This document shows, piece after piece, positions 1-64,000 of a stretch of 64,000 nucleotides of DNA. A model generated the notes under the pieces. That model ran no database searches, was not told where the DNA came from, and worked only from the letters and a program-made list of their open reading frames with translations. Within the stretch, counting starts at the first letter, position 1. Each line of letters begins with the position of its first letter. Source of the stretch: a virus; IMG/VR virus record IMGVR_UViG_3300027833_000022, positions 1 through 64,000 of that record, one strand, 5' to 3'. The position numbers and the translations under genes are program-made.

Positions 1-417
1 ACTTATCGCTGTATCTACATATGTCTTGTTCGCTGCATCTGTGTCTACTGTAGGAGTACCTACGCTAGTGATTTTATCACCATTCATGTCGATTGTCGCT
101 TGCATATCTAACGAAGAATCCATACGAACTGTTTGTTTGAATCTAGTCGTTTTGGCAATATTAGAATCATATGATGCGTTATGACCATCATCTACAAGAC
201 CATCGTCTGTTGTCAATGTAGTAGCAAGAATTGTAATATTACGTTCCATATCAGCCATACGTCTAAGTGACGACTTTGAACCTGACATTACAATTTCATT
301 TGTACCTGGAGTACCAGTTGATTCAACTAAATCACCAGATTTATTATATTTGTATTTTTTTGATTTATCTAATGGTGTATTGACTTCCACACCATCCTTT
401 TTATAACTTCTTGACAT
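1..417 (-). CDS. Virion fibre-like structural protein, 5' part (runs off window start)
   Basis: Read manually, not in the ORF track. ATG at 417 with AAGGAG SD. Open to base 1: MSRSYKKDGVEVNTP...MNGDKITSVGTPTVDTDAANKTYVDTAIS, the same 'I..VG.P....A.K.YVD' motif as the neighbouring fibres. Confidence 0.75.
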   Translation of the reverse strand, partial: MSRSYKKDGVEVNTPLDKSKKYKYNKSGDLVESTGTPGTNEIVMSGSKSSLRRMADMERNITILATTLTTDDGLVDDGHNASYDSNIAKTTRFKQTVRMDSSLDMQATIDMNGDKITSVGTPTVDTDAANKTYVDTAIS

Positions 418-496
418 TTTAAATCTCCTTTAAGATTTTAACTAGCACGAAAAAAATACTCTGTATTTTTCAATGTCTCTCATATAGAGAGACTAG

Positions 497-520
497 GTAG
501 GGAGTTGTCTTACTCCCTAC
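497..520 (-). terminator. Stem-loop after the 2088-aa fibre gene (possible terminator or processing site)
   Basis: GTAGGGAG-N8-CTCCCTAC inverted repeat. Confidence 0.45.
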
Positions 521-537
521 TTTTGTCTAGTTCAATG

Positions 538-3500
538 TTAGGCTAAACTAAAGCCTGTAACTTCTAATTCATCCGCAATATCATGAGTTCCAGCAACTAA
601 AGTTACTGTAGTTCCTGATACTGAATATTCTGTTGGACGAAGTACTAATCTATTCAAGAAAACTTGGTAATGTATTGCATTAGTTAGTTCACTGAATGTA
701 TAGGTTAATGTTGATGCATTTGTAACATCTTGTATTGCACTGTGGAAATGCGTCATAGAACCTGCTACTGCATCTACACCATCTGCTCCTGCTGCACCAG
801 TTGCACCTGTTGCACCTGTTGCACCTGTTGCACCTGTTGCACCCGCTTCACTTGTCAATAATAAAGAAGTAGATGATATTGCAAGGCCTGCTTCGACACT
901 AGGTGTCCCAGCAGACGAAGCAATAGTTCCGTCAGGCTGTACATAATAAGTAGATCCAACTGTTAAACCAGTTTGGTTAGTTGATACTCCTCCTTTAAGC
1001 GTAACAGAAGAGGTTGCACCATCTACATATAACCCATTTGACATACCAATAAAATTAGAAGAAGTCAAATTTTCAACTGGCGGAATATAGAGTTGTCCAA
1101 CGCACACAGTACCATACTGAGAATTACCATTAGTGTGATATGCAGATGTCCACTGACCAGGTTTAACATAATCGAAATGTGGACCATCTAGTGAATTCGA
1201 ACCTCCTGCTTGGAATTGTACTGGAGTTTCAGATGTAATTTGCGGCACACCTCCAACCTCTGTTATAGTACCCTTTACAAAGAAGCAACTGTATGGATTG
1301 GTCGATGAGAACTGAGCAATAAACTCTCCTGGGTTAAATGGATTAAATGCGAATCCATATCCAGTTGCGGCTGCGTTACCCTCCATTTGACCTACAGATA
1401 CTCCAAGTGTAGTAACCCCACCAAGAACTTGGTTCATGACAATATCAGTAAACGTACTACCACTGACATTCATTGCTTGTATTGTGGGTTTGTTGTTTGT
1501 TTTGATGAAGTGGTATAAGCGATTTGGCACAGTTTGATCCCATGCTATTGGACCCGTTAAGGGCCATGCCCCACCATTTGAAGATCCTACTGTAACATTA
1601 GTACCAGAGATAGTAACTATCTTAATAGTGCCAAGATTTGAAATGGCAGCCTTATTCGGTGTGAACGGATCAAACGCAATGTCAAGGAAGGATGCGCTGC
1701 TACCACCACTATTTACTTCAGTTCCAAATGAAATACTTGCTCCTGATATTGTTGCTACTCTTACCTTCATAACACCAGTGAAGGGATAATGGATTAGCAA
1801 CTGACTTGAAACACTTGGATTATATGCAACCTCGCCAATACCATTCATATTATTAGTAAACTGCTGGTCTGCACCAAATGTAGCCGTATTACCAGCAACA
1901 GTACCTATGTTCAGTATACCAAGTCCGCCTTGCTTTTGGTGTATCACAACAAGTGAATTTGGAGTAGTAGGATCCCATGCCACATTGTGCATGTGGGTGG
2001 CTGTCGTGGTACTTCCCGTATTAAACACTCCAGGAGTTCCAAATGTAACAGAATTACCAGTAATTTGACCTATCTGTACTTTACCTTTGTATGAATCACT
2101 AGCATCATAATACGCAACAACAAACCTACCTGCATTATGTGGGTCCATTTTAACTCGACCATTAGTGGCCTGTGACGATGCAAACACTGTTTCACCAAAT
2201 GGGAAGTTTTCAACAGAAGATACAATCTTTACTGCACTAACTGTACCATCTTCATTTAATACAAGCGGAGTTCCGTCTGGTAACTCACCCAATGCGACAA
2301 AATCTGCACCAGTTGAACCATCTGCTCCTGCTGAACCAACATTACCTTGTACACCTTGAATTCCTTGTGGTCCTTGTATTGATCCACCACTTACCCATGC
2401 AGAAGTACCATCCCATACATGCAAACTGTCATCTGCTTGTACTATATATGCATCACCTTGTGTATTACTTCCTGTTGGAAGATCACCGATAGTTGCCACT
2501 TGACCCAAGAAATTGATACCTAAACCAGCAGCACCTTGAATGCCCTGTATGCCTTGAATACCAGTTGAACCTGCTGCGCCTGCTGCTCCTGTTGAACCCG
2601 CTGCTCCATCTGCGCCCGCTGCGCCTGCTGCGCCTGTTGCACCTGTTGCACCTGTTGCTCCATCTGCTCCTGCTGCGCCAGTTAATAACAATGATGTAGC
2701 AGATAATGCAATACCTGCTTCAACAGAGGGCGTTGCTTCTGAAGTACCTAGCGTTCCATCACCTTGTATGTAATAACGAGTTCCTGCGGTAAGACCAGAT
2801 TGATTCTCGCTAACACCACCTTTAAGAATGATAGATGCTGTTTGACCATCTGTGTAAGATGCTGATGAAAGTCCAACGTAACTTAAAGAATTTAAAGTGC
2901 TATCTCCTGTTGCTTGCATTTGACCAACATGGGCACTGCCAAGAGGGTTTCCGCCACCAGTGAAATTATTTTGATTTCCTATCTTAGTTACATAAACAAA
3001 TTTACCACCTGACATAAATGCAAGAGCTGATGCTGTATGATCACTTTCAGTGTTTATTTCAGTTATAGTATCAAGAGTAATCGTTGTTCCTGAAACTGAA
3101 CCTGTGTTTACTACTGCATCATTTGTAACGTCTTCTGAATACATATACGCAAATTTACCACTACTATGTGGACTAAACTCTATAGCGTGATCCCTTGCTC
3201 CAGTGCCGTTTTGGGGGAAAAATTCTATGTAAGAACCTAACGTAATTGATGTTCCTGAAATAGTACCAGCTACTATTGTTCCATTACGTCGATTGACGCT
3301 ATTATTCTTACCTTTGTACTGTACTATAAAACTAGTAAGATCAATTGGATTAACAGCCATGGCTGGATATTCGATGCTGTCCCAAGGAAGATTCACAGCA
3401 GTACCTACAGTCATGCTAGAACCAGATATTGTGCCAATTTTTACAGTTCCATCAACAAGTAATATAAATTTACTTGTTCCAACGGCTTTTACAAGACCAA

Positions 3501-6500
3501 CACTGTATCCTAATGCACCAACTGAAATAGCAGAGCCAAATGAAACACTTGTTCCTGAAACTGTGCCTACTTTAATGTACGTGCCACTGTTTTGGTACAT
3601 AGATACTAATTTATTATTATCAACGAGATCAAAGGCACAACTATGATAACTCGTTGATGCTGAAGAAACCACAACTTCTGTACCAAAAGTTATTGATGTT
3701 CCTGAAATCGTACCTATTTTTATGCCAGCAGTTAAATCAGCTTTCCTATAGCTTATAGCAAATTTACCTGAAGAGTTTGGTGCAAAACTTATTTGTCTAT
3801 TAGTTGTAGCTTCAGCGTTGAAAACAACTTCCGTGCCAAAGGTAATAGTTGTTCCTGAGACTGTTCCAAGAACACACACTCCTACAGTCCCACCAGTTCT
3901 GTAAGCAACAATAAACCGATCTGGATTAGTTGAGTCTATTTTAACGTCAAACCCTTGCCAAGTATGGGTAGTAGTAATATTTTCAAATACGGCTGCATTA
4001 CTAGCAGGAGGTATATTTCTTGGGATTACTGGTGCAGAAACTGCCTGTACTGTACCATCAGCCATCAATTCAACTGCTTGACCATTAGGTAACGTACCTG
4101 TTGCTACAAAGTCTCTAGAACCACCAACACCATCTGCGCCCGTTGCGCCTGTTGCACCTGTTGCACCTGTTGCACCTGTTGCACCTGTTGCACCATCTTC
4201 TCCTGCTGCACCAGTTAATAACAATGATGTAGTAGATAATGCAATACCTGCTTCAACAGAGGGCGTTGCTTCAGAAGTACCTAGCGTTCCGTCACCTTGT
4301 ATGTAGTAATGAGTTCCCGTGGTAAGTCCAGATTGATTCTCGCTAATACTACCTTTAAGAATAATAGATGCAGTTTGACCATCTGTATAAGTTGCTGATG
4401 AAAGTCCAACGTAACTTGAAGACGATAAGGTACTAGCTCCAGTGCCTGCCATCTGTCCTATGTATGCCTGTGGATAGGTACCCGTTTTTATAACACCTAC
4501 AAACTTTCCATTCAATTGGAACATAATCCCTGATGAGACAATATCAGAACTAGCTATTGAAATAGCACTGTTAAAAGAAACAGTGTTATTAGTAACTGAA
4601 CCTGAACGAACATAGCCTGTATTAGTTATATCGTCAGTGTACTGAATAACAAAAGCGCCACTAGTTGAAGGATTAAATTTTACTGAAAGCCCTTTTGCTC
4701 CAGTATTAGTGGCAGCTTGAAATCTATTTTCTGCTCCAAATGTTATTGTTGTTCCTGATACAGTTCCAGCTCTTGCGCCACCATAATATTTATTAGTTGG
4801 TTCAGATATTCCTGAGTTTGTTGTATGGCCTCTGTGTATTATAATAAAAGACCCTGTGTTTAGAGGATCAACAGCAAGTTGTATAAACTCACCGCTATAA
4901 GAACCAGTAGAAAGTGTAGCTTCAGTGCCAAGCGTAATAGATGTACCTGACACAGTACCAACTCTTGCAAAAGCACCAGCACCACCTTTGTTATATGCGC
5001 TTACAAACTTCCCATTTGAAATAAAACTTAACTGACCATAGTTGCAATCAATTGTACTTATAGTGACTTCTGTACCATACGATATACTTGTGCCTGATAT
5101 TGTTCCTACTCTACAACGCGCATGACCGCCAGCAGGCCAATATGTATATTGAACTACAAATGTATTGTTATCCACAGGATCAAACGCGCAATTAGCAACA
5201 ACACTTGTTCCAGCTGTGTATTGATTTTCAGAGCCAAGAGTTATGGTTGATCCTGACAATGTACCTACGATTACTACGCCACTGTAATTAGCTTTCCTGT
5301 AACTTAAAATAAACTTACCAGAAGTATTAGGAGCAAACTCTACATGCCTGTGATAAGTAGCCTCACTATTAAACACAACTCCTGTACCAAAGGTAATAGT
5401 TGTACCTGAAATAGTAGCAACAGTAATAACCCCATAACCAGCACCAGTGTTGTAAGTTAGAAGAAATTGATTAGAGTTATTAGGATCAAGAGCAGTTTTA
5501 AATCCTTCAACTGGATTTGAATTTGATGTACTTATTTGATACGAACTACCTGCGGGTATCGACTCTGCTAATGCGTTTGTTACAGCTTCAACAGTACCGT
5601 CAGTTTTAAGTATTACAGCTTGACCATTAGGTAACGTACCTGTTGCTACAAAGTCTCTAGAACCGCTAGATCCACCAGTACCAGCAGGTCCCGCAGGTCC
5701 CGCTGGTCCCGCGGGTCCATCTTCGCCAACTATACTAGTACCTTGAATTCCTTGTATACCTTGAATTCCTTGTGCACCATCTGCACCATCTACACCATCT
5801 GCACCATCTGCTCCTGCTGGTCCTGCTGGTCCTGTTGCACCAGTTGCACCATCTACACCATCTGCACCAGAAATTCCTTGTGGACCCATAGGTCCCGCCA
5901 CTGTGCTATCTGCGCCAGCAGGTCCATCTTCGCCTTGTATACCTTGGATTCCTTGAATTCCTTGTGGTCCTGTTGCACCAGATCCCGCTGGTCCTTGTGG
6001 TCCCGCAGGTCCCGTTGCACCTGTTGCGCCAGTTGCGCCTGTTGCGCCTGCGTTGACTCCGCTAATTTGAGCATCTACATAAGCGATAGTCGCTTTTAGT
6101 GCCAATGCATTTGTCATTGTGCTTACGAAATTAGCATCATCACCTAGCGCATTTGCTAATTCATTCAACGTATCCAATGCACCTGGCGCGCCATTGATAA
6201 TATTTGATATTTCTTGATCTACATAACCTTTTGTAGTTACATGACCTGCTGCTGTCGGTGATCCAACATTAATAATTTGATTGTTGTCTAAATCAATTTT
6301 GTCACCAAATACAACTGCATTGCCACCTTGGTCGGTAATTTTCATACCTGTCGCCATTTGCAATGTTGCTGCCATGTTTATAGTAGTATCAGAATCAAGT
6401 GTTAAAACGCCTGTACCTGACACTTTTGTTGTGAGTGATTGGTTTGCATCTGCTTGAACAACGATAGTTCCACTGTTTGATTCAATAACCTTTTGACCAT

Positions 6501-6804
6501 CGATATATAGCGAACCTTCGGATAGATATAAATCTCTCCATTTCATAGTTGGTGATCCAAGATCGTAACCTGTTGTTCCGTCTGAATCTATTGTTGGGAT
6601 AATGTGACCTGACATGAATAGATCGCCATTACCCGATATTCCTTGGTTATTTCCTGCTACGCCTGCTATTGCGGTATCTACGTAGACTTTTGTTGCTGCA
6701 TGATCTGTCTGGGTAGGTGAACCAGTGATGGATAAATTACCACCAATCTGCGAATCGCCATTGGTTATAAAACCACCTTCCATATTAAAACGTTTTTGAC
6801 TCAT
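538..6804 (-). CDS. Giant collagen-repeat fibre/adhesin with three beta-propeller-like cassettes (2088 aa)
   Basis: Gly-X-Y tracts separate three ~480-aa modules with ~50-aa '[13 protein letters not shown]' repeats. Contains the [19 protein letters not shown] fibre motif. AAGGAG SD and late promoter upstream. Confidence 0.8.
2668..4417. repeat. Near-identical ~217-bp direct repeat (2668-2884 and 4201-4417) at the 3' flanks of fibre cassettes
   Basis: Both copies encode [66 protein letters not shown] with few nucleotide differences. Confidence 0.9.
4076..5664. repeat. Identical 47-bp direct repeat (4076-4122 and 5618-5664) at the 5' flanks of fibre cassettes
   Basis: gcttgaccattaggtaacgtacctgttgctacaaagtctctagaacc occurs twice ([16 protein letters not shown]). 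Confidence 0.9.
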
Positions 6805-6832
6805 GATTAAGCTTCTCCTTTAGTTAACTGTA

Positions 6833-6840
6833 CTATTTAT
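6833..6840 (-). promoter_or_regulatory. T4-type late promoter (ATAAATAG)
   Basis: TAAATA core ~30 nt upstream of the fibre start; identical copy at 10235-10242. Confidence 0.65.
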
Positions 6841-6882
6841 GGAAAAACTATAGTCAATTAAACTCACATACATTATAGCCAC

Positions 6883-6909
6883 AAAAAAGCCCACATTATG
6901 TGGGCTTTT
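6883..6909 (-). terminator. Rho-independent terminator
   Basis: AAAAAAGCCCACATTATGTGGGCTTTT hairpin with T tracts. Confidence 0.8.
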
Positions 6910-6957
6910 ATTATCTAGTTGATATTATTGTATTTTCAATAACAACATCGATATATC

Positions 6958-9900
6958 TTATGCTATCTTGATTAACATTGTTGTGTCAGTAAGTGCCATT
7001 CCAATTTTAACTGCATCTTCACCAGTAACAGTACTGATACCGCCTTCTTTTTGAGCATAGTAAATCGATCCAGCAGTCAACCCAGTAAATCCAGTCATCT
7101 GTCCATCAGTCTGAACAGATACACTATTACCTGTTAAACCATCCTCAGATGAGATGCCTATCAATCTATCAGCAGAAAGATTACTTACATCGGGTGAGCT
7201 GTGCTGGTTTACTATGGCTGCACCTGTCATTTCCATACATGATATATATCTACCAGTGTTACCCAAGTTAACATGCATACTATATTTACCATGTGCTGCT
7301 GTCTGTTGGTTTAATGCTGCTCCATGAGCAGAAGATGCATTAATTGTTGTGCTTACAGGATCAGTAGTTACAATAGTAATCTCGTTTGCATCCGGCGTTA
7401 CTACCTGACTGTCAGTAACGTTAGATATCGTACACTTGATAAGGTAGTCAGTTCCAATCATAATTTCAGTATCATCATGCGGATTGAAACAAACATTCTG
7501 TGCCGTTTCTTGATCAGCCATATTACCCATTGTTGAACCTGTAGACAAGATGACATCTCCAAGGTCCCTTGCTGTTCCTACTGTGACCGAGCCACTACCT
7601 TCATTGAATACAGTACCTATAACAATATCTGTTTGAGCATGAGATGAAGGACCAGTTAGTGATTTAACTACTAATGCAAATCGTCCACCTGTACTTGAAT
7701 CAAAATTAGGTTCCCATGCAAAACTCTTTCCTCTGAAATAAGACGTTGCGTGATCACCAATGGACACCGTATCATTGGGAGAAAAGGTATCGCCAACAAT
7801 ATCAACAACCTGTACGCACGAACCACCAGAAGTCTTACCAAAAGCCAATAGCATCTTGTTCCCATCATCTGGGAAGAATCTACAATAATCTGAGTTAGAA
7901 GTTTGCATGCCAGGAGAATACGTAGCTAACACGTTAAACGTAGTATCACTTGTCAGTTGACATAACTCAACCCTTCCGTGTTGTCTACTAGTCTGAATAA
8001 ATCTGCCAGATACGGTAGGATGCAACGAAAACGATCCATAACTATAAGATCCACCGAAAGTATGAAAACCGCCTAGATCAGTTAACGCTAATGTACTTGC
8101 GTCTATACTGAATCGCAAGGTCACACTATTTGGACCTGAGCGAAACCAAACAATACCTTCATTGACTGGATCAAACTGAGAGTCAAGACCAGAAGCTGAT
8201 TGCGCAGTACCAGTTGCAAGACCAGCACGCAGGCTTGGTCCCCAAGTTACTGATCCGTCTGCTGCAACCAAACCAACGTTATGTTGTGGTGTTGAGTCAC
8301 CAGCAGAAACCATAAATCTGTTAGGATTAAACGGATCTACCGAAACATAATAATTATTATTATTAGAAGGTATAGCATGACTGTGTGTTCCAGTATTTGG
8401 ATATGCTATTCCTTCTAGTATCGAAGCAGTTTGACCCGGATTCAGATATGGCGTTTCAATCTTTCCCGATGCATTCATTATAACTGCATCACGAGCATCT
8501 ATATTTGTAGCAAGTTCAAGACTAATTGTGGAACTTGAACCACCACCAGTTGCACCATCTGCACCTGCTGGTCCTGCTGGTCCTGCTGTACCTTGTGGTC
8601 CTGCTGGACCTGTTGCGCCAGTTCCTGCTGCTGCTAATATTTTAGCATCAATTTCAGATTCCATTGGAATCGTTGCATTCCAAGTTGGTGCGGCTGATAT
8701 TTCCATGTAAAATGCACTGTGAGAGCCGCTTGCGTAGGTTATGAATTCAAGAGAAGATGCTTGACCATGTGTAAATAAGAGACTCGTGCCGGGTATCTGC
8801 ATACCAGCATTAGTTGATATATTAGAAATTAATGTATTATTATTCTGATCATATATATTAAATTTTCCCCTAAGTGCAGCACTTGTACCTTGTACCAATG
8901 CATAATTGCCATTATCATAGTCTATTCTCGTCAATCCAATATTATGCTGTGTCCAATCAGAGAACCAATTTGAAATAGTAACTGGTGAAACAAATGTTAT
9001 TGTTTTCGGACCAGAAGTATTATATACTACGAATATATTATTTGTCTCACCAGTAGCGTTGATTGTAACACCCGAAGACACTGATGCAACATGAGAAGCA
9101 GTAAGCTGCTCTGATCCAACTGCGGCTACCGTCTTTTTCCATTCGAAGGTGGATGGTTTAAACCAAGCAAGATCAATAGTAGATGCAGCAGGTTCAGATT
9201 CTTGCATATACACATTATCAAAACTTGCACCTGCACCATCTGCACCATCTGCGCCATCTGCGCCTGCTGCGCCATCTGCACCATCTGCACCATCTGCACC
9301 AGCAGGTCCTGCTACACCATCTGCGCCAGCAGGTCCATCTTCGCCTTGTATACCTTGGATTCCCTGTGGTCCTGTTGCACCAGATCCCGCTGGTCCTTGT
9401 GGTCCCGCTGGTCCTGTTGCACCTGTTGCGCCTGTTGCGCCTGTTGAGCCTGCGTTGACTCCGCTAATTTGAGCATCTACGTAAGCGATAGTTGCTTTCA
9501 ATGCTAACTCATTTGTCATTGTACTTGCGAAATTAGCATCATCACCAAGTGCATTTGCTAATTCATTCAACGTATCTAGTGCGCCTGGCGCACCATTAAT
9601 AATATTTGATATTTCTTGATCTACGTAACCTTTTGTAGTTACATGGCCTGCCGAAGTTGGTGATCCAACATTAATAATTTGATTATTATCTAGATCGACT
9701 TTGTCGCCAAATACAACTGCATTGCCACCTTGGTCGGTAATTTTCATACCTGTCGCCATTTGCAATGTTGCTGCCATGTTTATAGTAGTATCAGAATCGA
9801 GTGTTAATACTCCCGTACCTGTAACTTTTGTTGTGAGTGATTGATTCGGATCTGCTTGAACAACAATAGTTCCACTGTTTGATTCAATAACCTTTTGACC

Positions 9901-10206
9901 ATCGATATATAGCGAACCTTCAGAAAGATACAAATCTCTCCATTTCATCGCTGGTGATCCAAGATCATAACCTGTTGTTCCGTCTGAATCTATTGTTGGG
10001 ATAATGTGACCTGACATGAATAGATCGCCATTACCCGATATTCCTTGTTGATTTCCTGCTACGCCTGCTATTGCGGTATCTACGTAGACTTTGGTAGTTA
10101 CGTGGTCGATAAGAGTAGGTGATCCAGTAACGGATAGATTACCTTCTACCTGTGAATCGCCATTGGTTATAAAACCACCTTCCATATTAAAACGTTTTTG
10201 AGCCAT
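6958..10206 (-). CDS. Collagen-repeat fibre/adhesin, paralog of 538..6804 with a different distal part (1082 aa)
   Basis: Shared N-terminus and Gly-X-Y tracts. Divergent propeller-like region followed by the 'GLTAGSIYY...G.AL..T.MLI' module. Confidence 0.8.
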   Translation of the reverse strand: MAQKRFNMEGGFITNGDSQVEGNLSVTGSPTLIDHVTTKVYVDTAIAGVAGNQQGISGNGDLFMSGHIIPTIDSDGTTGYDLGSPAMKWRDLYLSEGSLYIDGQKVIESNSGTIVVQADPNQSLTTKVTGTGVLTLDSDTTINMAATLQMATGMKITDQGGNAVVFGDKVDLDNNQIINVGSPTSAGHVTTKGYVDQEISNIINGAPGALDTLNELANALGDDANFASTMTNELALKATIAYVDAQISGVNAGSTGATGATGATGPAGPQGPAGSGATGPQGIQGIQGEDGPAGADGVAGPAGADGADGADGAAGADGADGADGAGASFDNVYMQESEPAASTIDLAWFKPSTFEWKKTVAAVGSEQLTASHVASVSSGVTINATGETNNIFVVYNTSGPKTITFVSPVTISNWFSDWTQHNIGLTRIDYDNGNYALVQGTSAALRGKFNIYDQNNNTLISNISTNAGMQIPGTSLLFTHGQASSLEFITYASGSHSAFYMEISAAPTWNATIPMESEIDAKILAAAGTGATGPAGPQGTAGPAGPAGADGATGGGSSSTISLELATNIDARDAVIMNASGKIETPYLNPGQTASILEGIAYPNTGTHSHAIPSNNNNYYVSVDPFNPNRFMVSAGDSTPQHNVGLVAADGSVTWGPSLRAGLATGTAQSASGLDSQFDPVNEGIVWFRSGPNSVTLRFSIDASTLALTDLGGFHTFGGSYSYGSFSLHPTVSGRFIQTSRQHGRVELCQLTSDTTFNVLATYSPGMQTSNSDYCRFFPDDGNKMLLAFGKTSGGSCVQVVDIVGDTFSPNDTVSIGDHATSYFRGKSFAWEPNFDSSTGGRFALVVKSLTGPSSHAQTDIVIGTVFNEGSGSVTVGTARDLGDVILSTGSTMGNMADQETAQNVCFNPHDDTEIMIGTDYLIKCTISNVTDSQVVTPDANEITIVTTDPVSTTINASSAHGAALNQQTAAHGKYSMHVNLGNTGRYISCMEMTGAAIVNQHSSPDVSNLSADRLIGISSEDGLTGNSVSVQTDGQMTGFTGLTAGSIYYAQKEGGISTVTGEDAVKIGMALTDTTMLIKIA

Positions 10207-10287
10207 AATTAAGCTTCTCCTTTAGTTAACTGTACTATTTATGATTTTGTATTTTTAATTTAAACACATATATTATATTATAGCCGC

Positions 10288-10315
10288 AAAAAAACCCACA
10301 CTTGGTGGGTTTTTT
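10288..10315 (-). terminator. Rho-independent terminator after uvsY
   Basis: AAAAAAACCCAC-ACTTG-GTGGGTTTTTT. Confidence 0.8.
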
Positions 10316-10327
10316 ATTTTATTATTA

Positions 10328-10786
10328 TTAAAGTGTTGCGTCTTCCAATCCTGCACATCGTAACTTAATTACGTTAGTGAGTTGCCATTGCTTTACTTCA
10401 AGTGCCTTGATAACTCCCATAAACTTATTTCTAACCATTGAAAATTCAACAATAAGATATTGTAAATCTACTACATCAGGCTCACCATCGACAAATGCTT
10501 TCGCATCTGCTGATGTTAATGCACGTTGATAATGCTCAGTAAAGTGTCTGAACTTCTGACTGCGCAATTTTCGCATTTCAGTATGTAAATATTCAAGTAT
10601 CGCTTCTGTCTCTTGTAGTTGGTTAAAACGATGTTCAACGATGCCCGGAATATCACGACTGTGCTTTTCCAAACTACCTTTCATACTACATTCAAACTTA
10701 GCCTCTGAAACTTGTATTTCATAGTGTGAAATAGCATTAACTATCTCTGCCATGTTTCCAGTGACTTTACGATACCATTTACTCAT
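10328..10786 (-). CDS. uvsY: Recombination mediator UvsY-like
   Basis: 152-aa helical protein with 'FVDGEPDV...IKALEVKQWQLTNVIKLRCAG' C-terminus typical of UvsY; next to uvsX. Confidence 0.75.
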   Translation of the reverse strand: MSKWYRKVTGNMAEIVNAISHYEIQVSEAKFECSMKGSLEKHSRDIPGIVEHRFNQLQETEAILEYLHTEMRKLRSQKFRHFTEHYQRALTSADAKAFVDGEPDVVDLQYLIVEFSMVRNKFMGVIKALEVKQWQLTNVIKLRCAGLEDATL

Positions 10787-11032
10787 TTAATCCCACTCTT
10801 CTTCGTCTGTGTCGTCTTCTTCTTCGTGTTCAATATATTCATCAACACTAATTTGGAGATATTTATCATGCTCACTGATCTGTTCCGCATTACCTGCAAT
10901 GTCAAATCCATACTGATCTAATACTTGTAGAAAATGTTCTGCAAAATTACTACGTTCTTTTTCTACAACACTAGACCTAGCAGCATCATATATAGCAATG
11001 ATAAATTCTAAATCATTATCACTAAGACTCAT
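10787..11032 (-). CDS. Small acidic hypothetical protein (likely start MSLSDND at 11032)
   Basis: ORF packed between uvsX and uvsY; GGAG SD before the ATG. Confidence 0.6.
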   Translation of the reverse strand: MSLSDNDLEFIIAIYDAARSSVVEKERSNFAEHFLQVLDQYGFDIAGNAEQISEHDKYLQISVDEYIEHEEEDDTDEEEWD

Positions 11033-12119
11033 TGACCATCTCCTCAATCACTGAATCATCTCCAGCAGAATCTAGAATTGCTTCGGGTTGTTGTTCCCAC
11101 TCGCGCATCATGATATCTAGACAATCATCAGTATTCTTAGACCATGCTTTACGGAATTTCTTAATGATTTCACCAGTTACGGGACTAATATACTCAAGGC
11201 TATTACCTGACTTTTTCAATGCGCCCTTCGCTTCAAAGAATTCAGTTAATCCACTGTAAGGACTCATACCAGTATCATATGGAATTTCTACTTGTACACT
11301 CTCAAATGGTTTAGCATAACGTGTCTTCATGATCTTACACGCTGCACGAATGCCATTTACAGTAGTCGTCTTATTACCATCTTCATCAACTTTTAACTTT
11401 AGTTTACGCATTGCGATTACGATTGAACTTGCGTAAATGAATCCTTGACCACCAGAGATTTTATCATCGGGATCGAACATATCTTGCGATGCATAAGTGT
11501 GATTCGTAGCAAGTAAACCTACGTTGTATTCACCTAACATATTCACAGTGTTACGAACAAGTGAAGTAAGTGCTTTAGGTTTACGACCCAAGTCGCCTTT
11601 CATATCTCCTGCTTCAAACTGCTTAACGTCAGTGGGTGTTAACAACATACCTAGACTGTCTACTACAAATAAGATTTTAGGACGATCTTCTGGCTCTTTA
11701 TCACCATGCTCAGTCTTGTAATCTTTCATCAAGTCAGAGATAATTTTCGCAACATCATCAATCATTGCTACGTTCAACTTCATCAATTTATCTTCACTCG
11801 TATCTACACCTAGTGCATGTAACCATGCTTCGTCTAGTGCATTTTCCGAGTCGATTAGAACAACATAAATATCTTGCTCTTGTGCATGACGAATTATGTT
11901 TCCCGAAGCAATATATGATTTCCCTGCTCCAGATTCGCCTGCTAATACTGTTACTTTACCTAGTGGAATACCTTTTTCAAAGTCTCCGCTAATAAGTTTG
12001 TTTAATGTAAAATTACCTGTTGAAATCCAAGTATCAGGATCGTTAAATCCAGTGCTTAGACCAGGAACCGCCTTAGTAATACTACGACGGAACTTAGACA
12101 CATCAAATGGTCGTGCCAT
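11022..12119 (-). CDS. uvsX: RecA-like recombinase UvsX
   Basis: Walker A GESGAGKS, IDSENALD, VVDSLG, SGGQG motifs. Confidence 0.93.
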   Translation of the reverse strand: MARPFDVSKFRRSITKAVPGLSTGFNDPDTWISTGNFTLNKLISGDFEKGIPLGKVTVLAGESGAGKSYIASGNIIRHAQEQDIYVVLIDSENALDEAWLHALGVDTSEDKLMKLNVAMIDDVAKIISDLMKDYKTEHGDKEPEDRPKILFVVDSLGMLLTPTDVKQFEAGDMKGDLGRKPKALTSLVRNTVNMLGEYNVGLLATNHTYASQDMFDPDDKISGGQGFIYASSIVIAMRKLKLKVDEDGNKTTTVNGIRAACKIMKTRYAKPFESVQVEIPYDTGMSPYSGLTEFFEAKGALKKSGNSLEYISPVTGEIIKKFRKAWSKNTDDCLDIMMREWEQQPEAILDSAGDDSVIEEMVNES

Positions 12120-12168
12120 ATTATTCTCCTTGAAAATGGGAGCAAAGAACTTGCTCCCTATTGGTTAC

Positions 12169-13173
12169 TTATGCTTCTGCTTTACGATTGCGAATTGCTG
12201 CAAGAATATCTTGCGCAGTAGGTTTTGCGTCTTCTGATCCTGTTGTCGGTGCTGCTGCTACAGGTGCTGCTGCTACAGGAACAGGATCTGCTTTAAAAGG
12301 GACATCGTCTGACGTAATCTCCTTTTCAGCAACAGGCGCTGATTGAACTACAGATGCCATTGGTTTTGATGGTGCATCAACACCCCATGGGCGGTAGTAA
12401 TTACCCCACTTCTCATTATCGTATAACTGACCATCGACAGATGCTTCAAACATCTCGACCATCGCATCTAAATGCGCTTGATCAGGCTTCTTAGGTAGGA
12501 AGTCAGATAGATTAAATAATCCATTTGTTTCGATTGCGTCTAGTTCATCTTGATTTAAACTACGCTCACGACGAGCCCAGTTAGAAGTACTATAGTCTGC
12601 CCACTTACCATTCTGACCTTTGACTACTCTGAAATCTGTACCTTCGTTATAATCGGTGGGTAAAGATGTGAAATCAACGTCCATTAACGCTGCACTGATT
12701 ACCTTAAAGATTTGAGGTGAAATCATGAAACGACGAATTGGGTTAGTAGGTGCTTCTTCTACTAGATCACTTTCAGTGACAAAGCCTTGAAATAAGTAAG
12801 ACTTTTTCTTCCAATATTTACGAGCAACGTCTTCTAATGAAGGATCTTTGAACCATTGACGCAGTTCTGCGTGAATAGGACATGTGGTAGTTTCATCATC
12901 ATACATTTCAATACAAGGTACTTGAATGGTAACAGGTCTTGATTCGTCACCACCTTTTACGCCTGCGAATTCTAAACGAATCATTTCGCGCTTCAACCAA
13001 AAGAATGGGTTGTTTGTATCGCCGTCAGGTAAAAATCGTAGTGATGCTGATGTGTTGTCTGGAATACTCCAGTGAGGGAAGACAGTATTGTCTGATTTGG
13101 TATTTGATTTCGTTCCAGATGAACGAGTTTCTTGTTCAAGCAATTTTGCTCGGATTTCTGCTAAAGATGCCAT
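12169..13173 (-). CDS. gp32: Single-stranded DNA-binding protein (T4 gp32 family)
   Basis: LRFLPD, C..CPI, YWKKKSY, G.DF...K...ADYSTS.W motifs; upstream of uvsX. Confidence 0.85.
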   Translation of the reverse strand: MASLAEIRAKLLEQETRSSGTKSNTKSDNTVFPHWSIPDNTSASLRFLPDGDTNNPFFWLKREMIRLEFAGVKGGDESRPVTIQVPCIEMYDDETTTCPIHAELRQWFKDPSLEDVARKYWKKKSYLFQGFVTESDLVEEAPTNPIRRFMISPQIFKVISAALMDVDFTSLPTDYNEGTDFRVVKGQNGKWADYSTSNWARRERSLNQDELDAIETNGLFNLSDFLPKKPDQAHLDAMVEMFEASVDGQLYDNEKWGNYYRPWGVDAPSKPMASVVQSAPVAEKEITSDDVPFKADPVPVAAAPVAAAPTTGSEDAKPTAQDILAAIRNRKAEA

Positions 13174-13268
13174 TATTTAATTCTCCTAATGCCTTAGTTT
13201 TGTTTTAGGTATTAAATGGATTATTCCACTAATACAAGTTTGCCTTTGTTTTCTTACTTAGCCTATAC

Positions 13269-13297
13269 AGTATACTTCTTTTCATGCCTACTGTCAA
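13269..13297 (-). promoter_or_regulatory. sigma70-type promoter for gp32-uvsX-uvsY
   Basis: TTGACA-N17-TATACT. Confidence 0.8.
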
Positions 13298-13331
13298 GCA
13301 CTTTTTCGTTTTAATTTGATTTAATATTTAG

Positions 13332-13429
13332 TGAAGATATTACGTTGTTAATGCAGGCTCTCAACTGGCGCTGCTTCTTTTATTGAAGATATTACGTTGT
13401 TAATGCAGGCTCTCAACTGGCGCTGCTTC
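13332..13429. repeat. Perfect tandem 46-bp repeat, 52-bp period, possible structured RNA
   Basis: tgaagatattacgttgttaatgcaggctctcaactggcgctgcttc at 13332-13377 and 13384-13429. Confidence 0.95.
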
Positions 13430-13437
13430 ATTTATAT

Positions 13438-13599
13438 TTATTCTTCTTTGATAATAGACCAGATGCCATATACAAGGGCAATCCATGCTGCTACGTTTAG
13501 CAAAGGAGCTGCTAATAGAATTGCTAGTGCAGTACCAATTAATACTGCACCATCTAATGATGTACGTTCTGTTAAGCGACCTTTCATCCAATTAATCAT
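13438..13599 (-). CDS. Small membrane protein (holin-like topology; function unassigned)
   Basis: MINWMKGRLTERTSLDG followed by ~35 hydrophobic residues; start immediately after the upstream stop. Confidence 0.6.
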   Translation of the reverse strand: MINWMKGRLTERTSLDGAVLIGTALAILLAAPLLNVAAWIALVYGIWSIIKEE

Positions 13600-13600
13600 A

Positions 13601-14872
13601 TTATCCCACCATCTTACGTAAATTAGTAACTGCTTCACCATCCATTGAAGGTGATTCTTGAGTTACTTCTGGTACTACTTCTTCTGTTACTTTATCAAGT
13701 AACTGATCAAGTGCTGTGCGGAATGTCTTATTCATTTTATGAACATCTACGCTCAACATATCAAGTAAATTTGACAATTCAAATTGTTTTACTTGAATAG
13801 CCTTCATACCGATGTATGATGCCTTGTGACCCAGTGCAGAGATGTCACCACCTTCGCCTGAGAAATCAGTCATTGCGTTTTCAGGATGCTCTGGATCAGT
13901 TGAATCAACAGGAATCTTAATACCAGATTTAACAATGTTGATCAATTTTTCTAAGTTTTCAATTGCGCTCACGGTTTTCGCCTCTTTCAATTTAGTTTCA
14001 GATACTACACGATTTACTGTAGCGAGTGCTTGTTGCATACTCTCAGTAGATAATGCATTATACTTGAATTTCTCAGAGATGTCAAGGGTTTCTTCAATTA
14101 AATCTTCATTTACTTCAACTTTAAAATTATCGTAACCACGCTTGGTAGACAAACGCTTAACTGACTCTTTTAGTTGAGCAATCTTTGATTTAATAGTCTC
14201 TACGATTTCTTGATTGTCTTCGTTAACTAATTTGTTTTGCTTTGTATATTTTGTGAACTTGTTTAAATCTGAAATCTCTTCACACATTGCCAAAATTGCT
14301 TGTCCCTTAACATCATAAGGATTTCCATGCTCATTAACGTGCATAGTCATTGCTCTAGCGCCTGCCATGTACTTATGTGGGAATGCAAACTTTTCACCCG
14401 ATGCATTTTCAATAAACAAACTATGAATATTTCTACTACGAGAACCACGCATTTCTTCATTAACACTTTTGTTGTGCTTTATGATAAGCGTTGCTTCTGG
14501 CAATTTAATATAACTTGTCTTTGTTGAACCGCCCGCCTTTGTGAACCCTTCTGTCACTTGTGCATCTGTTTTTGGTTGGATTTGTTTGTCAAATTTTCTC
14601 ATTGTGAATTCACCTAATTTTCCATGTGCAATTGCTTTGATTGCATCTAAAATATCTTTATTTCTCTGTATGTCGTAACTTTCCCCGATCTTAACAATCA
14701 CTTCAAAGTTGTTATCTTCTTGTTTGATTGTGACAATCAAATTTTGATCAACAGCGTATAGTCGCGTTGCTTCTTCTACATTCAATGTCTCTACACCATC
14801 AATAGTGTATAAACGCATCTTGTAGCCTGCGCCTTTTAGTATGTTAAATAGTTCTGTTGAAATATCATTCAT
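13601..14872 (-). CDS. Hypothetical virion/prohead-associated protein (423 aa)
   Basis: Long ORF downstream of the terminase with late motif at 14900-14907; C-terminal 'NLRKMVG' resembles the scaffold C-terminus. Confidence 0.6.
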   Translation of the reverse strand: MNDISTELFNILKGAGYKMRLYTIDGVETLNVEEATRLYAVDQNLIVTIKQEDNNFEVIVKIGESYDIQRNKDILDAIKAIAHGKLGEFTMRKFDKQIQPKTDAQVTEGFTKAGGSTKTSYIKLPEATLIIKHNKSVNEEMRGSRSRNIHSLFIENASGEKFAFPHKYMAGARAMTMHVNEHGNPYDVKGQAILAMCEEISDLNKFTKYTKQNKLVNEDNQEIVETIKSKIAQLKESVKRLSTKRGYDNFKVEVNEDLIEETLDISEKFKYNALSTESMQQALATVNRVVSETKLKEAKTVSAIENLEKLINIVKSGIKIPVDSTDPEHPENAMTDFSGEGGDISALGHKASYIGMKAIQVKQFELSNLLDMLSVDVHKMNKTFRTALDQLLDKVTEEVVPEVTQESPSMDGEAVTNLRKMVG

Positions 14873-14916
14873 CGGGGTAATTCCTTTTTAATTATATATG
14901 TATTTATCTTTTTCGT

Positions 14917-16473
14917 CTATAAAAATGACAATGGCATTGGGTCATCGTAGTCATTATCTAACCCTTCTTCCATCAAATACTCATATGCGGTATCTTCATA
15001 ATTGGTTACTTCTTGTGCCATTCTTATGATTAATACGAGCGCCATGACTAAATCATCATTTTCACCTTCTTTTGCACCATAACTATTGCCACGAGAAATA
15101 AATACCTTCAGTTCACGTAATAGATTCTTACTTGCTATTTCTAACTTATCAGTCTCTACCCAATGCTTTAATTTAGCACATGCTGCTATCTTTGATTTAT
15201 GTGTAGTAGTAAATCCTTTACGATATGCCTTTGTATTACCATGCTTCTTACGTTCACTCAAGAATGTCCCTGGGAAGTATTCTTCGCCTATCTCCTCAAC
15301 GCATACCAATCCTGCTTCGCCCATTGAATTGTTTTCTAGACTATAATATATTTCAGATTGTTGCTTTGTCTCATCATCTATGTATATTGCTATCTTTTGT
15401 AATATTCTTACTTGCTGTTGTATAGTCGTTTTATTATGTTGCCATTCAGCGACTTGGTTCATGCCAGGCAATTCGTACACTTGTATCGCTGCATTATCTC
15501 CACCAGTTCCTAAACTAGGATCTAATGCAATAAGATATAAATTACCTGTTTTCAACGGCTTATACCAACGCACTTGTCCTTGCATTGCCCATGCTTCTTT
15601 TGCTTCCATCATGGCTAATTTCAAACTACTCACCAATGTCTCATCGAATGCAATAAATTCATTTTTATGTTCACGTCTGAATTTTTCTTCACCAATCTTA
15701 CCTTGTTCTATTCTTGCCCACTCTTCATCTCTGTCTGGATGTCTATTCCATATTGCATCATAAGAGGCAAAACTATTAATACCTAAATCAGTTTCGTTAC
15801 CATACTCATCTGTCTTCTTTTGTGAATCTCTCCAAATCTGAGCAAACTGATCATCGTCTTGGTTTGGTGTAGATGTTATAATACATTTACCACCAGTTGC
15901 TAATGTAGGCGATAATGCAGTCCAAAAATCTCTTGCAATGTTTGGACGTACAAATGCAAACTCGTCCAAGTATGCTAGTGATATAGACATACCACGTCCA
16001 GTGTTATCAGTGGTAGCTTGTGCAATAATACGACTACCATTATCAAATTCTAATGAACCTTTGTTATATGATGTTGCGCCCGCTCTCAAGTAATCAGGTA
16101 ATGTCTCATATGCAAATCGAATACGCTGCATAATCTCTTGTGCACCACTATATTTGTGGGCTGCAATCAATATTGTCTGATCTGGCACGAACATAGCATA
16201 CCATAATAGATAGCCAGCAGCGCATGTTGATTTTCCCATTTGTCGAGAAATCAATGCTACCGAGTTTCTATAATTATGATATACATCAACTAATTCTTCT
16301 TGAAAGTCAAATAATTCAAACTTCATTCTACCCTTAGTCGGATGTTGAATCCAACAATGAGTTCTCATGAAATATTTTGGGTCGTTAGCACATTTTGCTA
16401 ACTCTATTAGTTGATCTGGTGTATAATTTTCTTGTTGGTGAGGAGTTTTTACTAACTTCGTATCTGCTGACAT
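14917..16473 (-). CDS. gp17: Terminase large subunit (T4 gp17 family)
   Basis: SRQMGKST Walker A, YLDEFAFV Walker B, ITSTPN, LDPS.G.G.D and NDDLVMAL nuclease motifs. Confidence 0.96.
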   Translation of the reverse strand: MSADTKLVKTPHQQENYTPDQLIELAKCANDPKYFMRTHCWIQHPTKGRMKFELFDFQEELVDVYHNYRNSVALISRQMGKSTCAAGYLLWYAMFVPDQTILIAAHKYSGAQEIMQRIRFAYETLPDYLRAGATSYNKGSLEFDNGSRIIAQATTDNTGRGMSISLAYLDEFAFVRPNIARDFWTALSPTLATGGKCIITSTPNQDDDQFAQIWRDSQKKTDEYGNETDLGINSFASYDAIWNRHPDRDEEWARIEQGKIGEEKFRREHKNEFIAFDETLVSSLKLAMMEAKEAWAMQGQVRWYKPLKTGNLYLIALDPSLGTGGDNAAIQVYELPGMNQVAEWQHNKTTIQQQVRILQKIAIYIDDETKQQSEIYYSLENNSMGEAGLVCVEEIGEEYFPGTFLSERKKHGNTKAYRKGFTTTHKSKIAACAKLKHWVETDKLEIASKNLLRELKVFISRGNSYGAKEGENDDLVMALVLIIRMAQEVTNYEDTAYEYLMEEGLDNDYDDPMPLSFL

Positions 16474-16529
16474 GTATGTATTTATCTCTGTTTGTCAATC
16501 TAACAACTCGTGATAGACAAGGATCTTGT

Positions 16530-16838
16530 CTATTTTGATATGATATTTTTTATTGAAATCTCTAAATTTTCTAAAAAGGCATCAATGTCAATATCATCTG
16601 ATTCAACAACTTCTTCAATCTCTTCTACTGTTTCTGCAACTGGAGGATTTCTTGATAATTTACTGTCATCTACCCATCCTTCTGCATCACTAGTTAGTGA
16701 CTTAATCAATACTTGATCCCAATCATTAGGATTAATACCTACTACTTCATACGATTTATTTTTATATCCAACAATATCACCAACCTGCAAAGGGGTTTCT
16801 AGTAATATAGATTCCATTATCTTTCTCATATCGTTCAT
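16530..16838 (-). CDS. Hypothetical protein, SH3/KOW-like core, possible head-internal protein
   Basis: 'LQVGDIVGYKNKSYEVVGI' beta-barrel-like pattern; AAGGA SD. Confidence 0.55.
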   Translation of the reverse strand: MNDMRKIMESILLETPLQVGDIVGYKNKSYEVVGINPNDWDQVLIKSLTSDAEGWVDDSKLSRNPPVAETVEEIEEVVESDDIDIDAFLENLEISIKNIISK

Positions 16839-16973
16839 AATTCGTTCCTTAAATAATTGCCGTTTTTTATATATATAGTAGCGAATTACATATAATGGAT
16901 AACGGCATCCTCTCTCCTTAGATAATAAAAACGGGCAAGCCAGTAATTATAACAGTCCTAAGGTCTAAGTTCT

Positions 16974-18506
16974 TTATAGTCCTGCGTTTCTAAGCAAGAT
17001 TGCCAATTCTTTAGATTCTTCCAATGATTCTTCTATCGTAGGCTCTTTCTTATCACCATCGTATTCTGGCTCATCGTCCATTGTAGGCTCTTTCTTAGCT
17101 AACATATCTTCAAAAGCGGCTTTCTGTGCTGCGCTCTGTGCTTCAGCAAGTTCGGTTCCTGTATTAACTCCAGTGTCGTCGCAATAGTCACAACCTTCTC
17201 CTTCGCACTTAGAACATGGATCATCTGACATTGAAGCAGATTCTTTAACGTCTTTATCTTTTTTAAGATCGTCCTTGCCTTTGCCGTCTACTGCATAGTC
17301 TGGGACCATTTTTCCATCTGGACCTTTGACCATAGTCTTTTTCTTAGATTCTTCATATAATGCTTTCATGGTGTCTACTGTATGCTCAGTTACGCTAACT
17401 TTTAGATCCTGTGCGCCCATATAACTCTTCAATGACAAGTTTACTGGTTGTGCAAACTCATAAGGATCGCCATGCGATGTAGGTTCAGTTTCACTTGCAT
17501 CTGCTGGTGAATTAGCCCATTCGTTAATCTTACGTTCTATTGCTTCTTCAGATAGACCTGCATTATGTAACATACTTACTAATTGAGTAGTATCCATTGT
17601 TGGAGACTCCTCTAATGTAGATGATTCTGTTACCCAGTTTTCACCCATTTCATCATCACAATCATGCTTGCAATCTGTAGTAGGCTTGTGTATTTCATCA
17701 CCACAATCTTTACATACTTTCTTTATAGATGCTTCGTATAAGTCGTCAGCATTTTCTTGGTCGTACTTCTTAATAAAGTCTTCTTTAGACATTGTTTCCG
17801 AATCATCAATCATTGCTGCTTTAACTTTACCTTCGTTCATTGAATTCGTCATATTATTTGTATCCTTTTCTTCTGAACGCACTTCTTCGCCTTCTGCGAC
17901 TGCGTCTATAAATGTTACTGGTGTTAATACTGTGCCACCTGTTTTATGATCAAGACGCAATGCCATGTATGTGTCATCTATTTTTGTCTTATAATCACGA
18001 TGTATTTTAGCATAATCTGCTTTGGTCATTTCTATCTGACCTTCGTCATTAACTTTTGCCATTGGTCCCATTGCTTCTTCAACGTCAGTTTTACCATATG
18101 TTTCACAAGGATCTTTTCCACAACCACAATTTTTCTTTTCTTCTTCAACTGCTTCTGTTTGCATTGCGTTTACAAATGCATCAGTATAATCACCCCAATT
18201 TTCACCATCTTCATGTACAAAATTCATACCATCGCCAGTAACACTGACAATTTTGAATTCACCTTCATGTACCGAACCGAATGCTTCTATTTTAATATCG
18301 ACTTGAATATCATTAACATCGATATCATAGTCTTCTGATCCAACTGATGAACCAAATCCATTTGCTACCGCAGTAAATTCTTCACTATCGCTTGTACGTT
18401 GAATATTATCTAATGTAACATTTCCGTCTACTATGACATTCGTTACTTCCATTTCGTTCATTATAGGATTGATTGATTCTAGTAACGTTCTCATTGACTT
18501 ATGCAT
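16974..18506 (-). CDS. Acidic putative prohead-core/internal protein with Cys clusters (510 aa)
   Basis: Very acidic, many E-S/E-A motifs, three Cys-rich segments, C-terminal LLRNAGL. Confidence 0.6.
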   Translation of the reverse strand: MHKSMRTLLESINPIMNEMEVTNVIVDGNVTLDNIQRTSDSEEFTAVANGFGSSVGSEDYDIDVNDIQVDIKIEAFGSVHEGEFKIVSVTGDGMNFVHEDGENWGDYTDAFVNAMQTEAVEEEKKNCGCGKDPCETYGKTDVEEAMGPMAKVNDEGQIEMTKADYAKIHRDYKTKIDDTYMALRLDHKTGGTVLTPVTFIDAVAEGEEVRSEEKDTNNMTNSMNEGKVKAAMIDDSETMSKEDFIKKYDQENADDLYEASIKKVCKDCGDEIHKPTTDCKHDCDDEMGENWVTESSTLEESPTMDTTQLVSMLHNAGLSEEAIERKINEWANSPADASETEPTSHGDPYEFAQPVNLSLKSYMGAQDLKVSVTEHTVDTMKALYEESKKKTMVKGPDGKMVPDYAVDGKGKDDLKKDKDVKESASMSDDPCSKCEGEGCDYCDDTGVNTGTELAEAQSAAQKAAFEDMLAKKEPTMDDEPEYDGDKKEPTIEESLEESKELAILLRNAGL

Positions 18507-19011
18507 CTTTCTTCTCCTGCTCTTTTTTCAATTTTAACAATTCTTGAACAAAAGAAGTATTGTACTTATCACCGAAGAATTCTTCTGCATTTATCTCATC
18601 TGCTTCTGAGTATGTACTATCAGACAATAAACTTGAAACTTCTTCATCATCTGATTTTTCGTTTGATAATGCTTGTTCTCTCTGTTCCAATGGTTCTTTG
18701 TCTGAACGAACTTTCATAAAGCCGTCGCTGATGCCAAGTAATGCTTGGATTTCGGTTTGTATTTGATATGCACTTGCTGGTAAATTTGTTTCAAACTCAA
18801 CAACAAATATCTCGTATCCACGTAGTTGTGGAAAGTCATAAGGTGTGCTTTGTAGCATCAACTTAGTAGGTGCGCTTACTTTCTGTACATCGTACTTTGC
18901 TAAGTGATTCTCAATGCGAGATAAATCATCTCCAGATAATTCCTTTGCCAACTTAATGCGGAAAGTATATGTGTTTTTTGATTCTGTCAAATATTCTGTA
19001 AAGGACTTCAT
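18499..19011 (-). CDS. Hypothetical head-associated protein (start MKSFTEYLTES)
   Basis: AGGAGA SD before ATG 19011; late motif at 19037-19044; N-terminus resembles the T4 capsid-targeting sequence. Confidence 0.65.
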   Translation of the reverse strand: MKSFTEYLTESKNTYTFRIKLAKELSGDDLSRIENHLAKYDVQKVSAPTKLMLQSTPYDFPQLRGYEIFVVEFETNLPASAYQIQTEIQALLGISDGFMKVRSDKEPLEQREQALSNEKSDDEEVSSLLSDSTYSEADEINAEEFFGDKYNTSFVQELLKLKKEQEKKDA

Positions 19012-19071
19012 GGGTTTAATTCTCCTAATATTATAACTATTTATCTTTATTGTAAAAATCACCAGACTTAA

Positions 19072-19626
19072 TTATTCTGCTGTATCATCTTTAATATTTT
19101 TCATAATTTCTGCTAACATCTCTGAACGATTTCCTATCAATCTACCATCAATTGATTCTGGTCCATCATCTGGTAAGCCTTTATTGATAATATGATTTAC
19201 TTTTCGATTATCCATATCAAGACGTTCTTTGCGCATTTGTAACTCAATCATTTTGATTTTTTTATCCATCTTTGTTTGTTTCGCGGTTATCGCTGCTGAT
19301 AACATTTTACTTGCGCTGTCAAGCAATGCTGCTGCATTTCTATCGTCTACATTCTTTGCCAAATCTACTATATCATCAAATGCATCTATCGCTTTTGTTG
19401 CATAATCGTCCATCTCTTTATCGATTGCGTCTAAACCAAGAACCATAGGCAGTGCTGCATCTACTTTCATGGACATATCCATAGTTGCTGATTTATTTGA
19501 TATTTGTTCGGTGAGTTGCTTTATCACTTCTTCTGATGATGGTTCTATTTCATTATCATCATCGAAATCTAATGATATATCTTCTATAGGAGGTAAATTA
19601 AATGTATCGCTTAATTTTTGTGTCAT
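19072..19626 (-). CDS. Putative terminase small subunit-like helical protein
   Basis: 184-aa helical protein near gp17 and gp4 with an overall pattern like T4-type gp16 (helical core, short C-terminal strand). Confidence 0.4.
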   Translation of the reverse strand: MTQKLSDTFNLPPIEDISLDFDDDNEIEPSSEEVIKQLTEQISNKSATMDMSMKVDAALPMVLGLDAIDKEMDDYATKAIDAFDDIVDLAKNVDDRNAAALLDSASKMLSAAITAKQTKMDKKIKMIELQMRKERLDMDNRKVNHIINKGLPDDGPESIDGRLIGNRSEMLAEIMKNIKDDTAE

Positions 19627-20078
19627 TTCTTTTTCCTTTGCGCTTTTGTTCGCTTCTTTGGCTTATTGAAAATCTCATTCTCTGTAATAACGCGAAATCC
19701 CAAACCCTTTGCTTTACACCAATGCCTTGCTGATTCCCATTTGGCGTGATTTACCACTGCGGCTGCTTTCTGTGATTGACTTTTTGCTTCACCAAGAGTT
19801 TGTCCCGCTGGTTTTATTTCTACCATCTCTGCGTGTTGCTTACCATTTGCATCTTGATATACCATCAATAAATCTGGTACATAATTAGAATTTTTTCCAG
19901 TAAGGGGATTTTTATATGGAATACGATGTGTTTCTGAACCCCATCCTAAGACAGATGGATGATTATCGCACATTCTGAAAACAACCAGTTCCCAACTTGA
20001 GCGATAACGGGGTAAGCCCTTACCTAAGTATTTATCTGGGTTTTTTGGTGTGTATAAGCCTTGATGGAATTTTGCCAT
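19623..20078 (-). CDS. gp4: Head completion nuclease (T4 gp4 / TnsA-N-like)
   Basis: PKNPDKY.G, YRSSWE, WGSE...IPY, YVPD, VEIKP, N.AKW..A..WC, F..ITE motifs. Confidence 0.9.
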   Translation of the reverse strand: MAKFHQGLYTPKNPDKYLGKGLPRYRSSWELVVFRMCDNHPSVLGWGSETHRIPYKNPLTGKNSNYVPDLLMVYQDANGKQHAEMVEIKPAGQTLGEAKSQSQKAAAVVNHAKWESARHWCKAKGLGFRVITENEIFNKPKKRTKAQRKKK

Positions 20079-20084
20079 TGTTTA

Positions 20085-20735
20085 TTAAGATGTCGTATTT
20101 GAATCTAAACCGTTGGTAATTGTTTTATAACCTTCATATGTGAAATCTATACGATATTGTACGGGCGCTGATTCGGAATAATTCAAGGTATCACCTTGTA
20201 TGTTGGTAATAATTGGGTTATAAATTTCTATAATATTGTTATCATCGTTAGAAGACTTTCTGATTATCTCTAATCTAGTAATATAATAACGATTATTGGT
20301 TAATTTTAAACCCTTGTCACTTTGCCCAAATTTAAAATTTTCACTAATAATATCATCTCTCATAGTATCATAGTTATCTGACATAGGACCAGAATAATAA
20401 TAATTATTATATCCTATTAGAAATTTCTCTATCTCTGCATCACGAGTGTCATAAGCAGATAAGGATATAGGAGTGTAATCAATTCCAGTTTGAATTGTAC
20501 GCTTCTTATTATATTGATTCAATGTCTGTGTCTTTATAGAATGTCCTGGCATTCCAATCTCAGATATCTTCTTTAACTCAAGACTTAGATCCTTGCCAGT
20601 GATATCTTTGTAGTGAATTACAACTTTAAATTGAAACTTATTTCTAGGAACAGCTAGATTTACGGACTTATCATATTGATCTTGTCCGTAAATCGTTACT
20701 GCTGTATTGTTGTAATCCCGTGTGAAATCAACCAT
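20085..20735 (-). CDS. Tail tube-fold protein (gp19/gp54-like)
   Basis: 'MPG......LNQYN.KR......Y.PI.....D' and 'LNYSES.P......F.YE' tube-family pattern; follows the tube gene. Confidence 0.65.
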   Translation of the reverse strand: MVDFTRDYNNTAVTIYGQDQYDKSVNLAVPRNKFQFKVVIHYKDITGKDLSLELKKISEIGMPGHSIKTQTLNQYNKKRTIQTGIDYTPISLSAYDTRDAEIEKFLIGYNNYYYSGPMSDNYDTMRDDIISENFKFGQSDKGLKLTNNRYYITRLEIIRKSSNDDNNIIEIYNPIITNIQGDTLNYSESAPVQYRIDFTYEGYKTITNGLDSNTTS

Positions 20736-20750
20736 GTATAACTAACTTAA

Positions 20751-21326
20751 TTAGTTTGCACCTTCACCAACGTTTCGATCTGCAAATAATGTTGCATTAT
20801 CATAACGGATAGTTATTGACGCCTGTACAACCTCGGAATTTGCATAATTCAAGTCACCGTAAGTCGCTTGTGTGATGAAACATCCCTCAATAAACCATTG
20901 ATCAATTATTGATGACGCATCTGTAGCATGTGATCCATCTAGTGTTTCGATGCGTGCAGTAAATTTATAATTTTCACCAGCCTTTGCGCTTGTTTGATCA
21001 CTATGATTTACTTGCTTATTCATTTGTGCTTGTATTGCTCTTATAACATCATTGTTTGCGTCATCGCGCAATGTCATTGTGAGATCACTCCATGTGTGCT
21101 TGCCAGCAATATGAATTTTTGAGTTATAAGTGTCTATAACAATTGGCTCTTGAGTAAGTTCAGGCCTTGTAGCACTAATTATATTCTGTGATACTAACGT
21201 ACCTTTCGATCCGACTGCTCCCAATCCTGTAAATACTACACGGAAACGATATTGTAATTTTGGCATCAATGTTTGAGCAGTTGTTGCATCTCCCATAGGT
21301 ATACCGAAATTGTTTAAAATAGCCAT
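20751..21326 (-). CDS. gp19: Tail tube protein (gp19 family)
   Basis: PKLQYRFRV, AGKHTW..LT.TLRDD, YGDLNY, ITIRYDNA; directly after the sheath gene. Confidence 0.85.
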   Translation of the reverse strand: MAILNNFGIPMGDATTAQTLMPKLQYRFRVVFTGLGAVGSKGTLVSQNIISATRPELTQEPIVIDTYNSKIHIAGKHTWSDLTMTLRDDANNDVIRAIQAQMNKQVNHSDQTSAKAGENYKFTARIETLDGSHATDASSIIDQWFIEGCFITQATYGDLNYANSEVVQASITIRYDNATLFADRNVGEGAN

Positions 21327-21422
21327 TTGATTTCTCCTTAGAATTTAAATAGTCTATCCTAATGATAGACTATTATATATATAAATGTATTTATGCTTTT
21401 TACGTTTTTATTTTGAAACAAT

Positions 21423-21447
21423 AAAAAGCCCACATAATGTGGGCTTT
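21423..21447 (-). terminator. Rho-independent terminator after the sheath gene
   Basis: AAAAAGCCCACATAATGTGGGCTTT, near-identical to the one at 6883. Confidence 0.8.
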
Positions 21448-21471
21448 GTTGAATATTAAATTTAATATGTG

Positions 21472-23868
21472 TTAACTTAAATCACCTGTATTTACAATAC
21501 GAATTGGGATATAAATAAATTCTGCCGATTTCGTAGGTTCAATTGCAATATCAACATAAATTTCATTGCGATCAATGCGTGCTGGTGTATTATTGGTAGT
21601 ATCACATACTATACTGTAGTCATACACACCACGATTAATTTGAATATTAGATAAGAAACCATCAAACGTTTGCTTAACATTATCACGAATTGATTCATCA
21701 TTTGGTTCAAACAAATATGGGCGAGAGATAACTGAAAAACGCTCACGTAAATATGCAACTAAACGAGCAACGTTGACGCGATCTAGTGCACTTGCTGATG
21801 CTGCTAATGTCTTCTGACCAAAGATAATAATACCTTCTGCTGGGAAGTTAACAATTGGATTCAATTTATTTAAATACATTGCATCACGATTTCCCTGTGT
21901 CAATGAAACTGCTACAAATTCGTTTTCTGAATTGATGTAACCAACATTTGATGCATTCTGAACAACACCACGTGTCAATCCTGCTGGTGCAAACCATTGG
22001 TAACTAACATTGTCGTTATATGCATATGTGTAAAGAACACTATGCGATGAAGGAGCAACTACACTTGAACCAGTTACTGGATCAGTCGTAAGTACACTAG
22101 GATAATAAGTTGCTGCATAAGTATTTTTGCTTACTAACCCATCTTCTCCATTCTCTGTTGCACTAGTTCCTTGTACCCAATTTATTGCATCAGTTGGATT
22201 CAAACGGAATGGACTATCTGCGATAACGAATGCTGTTTGATTGCGATCTGTATTTAATGTAACCATCTCGTCCATCAACTCTGGATAACCCGGTGCTGCG
22301 ATCAAACGGAACTGAATAGTTTCTTCGCGTAGTGTCGATCCTGATGCACTTGCTTGCATTGCCTCTGCTACAACTTTACGTTGTGCTTTACGACCAAATG
22401 ATCCTGCACCTGATGCTGCATTTCCAGCAAAGTTGCGCCATTTCCAATCAGTTGTTAATGTTGAATCATACTTACGTACTGTATTCTTTGAACGACACAT
22501 GTTAACTGCTGAAGTACCAACTGCGAATAATAATGGGTTAGGACCATTTGCCAATACGCCTGCTGCGTCTACAAATGCACCTGCTGAAACATCTAAGTCA
22601 GAAATATCACCAAATACTACACCATCAGATGTACTTTGGTCTGTATTATCTTTAACAATCCATGCTGAACCATTGCTACGATAGATAACTGGATAGTTAT
22701 CTTCATCAGTGTCAACCCAATAATCACCATCTACGCCAACTACTGGAGCAGATGAAGTATAAGATACATTAGTAGCCTTCTTCCATTTTTGAACACCACC
22801 ATCAAGTGCTACTTCAAAAAGAGCCAATTCATTTACTGCTGAATCAAACCAAATAGTACCCGTAGTAGCTGCGCCAACTGGTGCAGTTGTTTGTACAGTT
22901 GAAACCATATCTACGAATGCTGAAGTAGTTGAGTCATAACGATGAATAGAAACAAAACCATCATCTATATCAAGCCAAATGTCACCTTCTGCCAATACAC
23001 GCGCTGTCGCTGCTGTACCATCTTGGAAAGTATCACCGATTACACCCGTAGGTGCTGCTGCTTGTGCATAAATTGCAGACTGTGCTACAAATTCGCCCGC
23101 TGTTGTAGTGAATAATGAAATATCATAATCAATTCCTACGCCTGGTGTGGTTGTCTTAATCCATACATCGCCTACTGTTGGTCCAACTGGTGCTGTGTAA
23201 TGTGGTGCAAATGATGCTGTTCCTGCGCCCCATGCTGCGTTTAATGCAACCCATGATCCGCCTTCTCCAATCCAATAACGTACATTAGTAAGAGTTACTA
23301 CTTGTTCGATGGTAACATGATAGTTTCCATCAACAACTGTTGCGGTAGGTGTTGCTGCTGCTGATGCTACAATTTCAACGCTTGGTGTTGCTACTGCCCA
23401 ACCACTTGCTGAGTATTCAAAGATACCAAACTTAGATAGTGTTGGATTTACCCAATAAGTATTAGTTGCTGGTAAGCCAACTGGCTCAACTGTCTTGGGA
23501 CGAAGTTCTGCTAGGTCCACATCTGCGCGTACAATATATGCTGCTGATGCTTGACCTAAGAATGAATATGCTGCTAATAGACCGTAATCATTAGTTTCAT
23601 CTCCTTGTTGTACTGTACTTCCTACTGTACGAAAATCTACATTTCCGAAGTATTGAGTTAGTTCGCGCTGTGATGTTACTAAGATCGGACTTCCCGCTGT
23701 TGCTGATTTAGTATATTTTGCAATACCATCTGCTTCTGTGCCAGTTGGGTCAACTTTATCTTGACCTGTGGCGATAAAAATCATTGGTACTGTACCAGCA
23801 CCTGCTGATCCGTATACCGACTCGTCTGTTATTGATACCTGAGTGCCAGGTGATACAAGATTTGCCAT
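21472..23868 (-). CDS. gp18: Contractile tail sheath protein (gp18 family)
   Basis: LVSPG.....DES, WFAPAGLTRG, GQKTL...SALDRVNVARL, CD.TNNTP.RID, P.KS.EFIY motifs. Confidence 0.95.
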   Translation of the reverse strand: MANLVSPGTQVSITDESVYGSAGAGTVPMIFIATGQDKVDPTGTEADGIAKYTKSATAGSPILVTSQRELTQYFGNVDFRTVGSTVQQGDETNDYGLLAAYSFLGQASAAYIVRADVDLAELRPKTVEPVGLPATNTYWVNPTLSKFGIFEYSASGWAVATPSVEIVASAAATPTATVVDGNYHVTIEQVVTLTNVRYWIGEGGSWVALNAAWGAGTASFAPHYTAPVGPTVGDVWIKTTTPGVGIDYDISLFTTTAGEFVAQSAIYAQAAAPTGVIGDTFQDGTAATARVLAEGDIWLDIDDGFVSIHRYDSTTSAFVDMVSTVQTTAPVGAATTGTIWFDSAVNELALFEVALDGGVQKWKKATNVSYTSSAPVVGVDGDYWVDTDEDNYPVIYRSNGSAWIVKDNTDQSTSDGVVFGDISDLDVSAGAFVDAAGVLANGPNPLLFAVGTSAVNMCRSKNTVRKYDSTLTTDWKWRNFAGNAASGAGSFGRKAQRKVVAEAMQASASGSTLREETIQFRLIAAPGYPELMDEMVTLNTDRNQTAFVIADSPFRLNPTDAINWVQGTSATENGEDGLVSKNTYAATYYPSVLTTDPVTGSSVVAPSSHSVLYTYAYNDNVSYQWFAPAGLTRGVVQNASNVGYINSENEFVAVSLTQGNRDAMYLNKLNPIVNFPAEGIIIFGQKTLAASASALDRVNVARLVAYLRERFSVISRPYLFEPNDESIRDNVKQTFDGFLSNIQINRGVYDYSIVCDTTNNTPARIDRNEIYVDIAIEPTKSAEFIYIPIRIVNTGDLS

Positions 23869-23976
23869 TTGTGGAGTTCTCCTTTATTTTATTTTATTTT
23901 ACATGTAATTACTAGTTATGAATCTATATCATTGTTAGTATTTAGCGTAAGTTAAAGAAAAGACCTGATTACAGCA

Positions 23977-24624
23977 TTAACATAATAGTTTAATGGTATT
24001 GTGTCGAAATACTTCCAATGTAGATGTGTTATACATAGTATGGTCGAATTGCCAACCAGCCCAACTAAATTCACTTGGATGTACATCTGGGAATGCTACT
24101 TCCATATGATTACCATGATCGTATATTTGATATTCTTCTTCTGGTGGCGTAGTATTTGTGGTAACTGCAATGTCCCACCATTCTGGTAAATCATGTCTCC
24201 ACACAGATGTGGTAGTACCGCCCAATCGCTTGATTACACCTAACTCGTTGAAGAAACGACAATCCGAGATAACGACATTATTATCAATCTGCAAAATCTT
24301 ACGTTCGGCTGCTGCAACCCAAATGTCTGGATTAAAATGAGATCGCATTACGTCTGTACCGATAAATTGCAGTGCATATCTAGGTGTAAAATTTGGAATA
24401 CCTAATCTATCGGACCACCATATATCTACTTTCTCTCGCCAAACTCTACTCTCAGATGTATTACCTTCCAATAGGGTTCGATCCCAACTAAAAATATTCG
24501 CAACAGCATCTTTTAGTACTCCTGCAAAACTAACTCTTTCAAATCCTTCTTCAATTAAAAAACCTGCTGCTGTGTCTTTACCATGTCCGATTAATCCACA
24601 TATACCGATCACTTTCTTGTTCAT
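23977..24624 (-). CDS. Deoxynucleoside monophosphate kinase (T4 gp1 family)
   Basis: GLIGHGKDT P-loop, FA..LKD, PRYALQFIGTDVMR, ISDCRF.NE, H.SE motifs. Confidence 0.9.
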   Translation of the reverse strand: MNKKVIGICGLIGHGKDTAAGFLIEEGFERVSFAGVLKDAVANIFSWDRTLLEGNTSESRVWREKVDIWWSDRLGIPNFTPRYALQFIGTDVMRSHFNPDIWVAAAERKILQIDNNVVISDCRFFNELGVIKRLGGTTTSVWRHDLPEWWDIAVTTNTTPPEEEYQIYDHGNHMEVAFPDVHPSEFSWAGWQFDHTMYNTSTLEVFRHNTIKLLC

Positions 24625-24644
24625 TATTACCTTCGTTTATTATG

Positions 24645-25382
24645 TTATCCGATTACAAACCCTAAGCCACTACTTCCGTCATTGAACAATGTCAATTCTG
24701 TTTCCAACTTGTCAATTTCTGCTTCTGCCGATGCTTGTAATTCACCAGCGTTCATTGTAGTGCCACCTTGTGGACCTGCAATTTGTGCGAACTTACCACG
24801 TGCTTGTGCAAGCATTAATTTAGCATGACATAATGAAAAATCCTTAATCCAAGGACCTGCATGTATATCTTTTAATAATATTTCTAATGGACGATGATTA
24901 TATACATGAAGAATACATATATCATCTGCTTTCATCATACGATGTAGAATTAACTTATTATCTGATTTACGCCATGTGAACGTTATCTCTGCACCGAATA
25001 AACGACCCATTGTTTCTCTATTCTGTTGTAAGAAGTCAAAACTTGCTAAACCACCACTTCGACTTGAACCCAGTAGATAAGTATTCAAGTAATTTGCTTG
25101 AAATGGTTCAAAGTCATTACCTGTTCCTGATGATACGCCAGTTGTACGACGATATATATCAGTTACTTCGTCTATTTCACTAGGTAATGTATATTCTGCA
25201 ACATCTTTCAATAATTCTAGTGAAACAAAACTTTCTTCTACGGAATTTTCTGCGCGTTGACGATATTTTTCTACTGCTTTCTTAATCGCTAATTCATAGT
25301 GTTCTGGATCTAATTCCACGTCCACCATTTGACCACCTAATCTCAGTTCTATTTCTTTAATTAATTCAGATTGTGCCGACAT
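24645..25382 (-). CDS. gp13: Neck protein (gp13 family)
   Basis: LG..MVDVELDPEH, W.KD......K..L..ARGKF..I.GP.GG..MN motifs; GGGAG SD before ATG 25382. Confidence 0.85.
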   Translation of the reverse strand: MSAQSELIKEIELRLGGQMVDVELDPEHYELAIKKAVEKYRQRAENSVEESFVSLELLKDVAEYTLPSEIDEVTDIYRRTTGVSSGTGNDFEPFQANYLNTYLLGSSRSGGLASFDFLQQNRETMGRLFGAEITFTWRKSDNKLILHRMMKADDICILHVYNHRPLEILLKDIHAGPWIKDFSLCHAKLMLAQARGKFAQIAGPQGGTTMNAGELQASAEAEIDKLETELTLFNDGSSGLGFVIG

Positions 25383-25411
25383 AAATATATTCTCCCTATT
25401 ATGTATATTTA

Positions 25412-25636
25412 TCAAATAGTATGTGTCAACTTATATATCAGGGCGTCACCTTCGTTTTGAAATGCTACATACGAATAACTTATTGTAGTTTTTACCTTAG
25501 ACACATCCCAACAATCAGTTGCATTCTGTTTTCACTATTCTGCGGCTTCTGTATAATCGGAATAGCATATCTCATATATATTCCAACCAATCTTCTTTAG
25601 TTTTCTTTTCTTAATATTTAATCTATTTCCAATCAC
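25412..25636 (-). pseudogene. Small phage ORF interrupted by in-frame TAG-TGA
   Basis: GTG start gives MIGNRL...YTEAAE**KQNATDCWD...VAFQNEGDALIYKLTHTI; the frame fills the intergenic gap on both sides of the double stop. Confidence 0.55.
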
Positions 25637-25645
25637 GTTGATTTT

Positions 25646-26908
25646 CTACTTGAATACCGCAAGAATGATGATTTCATCATTAAATCGACCATTCATCTTA
25701 GTATCGGTAGTAGTCAATGACTTAAATGTCTTTAATGCTTTCGGCTTCGTTATCTTCTTAAATTGTGGTAACACATCATTGGGCTTTCGCAATGTCTTCT
25801 GTGTACTCACCTCTTCGTTGAAGTTTAATAATGTAGTTCCTTTGACTTTAAAACCATCCGCGTCAATTGCTACATATAATCCTAGTTTTCGGTTTTTACA
25901 ATTAAATACCACTGCTGCAACTGCTCCGATTAATCCACTTGGTGCTACACTTGCAATACCATATGAAGAATCATTTGATTTATATTTTAATTTTGAAACT
26001 AACTGATCTGCTGACTTCTGCTTTACCTTACGAGGAGCCTTTGTTGCTTTCTGTTCAATAATAACAATGTCACATGCATCAATTATCTTCTTATGCATCG
26101 CAATAATAGTCTTTAACTGTTTTGGGTTAAAATGTGAATACGCTTCTACTAATTGCTCACATACATCTTGCTCTTTTTCACTTAATTTCTTAAATGCTGC
26201 TGGTTTAGGTATTGCTGCTACTTCTAATAATTCTTCATATACATCATTGTAAAAACTTTTAACAATACGAGCATGATTTGCTTTTGCTTCTGCTACAATC
26301 AATATCGTATGAGGATCAAACTTATCTACTAATGTAGTATCGCGAGTTATTACAAATTCTTCAATTCCATCATCAATACCTTCGCACATTATAGTGGCTG
26401 CTTTACGCATAATATCTTGAATACTTGGTGCTGCAACAGTTACTGACTTTTTCTTATCTTCAATGACTTCTTCGTTGCCTATAATAAGCGAGCCTTCAGC
26501 AACAACGTCAGAAATACCACTAGATACGAATTCACTAACGGGCTTTAGTTCAGATGAAGTGCCTTTCAGATTGCGCCACATTTCTGCATGATTTTCTTGT
26601 AAATCAGGCATGCCAGTAGTTAACAGTTTTGCATAAATTCCAACTTGAACTGGAATATGTGATACTGCCTTTGCTGCTTTGATATCTAATGCGCTATATT
26701 TGTTTTGTTTCATGTATTCGTACACATATCCACGTAAATCTGCCGTCTTTACATTCTGATAATACAATCGTGCAAATGCAGTACGCTCTTTATGAAATTT
26801 ATCACCAGACCATGTTTCTGCCGAAGACCAATCAGGATCTGTGAATCCAGTCTTACGATTAATTTTTGCCCTAGGCTTCTTACGAGGTACTTTGATGCTA
26901 ATTGCCAT
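25646..26908 (-). CDS. Hypothetical early protein (~420 aa)
   Basis: Long Lys-rich ORF; AAAGGA SD at ATG 26908; sigma70 promoter upstream. Confidence 0.75.
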   Translation of the reverse strand: MAISIKVPRKKPRAKINRKTGFTDPDWSSAETWSGDKFHKERTAFARLYYQNVKTADLRGYVYEYMKQNKYSALDIKAAKAVSHIPVQVGIYAKLLTTGMPDLQENHAEMWRNLKGTSSELKPVSEFVSSGISDVVAEGSLIIGNEEVIEDKKKSVTVAAPSIQDIMRKAATIMCEGIDDGIEEFVITRDTTLVDKFDPHTILIVAEAKANHARIVKSFYNDVYEELLEVAAIPKPAAFKKLSEKEQDVCEQLVEAYSHFNPKQLKTIIAMHKKIIDACDIVIIEQKATKAPRKVKQKSADQLVSKLKYKSNDSSYGIASVAPSGLIGAVAAVVFNCKNRKLGLYVAIDADGFKVKGTTLLNFNEEVSTQKTLRKPNDVLPQFKKITKPKALKTFKSLTTTDTKMNGRFNDEIIILAVFK

Positions 26909-26941
26909 GTTATAATTTCCTTTCGTGTTTGATTTAAATAT

Positions 26942-26970
26942 ACTATACACTACTTATAGTTTTTTGTCAA
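26942..26970 (-). promoter_or_regulatory. sigma70-type early promoter
   Basis: TTGACA-N17-TATAGT. Confidence 0.75.
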
Positions 26971-26973
26971 ATA

Positions 26974-27285
26974 TTATAGGGGAACGACTTCATATAAGCG
27001 TTTTTGCTTGATATTCCACTTTTCAACGATAGGATTACCATCATCATCTTCATTAACCACAATATATGCAACGCCTTTCTTAACATTAGCATAACGATAC
27101 CCATGATCAAACGATGATCTCTCTGTTACCCATACTAAATGAGGATATGCATCAAGATACGGGATTTTTGATTCATCTAAGTTCTTAGAAAATTCAAATA
27201 AGTTGTCAGTTGTCTTTTCTCTGAAACAACCTAGAATTGAACTGTCTCCCTTGTCAAAATAAACAGATGAATGTGCAAATGCCAT
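26974..27285 (-). CDS. Hypothetical early protein
   Basis: 103-aa ORF with GGGAG SD. Confidence 0.7.
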   Translation of the reverse strand: MAFAHSSVYFDKGDSSILGCFREKTTDNLFEFSKNLDESKIPYLDAYPHLVWVTERSSFDHGYRYANVKKGVAYIVVNEDDDGNPIVEKWNIKQKRLYEVVPL

Positions 27286-27369
27286 AATTATACTCCCTTT
27301 GTGTTGTATGTCTTACCATCATTGCTTAGAGGAGACATTTAGCGTACTGTAGCGACTGTTTATGCAGTA

Positions 27370-27657
27370 CTACAGTGACAAATATAAACCAGTTTCTTTT
27401 TCAATTAAATCTTGCATCATATCACAGTATATTCCATCATGTGATGCAACTTCTGCGATCTTAACACCCCAAATCTTACTAAATGTAATGTCGTATGTAT
27501 CCATAGAGTTTAAAGCAACCTTAACATGGTTAACTCTCTTACTTCCTCTAATGCGAAAAGAAAGATCATTACCACTAGTGGCTAAATTCTTAGCACCCAT
27601 CATATACAATGCTTTGTTACCGATTTGATTTTTAATAATAGAAGCAACTTGTGACAT
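27370..27657 (-). CDS. Hypothetical early protein
   Basis: 95-aa ORF right behind a consensus promoter. Confidence 0.7.
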   Translation of the reverse strand: MSQVASIIKNQIGNKALYMMGAKNLATSGNDLSFRIRGSKRVNHVKVALNSMDTYDITFSKIWGVKIAEVASHDGIYCDMMQDLIEKETGLYLSL

Positions 27658-27693
27658 AATTTTTCTCTCTTTGATTAATTAACCTACTTAACT

Positions 27694-27722
27694 ATTATAG
27701 CAAGATGCCTTACATTTGTCAA
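27694..27722 (-). promoter_or_regulatory. Perfect consensus sigma70 promoter
   Basis: TTGACA-N17-TATAAT. Confidence 0.85.
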
Positions 27723-27743
27723 GTGTTTTTGAAATCTTTTTGC

Positions 27744-27751
27744 ATAAATAC
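27744..27751 (+). promoter_or_regulatory. Late promoter for gp14-gp15
   Basis: ATAAATAC followed by AAGGAG SD and ATG 27773. Confidence 0.65.
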
Positions 27752-27772
27752 TCTATATATAAGGAGTAATCT

Positions 27773-28837
27773 ATGCCTCGTTTAAGTCTCTATCGTGCGA
27801 CAAAAACCAATGACTTTAACTTTCATGACAGAACCATCCGAGAACAGTTTGATATCGGTGGCACTGCCATACATGTTCATAAATATCTTGGACCCAAAGA
27901 AACTATCAACAGTGATGACCCAACTGAACCAAACTATGGTTCTGGTCTTGAAATTGATCCCACACTTGGCGTTGAGATTAATCCCGAAGGATTTATTAAT
28001 GAAACTAAGATACAAGACTTGTTGTTTATGGAAAATCGTGATCGTAAATATGATCCAGACGTTTTTGAATTACGTGGTGTATACAACGTAACAGACAATG
28101 ATTTTGACTTAACACAATTTGGTCTATTCTTGACTAATGACACAATGTTTATCACATTTCATACAAATGATATGGTATCAAAAGTTGGTAGAAAATTAAT
28201 GCCGGGTGATGTACTAGAATTACCTCATTTACGAGATGATCTTTTATTAAATCATGACAGAAGTGCTATTAACAAATTTTATGTAGTACAAGATGCGAAC
28301 CGTGGCAGCGAAGGATATAGTCAAACATGGTATAGTCATATTTGGCGTGTAAAAGTAACACCATTGACCGATACACAAGAATATGCAGATATATTAGGAA
28401 CAGCCGATGATCCAGATAGTTTGAAACAAGATTTAAGTTCATATAAAACAGAGATCAATATTTCTAATGCTATCATACAAAGTGCTGAACTTGACGATCC
28501 ATTAGGAATTCCATTAGTTAGTCATTTGTTTGGTGCTACACCTGTTGATAATGAATATGATCATGGTGAAGTATTAGAAAAAGGTGATCAATTTCCACAA
28601 ATGCCAAACGATGGTGAATATTTTATAAGAGAAGATTTCACTCCAAATCGTTTATTCGTTTATCGTGGTAGTAGATGGCAGCGATTGTACGACAATGTAA
28701 CTGATTCTACTTGGTCAGATAAGACATTCAATGCAAGTGGATTTATAGACAACAAAGCAACAACTGTTGTGGACAATAAAGAAGTTCCTGAAAGACAGGC
28801 GCTATCAGATGTAATCAAACCAAAGAGTGATTTTTAA
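27773..28837 (+). CDS. Neck/head closure protein (gp14-like)
   Basis: DLLFMENRDRKY, L.QFGLFL.ND...I, GDVLELPHL pattern; precedes the gp15-like gene. Confidence 0.65.
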   Translation: MPRLSLYRATKTNDFNFHDRTIREQFDIGGTAIHVHKYLGPKETINSDDPTEPNYGSGLEIDPTLGVEINPEGFINETKIQDLLFMENRDRKYDPDVFELRGVYNVTDNDFDLTQFGLFLTNDTMFITFHTNDMVSKVGRKLMPGDVLELPHLRDDLLLNHDRSAINKFYVVQDANRGSEGYSQTWYSHIWRVKVTPLTDTQEYADILGTADDPDSLKQDLSSYKTEINISNAIIQSAELDDPLGIPLVSHLFGATPVDNEYDHGEVLEKGDQFPQMPNDGEYFIREDFTPNRLFVYRGSRWQRLYDNVTDSTWSDKTFNASGFIDNKATTVVDNKEVPERQALSDVIKPKSDF

Positions 28838-28839
28838 TT

Positions 28840-30195
28840 ATGGCACAATATTTTTATGATAGACAAATTCGTCGATATATACAACAGTTCATCAGATTAT
28901 TTGGTGGATTTGATGTACAAATGGGAATCAACGATCAAAAGATGCCCATATACCAAACTGTACCAGTTAGATACGGTGACACAAATCGCATGGCTGCACA
29001 TATTACTCGCGAAAATAGTGAGAATGTAATAAACACTGTTCCATTCATATCTTGTTATGTAACTGCACTTGACATGGCTCCTGAGCGTAGAATGAGCCAA
29101 CAACATATAGATAAAGTACAAGTATATGAAAAACAAATAGATGAGACAACAGGTGAATACACAGGTAACGTAGGTAATAGGTATACAGTAGAGCGACATA
29201 TGCCAGTTCCTTATAACCTAACTATGAATTGTGATATATGGTCATCAAACACAGATCAGAAATTACAATTGCTTGAACAAATAATGGTATTGTTTAATCC
29301 TACGTTGAATATTCATACCACCGACAATCCAATGGATTGGTCGAGTCTTGCATATGTTGAAATGAAGAATTCTCAATGGTCAAGTCGTAGTGTAGGTGCA
29401 AGTGTTGATGATATTATTGATGTTAGCACACTGACATTTGAAATGCCGATATTTATTAATCCCCCTGCAAAATTAAAGCAGCAAAAATTGATTTATACCG
29501 TAATCAATCAATTATATAATTTAGATGATGTTAATTTAGATGCATTTGATGCAAAGGAGTCATTTGATAAATCATCGCTGCAATATGTAACAGTTACATT
29601 AGATGATATGAAAATTAAATTTGATAATAACAAAGCATATTTACTAAATGAGTCTGGTACTAATTTAGATGCCGAAAGTGTACTTCTTGATTGGTCTAAA
29701 TTCCTTACGCCATTCGGTGAATTACGAGAAGGCATTAGTCAGATTCGTATACGAAAATCAAGTGCACCGAATGATATGGATAATGATATTATTGGTAGAC
29801 TTAGTTTTGATAGTCTTAATGTAAATGCACTTAATGTAGATGTTGACACTAGTACATTACCAACAAACACATTGACTGCTATCAATGGAGTATTAGATCC
29901 GTTACAGAATTATCCGGGTGATGGAATGGTAGATGCTGCGGTTATCGGTGCTAGATATATTATTACTAATGATATTCCAAACGGACCAGAATGGTCTGGA
30001 TTAAATGCATATACTAATGACATTATTGAATACAACGGATCAATATGGACAGTATCATTTGATAGTAGTGCAGTAACTACTCAACAATATGTAGATAACA
30101 TTTTGTCAGATGATCAATTGGAATGGACTGGCACTGAATGGATTAATAGTCATGAAGGAATATATAACGCTGGATTCTGGCGACTTTATATATGA
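28840..30195 (+). CDS. gp15: Tail terminator/sheath stabiliser (gp15-like) with C-terminal extension
   Basis: YFYD.QIRRYI.QF..LF, VPVRYG, PVPYNL, QKLQLLEQI..LFNP motifs. Confidence 0.8.
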   Translation: MAQYFYDRQIRRYIQQFIRLFGGFDVQMGINDQKMPIYQTVPVRYGDTNRMAAHITRENSENVINTVPFISCYVTALDMAPERRMSQQHIDKVQVYEKQIDETTGEYTGNVGNRYTVERHMPVPYNLTMNCDIWSSNTDQKLQLLEQIMVLFNPTLNIHTTDNPMDWSSLAYVEMKNSQWSSRSVGASVDDIIDVSTLTFEMPIFINPPAKLKQQKLIYTVINQLYNLDDVNLDAFDAKESFDKSSLQYVTVTLDDMKIKFDNNKAYLLNESGTNLDAESVLLDWSKFLTPFGELREGISQIRIRKSSAPNDMDNDIIGRLSFDSLNVNALNVDVDTSTLPTNTLTAINGVLDPLQNYPGDGMVDAAVIGARYIITNDIPNGPEWSGLNAYTNDIIEYNGSIWTVSFDSSAVTTQQYVDNILSDDQLEWTGTEWINSHEGIYNAGFWRLYI

Positions 30196-30221
30196 TCAAA
30201 CATAATGGTCATGTATAAAGT

Positions 30222-30680
30222 ATGAGTAAGTTACATGCAAGTGGGTGCATATTTTTAAGTATAGACACTGGAAGAGTATTACTGCAACAACGAAGTGAGA
30301 AATCTAGTCATCCGCGTACTTGGGGATTCTTTGGAGGTAAAGGCGAAAACGGAGAACGACCATTAGAAACTTTACTGCGTGAACTTGAAGAAGAAGTTGG
30401 ATTATTACCTGATGTTGAGAAGATATACCCACTAAATAAGTTCATATCACCTGATAATAGATTTGAGTATAATACATTTGCAGTTGCTGTGTTTGAAGAA
30501 TTTATTCCGCAACTTAATAACGAAAGTGATGGATTTTGTTGGGTCAAGATAAGTAACTGGCCTCGTCCTCTACATCCAGGAACTAAGGCACAATTATATA
30601 ATAAAGAGATAATTAAGAAAATTAGAACCATACACGAAACTAGTTCAATGAATGGTTCTAATTGGTTAGATACGCTTTAA
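30222..30680 (+). CDS. NUDIX hydrolase
   Basis: Nudix box GGKGENGERPLETLLRELEEEVG. Confidence 0.92.
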   Translation: MSKLHASGCIFLSIDTGRVLLQQRSEKSSHPRTWGFFGGKGENGERPLETLLRELEEEVGLLPDVEKIYPLNKFISPDNRFEYNTFAVAVFEEFIPQLNNESDGFCWVKISNWPRPLHPGTKAQLYNKEIIKKIRTIHETSSMNGSNWLDTL

Positions 30681-30703
30681 TTTGTGAATATTATATATAA
30701 TTG

Positions 30704-31090
30704 TTATGCAGGCTTCGTTGGCATAGTTACATTTATTAAACTTCCATCATCACCAATTTGTGGGTCTGCACCCTCAGTAATGTCACGTAAAGCCTGTCTG
30801 TAATCTACCCATTCTTGACTCATAGTAGGTACATCCTGTCCTGCTCTCCAATCTGTTTGAGCAATAAGTCTATCTCTGTACTGTCTTAACTGTTCCATTG
30901 CGTCTGCTACCTGTGGTACAAAAGTAGGTTCAGATCCATCCGCAGGGAATACAATTTCCCCACATTTATTTCTTTGTTCTGATATCAAAGCAGTATGTGC
31001 TTCTATCGATATTTCTACCGCATCAGATGGTATCACTCTGTTTACCTCAGTGTCGTAAAATCCTGAATTAGATGTTGAATATAAAATCAT
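30704..31090 (-). CDS. Tail fibre assembly chaperone (Tfa-like)
   Basis: YS.S..GFYD....IP.DAVEIS and R..RDRLI..TDW...W..YRQALRDIT motifs; TAATG coupling to the upstream fibre gene. Confidence 0.8.
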   Translation of the reverse strand: MILYSTSNSGFYDTEVNRVIPSDAVEISIEAHTALISEQRNKCGEIVFPADGSEPTFVPQVADAMEQLRQYRDRLIAQTDWRAGQDVPTMSQEWVDYRQALRDITEGADPQIGDDGSLINVTMPTKPA

Positions 31091-32001
31091 TATGCTAGTC
31101 CCCATGAATAGACCATAACATATGCTGTGCCAACACTGCCACTAACATGTCCTAGTCGGTAAAATACTGTAACTTGTGTATTAGAAGCAGAACCCTTGGT
31201 ACATGCAGTTCCTTCTCTATCACCATTATCAAGAATAGATAAACTAGTACCCATGCAATTAGAGTATGCAGTAGGGAAAGTATGAACTACGCTGGTGTTT
31301 ACATTGTTTGTTCCTGTCAGTGTACATTGAATCATAAAACCATCATCAAACACATGTTTAAAATCAGTTGTAAACCCAGTACCACCTGCTATTGATACAG
31401 CCCTATGAAAGTCTGGTATATCAGTGCCGTTTATTGCAAGTATGCCTGATATGTCAACACCTGTAGATGTGGTTTCAAATTTCTTAGCATTGTCGTAATA
31501 CAATTGCACTTCCGCATCTTCTGTCCCAATTATCATATTTTCAGTTGCGGCAGCATTTGAAACTCTAAACTCGTTACTTGCTAACCATAACGAGCCAGTA
31601 CCAGCATCTTCAATGTAACTGTCAGCTCCATCATGGTAAATCTTTAAGTCATTGCCTGGCAAACCAAAAATAGCCTTGACGTTATCACCAAGCAAGATGT
31701 CTCCCGTTAGTGTACCACCAGATAAGGGCAAAAAATCACCTTCTGATAACGGACCCCATGCTCCATTATTGTAACCTTCGAATTGATTAAGATCAGTGTT
31801 ATGTCTTACCATGCCTACTTCACCCGTAGGTCGTTGCAATGTTGTGCCTGATGGTAAATTTAGTGACGTGTCTATTGGAATAGAGATTTCACCTCCAGTA
31901 CCAGCGCCTAATACAACATCTGTTCCAGTTGCCGAATCAATTCTTGTACCTCCGACACCATCAATATCTAATACTGTCTGATTGCCTATTTTAAAAGCCA
32001 C
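31090..32001 (-). CDS. Short tail fibre protein
   Basis: GTG start with GGGAG SD; LPSGTT.QRP, FLPLSGGTLTG and C-terminal 'IQC......FPTAY' tip pattern. Confidence 0.75.
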   Translation of the reverse strand: MAFKIGNQTVLDIDGVGGTRIDSATGTDVVLGAGTGGEISIPIDTSLNLPSGTTLQRPTGEVGMVRHNTDLNQFEGYNNGAWGPLSEGDFLPLSGGTLTGDILLGDNVKAIFGLPGNDLKIYHDGADSYIEDAGTGSLWLASNEFRVSNAAATENMIIGTEDAEVQLYYDNAKKFETTSTGVDISGILAINGTDIPDFHRAVSIAGGTGFTTDFKHVFDDGFMIQCTLTGTNNVNTSVVHTFPTAYSNCMGTSLSILDNGDREGTACTKGSASNTQVTVFYRLGHVSGSVGTAYVMVYSWGLA

Positions 32002-32120
32002 GTTGTCTCTCCCTTATTTGTGATATATGAAACATCTATTTGTCTCAATATTAATTTTATTTACTGTTACTATTTATCTTTTTTAAATTATATGCATAGT
32101 TAATGTATTTTATTTAGAGC

Positions 32121-32149
32121 AAAAAAAAGACCCCTTTCGGAGTCTTTTT
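32121..32149 (-). terminator. Rho-independent terminator
   Basis: AAAAAAAAGACCCC-TTTC-GGAGTCTTTTT. Confidence 0.75.
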
Positions 32150-32193
32150 ATCATCTTTATTCGTCTTAGTAATAAATTACTATGTTATAACGA

Positions 32194-35100
32194 TTAAATG
32201 TTGATGTAAGTAGAGATTACTTTAACCGATGCTGTAACAGCACTTGTAGTATAAGTAAGTTCAACGTTGCCTGCATTCATTGCTACAGATGCATCACCCA
32301 TTAATGCAGCGCCGGTGTAAACCATTGCGAATTCAGTGATATATGCTGCTGATCCGTCATGAACAACTAATGCTTCACGAGTCTCGTATTCACCACTTAC
32401 GCTATCACTAACTTGGATAACATACTTAGCAGAACGATACAATGATGAATCAAATGTATCAATAACATCACCACCAGTAGTTGCTGAAACGTTACCAGAC
32501 TGAATAAATGGCTTAACATCTGCTGCTAACTTCTCAGAAGTAACCGCACCTGCTTGAACAGTATAACCAGTTTGATGACCCACAAGAACTGCTTGCGTAC
32601 CAGTTGGTATTGCACCTGCTGTGAATGTAATCGTTTGAGCAACAGAGTTAACAGTGTAGTGAGATGATGGATCTTGAATAACACCACCAACGAATACCAT
32701 TAAGTCTTCTGCTGTACCGATTTCGAAAGTTACTGCGAATGTAGTTGTTACATCATCACCATTCAATGTTTGACGCTGTACATCTGACACTAAAAGACCA
32801 GTAGGATCAACAAGAACCATGCCTGTTCCTTCTGGATTAACTACTGCAATATAGTTAGCAGTTGTATCGTAATTAACTTCTGAACCTGCAAAGTCAGATA
32901 ATTCTAAGAATGACTTCTGTGTATCAACAGTAACAACACCATCTGCGTAAGATACGCGACCTGTTCCTTCTGTGTCAACTACTGAGATTGCTGCGTGTGC
33001 ACGAGCATCAGTGAAGTATAAGTTCGTTGAACCTTCTGCTAAACTATCAGTGTTAGTAGTACTAATAGCAGATGATGAAATTAAACCATCAACGTAAGAC
33101 TTAGATGCTGCATCGGTTGCTGCACTAGGAGTTGCCAAGCCAGAGATGACGTTAGAACCCATGTTTAGTACACCAGACATTGTTGAACCAGATTTTGCAA
33201 CCTTAGTATCAATGTCAGATTGAAGAACAACTTCTGCTGCTAGTGCACGAGTTTCTTCTGTTACTACTGCTGCTGCGTTGGTTGATTCAACACCCATTGC
33301 ACGAGTTCTTTCTGTTACTACTGCTGCTGCGTTAACACCTTCTGCGGTTGTTGCACGAGTTACTTCATCTGAAATATCATTTGCATTATCAGTAATAAGA
33401 GTACTTAGACCACTGTCTGCTGATTGGAATGCTGCAAGCAATTCAGTCAATGAATCCAATGCTACATTATCAGTGTTTGAAGTTATAAAGTCAATCTGTC
33501 CTTGTAAGTTTAAATCTGCTGCTGCACGATCTACAAGTTCAGTTGCTAAACCATTTGTAACCGAAGTCACATTGCCAGTAAGAACAAGTTCTGCTGCAAC
33601 TGCACGATCTCTCTCGGTTACTACTGCTGTTGCGTTAACACCTTCTGCGGTTGTTGCACGAGTTACTTCATCTGAAATATCAGTTGTGAGTACACCTTCT
33701 GCTGCGATAGCGCGATCTGCTTCTGCTTTTAGTGCTGCATCAAGTTTCATGTCTGCACTTGCAAGTGAAGTTGCAGTATCGTGATAGTTTGATGTAGTAG
33801 GAGCAACATATGCACCAGTTACTGATAAACCAGCACCAGACTGTGTGGCAGTGATTTCAGTCAAGTTAGATGCGATATCTGTTGCCAAACCAGACTCTAC
33901 GCCAGTTGCACGAGATACTTCTGTACTAATTGCTGTTGCGTTAACACCTTCTGCTGCACGTGCTGTGCCTGCTTCTGCTGCAATTGCATTAGTTGCAACA
34001 AGTTCTGCTGCAACTGCACGAGTCTTTTCTGCAAAAATTGCTGCATCAAGCTTCATGTCTGCATCAGCTAATGAAACTGCTGAATCATGATGATTAGAAG
34101 TAGTAGGAGCAACATATGCGCCTGTTGATGATAAGCCTGCTCCAGATTGTGAAGCATCTAATTCATTTTGAATTAAAAGATCGGCTGCTGCAAAATCTGA
34201 ACGAACTTGTGTATCATTACCTGATACTGCATTAGTCAATACTAATTCTGCTGCTTCTGCGCGATTTTTTTCTGTTACAATTGCTGTTGCATTAGTAACA
34301 ATTGCTGCTTCGGCTGTATCAAGTTCTGCTTGAATATTACCTAAACCAGATACGCTAGAAGCGTCAAGTTCGTTGATCGCTGCTGTTACAGTTTGTGCGT
34401 CAGTAGACAATACTGCTACGCCCATAGTTGCTTGTAGAGTATCTACGTTGCCTTCTTCTGTAGTCATACGTGTTGCTAGTGCACTTTCTGCTGCAAGAGC
34501 GCGAGTTTCTTCTGATGTAATAGCGGTAGTATTTACACCTTCTGCTAATAATGCGCGAGTTCTTTCTGTACCTACTGCTGTTGTGTTAAGACCTTCTGCT
34601 GCTAGTGCACGAGTTTCTTCTGCTGCAATTGCTGCTGTATTAGACTGAACAGTGGCAAGTGTTGAACTGTCTGCTGCCGTAAATGCTGCCACAATCTCAG
34701 TCAATGAATCCAATGCTGCGCCATCAGTGTTTGTGTTGATGAATGCAATTGCAGTTGCGTTGGTTGCTACGTCAGTAGTCAATACCGACTCTGCTGCTTC
34801 TGCACGAATCTTTTCTGCTGCAATAGCGCCTGCGTTAACAACTTCTGCTGCTTCTGCACGAGTTACTTCTGCTGCTAAATCATTAGTCAATACTAATTCT
34901 GCACTAACTGCTCTTGCATTATTTGTTACAATAGATGCTGCGTTAGTAGCGATATCAGTTGCGTTAGTAGCAATATCGATTGCGTGAGCCGCATCTGCCG
35001 CTGTTGCACGTGTTACTTCGTTATCAACCTTAGTATCTATCAATGCTTCTGCTGCTTCTGCACGAGTTACTTCTGCTGTAATTGCTGCGTCGTTGACTCC

Positions 35101-37338
35101 TTCTGCTAGTGCTGCACGAGATGCTTCAGTCTTGAGTGCTACGTCTAACTTAACGTCTGCGTCATTCAATGAAGTCGCTGCTGAGATATAATCTGCTGAT
35201 GCAGTTTGTGTATATGCACCTGTTGCTGCTAAACCAGAACCAACTTGAGTTGCATCAAGTTCTGCTTGTACATCATCAATGTTATCTTGTAATGCAACAT
35301 CTGCGATACCACGATCAACAATCTCTTGAGCGATATTAGTTACGTTAGTAGCGATATTAGTTACGTTAGTAGCGATATTAGTTGCGTTAGTACCTTCTGC
35401 TGCGCGTGCTGTGACTGCTTCTGCTGCGATAGCGTCTGCGTTAGCCTTCATCTGTACGTCTAACTTAATGTCTGCATCTTTTAATGAAGTTGCTGCTGAG
35501 ATATAATCGCCAGTTGCATGTGCTGTATACGTTCCATCAATTCCTAAACCAGCGCCAGTTTGGGTATCATCTAATTCTGCTTGAATTGCATCTGTATCAC
35601 CTGATGCACCTGTTGCAATAGCATCAATGTTATCTTGTAATGTAACATCTGCTGCTGCACGAGTGCCTGCTTCTGCTGCAATAGCGTTAGCGTTAGCAAC
35701 TTCTGCTGCGCGTGCAATGGCTGCTTCTGCTGCAATATTTGCTTGCAATGTATTATCATTTGCTAAACGTGTTGCTTCTTCATCAGAAATAGCAGTTGCG
35801 TTTGTAGTAATAAGTCCTGCAAGGCCTGTATCTGCTGCTTCATATGCAGTTACCAATTCAGCCAACGAGTTTAATGCAACTGCGTCAGTGTTTGTAAGAA
35901 TATTTCCAATCGCTGTTGCGTTAGTTGCGATGTCTGTTTCATTAGTTGATACACGAACTTCTACAGCATTTGTATCTGTATGTAATTCGTTTATAGCACC
36001 ACTCAATGTTTGTGCAACAGTACCTAATGTTGCTGAACCTGATTGTGCTTCAATAACGTCAAGACGACCTTCTGCTGCGTCCATCTCAGTTTCTAGTGTA
36101 GTAGCACGACCAGCAAGGACTGCGTCTGCTGCGTCTGAGGTAACTGCACGAGCTACGTCTTTTGCTTCTGCTGATGCAATTGCGTCTGCTTCTGCTGTAT
36201 CTGCTTTAGTAGTTGCGTCTGCTGCTGCTGTTGCAACTGCGTCTGCTTCTGCTGTATCTGCATAAGTCTGTAATGCAGTTGTTTGTGCTGTGTCTGCTGC
36301 TGCAAATTCGCCACGAATTGCTGTGTCTGCAAGACCACGTGCAGTAGTTTCGTTTGTTAGTGAAGATGACAATGCACTTTCTGCTGCTGTTGCACGAGTT
36401 TCTTCTGCTGCGATATCAGATACGTTAGTAGCGATGTCTGCTGCGTTTGCTGCGATCTCTGCTGCACTTGAACCAGATAGACCAGATACACTAGCTTCTA
36501 GTGCGTCAATTGCGTCTGCGTTAGTCTTCATCTGTGCATCTAACTTAACGTCTGCATCATTCAATGAAGTCGCTGCTGTAAGATAGTTAGTTGAAGCGCC
36601 TACTACATATGCGCCTGATGCTGCTAATCCTGCGCCTGCTTGCGAAGTATCTAATTCAGATTGAGTATTACTTATACTAGCATTTAATACACTATCTTGT
36701 GCTATACGATTACTAGTTTCAGTACTAATGCTGTTTGCGTTTGTCTGAACACTAACAGTAAATACATCATCTGCTTCTGAGAATGCTGTAACAATTTCAG
36801 CCAACGAGTTTAATGCAACTTCGTCAGTGTTGTTCAAAATATTATTTATTTGCGTTTGCAAGTTAGTATCAGCCAATTGATACGCAGTGGTTATTGACCC
36901 TTCTGCTCCTGTTGCACGAGTTACTTCTGCTGCGATAGAGTCTGCGTTTGCAACTTCTGCTAATGTTGCACGATTAGTTTCGTTTGTAATACTAGTTGCG
37001 TTTGCGCCTTCTGCAATCATTGCACGAGTCTTTTCAGTTAATACTGCTGCTGCGATATCATCTGCGACTGCGTCTTTCGCACGTTGGTCTGTAAAGTATA
37101 AATTTGCATCTACACCAGTACCTTCTGCTAAGTCATTAGTATCTAATGAGTTTACTAAATGACGTACTGTAATACGTGATAATGTTTCCGAACTTGCTAC
37201 GTGCAATAACAAAGTGTCGGTGTCTAATGAGTTCACTGCCAATGCTGCATCTTGGCCAGATACTGCTGATGGTGCTACTTTCGTTGGCGTAATTGCTGCG
37301 TTCGCCAGTGCTGGTGCTTTAATCTGTCTAAAAGCCAT
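32194..37338 (-). CDS. Very long segmented coiled-coil fibre/whisker protein (~1714 aa)
   Basis: Ala-rich 'AEVTRATAAE' coiled-coil repeats, TDSLAEGSTNLYFTD motifs, C-terminal 'YRSAKYVIQ' domain; GGAG SD before MAFRQIK. Confidence 0.8.
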   Translation of the reverse strand: MAFRQIKAPALANAAITPTKVAPSAVSGQDAALAVNSLDTDTLLLHVASSETLSRITVRHLVNSLDTNDLAEGTGVDANLYFTDQRAKDAVADDIAAAVLTEKTRAMIAEGANATSITNETNRATLAEVANADSIAAEVTRATGAEGSITTAYQLADTNLQTQINNILNNTDEVALNSLAEIVTAFSEADDVFTVSVQTNANSISTETSNRIAQDSVLNASISNTQSELDTSQAGAGLAASGAYVVGASTNYLTAATSLNDADVKLDAQMKTNADAIDALEASVSGLSGSSAAEIAANAADIATNVSDIAAEETRATAAESALSSSLTNETTARGLADTAIRGEFAAADTAQTTALQTYADTAEADAVATAAADATTKADTAEADAIASAEAKDVARAVTSDAADAVLAGRATTLETEMDAAEGRLDVIEAQSGSATLGTVAQTLSGAINELHTDTNAVEVRVSTNETDIATNATAIGNILTNTDAVALNSLAELVTAYEAADTGLAGLITTNATAISDEEATRLANDNTLQANIAAEAAIARAAEVANANAIAAEAGTRAAADVTLQDNIDAIATGASGDTDAIQAELDDTQTGAGLGIDGTYTAHATGDYISAATSLKDADIKLDVQMKANADAIAAEAVTARAAEGTNATNIATNVTNIATNVTNIAQEIVDRGIADVALQDNIDDVQAELDATQVGSGLAATGAYTQTASADYISAATSLNDADVKLDVALKTEASRAALAEGVNDAAITAEVTRAEAAEALIDTKVDNEVTRATAADAAHAIDIATNATDIATNAASIVTNNARAVSAELVLTNDLAAEVTRAEAAEVVNAGAIAAEKIRAEAAESVLTTDVATNATAIAFINTNTDGAALDSLTEIVAAFTAADSSTLATVQSNTAAIAAEETRALAAEGLNTTAVGTERTRALLAEGVNTTAITSEETRALAAESALATRMTTEEGNVDTLQATMGVAVLSTDAQTVTAAINELDASSVSGLGNIQAELDTAEAAIVTNATAIVTEKNRAEAAELVLTNAVSGNDTQVRSDFAAADLLIQNELDASQSGAGLSSTGAYVAPTTSNHHDSAVSLADADMKLDAAIFAEKTRAVAAELVATNAIAAEAGTARAAEGVNATAISTEVSRATGVESGLATDIASNLTEITATQSGAGLSVTGAYVAPTTSNYHDTATSLASADMKLDAALKAEADRAIAAEGVLTTDISDEVTRATTAEGVNATAVVTERDRAVAAELVLTGNVTSVTNGLATELVDRAAADLNLQGQIDFITSNTDNVALDSLTELLAAFQSADSGLSTLITDNANDISDEVTRATTAEGVNAAAVVTERTRAMGVESTNAAAVVTEETRALAAEVVLQSDIDTKVAKSGSTMSGVLNMGSNVISGLATPSAATDAASKSYVDGLISSSAISTTNTDSLAEGSTNLYFTDARAHAAISVVDTEGTGRVSYADGVVTVDTQKSFLELSDFAGSEVNYDTTANYIAVVNPEGTGMVLVDPTGLLVSDVQRQTLNGDDVTTTFAVTFEIGTAEDLMVFVGGVIQDPSSHYTVNSVAQTITFTAGAIPTGTQAVLVGHQTGYTVQAGAVTSEKLAADVKPFIQSGNVSATTGGDVIDTFDSSLYRSAKYVIQVSDSVSGEYETREALVVHDGSAAYITEFAMVYTGAALMGDASVAMNAGNVELTYTTSAVTASVKVISTYINI

Positions 37339-37514
37339 GAATTCTTCTCCAATCAATATATATATTAACTGTCCGCTATTGCCGACAATTTGTTACAAAA
37401 TGGTAAACATTTCGTTAACACTGTTATTTATCATAAAAATTTTATTAATTAAACTACGTGATTATATAATGTATAGTGTATAACTAGTTATGCAATTCGA
37501 GATTGATAGTTATA

Positions 37515-39035
37515 TTATACGGGTAGGTAACGTATATCAACAATTGATGACGCTTCTGGTGCGACATTAAACGTCAATGCTGTATTTGAAATTGAGTATG
37601 AGGTAGGTGGTAATATTGCACCATCTACAATAACAAGAACACTGTGCACACTATGACCTGGTTGTATAGTGTACTGTGTGGTGGAATTATCGCCAGCGTA
37701 TTGACTACTAGTATATGTCAAATTCAAGTGATGATTTTCTATAGAATTATGTATAGGTGATGTCATCGTAGCAAACGGGTAACGATACTTAATATAAATT
37801 TCAGCACCATTCGCAGGGATTACATTGAACGTCAGTATATTGGCATTTATTGCAAACACACTTGGGCGCTGTAGAACATCATTTACATACACGTCAACTG
37901 ATTCTACATCTTCTGGTGTATCAGTTAATGGATATGCTACAGTTACGCCATTTCCAATAAATTCTTGTGCTGCTGGAATTGGTGATAAATTAATACCATT
38001 GTCAGCAAACGAGAAATTCCCATTTCCGTCCGTTACTAATACTTGTCCATTTGTACCATCGGAGATTCCAAGATCAAGTAATCCATCATCGGGGTCTCCA
38101 AACGAGAAATTACCACTTCCGTCTGTTAATAATACTTGACCAAGTGCACCATCTGTAATTCCAAGATCAAGTAATCCACCAACTACAGTTGATGATATAG
38201 TAACAGTTCCATCACTGTTATCTGTTAATTCAAAACCACTACCGACATCAAATTTTAATCCAGTAACAACTACTGATAAATTTGATGATCCTACACTATT
38301 AATTTCACTTACTGAGAATGCTAAATCAGTTCTTATAGCGTCATTCTGGGCAATTAATTGTGACGATGTTGCAAATGTACTATCAGCATCTTGGAATGCT
38401 GCAACAATTTCTGTAAGAGAGTCTAATGTTGCTGGATCAGTATTTGATACTATATTATCAATCTGGGATTGTAATGAACTAACATCTGCTTGTTGACCTG
38501 TTGCAGATGCAACGCCCTTTGAACCAGAATAGGTAGCGCCAGATATGTAAACACTGTTACCTGTAAAAGATTTTCCATTAGGAAGATTATCACCAATAAA
38601 GTTTAGTATACCAGCTTGATAATCAAAAAACCATTCATCGTTATTACCACTACCAGTAGTAAATACTTTATTAGACATAGTCTCAGCACCAGCGGCATCG
38701 CCGGCAGTGTGTATATAAACATTAACGATATAAGTTGAGCCAAATTCAGTTGGAATCCAATCAGTAATTCCAGTATTCCAAGTTCTATTACCAGTTGCAG
38801 TGATATCTTCAACTGATTCAATTGCTGTACGAATTTCTACAACACCAGATGTAACAGATGGTCGTACATTAGGAATATCACCAGAAGAAGACCAAATTGT
38901 ATCGCCACGTATTAATAACGGACTAGGTATACTTTCGTTGGCTGCTAACTTGTTGAAAACTGTATCAGTTTTGGCGGCACCTAGACCGAGTTTCTTAAAT
39001 AGAAAGTCTAATTTTTGATTATCAGAAATTGCCAT
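37515..39035 (-). CDS. Virion structural/fibre-associated protein
   Basis: Duplicated LLDLGI.DG..GQVL.TDG.GNFSF motif and two C-terminal 'G......Y.......V.V...V......Y.I....LTF...P' beta domains. Confidence 0.7.
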   Translation of the reverse strand: MAISDNQKLDFLFKKLGLGAAKTDTVFNKLAANESIPSPLLIRGDTIWSSSGDIPNVRPSVTSGVVEIRTAIESVEDITATGNRTWNTGITDWIPTEFGSTYIVNVYIHTAGDAAGAETMSNKVFTTGSGNNDEWFFDYQAGILNFIGDNLPNGKSFTGNSVYISGATYSGSKGVASATGQQADVSSLQSQIDNIVSNTDPATLDSLTEIVAAFQDADSTFATSSQLIAQNDAIRTDLAFSVSEINSVGSSNLSVVVTGLKFDVGSGFELTDNSDGTVTISSTVVGGLLDLGITDGALGQVLLTDGSGNFSFGDPDDGLLDLGISDGTNGQVLVTDGNGNFSFADNGINLSPIPAAQEFIGNGVTVAYPLTDTPEDVESVDVYVNDVLQRPSVFAINANILTFNVIPANGAEIYIKYRYPFATMTSPIHNSIENHHLNLTYTSSQYAGDNSTTQYTIQPGHSVHSVLVIVDGAILPPTSYSISNTALTFNVAPEASSIVDIRYLPV

Positions 39036-42000
39036 TAGGAGGCCTCACCAATTGCAATATTTGTTATTTGTTGACCACTAGTTAATCCTACTCTAACCAA
39101 CACAACATTGTTTGTTGCATTACTCATATTTTCAGAACCTAGTGTCATGGTGTGACTTGAATTAATACTTGTTCCAGTTTGAATTACGTCTGATCCAGTT
39201 AATGCACATCCGTCTGAACCATTTCCACCTGCTGCTGTGTCAGAACCAGGCAATCCTACACCAGCGTACTGAATAGAACAATCTAACCAACCACCAGCAC
39301 CACTAGAATTATCTACTTGGGTTCCCGGAGATGCGATCCACATACCAGATATTCCAGTAGCGGCAATGATTACATCAAAATTGGCAACCACTCTTCTACG
39401 GAATGCAAATGTAAAATATTGTGTACCTGTGTCTGCGCTTCTATCTGGTCCCAATGGTAAATATCCCGTGCCATAGTCAACTGTATTATGTGTTATTTTT
39501 CCCCAACGCACAGTTGCTTCTTGTGTTCCACTCACGTCTATTGCACCAATAAAAGGTGTCGCTGAGTAATCTGTTGCACTATTTATGGTAGGCGTATCGG
39601 TGCTATCTGAAAGAAAGTCAGCAATACGAATCGCACCATCTGTAATGACACCATTTCCTAATCCACTTGCTACTGGAATTGCATATTCCAATATACCAGT
39701 GGGAGAAGATGTATGTACTTGAATTTTTTCTACAAGATGTGCATAATTACCTGTACCATTTACGTTATATGTTCTAACTTTTAATGTTTCAACTGCTGCT
39801 ATATTTGATGATGTAATATTAATTGTTTGATCAGCATATTGATAATTTAACGTGTTTGCTGCTGGAATATTGTTGGTTAAATAAACAATATCTTCTAAAT
39901 CTGAATAAGTTTTATATTGAGTACTAATTGTTGCACCATAAGTGCTTTCTGAATTAGTACCATTTGAAATTTCAAATACATTACTTGTATCTTTGTATGC
40001 TTGACCTATCCAATTATTTACTGTCACGCCCGATAATGTTAATTGGGGATTACCAGTGTTATAATAAGGTATTCCTGAAATATATCTGTAACTTCCCGCA
40101 ACATTTTCTGTTAGTGTAGCATTTGATACGTCATTGCTTGGTACACTTGTATGATCGTCACATACTACTGTGACATAGTTTGTGTTACCAGTTGTACTAT
40201 GTTCAATACGCTGATCATTGACACCAGTTGTATATTCAGAAAAAGGTTTAGTTATTTTTGAATCAAACGTTTGGAAAAATCCAGTAGGATATGTTGATGT
40301 ACTTATGGTATTATGTGCATCTCTTTGATCACTGATAACTAAACTTGAAAAAGTTCCATTTTCATTTAATGCAGTTGTAAAAGTTTTATCACCATCTGCA
40401 ACACCATTAACTATTGCAGTAACTGTACCTGCTAATCCATTGAATGAATTTGATGCAATTGATGTATCTAGTGTGCCATTTGTATATCTCCTCGCAGTCG
40501 AAGTTTGTAAACTTGCACCTGCTACTAACGGATTTGTTGCACTATTATCTGTAAATCCATGTGCTAATTTAGGACTGTGTCCTTGTGCTGGATCTGCGAG
40601 TGTTATTGTCTTACTAGACAATCCAGATGGTGCAGATGGAATTGCATTTACTTGGAATGTTAAATTAGCAGAATCTGTCTGAGTAGTTATATCAGGAGTG
40701 CCTGATACTGTAAAATCTAATTGATAATTTCCAGCACCAACACCAGTGAAGTCATGATTTACACTATCTAAACCTACTTCTGTATCATTACCACTACTAT
40801 CATTCCAATTATATACATGACTATCACCATGTTCACTTGTATTGCTTACTGTGACTAATGCTCTGTTAACACCTGTATAGTCTATACCATCATATACATC
40901 ATACTGATTATCGCCACTGCGATTTGAAATTGTATCCGCTGAACCTGCAATTGTTGCTCTGACATCTGGTTCAACATGTATTACAAAGTCTGTACTTGTA
41001 AATGGACTGCTAGTATGACTATTGATAACTTGTAAGTTACCAGTAAAATCTTGTGCTGTATTATTTCCTGCCAATGTATATTTGTGTGTTATTGTTTGTC
41101 CAGTATCACCTGATTGATTAGTACCTGCATTTACTGTTGTAATTGTTCCATCACCAAAATCCCATCTGTAAGTCGTTCCAAATGTACTGTAATTACCAAT
41201 AGATGATTCCGTATTGTTTGTAAATATAACTGATAATCCGTTGATAGATTCTTCATTAATTCCTGTGACAATATTTGAACTTGTATCTGGAGTATGTGTA
41301 TCATAAAGCAAATATGAAGAATTATCATCTAGTGGCAAAATTGATTGTTGCGCAGTAGTATGACTATCTAATGTTAATGTTACAGTGCGCTGTACTTCTG
41401 ATTCTGTACTAATAGCAAATGTATGCGCCAATCGACTACCATTAACACCACCTGCGGAAGTTTCATTATTAATGATATCATCTGGGGTTCCATCAGACCA
41501 GTTCCATGTATATTGAACTACTGCGCCCATTCCAAGTGTATTTGATGTTGTATTTTCAAAGTAAACAGTATCACCATCATCCCAATATGTAAGTTGATTT
41601 CCACCTACTGCTTGTGAGTATGCGGCAAATGTTACTACAGGATCTGGTGTGAATATTTCTATATAATTTTCTATTAATTTTGATGCTGAACTACCTTCGC
41701 CAACACCACTTTCATTAAATGCAGTTACATTTACATCGAATGGAGAACCTATCCAATTATCATATACATGAGACGGAGTTGAATCAGTAGTAGCAGTTGT
41801 AGTAACTCCATCGCCCCAATTAATTGTATATCGATTTGCATTTCCGACAACTGTGGTAGAAAGAGTTGCAGTTAATCCAGCACCGCCAGAAACATTATTG
41901 GATGAAAAATCAACTGATTTAACATAGGTATTTACTCTTATATTTTCAATAACTTCAGCAAGATTAGAAGTCTGTGAATCACCATAAGTTTCGATATTTT

Positions 42001-42178
42001 CAATTGAAGTTTCTAGGAATACTTTAGTAACTGCGTCTTGGTTATCAACAGGATCAAGAAGATCAGTAATACGATTATTAGATACATTAATGTTATTCTC
42101 AATGCCGACCGTGTCTAACGTTAGGTCGTTCTCAGATGACGTTATTTTATTCTGAGTATGATTGGTATTTACTGCCAT
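39035..42178 (-). CDS. Large beta-rich structural protein with PKD-like domains
   Basis: YTINWGDG, YTWNWSDG, YRWDFGDG PKD signatures; Ser/Thr-rich. Confidence 0.75.
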   Translation of the reverse strand: MAVNTNHTQNKITSSENDLTLDTVGIENNINVSNNRITDLLDPVDNQDAVTKVFLETSIENIETYGDSQTSNLAEVIENIRVNTYVKSVDFSSNNVSGGAGLTATLSTTVVGNANRYTINWGDGVTTTATTDSTPSHVYDNWIGSPFDVNVTAFNESGVGEGSSASKLIENYIEIFTPDPVVTFAAYSQAVGGNQLTYWDDGDTVYFENTTSNTLGMGAVVQYTWNWSDGTPDDIINNETSAGGVNGSRLAHTFAISTESEVQRTVTLTLDSHTTAQQSILPLDDNSSYLLYDTHTPDTSSNIVTGINEESINGLSVIFTNNTESSIGNYSTFGTTYRWDFGDGTITTVNAGTNQSGDTGQTITHKYTLAGNNTAQDFTGNLQVINSHTSSPFTSTDFVIHVEPDVRATIAGSADTISNRSGDNQYDVYDGIDYTGVNRALVTVSNTSEHGDSHVYNWNDSSGNDTEVGLDSVNHDFTGVGAGNYQLDFTVSGTPDITTQTDSANLTFQVNAIPSAPSGLSSKTITLADPAQGHSPKLAHGFTDNSATNPLVAGASLQTSTARRYTNGTLDTSIASNSFNGLAGTVTAIVNGVADGDKTFTTALNENGTFSSLVISDQRDAHNTISTSTYPTGFFQTFDSKITKPFSEYTTGVNDQRIEHSTTGNTNYVTVVCDDHTSVPSNDVSNATLTENVAGSYRYISGIPYYNTGNPQLTLSGVTVNNWIGQAYKDTSNVFEISNGTNSESTYGATISTQYKTYSDLEDIVYLTNNIPAANTLNYQYADQTINITSSNIAAVETLKVRTYNVNGTGNYAHLVEKIQVHTSSPTGILEYAIPVASGLGNGVITDGAIRIADFLSDSTDTPTINSATDYSATPFIGAIDVSGTQEATVRWGKITHNTVDYGTGYLPLGPDRSADTGTQYFTFAFRRRVVANFDVIIAATGISGMWIASPGTQVDNSSGAGGWLDCSIQYAGVGLPGSDTAAGGNGSDGCALTGSDVIQTGTSINSSHTMTLGSENMSNATNNVVLVRVGLTSGQQITNIAIGEAS

Positions 42179-42257
42179 TTATGTACCCCTATTACATTGT
42201 TTCTATTAATCGTTGTATTATTGCTTTGTCTTATTCGACTATATTCTATGTTACTAT

Positions 42258-42794
42258 TTATACTGTTATAATTGCTCCATTTACAGAGGTCACAGCCCAA
42301 CCCGCAATTGTATAAACTATGGTAACAGATTCACCTATATTTGTCAAGTTAAATGATGTATATCCCAATGAGGTAGTTGGGGTTATAACTACAGTCCCAG
42401 TTGGTGTTCCTGTAACTGCAATTACCTTTATCTGTCCTTCTGTACCATTGCCCAATGCTAATGCTAAACTTGTTGTTGCATTAAGATATGATACACTTGA
42501 ATTGGCATTAATTGTGGTTGTCGCCACGGTAGGACTCACATCGATAATAACACCTGATCCTGTATTGCCCAATGTGACTATATCACCATTTGCAACAATA
42601 CTTCCGTCTACATATAAATGCCCACCAATATATCCACCACCAGTTACATTTAGTGCTGCATCTCCAAGAGTCGGAGTTGCTAAATTCACGTTTGAAATAT
42701 TGGTGATATTGAGTTTTGAACTGATTCCACTAATGGTATCTATCGTACCTAATATATGTAGTGAACCACTATCTGGGTTTATTACTGATGACAT
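42258..42794 (-). CDS. Small beta-rich structural protein
   Basis: Thr/Gly-rich, 'L.LGNGTEGQIKVI' motif; late motifs upstream (e.g. 42842-42849). Confidence 0.65.
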   Translation of the reverse strand: MSSVINPDSGSLHILGTIDTISGISSKLNITNISNVNLATPTLGDAALNVTGGGYIGGHLYVDGSIVANGDIVTLGNTGSGVIIDVSPTVATTTINANSSVSYLNATTSLALALGNGTEGQIKVIAVTGTPTGTVVITPTTSLGYTSFNLTNIGESVTIVYTIAGWAVTSVNGAIITV

Positions 42795-42859
42795 TATATT
42801 CTCCGTTTATGCACTATGTACATACTTATTTATGCTTTTAAGTATTTATCAAATTTCAC

Positions 42860-42888
42860 TTGACAAGTGATATACTTTACTGTAAAAT
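42860..42888 (+). promoter_or_regulatory. sigma70-type promoter with a palindrome over the -35 box
   Basis: TTGACA-N17-TAAAAT; TCACTTG-A-CAAGTGA at 42856-42870. Confidence 0.75.
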
Positions 42889-42918
42889 AGGTAAGTAAGT
42901 TAATTATTGAGATAATAT

Positions 42919-43590
42919 ATGAATATCAAACCAGATACTAATTTCAGTGCTGCTATAGAAGAAATCATAGATCGCTCAAATATCGAGTATTTAATTTTTC
43001 TTGAAAATAATGATGATGTCGATGATATAGAAGAATTATCAGATATATTAAATTCCAATAACATAGAAGAGTTATCTATTGAATTTATTGTAAATGACAA
43101 GCCTCGTGCGGACAAAGATGAATGGATTTCTGCAATGGCAGATTGGTCAATTCTAGATGGTAAAACAATAACTGTAATCTTGCATTCAAAAAATCTTGAG
43201 AATGTATGGGGACCTGATTCATTCAAAGAAATCGTAATGAAGATGCTTGCACATGAAACTATTCACTTCAATCAATATGATAAAATTAGTCCTCTCGTAA
43301 TAGAAACTCTACGATCTGGACATCAAAAAGGATTGATACTTAAAGAGAATGGGGGCAGTGATAGAGATTGGATGCGTAGTTACTTGCGTGACCCGCATGA
43401 AATAATGGCGTATGGTCACGATCTATCTGTTGAGATTAAAGAATCTAGTAACCCATCGATTGCTTTGCGTAATCCAGAAATGTTTATTGATGAATTACCA
43501 GTTTATGCCCGCTATCGTGCTATATTCCCTAAGGGAGCAAATCAAATAAAACAGTTACTTAAATATACAGCGAGTTACTATGCAAATTAA
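42919..43590 (+). CDS. Putative zincin-like metalloprotein (HExxH)
   Basis: LAHETIHFNQY plus downstream Y..DPHEIMAY third-ligand-like motif. Confidence 0.65.
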   Translation: MNIKPDTNFSAAIEEIIDRSNIEYLIFLENNDDVDDIEELSDILNSNNIEELSIEFIVNDKPRADKDEWISAMADWSILDGKTITVILHSKNLENVWGPDSFKEIVMKMLAHETIHFNQYDKISPLVIETLRSGHQKGLILKENGGSDRDWMRSYLRDPHEIMAYGHDLSVEIKESSNPSIALRNPEMFIDELPVYARYRAIFPKGANQIKQLLKYTASYYAN

Positions 43591-43888
43591 AAGGTTAGAT
43601 AGACGATCTAAATTATTTCATTTTGGATTTAATTATAAAATAGAAAATGATATATTTAACTCTAATGAAATGATACCAACATCACTAAAGAAGTTAGTAG
43701 GCAACGATAACAAAAAATATATATTTTTTGATTCTAGTGAAAGTTTAAAAAGTATGCGAAATTCTACATTTACTATGAAGCGACTATACAATGGTGATGT
43801 AGCATATCATTATGACTGTAACATCAAATGTGAAGTATATTATATTAAACATGAATCTACATTAGCATTACTAAAACTTAGTTTATAA
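43580..43888 (+). CDS. Hypothetical protein
   Basis: 102-aa ORF overlapping the upstream stop and ending at a terminator. Confidence 0.6.
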   Translation: MQIKRLDRRSKLFHFGFNYKIENDIFNSNEMIPTSLKKLVGNDNKKYIFFDSSESLKSMRNSTFTMKRLYNGDVAYHYDCNIKCEVYYIKHESTLALLKLSL

Positions 43889-43890
43889 AC

Positions 43891-43919
43891 AAAAAAAACA
43901 GCCCGTAGGCTGTTTTTTT
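43891..43919. terminator. Bidirectional terminator between convergent genes
   Basis: AAAAAAAACAGCC-CGTA-GGCTGTTTTTTT. Confidence 0.85.
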
Positions 43920-43941
43920 ATTTCTAATTTAAAATTAGGGT

Positions 43942-45105
43942 TTACTGGAAAGACAATGCCGTTGCATCAACGCCAATCTTAGCCAAGTAGTCTGCTGCAT
44001 TACCAAGAGATGAAGCCTGGTTATTCAACTCAACATAACCATAACGAGTCATGAATGACACAGTAGGTTCGAATGTTGATGGATCTAGTACAGTACCAGA
44101 AGACATTAGTGGAATATATGGGCAGTAGAATGCTGCTGCGTCCATTTCGCCGTCACCCTTATATCCTACTAGGATTGGAGTAGCGTCAGAAGCGTACTGA
44201 TCAACAAATACTTTCATAGTGTTGTTCAACATACCAACAAACTTAGTGTTAGTAGGTGCTTCAAAAGGACCTTCAGTTGTACGTGCAAACGCAGAAGTAG
44301 TAGCAGATTGTAATACAGTCAACATAGTTGGTGAAACTACAACGTAGTTACCAGCGCCACGACGAGTACGTGCTGCGATCAAGTTTGCTGCGCGATTAAT
44401 CAAAACTGCTAGTGCTGCGTGCTGATCACCTACGAAAGTTGCTACGCCAGAAACGTTGCCTTGATCGTATGTATCGGTTGCAGTACCAGAAAGAGCGCGT
44501 AAAGAAGTAAGAACTTCTTGGTCGATCTCTGCTGTGATTTCTTGTGCAAGTGCTTGCATGATTTCAGCTTCAACGTCAAGACCGTGCATTGAGTTAGCAT
44601 CTTGTGCTGCTTCAAAAGTCCAACGTGCTGACAACTTACGTGTCTTCGCTTCAACAGTCTGCTTCAATACTTGGATTGAAAGCTTACGACCCGCTGATGC
44701 TTCAAGAGCTGAAGTTGCTGCTGGTCCACCAGTAGCATCATCACCAGAATAGCCTTTAGCGATAGCGAATGGAGACAATGCTTCGTCGCCTGCTGTTACG
44801 CCAGTTGCTGCTTCAGAATAACGCACACGCAATGTGTGAATTTGTCCAACAGGACCAGTCATTGGCTGAACACCAACCAATTCGTTAGCGATTACGGTAG
44901 GCATTACACGACGGATGACAGGTAAAATTACCTTGTTCATAGTAGCGATGTTGCCAGCCATTGTAGAACCAGTTGCTGCTGATTCTGTTAAATAGTTCTT
45001 AGTGTTTTCAAGCACAGATTCCATTACAGATTTCTTGTTGCCTGTTAAACCGTCAGTTAGAGCGTCTTTAGTTACGTTCCAGTTTTCAAATAAATTTTGT
45101 GACAT
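43942..45105 (-). CDS. gp23: Major capsid protein (T4 gp23 family)
   Basis: LIRRxMP-like VIRRVMP..IA..LVGVQPMTGPVGQI, AKTRKL.A.WT.E.AQD, FYCPYIPL, F.P...FMTRYG motifs. Confidence 0.96.
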   Translation of the reverse strand: MSQNLFENWNVTKDALTDGLTGNKKSVMESVLENTKNYLTESAATGSTMAGNIATMNKVILPVIRRVMPTVIANELVGVQPMTGPVGQIHTLRVRYSEAATGVTAGDEALSPFAIAKGYSGDDATGGPAATSALEASAGRKLSIQVLKQTVEAKTRKLSARWTFEAAQDANSMHGLDVEAEIMQALAQEITAEIDQEVLTSLRALSGTATDTYDQGNVSGVATFVGDQHAALAVLINRAANLIAARTRRGAGNYVVVSPTMLTVLQSATTSAFARTTEGPFEAPTNTKFVGMLNNTMKVFVDQYASDATPILVGYKGDGEMDAAAFYCPYIPLMSSGTVLDPSTFEPTVSFMTRYGYVELNNQASSLGNAADYLAKIGVDATALSFQ

Positions 45106-45122
45106 TTTAGGTATACTCCTTT

Positions 45123-46232
45123 TTAGCTTATACCAGCTAATTTTTTAAGGTTAATGATATCTGCATTACTTTCAGTACTTTGATCGTGTGTGCTAGTTTT
45201 ATCACCTGTGATCTCGCTAGTGCGGGACTCGTTAAGTTTTTGCGTAGTGCGTTTTTCAGTAGATGTAACAGTTTCATTCAAAACTGTGCCAATATACTTG
45301 TCATATGCTACAGTAAGTTTGCTAGTAGCAACGCTTTCAAGTAGATTTGACATTAACTCACGCTTGTCCTTCGACAAGGGCTTTAATAGATCAGCCATTA
45401 CGTTATTACGTTCAGCGCGTTCATTAACTCGCTTTAGCTTTTTGTTTGCTGATTCAATTAATGTTTCTTTTTCAGAAATAGTAGATTCTGATTCTGCTAA
45501 AGCAGTTTTCATATCTAATAGTTCAAGGCTTAATTTAGAAACCTGTGTGCCTTCTGCTAAATGTGAACTCATAAATTCAGTTGCAAAAGTTTCAAAAATC
45601 TTGCGTCCAAACATGTTTTCTTTAGCTAGCATGATATCTTCTTTAAGTGTGCTTAACTCGTCAGTCACTGTTGATTCAACAATGTTCGCTAATTTTGCAC
45701 TTGCTTTAGAGATGAATTCACGCTTCGTCTCGGCAATCATTTTCTTGCCTTCTTGTACCAATTTAACTTTCTCTGTTAACAGATCCTGTTTATCTTGGTG
45801 GAAATCGTTAAGTTCAGTAGTTAGTTGCTCCATTACAAAGTCTTCTAACTTTTCAAAGTTTCCTTCTTGTAGTTTGCGATCATCGCGCAATTCTGTAATT
45901 TCTTTCTTTAAAGTTTCCATTACAAAAGTGTCCAGCATCTTAGCATGTTCCGCAACTTGACTTGTGTAAGTCACCTTTGCGTCTACTGCTGCTTTTTTGT
46001 CTGCTGCGAATTCACGTAATTCCGTTGTAATTGTATCTGACATCATTGCGTCTAAGGCTTCCACCATTTGCTGCTTGTCAGTTTCATAACGATTTGCGAA
46101 CTCTTCACGAAGTTCATTAGTCAATTCTTCACGTGCTTCAGTTAACTTAGTTTCCCAAGCTTCTGATAGTGTAGAACGAACTTCTTCTGAAAGAACTTCT
46201 GAACTTAGGAGTTGTTCAATTGCATTTGCCAT
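45123..46232 (-). CDS. gp22: Prohead scaffolding/core protein (gp22-like)
   Basis: Coiled-coil, Glu-rich, located between the protease and capsid genes. Confidence 0.8.
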   Translation of the reverse strand: MANAIEQLLSSEVLSEEVRSTLSEAWETKLTEAREELTNELREEFANRYETDKQQMVEALDAMMSDTITTELREFAADKKAAVDAKVTYTSQVAEHAKMLDTFVMETLKKEITELRDDRKLQEGNFEKLEDFVMEQLTTELNDFHQDKQDLLTEKVKLVQEGKKMIAETKREFISKASAKLANIVESTVTDELSTLKEDIMLAKENMFGRKIFETFATEFMSSHLAEGTQVSKLSLELLDMKTALAESESTISEKETLIESANKKLKRVNERAERNNVMADLLKPLSKDKRELMSNLLESVATSKLTVAYDKYIGTVLNETVTSTEKRTTQKLNESRTSEITGDKTSTHDQSTESNADIINLKKLAGIS

Positions 46233-46873
46233 TATTTTCTCCTAATATCTAGGTTATTGATCATATTAAGTACCTCTTCCTGGAGATACTTTTCGGCTTT
46301 TGTATCGTGATTTATAGCTTTCGCAACGTCCATAATAATGTCGCTACGTCTACCATTCATGATAGCCTCGTAGAGTGGGTCTGGATATGCATCTGGAGCA
46401 CTTGGATTTGCAACAATATCAACTGTTACAATTTCAAATTCCGACACATTACCATCTGCACCTACGTTACCACTACCGCGACTCGACACGCCTAATTTTA
46501 CGCCATTGTCCAACAAAGTTTTACATATGTTGCCCATTGGTGTTGGTAATAGTTTTAGCTTGCCATAACCATCATTACCGTTCATCCACATTTTTTCAAT
46601 TATGTGTGATACTCGGTCCAGATTCACTTGTAGATCATCTGGGTGGTCTGCTTCGCCCAACACTGAATAACCACCTTGGATTTTTTCTTGAACCGAATTA
46701 ACTGCTTTTCGAATTTCCGAAGATGGATATACGCGCTGATTTTGATTGCGTGCATCACCTTGAACAAATATACCTTCCATGTACAAATCTTTTCCACCTT
46801 TGCCGTTATCCACAGCTTCAGTAACAATGTTTGCTTGATCGAAAGTTAAATGTTCATTTAGTGTGTTGCGCAT
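46232..46873 (-). CDS. gp21: Prohead protease (gp21 family)
   Basis: GIFVQ....NQN.RVYP, LGE.DHP, GVSSRG.G, D.VA.PSAPDA motifs. Confidence 0.95.
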   Translation of the reverse strand: MRNTLNEHLTFDQANIVTEAVDNGKGGKDLYMEGIFVQGDARNQNQRVYPSSEIRKAVNSVQEKIQGGYSVLGEADHPDDLQVNLDRVSHIIEKMWMNGNDGYGKLKLLPTPMGNICKTLLDNGVKLGVSSRGSGNVGADGNVSEFEIVTVDIVANPSAPDAYPDPLYEAIMNGRRSDIIMDVAKAINHDTKAEKYLQEEVLNMINNLDIRRK

Positions 46874-46875
46874 TT

Positions 46876-47682
46876 TTATTGTTTCATACCGCGCTTCTCA
46901 GCACCATGACCGCGAGTTTCTGGCTTCAATGAAGCGCCTTCGCCAGGATGTGTTACACCCATGTCTTTTGCTGATTCGTCCGATAAGCCTTTCTTAGAGC
47001 CTTCAGATCCTTTTTCGCCAGTTGGAATTACTTTTCCACCCATGTCATTTTTGCCTGCAACTGGTGATGCTTTACCATCATCTCCTGCTGGCATTTCTGA
47101 AGGATGCATTCCATCTTTACCAATCTTTGTAAGATCAGCGGCTTCTTCTAATTCTTCATATTGCTCTTCAAATTCTTCTTCTGGCTCAATGTCAGATGCG
47201 AAATCATCGGCTGGAAGTTCATCAGATAACTCTTCTTTTTCATCGTCCATCTCATCGCCCATCAACTGTGCGAATTCTGCTTTAAGATCAGCAAGTGCAT
47301 CTTCAACGCTTAACATTGCGTCTTCGATTGCTGCTTCAGATTCTGGCTCCATATCCATGTCGCCTTCAGCGTCCATGTCCATTTCATCATCAGATGCTAA
47401 TTCAAATTCTGCTTCTGATTCTCCATCTTCGTCTTCCATTGCATACTCTTCTTCTGCTGCAATTTCTTCTTCGAATGCATCAACATCTTCGTCAAAATAA
47501 GATTCTTCAATCTCTTCTTCTTCTGAAATGTCATCTTCGACAATTTCATCCTGCTCCACAAGACCTGACCATATCTCGCGAGCTTTGTCTACAAAAGCTT
47601 CATGTAATAAATCAGATGCTTTATCACCTTCTCCATTTACTAGGCTCTCAATGATCTTTGAATAACGATCTTGTACGCTCAT
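46876..47682 (-). CDS. Highly acidic prohead core protein (gp67-like position)
   Basis: Extreme D/E content; lies between portal and protease. Confidence 0.6.
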   Translation of the reverse strand: MSVQDRYSKIIESLVNGEGDKASDLLHEAFVDKAREIWSGLVEQDEIVEDDISEEEEIEESYFDEDVDAFEEEIAAEEEYAMEDEDGESEAEFELASDDEMDMDAEGDMDMEPESEAAIEDAMLSVEDALADLKAEFAQLMGDEMDDEKEELSDELPADDFASDIEPEEEFEEQYEELEEAADLTKIGKDGMHPSEMPAGDDGKASPVAGKNDMGGKVIPTGEKGSEGSKKGLSDESAKDMGVTHPGEGASLKPETRGHGAEKRGMKQ

Positions 47683-47888
47683 TTTATATTCTCCGTTTAA
47701 TAAAATTTTATAAATCTATTTATTTAACTAATTCCACAGGCTACTAGGGAATTAATTTATTACAGTAGTATTTAATACTTTTTGTCTATAACTAGCCAAA
47801 TACACGTTTAAAATCGCGATTTTACAAATTTTTTACAAAAAAACAATTAATTACAGTATAATCTATTACTTTTATTTAGCAACATGTT

Positions 47889-48077
47889 TTACTCTGACGG
47901 CTTACCATACATTGCTGTATTAACCGATTGCTCATTTTCGTATTCTGCTTTAGCCAATTCACGCTTATTACGAATTTTATTTAAATGCTTCAAAGTCAAA
48001 CGTGGTCTACGAGTATCATCAATATCCCACTTGTCTTCATCATTTCGTTCATCAATCGCTAATTCATTAAATCTCAT
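47889..48077 (-). CDS. Small conserved-looking head-cluster protein
   Basis: MRFNEL...DTRRPRLTLKHLNKIR...MYG; GGAG SD; overlaps the portal stop. Confidence 0.65.
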   Translation of the reverse strand: MRFNELAIDERNDEDKWDIDDTRRPRLTLKHLNKIRNKRELAKAEYENEQSVNTAMYGKPSE

Positions 48078-49722
48078 CACCTATCTCTCCTGTGTCTGTA
48101 TCTGTGTCTGTGTCTGATGTTACATCATCGAAATCACCGTCATCAAAATCACCATCGCTAAATTCAGTTGCTTCAAATCCATCAATATCACCAGCACGCA
48201 ATCCTATAGAACCTAGATCACTACTTGGATCATTTTTTGAACTACCTTCGTTATTTTCTTTGCGCCATAAGATTTCGTTTTCTGTAATCTCTGATTCACT
48301 AAGACCAAGATATTTCTTCAAAAGGAACTGTCTGCTCAAATAATCAACGCCTTCTAGATTACCAAATACTGCTGCTCTTGACGAATCTAACTCAATCTCT
48401 CTATACTTACTGAAACTCTGTGGCTCTATAAATTTTAAATCAAATAAACTACTTGTAACATCTATTCCACGAAACTTCAAAAACATCTTAAATTCATTAT
48501 CTAATGCTGGTTGTAGAACTAACTGAATACGCTCACAGTACTTACTAAAACGATATTCTTGTATTAATGCAGTACCTAGACGACCATCGCTGTATTGCGC
48601 TGTACCATCTTCTGCGCCAGTTGGCATATATGAACTTGGTATACGCAGTCCTCTCAATAACTTATTATTGAAATATTTTAGATCATCTATCTCACCTAAA
48701 TTATCACCGCCTGGCAACACTTCTACCTTAGAACCACGCCCTTCTGCTGTTTGAGCAAAGAAATAATCTTCCATGATAGATAATGGATTGTATGCAGCAT
48801 CAACTACACTGCTACCGCCACCAGTTTTATTAGGAATCCTAGTCTGGTGAACTTCATTTTTAACTCGCTCAACAAATCCCATTGCCTTATGTGCTGGCAT
48901 ATTGCCAACATCGATATAGAACACTCTACGTTCTGGTGCACGCTGTACACGATAAATGATAATTGAATCTTCTAGTAATTCTTTTTGCTTATAAACTTTA
49001 AATACAGATTCAAGTATACTCTGACCAAAGGGCCAACTTGCAGTCATACCATCCGACATTGATATATGAATTACGTGAGAACCATCAACTGCGAATTCTT
49101 CATTAGGATTTCCAGCCATTTGATTGCTAGATAATCCAGAATTACTAGTTGCATTGGTAAATCCAGGTGCACTATGCATATCCATATTTTGTGTATTTCT
49201 TGTATCAGTTAATACCATATCATGTAAATTTAAATTGATATTACGCATTATGTACTGGTCAATTTCTTTACCAGTTGATTCATTTACAACAGCCTTTGTA
49301 ACATCTTCTGGTGCAACCCAGTATAATTTAAAAGTTTCAGGATCTCGTACAAAAAAATGATCTCCATATTTAATTGATGCACGTACAATATTAAATGCTC
49401 TGCGCTCAAAATCATTGATATTACACCATTGCTTCAATGCGGTAGATAACGCAGTCACTTCTGCATCAGTTGCATCTGATTTATAAAATATTTCAAATGG
49501 TAAGCGAGTTTCCGCGCTTGTCTGAGTACTAAATTCTGCGATAGTATCCAATGCACCATTAATTTCAGAATCTTGATCCATCTGATCATATTGCGTATAG
49601 CGTTCTGTACGATTAGGCATACCAGAATATACTTCTGGTAGCCAACTCTGCCATCTCGACTGTTTGGTCTGTTGACCAGTTTGATTCATGTCGTGCTTCT
49701 GAAAATGCTTCTTCCAACTCAT
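48067..49722 (-). CDS. gp20: Portal vertex protein (gp20 family)
   Basis: LLEDSIIIYRVQRAPERRVFYIDVGNMP..KA, EDYFF....GRGS.VE.LPGG.NLGEI.D..YF motifs. Confidence 0.96.
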   Translation of the reverse strand: MSWKKHFQKHDMNQTGQQTKQSRWQSWLPEVYSGMPNRTERYTQYDQMDQDSEINGALDTIAEFSTQTSAETRLPFEIFYKSDATDAEVTALSTALKQWCNINDFERRAFNIVRASIKYGDHFFVRDPETFKLYWVAPEDVTKAVVNESTGKEIDQYIMRNINLNLHDMVLTDTRNTQNMDMHSAPGFTNATSNSGLSSNQMAGNPNEEFAVDGSHVIHISMSDGMTASWPFGQSILESVFKVYKQKELLEDSIIIYRVQRAPERRVFYIDVGNMPAHKAMGFVERVKNEVHQTRIPNKTGGGSSVVDAAYNPLSIMEDYFFAQTAEGRGSKVEVLPGGDNLGEIDDLKYFNNKLLRGLRIPSSYMPTGAEDGTAQYSDGRLGTALIQEYRFSKYCERIQLVLQPALDNEFKMFLKFRGIDVTSSLFDLKFIEPQSFSKYREIELDSSRAAVFGNLEGVDYLSRQFLLKKYLGLSESEITENEILWRKENNEGSSKNDPSSDLGSIGLRAGDIDGFEATEFSDGDFDDGDFDDVTSDTDTDTDTGEIGDEI

Positions 49723-49770
49723 AGTAATTTACCTTTTAATTTCATTATGATAGTATTTATGCTTTTAATA

Positions 49771-51831
49771 TTACGTGATATTATTAACTGATCTTTGATA
49801 ATCAGTAGAGCGTTGTATGCTCTTCATTGCAGATTTCATCTGTTTCAACATCATTAAAGTTTGCTTTTTGGTGTTTACAATATCATCTAAATGTTGTGAT
49901 ATATTATTATCACCAGTATTGGTATTTCCTACCATCATTTTTGTTTTATTGGTATCTGTTATACTACCATGACTAGTTGGTGTGAATAATTCTGCACCTT
50001 TCTCTCCTACAAGATAGGGCTTATCTTTTGTAACGGGACCACCTAATTCTCTTTTGCCTTCAACATTAGGTTTCTCAACAGAGAGGAAAAAAGATGATGA
50101 AACATATGCCGCCAAAGCCGATAGTATTTTTTGGTTTAATGAAATATCATCATTATTAAACGGTGATGATGTAATATCTGCAACATTCACAACAGTTTCA
50201 ACCGCACCTTTGGCGCTACTCATTACATCTGTTATTGTTTCTGCTCCCGATTTTAATCCGTCTGCAAGTTTTTCTGCCATTTCAGATGCACTATCTAAAT
50301 TATAAACAAATGCATCTTGAATTGTCATAAATCCTGTTTTCATGTTGTTCATTGCTACTGTCATTTCACCCGAGGTGTCTGATTTCTCTTCTATTTCTTT
50401 AAGATATGCCGAATATTCAGACTTGCTCATGCCAATCATTTTTTTCATTTGCTTATCTACCATAACACCACCTGCTTTCAACTGTTGTACGATGTGCTGG
50501 ACTGAACCTACTACTACATTACTTGATCCTACTTCTGCATCACGCATTTTTGCCATTTCTTTAACGAGCATGTCTTTTGCTGCGTTTATGTCACCAGACC
50601 TAAACACTGCATTAACTCTATCAGTAAATCCATTATTTGCAGTATCAAGTGCTGTAGCCAAATCTGGTCCCAATGCAACTTTCATATCAAAATCCTGTGG
50701 TGTATCTGCCACTCTAAAGATATAATCATTAAATCTATCTGATATATCTTTTCCGACAGGTCCCATCGAATTTTCAAGTAATGCAAATTGTGATATGAAA
50801 GATCGTGCTATCTCTGCATGACCACCACCCGCTTCGTCCATTGTTGCCAATGCTGCTGCAACTTGTGGTTGTGACAATGCTGCCAATCGTTTCTGTAATA
50901 TTTCTGATCTATTCTCGCCTGTCAAACTTGCTAATGCAGTTGTTTCAATCATCAAATTATGAAATCCTGCTTCAACACCATCTTGAGTACTCAATAATGA
51001 CATGTCTTTATTTAATGTCATACGCTGTATGTTTACATAATCAGCTAACACTTCTGCCATTTCTGCTGATCGTAAACCATAGTCACCAAATTTATCACCT
51101 ATATTATTAACAGACTTAAACATTGATGTAAATGCAGTCGTACCGCTTGATACTCCATTGCCCAATGACTGTAATGCAACACCATTTTGACTAACTAATT
51201 TAGATAACTCAGTATACGATAGACCCGAAGATATTGCTGCTTGCTTCAATGTTTCATAAGGAGATGTATCATCAAACATAATTGCACCAGAATTTATCAT
51301 TGTCTCTTGTGCTTTTGCAAATTGTTCTAGTTGACCTGCTTGAAACGCAGCCCATGCTAATGTGCTTGCACCTGCTGCGCCAAACGCGATACCAGCAGTT
51401 TTCATCATTTTTCCTACTAATTTGTTGCTTTTTACATCATCAGTCAATCCCTTTGCACTACCAGAAATAGCAGAACCAAAGTCACCAATCATATCTATCA
51501 TAGCAGTAAGTGGTGCATCGGTATTACTAAATTTGTCAACCACATTTTTAGCGGATGCGGCTGCACCGACTATCTTTTCATTGAAAGCTTTCTTCTTTTC
51601 TTCTGATACTTCTTCATTACCCGAAGCATATTGCTTTGCAATATCTCGAATATCATTAGATAATTGTGATACATTTAAGGTACTTGATTTCATCCATTTT
51701 GATATTACGCTCGTCATAAGATTAGATGTGCCAGTTAATTCTGCTATCTTGCTGAGTGTTTCTTCACTAGCCCATTTAGGTATTTGAATTTGTATTCCTT
51801 CAACTTCGATAGTTTGAGTTTTATCCGCCAT
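49771..51831 (-). CDS. Tape-measure-like protein B (686 aa)
   Basis: Helical, Ala/Met-rich; C-terminal GGPV....PYLVGEKGAELFTP motif common in tape measure proteins. Confidence 0.65.
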   Translation of the reverse strand: MADKTQTIEVEGIQIQIPKWASEETLSKIAELTGTSNLMTSVISKWMKSSTLNVSQLSNDIRDIAKQYASGNEEVSEEKKKAFNEKIVGAAASAKNVVDKFSNTDAPLTAMIDMIGDFGSAISGSAKGLTDDVKSNKLVGKMMKTAGIAFGAAGASTLAWAAFQAGQLEQFAKAQETMINSGAIMFDDTSPYETLKQAAISSGLSYTELSKLVSQNGVALQSLGNGVSSGTTAFTSMFKSVNNIGDKFGDYGLRSAEMAEVLADYVNIQRMTLNKDMSLLSTQDGVEAGFHNLMIETTALASLTGENRSEILQKRLAALSQPQVAAALATMDEAGGGHAEIARSFISQFALLENSMGPVGKDISDRFNDYIFRVADTPQDFDMKVALGPDLATALDTANNGFTDRVNAVFRSGDINAAKDMLVKEMAKMRDAEVGSSNVVVGSVQHIVQQLKAGGVMVDKQMKKMIGMSKSEYSAYLKEIEEKSDTSGEMTVAMNNMKTGFMTIQDAFVYNLDSASEMAEKLADGLKSGAETITDVMSSAKGAVETVVNVADITSSPFNNDDISLNQKILSALAAYVSSSFFLSVEKPNVEGKRELGGPVTKDKPYLVGEKGAELFTPTSHGSITDTNKTKMMVGNTNTGDNNISQHLDDIVNTKKQTLMMLKQMKSAMKSIQRSTDYQRSVNNIT

Positions 51832-53851
51832 GTATATTCTCCGATGTTTTTATCTTTTCTACTTCTTCAACAACTTGTCGTAAGTGGTCAACAAGTGAAC
51901 TATCTAATTGGTACATATTTTTAAACTTCATACCAACTATATTTAACTCATCTACATATACTTTTTTACTACCTATAGGTGAATCAGGATCTCTTATATT
52001 AGCATACCATCTACCATCAGGACGCTGAATTGGAACCGGACCACCGCCTTCTGCAAATTGCTCTGGACTGAAATGTTTGTTTAAAATATTATATGCTGAT
52101 AAATATTTTTGTGCATCAACTTTATCTTCATCTATGCTGGTTGGTTTATATTTTCCTATATTACTTATATAGGCATTTGCCTCCGCAGATGGATGTCCTT
52201 GTCCCATGCGCTTTGGTAATCCTTTAGAAGTTGTATATGGTTCTTTTTCATCATTATCATCATCTTCTGACGGTATCAATCCAACAAGTTTAAGTCCACC
52301 TTCAACTGATCTCAGTGCACCTTCAAACTTTTTAACAGCGATTGCACCTAGTGCATAACCAGGAGTTAATTCATGTACCACCGATCTAAATGCAATTCGC
52401 GCTGCATCTATTGCATCAATTGAACTATCTGCTTGTTCAGTCAATGCTCTGACATTCTCTAACCCAGAATCTAATTGATTTTTTGTCAAATCCATGAATG
52501 CTTCTGGTGCTATACGTGCTTGTGCTATTAAATCGTTTGATTGTTGAACTATAGGGTCATCTCCATATCTGGGACTCGCCTTTGATATTGATGTTGTTAA
52601 TTCTTTTACTCTCATCACCAATTCTGGTTGTGTTAGTTGCCCTGTTCCAGATTGTTCCAATATATCTGTAAATTTCTTTGACACATCAGGACCAAGTGCA
52701 CTCAACATATTAATCATTTCTTTAGGCATATTATTTAATACAGATGAATCTATATTGATATCTTTCAAAAAATTATTAAATACTTGTTCTGTTTGCTCTC
52801 CAAATTGAGGACCTAGTACAGTGCTGAATAGCATCTTTATATTTGCTCCAGTATTTCTAACATTCTCTTCTGCATTTTTTCCGTACTTATCTGACAGATA
52901 TTTGGCATTCATAGATATTGCTGTCATAAAATCTATATTGGTCATCGCTTCACTTCGCATTGCCAATAATGCACTTCTCTGATCACCAAATTTTTCTGCA
53001 AGAAACGTAGTCATTGCACTACTTGATTCAAAATTCTTTCTTATTTTATCTTTCGCCACTTGACCAAATTGTTCTAATTCACCTGTCATGTACATTAAAT
53101 TGGCTTCTTCTAACAATCTTGCAGTTTGTTGTTCAACATTGTAACCAAAATCACCCATTGTCTTTGATGCATCAGATTCTACTTTTCCAGCAAAATTTAT
53201 AAATTGAATTGTAGTATCCATCAAGTCTGCTGGCATATTTGCAAGCATGACTTTATTTCCTGTCATAATTTTTGACATTTCTTGCATACTCATGCCAACG
53301 CCCGCTAATGCTTCTCTCATAACAGTATATTGATTCATATTACCAACAACACCGCCATAGTCTATTATTTGTCTTAATCCTTTTTCTTGCTCGGACATAA
53401 GTTTTGCATATATTGCGGTTACGCCAACTGCTGCAACTGCGGCTCCTGTGCCAAAATTTAATAACGATGACACGACTGCCCCCTTAGGACCAAGATATTT
53501 TGAAAACGAAGTTATACCACCAATTGTGTCATCTATTGCTCCGACACTCAGTTTCAATAATTCTGCGGTTGCTACCAATGGATCAGTATCTCGTGTAGCA
53601 ACACCAAACAAATTTTTAGATGCGGATTCCATCTTTATAATTAGTTTGTTTGTTTTTTTAAATGATTTTTCAGAATCTTCAAATTCTTTTTTAACAACAT
53701 CATAATCAAACGCAACACCAGTTAATGACTTAAATGTCTTCTTTAACTTATTATTATCAGATTCGGTTGCTGCGGCAATCTTCCCTAATGTATCCTCACT
53801 TGCCCAAGGATAACGCTGGTGAATCTGCCTGATGTCGTCTTCTATTGCCAT
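51821..53851 (-). CDS. Tape-measure-like protein A (676 aa), paralog of B
   Basis: Shares the N-terminal PWASE.TL.KIA motif and helical pattern with 49771..51831. Confidence 0.55.
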   Translation of the reverse strand: MAIEDDIRQIHQRYPWASEDTLGKIAAATESDNNKLKKTFKSLTGVAFDYDVVKKEFEDSEKSFKKTNKLIIKMESASKNLFGVATRDTDPLVATAELLKLSVGAIDDTIGGITSFSKYLGPKGAVVSSLLNFGTGAAVAAVGVTAIYAKLMSEQEKGLRQIIDYGGVVGNMNQYTVMREALAGVGMSMQEMSKIMTGNKVMLANMPADLMDTTIQFINFAGKVESDASKTMGDFGYNVEQQTARLLEEANLMYMTGELEQFGQVAKDKIRKNFESSSAMTTFLAEKFGDQRSALLAMRSEAMTNIDFMTAISMNAKYLSDKYGKNAEENVRNTGANIKMLFSTVLGPQFGEQTEQVFNNFLKDINIDSSVLNNMPKEMINMLSALGPDVSKKFTDILEQSGTGQLTQPELVMRVKELTTSISKASPRYGDDPIVQQSNDLIAQARIAPEAFMDLTKNQLDSGLENVRALTEQADSSIDAIDAARIAFRSVVHELTPGYALGAIAVKKFEGALRSVEGGLKLVGLIPSEDDDNDEKEPYTTSKGLPKRMGQGHPSAEANAYISNIGKYKPTSIDEDKVDAQKYLSAYNILNKHFSPEQFAEGGGPVPIQRPDGRWYANIRDPDSPIGSKKVYVDELNIVGMKFKNMYQLDSSLVDHLRQVVEEVEKIKTSENIHGG

Positions 53852-53933
53852 AATTAAGTACCTATTTAATAGGATAAATACAGTTACGAAACTATTTTAT
53901 CACTTTACTTACTATTTATATGGAGTACAAAAA

Positions 53934-54764
53934 ATGAGTAACAATCCTTTATTGAATGCGTACAAAGTACCATCAACTTACATAAGTCTACCTTCTGGTG
54001 GGAAATATTACACCGAAAAGCCTAAATTAAGTGCTGACGGTGAATTGGCAATCTACCCAATGACAGCAAGAGATGAAATAATCTCAAAGACACCAGATGC
54101 ATTATTTAACGGAGAAGCAACTGTTGCGTTACTTGAATCATGTTGTCCAGATATAATTGACCCTAAATCAACACCCGTTAATGACTTAATGGTAATATTA
54201 CTTGCTATACGCAAAGCGAGTTATGGAGATGGAATAGACATTGATATTAAATGCCCATCTTGCAGTGAATTTAACATGCTTGAAATGGATATAAACCGAA
54301 TTCTTGGATCTGTGAAATCTAACGAAATATCAAACACATTGAAATTACAAGATAAATTTGATGTCAAGTTGAAGCCCTATAATGTGAATGATAGAACATT
54401 AATACAGATACAACAAATCCAACAAGAACGAATGATACAAGAACTTGCGAATTCTGATTTATCGGATGAGGATAGAAATAAAAAATTTGGAAAAACATTT
54501 GTAGATATATCCACGCTTACAATTAATCTTATGGTAAATTGCATTGTATCTGTATCATTCGATGGTGATGTGATAATTGATAGGGAAATTATTAGAGAAT
54601 GGTTACATAATATAACAAAGTCTGATTATAAAGAGATGAAAGATCATATTGAAAAAATCTCAGATAGTGGCATCAATACTGAATTTAAGGCAGTATGTCA
54701 ACACTGTTCACATGAATGGGAATCTGAGGTAGAACTAGATATGTCAAATTTTTTCGCAGGCTGA
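53934..54764 (+). CDS. Baseplate hub assembly protein (gp26-like) with CxxC pairs
   Basis: Y..LPSGG.YY, MTARDE, D....LLAIR.ASYG, CPSC, CQHC...NFF; GGAG SD at ATG 53934; late motif at 53874-53881. Confidence 0.8.
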   Translation: MSNNPLLNAYKVPSTYISLPSGGKYYTEKPKLSADGELAIYPMTARDEIISKTPDALFNGEATVALLESCCPDIIDPKSTPVNDLMVILLAIRKASYGDGIDIDIKCPSCSEFNMLEMDINRILGSVKSNEISNTLKLQDKFDVKLKPYNVNDRTLIQIQQIQQERMIQELANSDLSDEDRNKKFGKTFVDISTLTINLMVNCIVSVSFDGDVIIDREIIREWLHNITKSDYKEMKDHIEKISDSGINTEFKAVCQHCSHEWESEVELDMSNFFAG

Positions 54765-54961
54765 TAGCAACAAGTCAGCCGCACGAAATACCAGACATAC
54801 TGAACAGATATAAAAATGATCTAACTAAACTAAATTCTAATTATATGGATATTCTCATTATTTCACAAGGTGCATTGACATACGAATCATTGATGTCTAT
54901 GCCATTACCCATGATTGACTTATTTGTCAAGAGACATAATGAAAGAAATAGCGAATCATAA
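54749..54961 (+). CDS. gp51-like frame, probably reached by -1 frameshift from the gp26-like gene
   Basis: Not in the ORF track. Reads FFRRLIATSQPHEIPDILNRYKNDLTKLNSNYMDILIISQGALTYESLMSMPLPMIDLFVKRHNERNSES, starting at slippery T-TTT-TTC. Confidence 0.6.
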   Translation, partial: FFRRLIATSQPHEIPDILNRYKNDLTKLNSNYMDILIISQGALTYESLMSMPLPMIDLFVKRHNERNSES

Positions 54962-54980
54962 TCGTTCACTATTTCATCAT

Positions 54981-55650
54981 AGTATTTCTTTGTTTAAGGA
55001 ACAACATAATAATGTAGTCACATAAACATTGCTTCGCAATGAACATCTTCGTAAAATATCTCATTCGTTACACTCATTCGTATTTTACTTAATGTTGTTC
55101 TTTAAACACATACTGTTTCTAACTGTTATCAATGATATATAATGATTGGGCTATTGTATAACTATTATCTATTTTTCCAGGATCTTGATCCACACTTCGC
55201 TTATGCAGCGAAAGTGAAAAATTTGTTAAATGAAAAGAAAGTTTTTTCCTATCACCCAATCACACTTCGATATAACAAACCCAATTTTACACTTGGGGGA
55301 GGCGGTTACGCTGTACCTCTTATTACATGCTGCTTCAAGCAACGCAAGAACATCAATTTCCATATCGTCGGATTTTGACTACTCGTAGGTTTCAATAGTT
55401 CAGAAGAGCCTACTCTTTTCGGTTGGTCAGACCAGTGCAATGACCAGAGAGAAACACGTGGAAGTCCATCGGCTTCGCCTCAACGGCGGCAGATTCATCA
55501 CGGATACGGTATCAGTATCATCCATCTAAGTTTTATAGGGTTCTGAGGGGAGTTGCCAATGTGGGGTGTTTAAGTGCTTGTTTAGAGGGTTGTTTAAGTT
55601 TTTTGTTTAAGTTTTTTGTTTAAGTTTTTTGTTTAAGTGTTTATTCGTTT
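54981..55650 (-). ncRNA. Putative large structured non-coding RNA or replication-origin region
   Basis: No credible ORF, many short hairpins, own sigma70 promoter, long terminal inverted repeat; family not recognised. Confidence 0.5.
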
Positions 55651-55652
55651 AA
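55567..55652. repeat. Array of TGTTTAAG-like 8-mers at 12-13-bp spacing
   Basis: (TGTTTAAGTTTTT)x3 plus flanking exact and degenerate copies. Confidence 0.85.
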
Positions 55653-55654
55653 TA

Positions 55655-55682
55655 AGTATACATGATTTTTAGTGCCTGTCAA
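55655..55682 (-). promoter_or_regulatory. sigma70-type promoter firing into the non-coding region
   Basis: TTGACA-N16-TATACT with no ORF downstream. Confidence 0.7.
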
Positions 55683-55690
55683 GTATAATT

Positions 55691-56149
55691 TCATTTGCCT
55701 GAGGATTTAGTTTCGTTTAGGTGTTCTTTAAGAACTTTTGAGCCGCCAACTCTAACATTGATGATTCCATTATAGTAATCATCTGTTTCAAGTACTCTGC
55801 GTTCAAACTGTTCGCGTGCTTCTAGATAACTGGCAATGCCTCTTGTTGGGCACATATGAATAATTTCTCGTGTGAAACTATCTTTGCCTAGTTCTTCAAC
55901 GTCTGCATTAAGTCTATCACTGGAACCAAAATATTCTTTCCAATCACTTTCTTTAGTACCACGTCTTTTATTCTTTTTTCCTTTCAGTGGCGGTTTAGTA
56001 GTTTTAAACTTTGCTAGTTTTTTACCTACATACAACATACCACTGACTGTATTTGTTATTACATAAACAAATGCTTCGCATCCTTCCGGCAACTTTTCTA
56101 CTACATTACCTTCATATGTCCATTCATATGTTACATTATTTTTTTCCAC
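55691..56149 (-). CDS. Minimal GIY-YIG family endonuclease
   Basis: FVY-x10-YVG, YFGSS, LE...Q and YYN motifs; no C-terminal DNA-binding domain. Confidence 0.8.
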   Translation of the reverse strand: MEKNNVTYEWTYEGNVVEKLPEGCEAFVYVITNTVSGMLYVGKKLAKFKTTKPPLKGKKNKRRGTKESDWKEYFGSSDRLNADVEELGKDSFTREIIHMCPTRGIASYLEAREQFERRVLETDDYYNGIINVRVGGSKVLKEHLNETKSSGK

Positions 56150-56342
56150 TTACTGCTCTTATTTTTTGTAGAATATCAGCACCAACATTTTGCATGATTT
56201 CTATACTATTGAAATCTGATTCGTAAATCCATATTGTATCAGTTTCATCGCCAGTCAGATCGATCTCGATCTGACTAACGTCAGTTGCATTGTCTGTTGT
56301 TACAGGTTCTTTATCAATGCCAATCTTTTGTTTATGTCTCAA
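56136..56342 (-). CDS. Hypothetical protein
   Basis: 68-aa ORF overlapping both neighbours; GGA SD. Confidence 0.45.
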   Translation of the reverse strand: MRHKQKIGIDKEPVTTDNATDVSQIEIDLTGDETDTIWIYESDFNSIEIMQNVGADILQKIRAVSGKK

Positions 56343-58104
56343 TTATTTCCATCTCTGTATTAAATGTAGTGAATCCATTCTCTTTTGTAACTTGCAATAC
56401 ACTATTGACACGACCAATTAATTCATCTCTGTGCGAAATAAGTAGAATATCTTTATTTCGTTCACGCTCCATTTTCTTTAAAACGGTTAATGCACTTTCA
56501 ACACCTACACTATCCATGCCAGAATCAATTAATTCATCAATGCACATTAAGTTGATTGCAGAATTCATACTCTCGTACACATCTCTGAATGCCCAACTTA
56601 ATCCTAGAATTAAACGATTACGTTCACCCCTAGATAAATTGTCAAAATCTAAATCTTGTCCTAATTGCACAATGCTAACAGACAAGTCACTCTGAAATTT
56701 AACTTCATGTGGTAATCCTAGTTGTGTAATATAATGATCTAGACGAACATTAAGGAACTGTAGATTTTGTTCAATAATACGCTTCCGAATAAACGAGTCC
56801 TTGTTTGTTAATAGTTTTAATAAAAAATCCTGATGATCTTTGATATCGGTTAAACGATTAAGTTCATCCCAATCAACTGCTTGTAAACCAGTATCTTTTA
56901 GTGTATCAATTTGTTCTTGATAAGGATCTGAATCATTTGTTGTACGTTCAATTGCTGCGATTGTATTAGACAACTTGTTCTGATGTTCATATGCTTCTTG
57001 TACTGTTTCGTAAAATAATCTAGGAGGAACACCTAAATCACCTATGTTGTTTAGTTCAATGGTATATGTTTCAATCGTATTTACATCTATCGCTATCTGT
57101 TCTTTATACTCGGCGACTGCTACCGTTTTTGTTTCAAGAATTTGTTCATGTTTTTCATCATGAATCTCTTGTCCACATGCGTAGCATTTATGTTCCATAG
57201 ACGCTTCTAAATCTTCGACTGCCTTAATGAGTCGTTTATTTTCACGATCTAAGGTTGTTGTTAATTTCGCAATATCTTTGGTGTATGAATTAAATTTATT
57301 TCTTCTTGTTGTATATTCTTCAAACGCAATATGTGCTTCTAGTTCAACTTCTATATCGATTTCATACAACGTTACCAAGTCTATCTCAAGTTCTTTAATA
57401 GTTTGTTCATTAGTTTTATGCCATAGACGTTGTCTACGTTCTAAATCTTTGATACTTGTATTAAATCGTTCATTCGCATCTTCGACTGCACGAACACGAT
57501 AATTTTCTTCTTGAATACGTTCTTTGCCTATCTTGATAAGGTCTTTAAGTAATTCAGCTTTATCAGATAGTTGAGTGATACCTAACAGTTGTTCGATCAA
57601 CTCCCGCTGATCATTTGCACGCATACTCAAGAATGGCTCAGTGTATGTATTTAGTGCAATAATATGCTTGAACATTGTGTGAGTCATACCAATAACTTTT
57701 TCAATCGCAACCTGTGTTAAACGACCCTCGCCCTGACCTTCATCAGTCATATCACTGTTATCTACTTCATTTACATAGAATTTAAAAACATTGGGACTGC
57801 GTCCGCGTTCAATACGATATTGAGAACCATTCTTTTCAAAATCAACTGTGACAGTCATGTGCTTATTGTTGATCTTATTGATAAGATTTGATTTTTTAAT
57901 ATTAAATAATGCACTACCAAATAGTGCATATGAGATTGCGTTAATAAGAGTAGTCTTACCAACTCCATTACGAGAACCATCACCGCCCATATCGACATTA
58001 TTGCCCAGTACGAGAGTTAGTCCTGTTTCATTAATGGAAACAGCCTGAGTGACGTTACCTACTGATAAAAAGTTTTTAATTGTGACATTCTTAATTGTGA
58101 GCAT
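56332..58104 (-). CDS. gp46: Recombination endonuclease ATPase subunit (gp46, Rad50/SbcC-like)
   Basis: KNFLSVGN, NGVGKTT, CYAC zinc hook, LSRGE signature, IDELIDSG.D, ISH motifs. Confidence 0.95.
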   Translation of the reverse strand: MLTIKNVTIKNFLSVGNVTQAVSINETGLTLVLGNNVDMGGDGSRNGVGKTTLINAISYALFGSALFNIKKSNLINKINNKHMTVTVDFEKNGSQYRIERGRSPNVFKFYVNEVDNSDMTDEGQGEGRLTQVAIEKVIGMTHTMFKHIIALNTYTEPFLSMRANDQRELIEQLLGITQLSDKAELLKDLIKIGKERIQEENYRVRAVEDANERFNTSIKDLERRQRLWHKTNEQTIKELEIDLVTLYEIDIEVELEAHIAFEEYTTRRNKFNSYTKDIAKLTTTLDRENKRLIKAVEDLEASMEHKCYACGQEIHDEKHEQILETKTVAVAEYKEQIAIDVNTIETYTIELNNIGDLGVPPRLFYETVQEAYEHQNKLSNTIAAIERTTNDSDPYQEQIDTLKDTGLQAVDWDELNRLTDIKDHQDFLLKLLTNKDSFIRKRIIEQNLQFLNVRLDHYITQLGLPHEVKFQSDLSVSIVQLGQDLDFDNLSRGERNRLILGLSWAFRDVYESMNSAINLMCIDELIDSGMDSVGVESALTVLKKMERERNKDILLISHRDELIGRVNSVLQVTKENGFTTFNTEMEIIET

Positions 58105-58107
58105 AGT

Positions 58108-59139
58108 TTATATGTGTAAATCGTTATATATTGAAATTAAAGTTTCGTTACGAATAGAATTAGATGTTATCGCTTCAAGTTGACTAAGAACAATTGAGTC
58201 AACATTTTCTACTGATACATCACCATCCGTATCCCAGTCTTCGCCAGATACATTATCCTTCTTAGAAGGCATTAGAGATATCTCACGTAAATCATAATCA
58301 TTAGCAAATGTTTCTTTAATATAATTCGCTTCTTCATATGAAATATTGATATCTAATATTATACGACAATGTGTGTTGTTTGTCAAGATACTACCAGCAT
58401 CATCTAACAATTGACTCAAGTTCGCTACACGATACTTTGGTGCATCATGCCAAGTTTTGAAATCATATGTACCATCCCAGTTTAGGAAAGTGATACCACG
58501 TTTATCATCCCATGCGTCAGAATAGTTATGTGGAAAACAGTTTCCTGGATAGATAATATTACCTTTTTCCTGACGTTTGTGAAAATGACCAGAGAATACT
58601 TTATCTGCTTTCGATAAGTCAGATGCTTTTAACCCACCGTGATCTGGCATTTTAATCATAGCATTCAGATAAAAATCAGGTAATTCAAAGTGACCGAAGA
58701 TAAACTTAGACTTCAATTCCTTCAATCTCTTCCATTCATCATCAACCAACCATGGGACAAACGCAACACCATCTTCTTCAAATATTTCATCATTGATGAT
58801 GTTAATGTTAGGGTACTTATTTGCAAATGGAAGTGAGTTGATATCTCTTTTTTCACGATAATATAGATCATGATTTCCCATGATCATATGTACTTCGTCA
58901 AAATTATCATTCAATATCTGTAGCGCATCAACTGTGTAATTCAGAGTACCAACATTAATAGTTGCTCTGTGATGATGCCAGTCACCTAAGAAGAAACATT
59001 TTTTAATGTTTCGACTATGTGCTTCTTCTATCATCCATTTAATAAAGTTAAGACAATCATTGTTATGCATCTTAGAATTATTTTTAAGACCGAAATGTAT
59101 ATCTGTAAAAATTACTGCTTCATCAAAAAATTTACTCAC
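58108..59139 (-). CDS. gp47: Recombination endonuclease nuclease subunit (gp47, Mre11/SbcD-like)
   Basis: TDIHFG, LGD, GNHD, GHFE, SGHFH metallophosphoesterase motifs. Confidence 0.95.
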   Translation of the reverse strand: MSKFFDEAVIFTDIHFGLKNNSKMHNNDCLNFIKWMIEEAHSRNIKKCFFLGDWHHHRATINVGTLNYTVDALQILNDNFDEVHMIMGNHDLYYREKRDINSLPFANKYPNINIINDEIFEEDGVAFVPWLVDDEWKRLKELKSKFIFGHFELPDFYLNAMIKMPDHGGLKASDLSKADKVFSGHFHKRQEKGNIIYPGNCFPHNYSDAWDDKRGITFLNWDGTYDFKTWHDAPKYRVANLSQLLDDAGSILTNNTHCRIILDINISYEEANYIKETFANDYDLREISLMPSKKDNVSGEDWDTDGDVSVENVDSIVLSQLEAITSNSIRNETLISIYNDLHI

Positions 59140-59154
59140 TGTTTATTCCCTTTA

Positions 59155-60060
59155 CTATTCTACTGTTGTGATATCGTCTGGTGTTGATTCTTCTTCTATT
59201 TCTTCTATTCCTTCAATATCTGGTAGATATTTTGTTTTCTGTACTTCCCATTCCGCGTTGAATATGCGAGTGTTACTTGGATCTAGTCCTTCTTCTTCTA
59301 ATAAATCATCACGGATGTTTTGATTACGTTTTTCTAAATTCAATACACGTGTAAACGAGTTATTGATTACTGTAGTGAAGTATGCAAATGGATTTTGTGA
59401 TTTAAGTTCATTGAATTGTAAACCGATCATTGTCAATTGTAAAATTGCTTGACCACGCATTTCATCTACATATGTATACCCACGCCAGTTACCACGCATA
59501 GAGTATCGTTCACATAATTTCATATACATCATCGCTAATCGTTCTGTTGTATGTCCACATGTAACACTGAACTTTCCTGTTTCTAAATCACCATCCCAAT
59601 GAGAACGAGCAACTTCTGTCCATTCATCATTAATAAAAGAACGATGTTTGTATGCTGGAAAATTACAGCGAGAGTGATGATCTGCTACGGTTTTAGGTGT
59701 CTTCTTACGCGCTTCTAATGGAACATGATCATATCCCATGACGCGAAATACTATGTCAGTCGTCTTAATAGAATCTATACTGACTAAAAACTCTGCTGCT
59801 TTGGGCTTAGTTTTCTTCGTTAATTCACCATTCTGCCAACGTACTACTTCGGCTTCGTGTGCAATCTTTTGTAATCTAGATGCTTGTGCTTGCTTTGCAA
59901 TCAAGATAGTTTCTTCATTGATATCATCGAATGATTCAACAATATGATCAAATAGGAAATATTTCTGATCTTTTAACCAACAGAATGTCATTTTAGATTT
60001 ATGTATTTCTTTAAGTATTTCTTTATTCTTTAAGTAATGTGTAGAGGGATCTCTCGCCAT
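59155..60060 (-). CDS. gp55: Late transcription sigma factor (gp55-like), enlarged
   Basis: HYL.NKE.L N-terminus; NWRGYTY.DEM...A....F....SQNPFAYFT....NSF motifs; upstream of gp47-gp46 as in T4. Confidence 0.88.
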   Translation of the reverse strand: MARDPSTHYLKNKEILKEIHKSKMTFCWLKDQKYFLFDHIVESFDDINEETILIAKQAQASRLQKIAHEAEVVRWQNGELTKKTKPKAAEFLVSIDSIKTTDIVFRVMGYDHVPLEARKKTPKTVADHHSRCNFPAYKHRSFINDEWTEVARSHWDGDLETGKFSVTCGHTTERLAMMYMKLCERYSMRGNWRGYTYVDEMRGQAILQLTMIGLQFNELKSQNPFAYFTTVINNSFTRVLNLEKRNQNIRDDLLEEEGLDPSNTRIFNAEWEVQKTKYLPDIEGIEEIEEESTPDDITTVE

Positions 60061-60091
60061 TAGGTTTATTGCTCCATTTAATATTATTACA

Positions 60092-60120
60092 ATTATATAT
60101 CAGATTTACTAGTTTGTCAA
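60092..60120 (-). promoter_or_regulatory. Perfect consensus sigma70 promoter for gp55-gp47-gp46
   Basis: TTGACA-N17-TATAAT. Confidence 0.85.
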
Positions 60121-60201
60121 GTTTTATTTTTTAATCTATTCGAATCATTAAGTACATAGTTTATCATAGGCTAAATACATGATAAGTAGGAGATTATTAA
60201 G

Positions 60202-60810
60202 ATGCGAATATCAGATATCATAACAGAAAGTATAGCAAAGCAAATCACTGTGTTTTATGGCGGACGTTTTCAGCCAATGCACTCAGGACACTTTGCGCTG
60301 TATAAAAAATTAGTTAACAAGTTTGGTGCTGATAATGTATTTATCGCGACTACATTTGGCAAAAAACAGCAATCAATGCACTCAGCAGACGATTACTCAA
60401 CCGACCCATTCACATTTGAAGAAAAGGCATCTATCATGTCTAAGATGTTTGGTGTGCCCGTAAATCATATTGTTAATACACAACCATATAAGCCAGATGT
60501 TTCATTGGTAGGCAGAGATAAGAGTAATACAGCAACAGTATTAGTATTCAGTGAAAAAGACGCTGGTAGATTAAAGCCTGGCGGTGTATTAGCACCGATG
60601 CCAGATGATATGGATAATTTACAGACAGAAGATGAAAATCGTGTATATTATATTGCGATGCCAATTGAGCAGGGTGGTATGAGTGCTAGTGATTTCAGAG
60701 AAGTTATGAGTAGTGACGCAGAGTTTGAAGAAAAGAAAAAAATATTTATGAAATTTTTTGGTAAATTCGATCAAGGTATTTTTGATTTCATTGAAGGCAG
60801 AGTGCGATAA
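60202..60810 (+). CDS. HxGH-family nucleotidyltransferase (cytidylyltransferase/NMNAT-like)
   Basis: YGGRFQPMHSGH, PF..EEK, SAS..R motifs; late motif CTAAATAC at 60171-60178. Confidence 0.8.
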   Translation: MRISDIITESIAKQITVFYGGRFQPMHSGHFALYKKLVNKFGADNVFIATTFGKKQQSMHSADDYSTDPFTFEEKASIMSKMFGVPVNHIVNTQPYKPDVSLVGRDKSNTATVLVFSEKDAGRLKPGGVLAPMPDDMDNLQTEDENRVYYIAMPIEQGGMSASDFREVMSSDAEFEEKKKIFMKFFGKFDQGIFDFIEGRVR

Positions 60811-61478
60811 TGGCTGGTATTCCAAGTAAAAATAAACCAAAATTGGTATTGCGCGATGCAAATGCAACGTGGGCAAAAAATCTATTCAGTTCTGGTATTC
60901 TAAAAGAATTAGCAGACATCAATGGCATTATATTTTCGTACACGCCTGCAATGTTTCAATCGGCATTTGCTGCTAATTATAATACATATGATACAACGCA
61001 CAGTGTTTATCAGCAACAGTACTATGTGAATACGCCTAATCCAACGATTAGTATAACTGCTAATTTTGTATCAAATACAATAGCAGAAGCAAAGTATAAT
61101 ATCGCATGTTTGCATTTTTTAAAAACAATGACCAAAATGGATTATGGAAAAAATGCAAATAGAGCAGGTACACCACCTCCAATTTTGCATTTTAGTGCAT
61201 ATGGAGAATATAATTATAAAAATGTTCCTGTAGTAGTATCATCAGTTGATTATACGTTTGCTGAAGAGGTAGACTTGATAACAGTTGAAGCAGATGTAGG
61301 CAGATATTTTAGCACAGCGAGCGTGGGCGGTTCAGAAGATACAACACTGATATCAATACCAGCAAGTTTTGCAGTATCTATCACAATGCTAATGCAACAA
61401 AATCAAGAAAGGGTTAGTAACGAATTCTCATTTGCTAATTATGCAAATGGTAGTACATTAAGAAATGGGATGATATAA
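60810..61478 (+). CDS. Baseplate/tail-tube initiator-like protein
   Basis: GIIFSYTP, A.Y......HS.Y, GTPPPILHFSAYG....NVPVVV.S pattern. Confidence 0.6.
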   Translation: MAGIPSKNKPKLVLRDANATWAKNLFSSGILKELADINGIIFSYTPAMFQSAFAANYNTYDTTHSVYQQQYYVNTPNPTISITANFVSNTIAEAKYNIACLHFLKTMTKMDYGKNANRAGTPPPILHFSAYGEYNYKNVPVVVSSVDYTFAEEVDLITVEADVGRYFSTASVGGSEDTTLISIPASFAVSITMLMQQNQERVSNEFSFANYANGSTLRNGMI

Positions 61479-61479
61479 T

Positions 61480-61767
61480 ATGACAGTACAATATGATGCA
61501 GATAGTGTATACAAGAATACAGAAATTGTGGATAATAAATATCTTGATGTAATGGAATCTGTTATTAGTGATATATCAGTATATGATTTATATTCATTGA
61601 CATTGTTAGCAAAGTACAACGAAAGACCAGATGTGTTAGCGTATGATTTATTTTCAAATTCTAATTTATGGTGGATATTCGCAGAATTTAATCAAGATTT
61701 ATTAAAAGATCCGATAATGGATTTTAAGTCCGGACTAACCATACAAGTCCCATACAATTTTATATAA
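61480..61767 (+). CDS. Baseplate wedge protein (gp53-like, LysM-type)
   Basis: ERPDVLAYDLF....LWWIFA.FN...DP..DF..G..I.VP motif. Confidence 0.8.
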   Translation: MTVQYDADSVYKNTEIVDNKYLDVMESVISDISVYDLYSLTLLAKYNERPDVLAYDLFSNSNLWWIFAEFNQDLLKDPIMDFKSGLTIQVPYNFI

Positions 61768-61776
61768 GGTAAATTC

Positions 61777-63603
61777 ATGTCTACAGGTAATATAGAAACA
61801 TCAATGAACTGGTGTTCAGAGGTTGATAGTCCAACATATAAACTTACATGGTATATTGTTAATCATGAAGTATTTAACAATCCTCTACTATTAGATAATA
61901 ATGCAGCAGTTGGAAATAAAAAGGCTACAATTATTGCTTCGTCTGGAGAAACGTCAGAATATTCAGTAGAAAATTTAATACTACAGTCTAGGATTTCTCC
62001 CGGAACCGATACTGGTAATACCACAACTGGTGCATTTCAATTTGATGTATACGAGCCAGGTGGATTTCAGTTAATGAATAGAATATTACAACTTAGTCAT
62101 TTATTCAAATTCACCAATATACAGTCAGCAAAATATGTACTAAAAGTTGAATTTATTGGTAGAAACGTAGTAACATCCGCGCCGGAATCATTCCCTGGAG
62201 TATTTTATTACCCAATGATGTTATCTTCAATAAATGCAAGTGCAGGACCAGATGGTTCACAATATAACATTGTAGCAGCAAATCAACATAAAATAGCAGT
62301 AGCAGCATCAAAAATTGTAACTGATATAAAAGTAACAGGCGTAACAAATGTCGAGATATTTTTAGATCAATTACAGATTGAGTTAAATAATCATGAGCAA
62401 AATATAAGAAAATTACAAATCAAAGATACTGCTGTAAACGCGAAACAATGGAACATAAAAATTGATAAGAGTTTTGAAAAATATTTAAAATCTCCCATGG
62501 AGCCAGTAAAAGGATCTGGACATGATAATGATATGAAAAATCCAGTCGCAGCATATTATACTTTACCAAAGGCAAAAAATGTAGTAGAGTACTTAGTCAG
62601 TACGTTGACTAAGCAAGTTCCTGATTATTATAATACGTTTGCAGAAAACACAACTGAAAATAATAAGATGAAACAAGATGCGATAAAATTTGATCGCGGA
62701 CGTGCACACGCGGGTAGACAAGATATATACGTAAACGATTTCATAAAAGTCACACCGACAATCAAAACCACTGATAAGAAAGATATATATACAAACTCAG
62801 AACAAGAACTAATTGAATTAACCATTAGTCTGTACACATCACATACAGTTCCTCAATCTGAGCCGTATAATCAGCAGAGTGCTACCATAGATGCATCATA
62901 TCAATCTAGAAGACTTGAATTATTGCCTATCAATAAGGCTTATAGTTTTCTATTTTCTGGAGATAATTCAGAGGTGTTAGATTTCAATTTAAATTTTAAT
63001 CATATGTTTTATTTAACTCGTGATCCATCTAACAGTGCGGGATATACAAAAATAACAAAAGAGTTAGGAAGTTTAGAGCCATCAAAGGTAACACAGCGTA
63101 TACCCACTTATCTAAGTGAATTATCCATAAACAATCAATCTCCGAATACTCAAATTGAAAGCATAACAACTGAGATAAAATCAACATCCTCAAAAGATCA
63201 AGCGAATAGTGAAGAACAAAATGCATCTAACGCAATTGATAAGGCTGAGTTACACGGAGCAAGTATGGATTTTATTTCATTCGATGTTACTATCAAAGGT
63301 GATCCTTATTGGCTAGGAACACCAGGATCATACGTAACTTCAAAAAATAGATCCACACTGATAGATAATTTAGACGAAGATTCTTTGATCATATTCATTA
63401 ATTATCTCCCAGATAATGGAAAGACACAAGGCGGACGTAAACTTGATATTGCATCTAGTGGTGTATATAAAATAATAGAAGTAGAGAGTAAATTTCAATT
63501 AGGTAAGTTTACACAAACGTTAAAGGGCATGCGTGATAGGAATTCGTCTACTGATTTGATTCAAAAACAATTAATAAAAATAGGGTTACAGAATGGGAAT
63601 TAA
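61777..63603 (+). CDS. Putative baseplate hub protein
   Basis: Between gp53-like and gp5-like genes; C-terminal I.GDP.W and SG.Y.I..V.S.F..G.FTQ.L hub-like motifs. Confidence 0.6.
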   Translation: MSTGNIETSMNWCSEVDSPTYKLTWYIVNHEVFNNPLLLDNNAAVGNKKATIIASSGETSEYSVENLILQSRISPGTDTGNTTTGAFQFDVYEPGGFQLMNRILQLSHLFKFTNIQSAKYVLKVEFIGRNVVTSAPESFPGVFYYPMMLSSINASAGPDGSQYNIVAANQHKIAVAASKIVTDIKVTGVTNVEIFLDQLQIELNNHEQNIRKLQIKDTAVNAKQWNIKIDKSFEKYLKSPMEPVKGSGHDNDMKNPVAAYYTLPKAKNVVEYLVSTLTKQVPDYYNTFAENTTENNKMKQDAIKFDRGRAHAGRQDIYVNDFIKVTPTIKTTDKKDIYTNSEQELIELTISLYTSHTVPQSEPYNQQSATIDASYQSRRLELLPINKAYSFLFSGDNSEVLDFNLNFNHMFYLTRDPSNSAGYTKITKELGSLEPSKVTQRIPTYLSELSINNQSPNTQIESITTEIKSTSSKDQANSEEQNASNAIDKAELHGASMDFISFDVTIKGDPYWLGTPGSYVTSKNRSTLIDNLDEDSLIIFINYLPDNGKTQGGRKLDIASSGVYKIIEVESKFQLGKFTQTLKGMRDRNSSTDLIQKQLIKIGLQNGN

Positions 63604-64000
63604 TATTAAGACAGTAAGGGGAAAAGAATTACCTGCTGGTCAATATGTGGGTGTAGTGACTGATATCACCGATAGCATGTATACTGGTCGTGTATCAGTT
63701 AGATTTGGTGAATTTGGTTCGATAGTTGGTAGTGAAGTTGATCACATTTGTTTGTTATGTACGCCATATGGCGGTATTACCAGTACATCGGTTGACAAAG
63801 TAACTAGTGACAAAAAGGAATATGGCAAAGATGGTACGAGTGAAAGTGGAACACCAAAAAGTTATGGTATGTGGCCCCAGCCACCAGCAGTTGGTACATC
63901 TGTATTGGTCGTATTTGTTGAATTATTAGATCAAGGTATAATTGTTGGTTCTCTAATGTCTCGCGCTAGAAACCATATGATGGGTGGACGTGCAAGTGCA
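63593..64000 (+). CDS. Baseplate spike gp5/VgrG-like OB-fold, 5' part (runs off window end)
   Basis: Read manually: MGINIKTVRGKELPAGQYVGVVTDITDSMYTGRVSV...SYGMWPQPPAVGTSVLVVF. Confidence 0.75.
   Translation, partial: MGINIKTVRGKELPAGQYVGVVTDITDSMYTGRVSVRFGEFGSIVGSEVDHICLLCTPYGGITSTSVDKVTSDKKEYGKDGTSESGTPKSYGMWPQPPAVGTSVLVVFVELLDQGIIVGSLMSRARNHMMGGRASA

What the first reader, a model, noticed from the sequence alone, without database searches (positions are those of the whole stretch)
54962..56149. Minimal GIY-YIG nuclease followed by a promoter-driven, ~650-nt highly structured non-coding locus: candidate nuclease-RNA system or RNA-primed origin
Seen: this is the only large ORF-free gap in a densely packed genome. 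It has its own TTGACA-N16-TATACT promoter 8 bp after the nuclease stop. The core (~55175-55565) is visibly more GC-rich and tiled with stems: CACTT-CGCT..AGCG-AAGTG (55193-55216), CCCAA..TTGGG (55280-55297), GAGG..CCTC (55299-55319), TGCTT-C-AAGCA, GTAGG..CCTAC, TGGTCA..TGACCA, CGCC-TCAAC-GGCG, GATAC-G-GTATC. The nuclease is only a catalytic domain with a very basic insert (KTTKPPLKGKKNKRRGTK) and no NUMOD/HTH specificity domain. Known: HEARO/omega-RNAs were first noticed as structured RNAs beside HNH ORFs, and T4 origins use promoter-driven R-loops. Inference: the RNA may be a partner or guide of the nuclease, or a replication primer working with the upstream gp46/47. I cannot assign it to tRNA, tmRNA, RNase P or group I/II intron families.
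Basis: partly seen in the sequence, partly recalled or inferred. Interest (0 to 1): 0.85.

Follow-up and report, generated by a model that had tools for sequence, protein, structure and literature searches.

The report
Twin-box phage RNA beside small nuclease
The gene-free gap behind a small nuclease gene of this uncultured giant T4-like phage encodes a real, knotted non-coding RNA. It is a divergent member of the orphan Polynucleobacter-1 RNA family that current RNA libraries miss, its job is unknown, and the nuclease looks more like a fixed neighbour than a partner.

Summary
54765-55690 is the largest ORF-free gap in the window, and a conserved TTGACA-N16-TATACT promoter sits 8 nt after the stop of a 152-aa SegE-type GIY-YIG nuclease.

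The conserved core (about 55163-55443, minus strand) is a structured RNA. On 49 diverse homologues, 53 base pairs in 13 helices, including two pseudoknots, are 97% kept, and 34 show compensatory changes. G-U pairs fix the strand.

Rfam gives no hit in this window. In more distant relatives and in freshwater Burkholderiales, however, the same core lies directly 3' of Rfam Polynucleobacter-1 (RF01718). This RNA is therefore a variant of that orphan family, with the catalogued 5' domain replaced. This scan has found the family before on other DNA.

One short word occurs twice in every member (here GGAAAAA), identical within an RNA and different between RNAs. No complement to it was found.

In 164 non-redundant phage loci the slot upstream holds either the GIY-YIG nuclease (152) or an unrelated PD-(D/E)xK nuclease (12). 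It is never empty.

The nuclease has been exchanged between phages carrying different RNA variants, and bacterial copies instead sit beside a minimal tyrosine recombinase. A guide-RNA role is not shown and an origin role is unlikely. The function remains unknown.

The parts
55691..56149 (-). 152-aa SegE-type GIY-YIG nuclease, catalytic domain only, with a basic insert
   Evidence: PF19835 matched 1-123/123, E 3.9e-33. PHROG 447 matched full length. AlphaFold model pLDDT 89.8; best PDB fold is the I-TevI catalytic domain, probability 0.97.
55655..55682 (-). sigma-70-type promoter TTGACA-N16-TATACT, 8 nt after the nuclease stop
   Evidence: 11 of 12 consensus matches. Both hexamers are conserved and the spacer varies in relatives with gp46 at 65-93% identity.
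55568..55637 (-). A-rich leader with 13-nt repeats (CTTAAAC x5 on the minus strand)
   Evidence: Tandem Repeats Finder, period 13. Copy number differs among close relatives and the repeats are absent in L114 and the L117 type. This is a lineage-specific feature.
55444..55567 (-). variable 5' region occupying the place of the RF01718 domain
   Evidence: Diverges faster than the core. RF01718 does not match it at E<=10.
55163..55443 (-). conserved RNA core: a multi-helix junction (H1-H6, H56) with two pseudoknots, plus the 3' hairpin H7
   Evidence: 97-100% identical in relatives whose genes are 80-92% identical. The nhmmer profile and CM R1 match it. 53 pairs, 34 with changes on both sides, 97.1% paired against 81.2% in shuffles.
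55435..55437 (-). 5' strand of the junction-closing helix H1 (CAC); it pairs with 55263-55265
   Evidence: All three pairs covary. This strand can pair equally well with the second GUG at 55191-55197.
55243..55249 (-). box 1 of the twin word (GGAAAAA)
   Evidence: The same 5-9-nt word occurs at both fixed places in 49 of 49 RNAs. Own-RNA longest common string averages 7.0 nt, against 3.7 nt between RNAs.
55172..55178 (-). box 2 of the twin word (GGAAAAA)
55191..55218 (-). hairpin H7 (CACUU-CGC / GCG-AAGUG). Its 3' strand AAGUGUG repeats the H1 3' strand at 55261-55267.
   Evidence: Ten pairs, four with changes on both sides. The two modules are identical at the varying position in 92% of RNAs.
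55027..55041 (-). terminator-like hairpin CATTGC-GAA-GCAATG followed by TTTAT; probable 3' end of the primary transcript
   Evidence: Terminator scan. The stem is kept in close relatives and in L114 with a different loop.
55060..55080 (-). two CGAATGAG repeats in the 3' extension
   Evidence: Conserved in close relatives and L114. Role unknown.

Best explanation
The gap is an RNA gene. Host RNA polymerase probably starts at the conserved sigma-70-type promoter (55682-55655, minus strand) and reads leftward for about 630 nt, to a terminator-like hairpin at 55041-55027.

The functional heart is a compact core of about 280 nt (55163-55443). It comprises a multi-helix junction closed by H1, two pseudoknots (H4 loop GUUR with H5 loop YAAC; H3 loop with the strand after H6), and a 3' hairpin, H7.

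This core is homologous to the uncatalogued 3' two-thirds of Polynucleobacter-1-type RNAs. In this phage lineage the catalogued 5' domain (RF01718) has been replaced by a variable region and an A-rich repeat leader.

The RNA carries two copies of a module, AAGUGUG plus spacer plus a 7-nt word. Each copy can close either H1 or H7. I therefore infer a trans-acting, tightly folded RNA, possibly a two-state device or a scaffold that shows the same word twice to a duplicated or dimeric partner.

The GIY-YIG nuclease upstream is part of the fixed gp47-gp46-nuclease block. I read it as a neighbour that has been swapped horizontally, not as an RNA-programmed enzyme.

Shown: the RNA fold, the strand, the family relationship, the synteny and the twin words. 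Inferred: the transcript ends, action in trans, bistability, and independence from the nuclease. The biochemical function is unknown.
For: - Conservation: the core is the most conserved patch in about 10 kb (97-100% against 80-92%).
- Covariation: 42 pairs, 26 compensatory, from RNAalifold on 49 sequences. The refined structure has 53 pairs, 34 compensatory, 97.1% paired against 81.2% shuffled and 28-45% when slid. Abundant G-U pairs fit only the minus strand.
- Spread: the conserved motif hits at least 120 viral contigs, all in the synteny gp47-gp46-nuclease-RNA.
- Family: RF01718 scores 108-121 bits at the syntenic site in relatives with gp46 at 50-55% identity. My core model R1 hits directly 3' of those matches. 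The same holds in 20 bacterial genomes: RF01718 53-104 bits in all 10 loci scanned, then R1 34-82 bits in all 20. The flanks of Weinberg's 2010 alignment contain core motifs (PMC2864571 supplement).
- Promoter conserved.
- Twin words and interchangeable modules.
- Nuclease independence: an incongruent nuclease tree and identities, replacement by a PD-(D/E)xK nuclease, bacterial copies without the nuclease, and nuclease homologues without a detected RNA.
Against: - Transcript ends and even transcription are inferred.
- Single-sequence folding energy is not better than shuffles.
- RF01718 itself does not match this window or its clade, so family membership rests on the uncatalogued core and on synteny.
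- The slot upstream of the RNA is never empty (152 GIY-YIG, 12 PD-(D/E)xK, 0 empty of 164).
- All three neighbouring enzyme types, including the bacterial 188-aa tyrosine recombinase, are catalytic domains without recognisable DNA-binding domains. This keeps a functional link between the RNA and DNA-cutting enzymes alive.
- No partner for the twin words was found.
Confidence: 0.6

Rival explanations
1. The RNA is a cofactor of the adjacent DNA enzyme. It binds the small nuclease (GIY-YIG or PD-(D/E)xK in phages, minimal tyrosine recombinase in bacteria) and regulates, inhibits or targets it. The twin 7-nt words would serve as recognition elements.
For: - The RNA directly follows a small nuclease in 164 of 164 non-redundant phage loci. 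In B-type phages it starts at the nuclease stop codon.
- All three enzyme families beside it lack recognisable DNA-binding domains. The nuclease is 140-152 aa. The recombinase is 188 aa and aligns only to the catalytic half of XerC/D.
- The words are identical within an RNA and differ between elements.
- The fold is as elaborate as known guide-RNA scaffolds.
Against: - Nuclease and RNA type do not co-evolve: the window's nuclease groups with C-type neighbours.
- The same words occur with either nuclease family.
- Nuclease homologues exist in contexts where neither R1 nor RF01718 hit, for example beside nrdB in Methylophilales phage Melnitz.
- A 7-nt word cannot specify a unique site.
- No copy or complement of the word lies within 300 nt upstream or 200 nt downstream.
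- No protein-RNA test was possible.
Confidence: 0.17
2. The nuclease is a free-standing homing endonuclease. It uses the highly conserved RNA gene, or its border, as its homing site, as T4 SegB does with the tRNA cluster. The RNA then has an unrelated function of its own.
For: - The fold and Pfam family are those of Seg/I-TevI homing enzymes.
- The nuclease phylogeny is incongruent with gp46: nuclease 71-83% identical where gp46 is 51-54%.
- Two unrelated nucleases occupy the same slot in a mutually exclusive way, as competing homing genes do.
- Extreme DNA conservation next door offers a stable target.
- The SegB analogy is from my own knowledge (Brok-Volchanskaya et al. 2008).
Against: - No empty site among 164 loci. 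Selfish homing genes are usually sporadic.
- There is no C-terminal DNA-binding domain.
- ORFs are intact throughout.
- The position right after gp46/gp47 also fits a conserved role in DNA metabolism.
Confidence: 0.17
3. The locus is a replication origin. The promoter transcript forms an R-loop primer, and the 13-bp repeats act as iterons.
For: A strong promoter lies next to an A/T-rich repeat array, and the recombination genes gp46/47 are adjacent. T4 oriF/oriG use promoter transcripts and oriE has iterons (my own knowledge).
Against: - The repeats vary in number among near-identical relatives and are absent from more distant members.
- What is conserved is an RNA fold, with compensatory and G-U changes.
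- The same RNA occurs in bacterial chromosomes in one to three copies.
- Transcription is convergent at this junction.
Confidence: 0.03
4. The RNA is a cis-regulatory leader, riboswitch-like, for the gene downstream on the same strand.
For: In close relatives a 162-aa ORF follows on the same strand. In bacteria the recombinase gene follows about 430 nt downstream on the same strand. Weinberg 2010 marked the motif as possibly cis-regulatory.
Against: The downstream ORF is deleted in this window, yet the core is intact. It is absent from about half of the phage loci, where a convergent baseplate gene follows instead. A terminator-like hairpin separates the RNA from the next gene.
Confidence: 0.03

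Closest known systems
Polynucleobacter-1 RNA motif (Rfam RF01718; Weinberg et al. 2010, Genome Biol 11:R31, PMC2864571)
   Same: It occupies the same syntenic place, directly after the small nuclease gene that follows gp46. Weinberg noted that most examples lie downstream of one gene family with a cyanophage P-SSM2 homologue. The window's core is homologous to the sequence that follows RF01718 in phages and bacteria. The twin words are shared.
   Different: The 141-position Rfam model does not match this window or its clade, even at E<=10. The catalogued 5' domain is replaced here by a variable region with its own promoter and a repeat leader. The conserved core is not in Rfam. Function is unknown for both.
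HEARO / omega RNA of IscB, and TnpB reRNA
   Same: A large structured RNA encoded next to a small nuclease gene, first noticed by comparative genomics.
   Different: No Rfam HEARO hit. The nuclease is GIY-YIG or PD-(D/E)xK, not RuvC/HNH. No variable guide end was found. Nuclease and RNA type do not co-evolve.
T4 SegB homing endonuclease in the tRNA gene cluster
   Same: A Seg-type GIY-YIG gene sits beside highly conserved RNA genes in a T4-like phage.
   Different: Here the nuclease slot is never empty, the enzyme lacks a DNA-binding domain, and homing has not been tested.
GOLLD and ROOL large phage-associated RNAs
   Same: Large, ornate, orphan RNAs found mainly in phages and mobile elements, with unknown function.
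   Different: No sequence or model match. This RNA is smaller, has a different architecture, and has a fixed gene context.

Membership tests
Polynucleobacter-1 RNA (RF01718) | Match to the Rfam covariance model at or above 37 bits | tested here: not met
   No hit in the window at gathering score or at E<=10. None in the whole 103-kb record. None in 33 other members of this clade. The same search gives 108-121 bits in more distant relatives and 53-104 bits in bacteria.
Polynucleobacter-1 RNA (RF01718) | Homology of the region 3' of the model (Weinberg's 'tail' and flanks) | tested here: met
   CM R1, built from this clade, hits directly 3' of RF01718 in 29 phage loci (E 5e-9 to 0.04) and in 20 bacterial loci (34-82 bits). 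Shared motifs are visible in the 2010 alignment.
Polynucleobacter-1 RNA (RF01718) | Gene context: directly downstream of the small nuclease gene after gp46 | tested here: met
   text of the 2010 supplement
Polynucleobacter-1 RNA (RF01718) | Twin words after the H1 and H7 3' strands | tested here: met
   Window: GGAAAAA at 55243-55249 and 55172-55178. Seen in 49 of 49 RNAs. Bacterial examples AGAGAAAG and AGCGAAAG.
HEARO / omega RNA (IscB, TnpB) | Rfam match; adjacent RuvC-type nuclease; a variable guide at one end | tested here: not met
   No Rfam hit. The neighbour is GIY-YIG. No end segment was seen that varies independently of the scaffold.
Free-standing Seg-type homing endonuclease | GIY-YIG catalytic domain | tested here: met
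   PF19835, E 3.9e-33. Best PDB fold is the I-TevI catalytic domain.
Free-standing Seg-type homing endonuclease | Separate DNA-binding domain | tested here: not met
   The protein is 152 aa and the profile covers residues 10-130. The family is 140-153 aa long. The model shows only one extra C-terminal helix.
Free-standing Seg-type homing endonuclease | Sporadic presence with empty sites in relatives | tested here: not met
   152 GIY-YIG, 12 PD-(D/E)xK and 0 empty among 164 loci.
Free-standing Seg-type homing endonuclease | Phylogeny incongruent with flanking genes | tested here: met
   Nuclease is 80-82% identical to C-type loci whose gp46 is 51-54% identical, but 59-70% to A-type loci whose gp46 is 55-69%. 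The tree places the window clade among C-type rows with SH-like support of 84-90 only.
T4-type replication origin | Conserved iterons or unwinding element with a priming promoter | tested here: not met
   The promoter is conserved. The repeats are not, and the selection seen is on RNA pairing.
tRNA, tmRNA, RNase P, group I/II introns, other Rfam families | Model match | tested here: not met
   ARAGORN found 0 genes. Rfam found 0 at gathering score and only chance-level hits at E<=10.

The most novel reading that the evidence does not exclude
The RNA is a specificity or control subunit for DNA-cutting and DNA-joining enzymes that consist of a catalytic domain only: GIY-YIG or PD-(D/E)xK nucleases in phages, and a 188-aa tyrosine recombinase in bacteria. 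Its two identical, element-specific 7-nt words would read two DNA or RNA sites that share that word. This would be a new class of RNA-programmed DNA enzyme, outside the RuvC/HNH and IS110 systems.
Probability: 0.12. Interest if true: 0.95.

Novelty: new variant of a known kind. Interest (0 to 1): 0.62.

Why it matters
Large, intricately folded orphan RNAs are rare, and several have led to new biology. HEARO, for example, turned out to be the guide RNA of IscB.

This work adds four points about one such family:
- Its conserved part is not the catalogued Rfam motif. It is an uncatalogued, doubly pseudoknotted core of about 280 nt, and a whole phage lineage, including this window, is invisible to Rfam.
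- The core is shared by giant T4-like aquatic phages and by mobile modules in freshwater Burkholderiales. It always lies beside a catalytic-domain-only nuclease or recombinase.
- The nuclease slot is never empty, yet it is filled by two unrelated enzymes.
- The twin words belong to two interchangeable modules, each able to close either of two helices. This suggests a two-state RNA.

Polynucleobacter strains can be cultured, so the function could be tested directly.

Tried and rejected
- Folding energy: single-sequence MFE z-scores are not significant on either strand. I rejected this as evidence either way.
- Coding reading: the few substitutions inside the 78-aa plus-strand ORF (55142-55378) and the 32-aa minus-strand ORF (55427-55525) are mostly non-synonymous, or at first and second codon positions (read from the alignment). 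The Pfam hit DUF3181 is weak (E 0.009). Rejected.
- Early conclusion corrected: from the DNA-level comparison I first concluded that the RNA is not linked to the nuclease. Protein-level synteny showed this was wrong.
- T4 endonuclease II (DenA) reading of the nuclease, which would fit a gp46/47 host-DNA-degradation block: no PDB sequence hit, and Foldseek ranks I-TevI first with no EndoII hit. Not supported, not excluded.
- Partner of the twin words: duplex energies of cognate against non-cognate words show no difference for four parts of the RNA, for 300 nt upstream or for 200 nt downstream. No third copy or reverse complement was found. My model of one central strand pairing with either box failed for the word itself.
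- Phage isolates: only the nuclease gene matches (Melnitz, 70%); the RNA does not.
- Literature: only the 2010 paper names the motif.

Full report
**What is there.** The window is part of a 103-kb IMG/VR virus record, which CheckV puts at about 28% complete. Its baseplate hub protein is most like those of giant myoviruses (Phosso, Atu_ph07, PA5oct, CBB, GAP32), at about 30% identity.

On the minus strand, gp47 (58108-59139) is followed by gp46 (56332-58104), a 68-aa ORF, and a 152-aa protein (55691-56149). That protein matches the whole SegE_GIY-YIG profile. A baseplate-hub gene converges from the left and ends at 54764. Between them lies the largest stretch of the window without an ORF of 90 aa or more, 54765-55690. 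Rfam and ARAGORN find nothing there.

**Conservation.** Eleven near relatives share the gap. In alignments, the stretch 55170-55445 is 97-100% identical in phages whose flanking genes are 80-92% identical. It is the most conserved patch in about 10 kb. The few substitutions do not follow codon positions. Single-sequence folding energy is no better than shuffles. The case for an RNA therefore had to come from more distant homologues.

**Homologues and structure.**
- Anchoring on gp46 gave a graded series of relatives.
- A profile of the core found it in phages with gp46 at 62-85% identity.
- A motif pattern then hit at least 120 viral contigs. All 111 new loci match the full core.
- On 49 sequences less than 96% alike, with mean column identity of 58% (A2), RNAalifold predicts 42 pairs, 26 of them with compensatory changes.
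- Mutual-information scanning added two more nested helices and two pseudoknots: H4 loop GUUR with H5 loop YAAC, and the H3 loop with the strand after H6.
- The refined structure has 53 pairs in 13 helices, 34 with changes on both sides. 97.1% of cells are paired, against 81.2% in shuffles and 28-45% when partners are slid.
- Many conserved G-U pairs fit only the window's minus strand. This agrees with the promoter, whose two hexamers are conserved while its spacer varies.
- A terminator-like hairpin at 55041-55027 suggests a primary transcript of about 630 nt. The transcript ends are inferred; I could not test expression.

**Relation to known RNAs.** RF01718 does not match this window, the whole record, or 33 other members of its clade.

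In relatives with gp46 at 50-55% identity, however, RF01718 scores 108-121 bits right after the nuclease stop codon. My core model R1 hits directly 3' of these matches in 29 loci. A pattern taken from the 2010 alignment fetched 20 bacterial genomes: Polynucleobacter, Limnohabitans and other freshwater MAGs. In all 10 loci scanned, RF01718 (53-104 bits) is followed at once by R1, which matches all 20 loci at 34-82 bits. The flanks in Weinberg's supplementary alignment show the same core motifs. His text notes that most examples lie downstream of one gene family.

The full RNA therefore has two domains, and Rfam holds only the first. In the window's lineage that first domain is replaced, while the second, the core, is the universal part. 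No paper other than the 2010 survey mentions the motif.

A third, more diverged element (C-type, about 480 nt) follows the nuclease in a further large clade. It shares the GACUGAAAC segment and twin words, but matches neither model.

**Twin words and a possible switch.** About 12 nt after the 3' strand of H1, and again about 12 nt after the 3' strand of H7, every RNA carries the same word of 5-9 nt. The word differs between RNAs: GGAAAAA here; GGUAAU, GUCAAG, GCCAAG, GUGAAG elsewhere; AGAGAAAG in bacteria; ACAUGAAG in the C-type.

The helix strands that precede the words are also alike (AAGUGUG twice in the window). They agree at their one varying position in 92% of RNAs. As a result, the H1 5' strand can pair equally well with either module, and so can the H7 5' strand. 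This points to two alternative folds, which is an inference. I found no complement or third copy of the word in the RNA or nearby.

**The nuclease.**
- Its predicted fold (pLDDT 89.8) is closest to the I-TevI catalytic domain. It has no separate DNA-binding domain.
- Among 164 non-redundant loci with gp46, 152 carry this GIY-YIG gene in the slot before the RNA. Twelve carry an unrelated nuclease of about 181 aa (PF24608, PDDEXK_15). None carries both and none is empty. The ten loci my script labelled 'none' are artefacts of its distance filter; searches show the nuclease in them.
- The window's nuclease is 80-82% identical to nucleases beside C-type RNAs, in phages whose gp46 is only 51-54% identical. 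It is 59-70% identical to those beside other A-type RNAs, whose gp46 is 55-69% identical. In the tree it nests among C-type rows with moderate support.
- Homologues also occur in loci where no gp46 was found in the fetched flank and where neither R1 nor RF01718 hit, for example beside nrdB in Methylophilales phage Melnitz.
- Bacterial copies of the RNA have no such nuclease. They lie between a DUF6641 gene and a 188-aa tyrosine recombinase that aligns only to the catalytic half of XerC/D.
- The RNA occurs in 14 of 101 sampled genomes of the genus, in one to three copies. Those copies share little beyond the RNA.

**Weighing the readings.** The RNA gene itself is secure. The nuclease-RNA link is real as synteny, and it is surprisingly strict. 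Even so, exchange of the nuclease between RNA types, replacement by another enzyme family with the same words, and nuclease homologues without the RNA all argue against a co-adapted guide system. Three facts keep a functional link possible: all three neighbouring enzymes are bare catalytic domains, the slot is never empty, and the words are element-specific. I give that reading about one chance in six.

A homing-endonuclease reading explains the incongruent phylogeny and the two competing nucleases, but not the lack of empty sites. The origin reading fails because only the RNA fold, and not the repeats, is conserved. The leader reading fails because the downstream gene is missing here and in half of the family.

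**Verdict.** This is a real, large, pseudoknotted orphan RNA: a new variant of the Polynucleobacter-1 family that Rfam misses. Its function is unknown. This scan has found the same family repeatedly on other DNA. My analysis agrees with those notes and adds the following:
- loss of the RF01718 domain in this lineage
- the C-type relative
- the census of 164 loci
- the horizontal exchange of the nuclease
- the bacterial recombinase context
- the interchangeable-module observation

Noticed in passing
window 54767-54961 (+): An open frame of 65 codons starts right at the stop of the baseplate-hub gene (53832-54764) and has no ATG before 54845. Its product is conserved at 35-53% identity in 37 related loci. 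It is therefore coding, either by a programmed frameshift or from an unusual start.
   Followed up: partly
window about 54984-55016; compare L003:5186-5674: Close relatives carry about 510 extra bases here, with a 162-aa ORF on the minus strand (motif CPYARKAR; weak DUF6217 hit; PHROG 10325). The window has lost it. In the window only, an inverted repeat (54992-55007 and 55092-55107) lies at and beside the junction.
   Followed up: partly
L010-L081, 450-500 nt after the nuclease stop (e.g. L011:4433-4930): A third conserved ORF-free element (C-type) lies behind the same nuclease in a large sister clade. Conserved blocks include GGCGGGCCAG..CCGCUG, GGAACGAAGCG and UGGGAAAGGUCAGAGCCCA, and it has its own twin words (CACAUGAAG / UACAUGAAG, covarying). 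There is no Rfam hit.
   Followed up: partly
L295, L307, L299, L305, L312 (bacterial loci): In freshwater Burkholderiales the two-domain RNA lies between a divergent DUF6641 gene and a co-oriented 188-aa tyrosine recombinase that has the catalytic domain only. The recombinase gene starts about 430 nt downstream. The module is sporadic (14 of 101 genomes of the genus) and occurs in up to three copies.
   Followed up: partly
L183, L190, L215-L217, L237, L243, L250, L259, L261, L267, L272, L285: A PDDEXK_15 nuclease of about 181 aa replaces the GIY-YIG gene in exactly the same slot before the RNA.
   Followed up: yes
window 13174-13600: This is the second largest ORF-free gap (427 nt). It contains a 52-bp tandem repeat, 2.1 copies, 94% matches, at 13326-13435.
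   Followed up: no
window 700-9500 and 33200-36500: There are many 9-bp-period repeats (TGCACCTGT and the like) on the plus strand. These are typical of collagen-like Gly-X-Y tracts read from the minus strand, probably in fibre genes.
   Followed up: no
window 56136-56342 (-): A 68-aa ORF lies between gp46 and the nuclease, with no family hit. ORFs of similar size sit at the same place in relatives, but only L114 shows detectable similarity.
   Followed up: no
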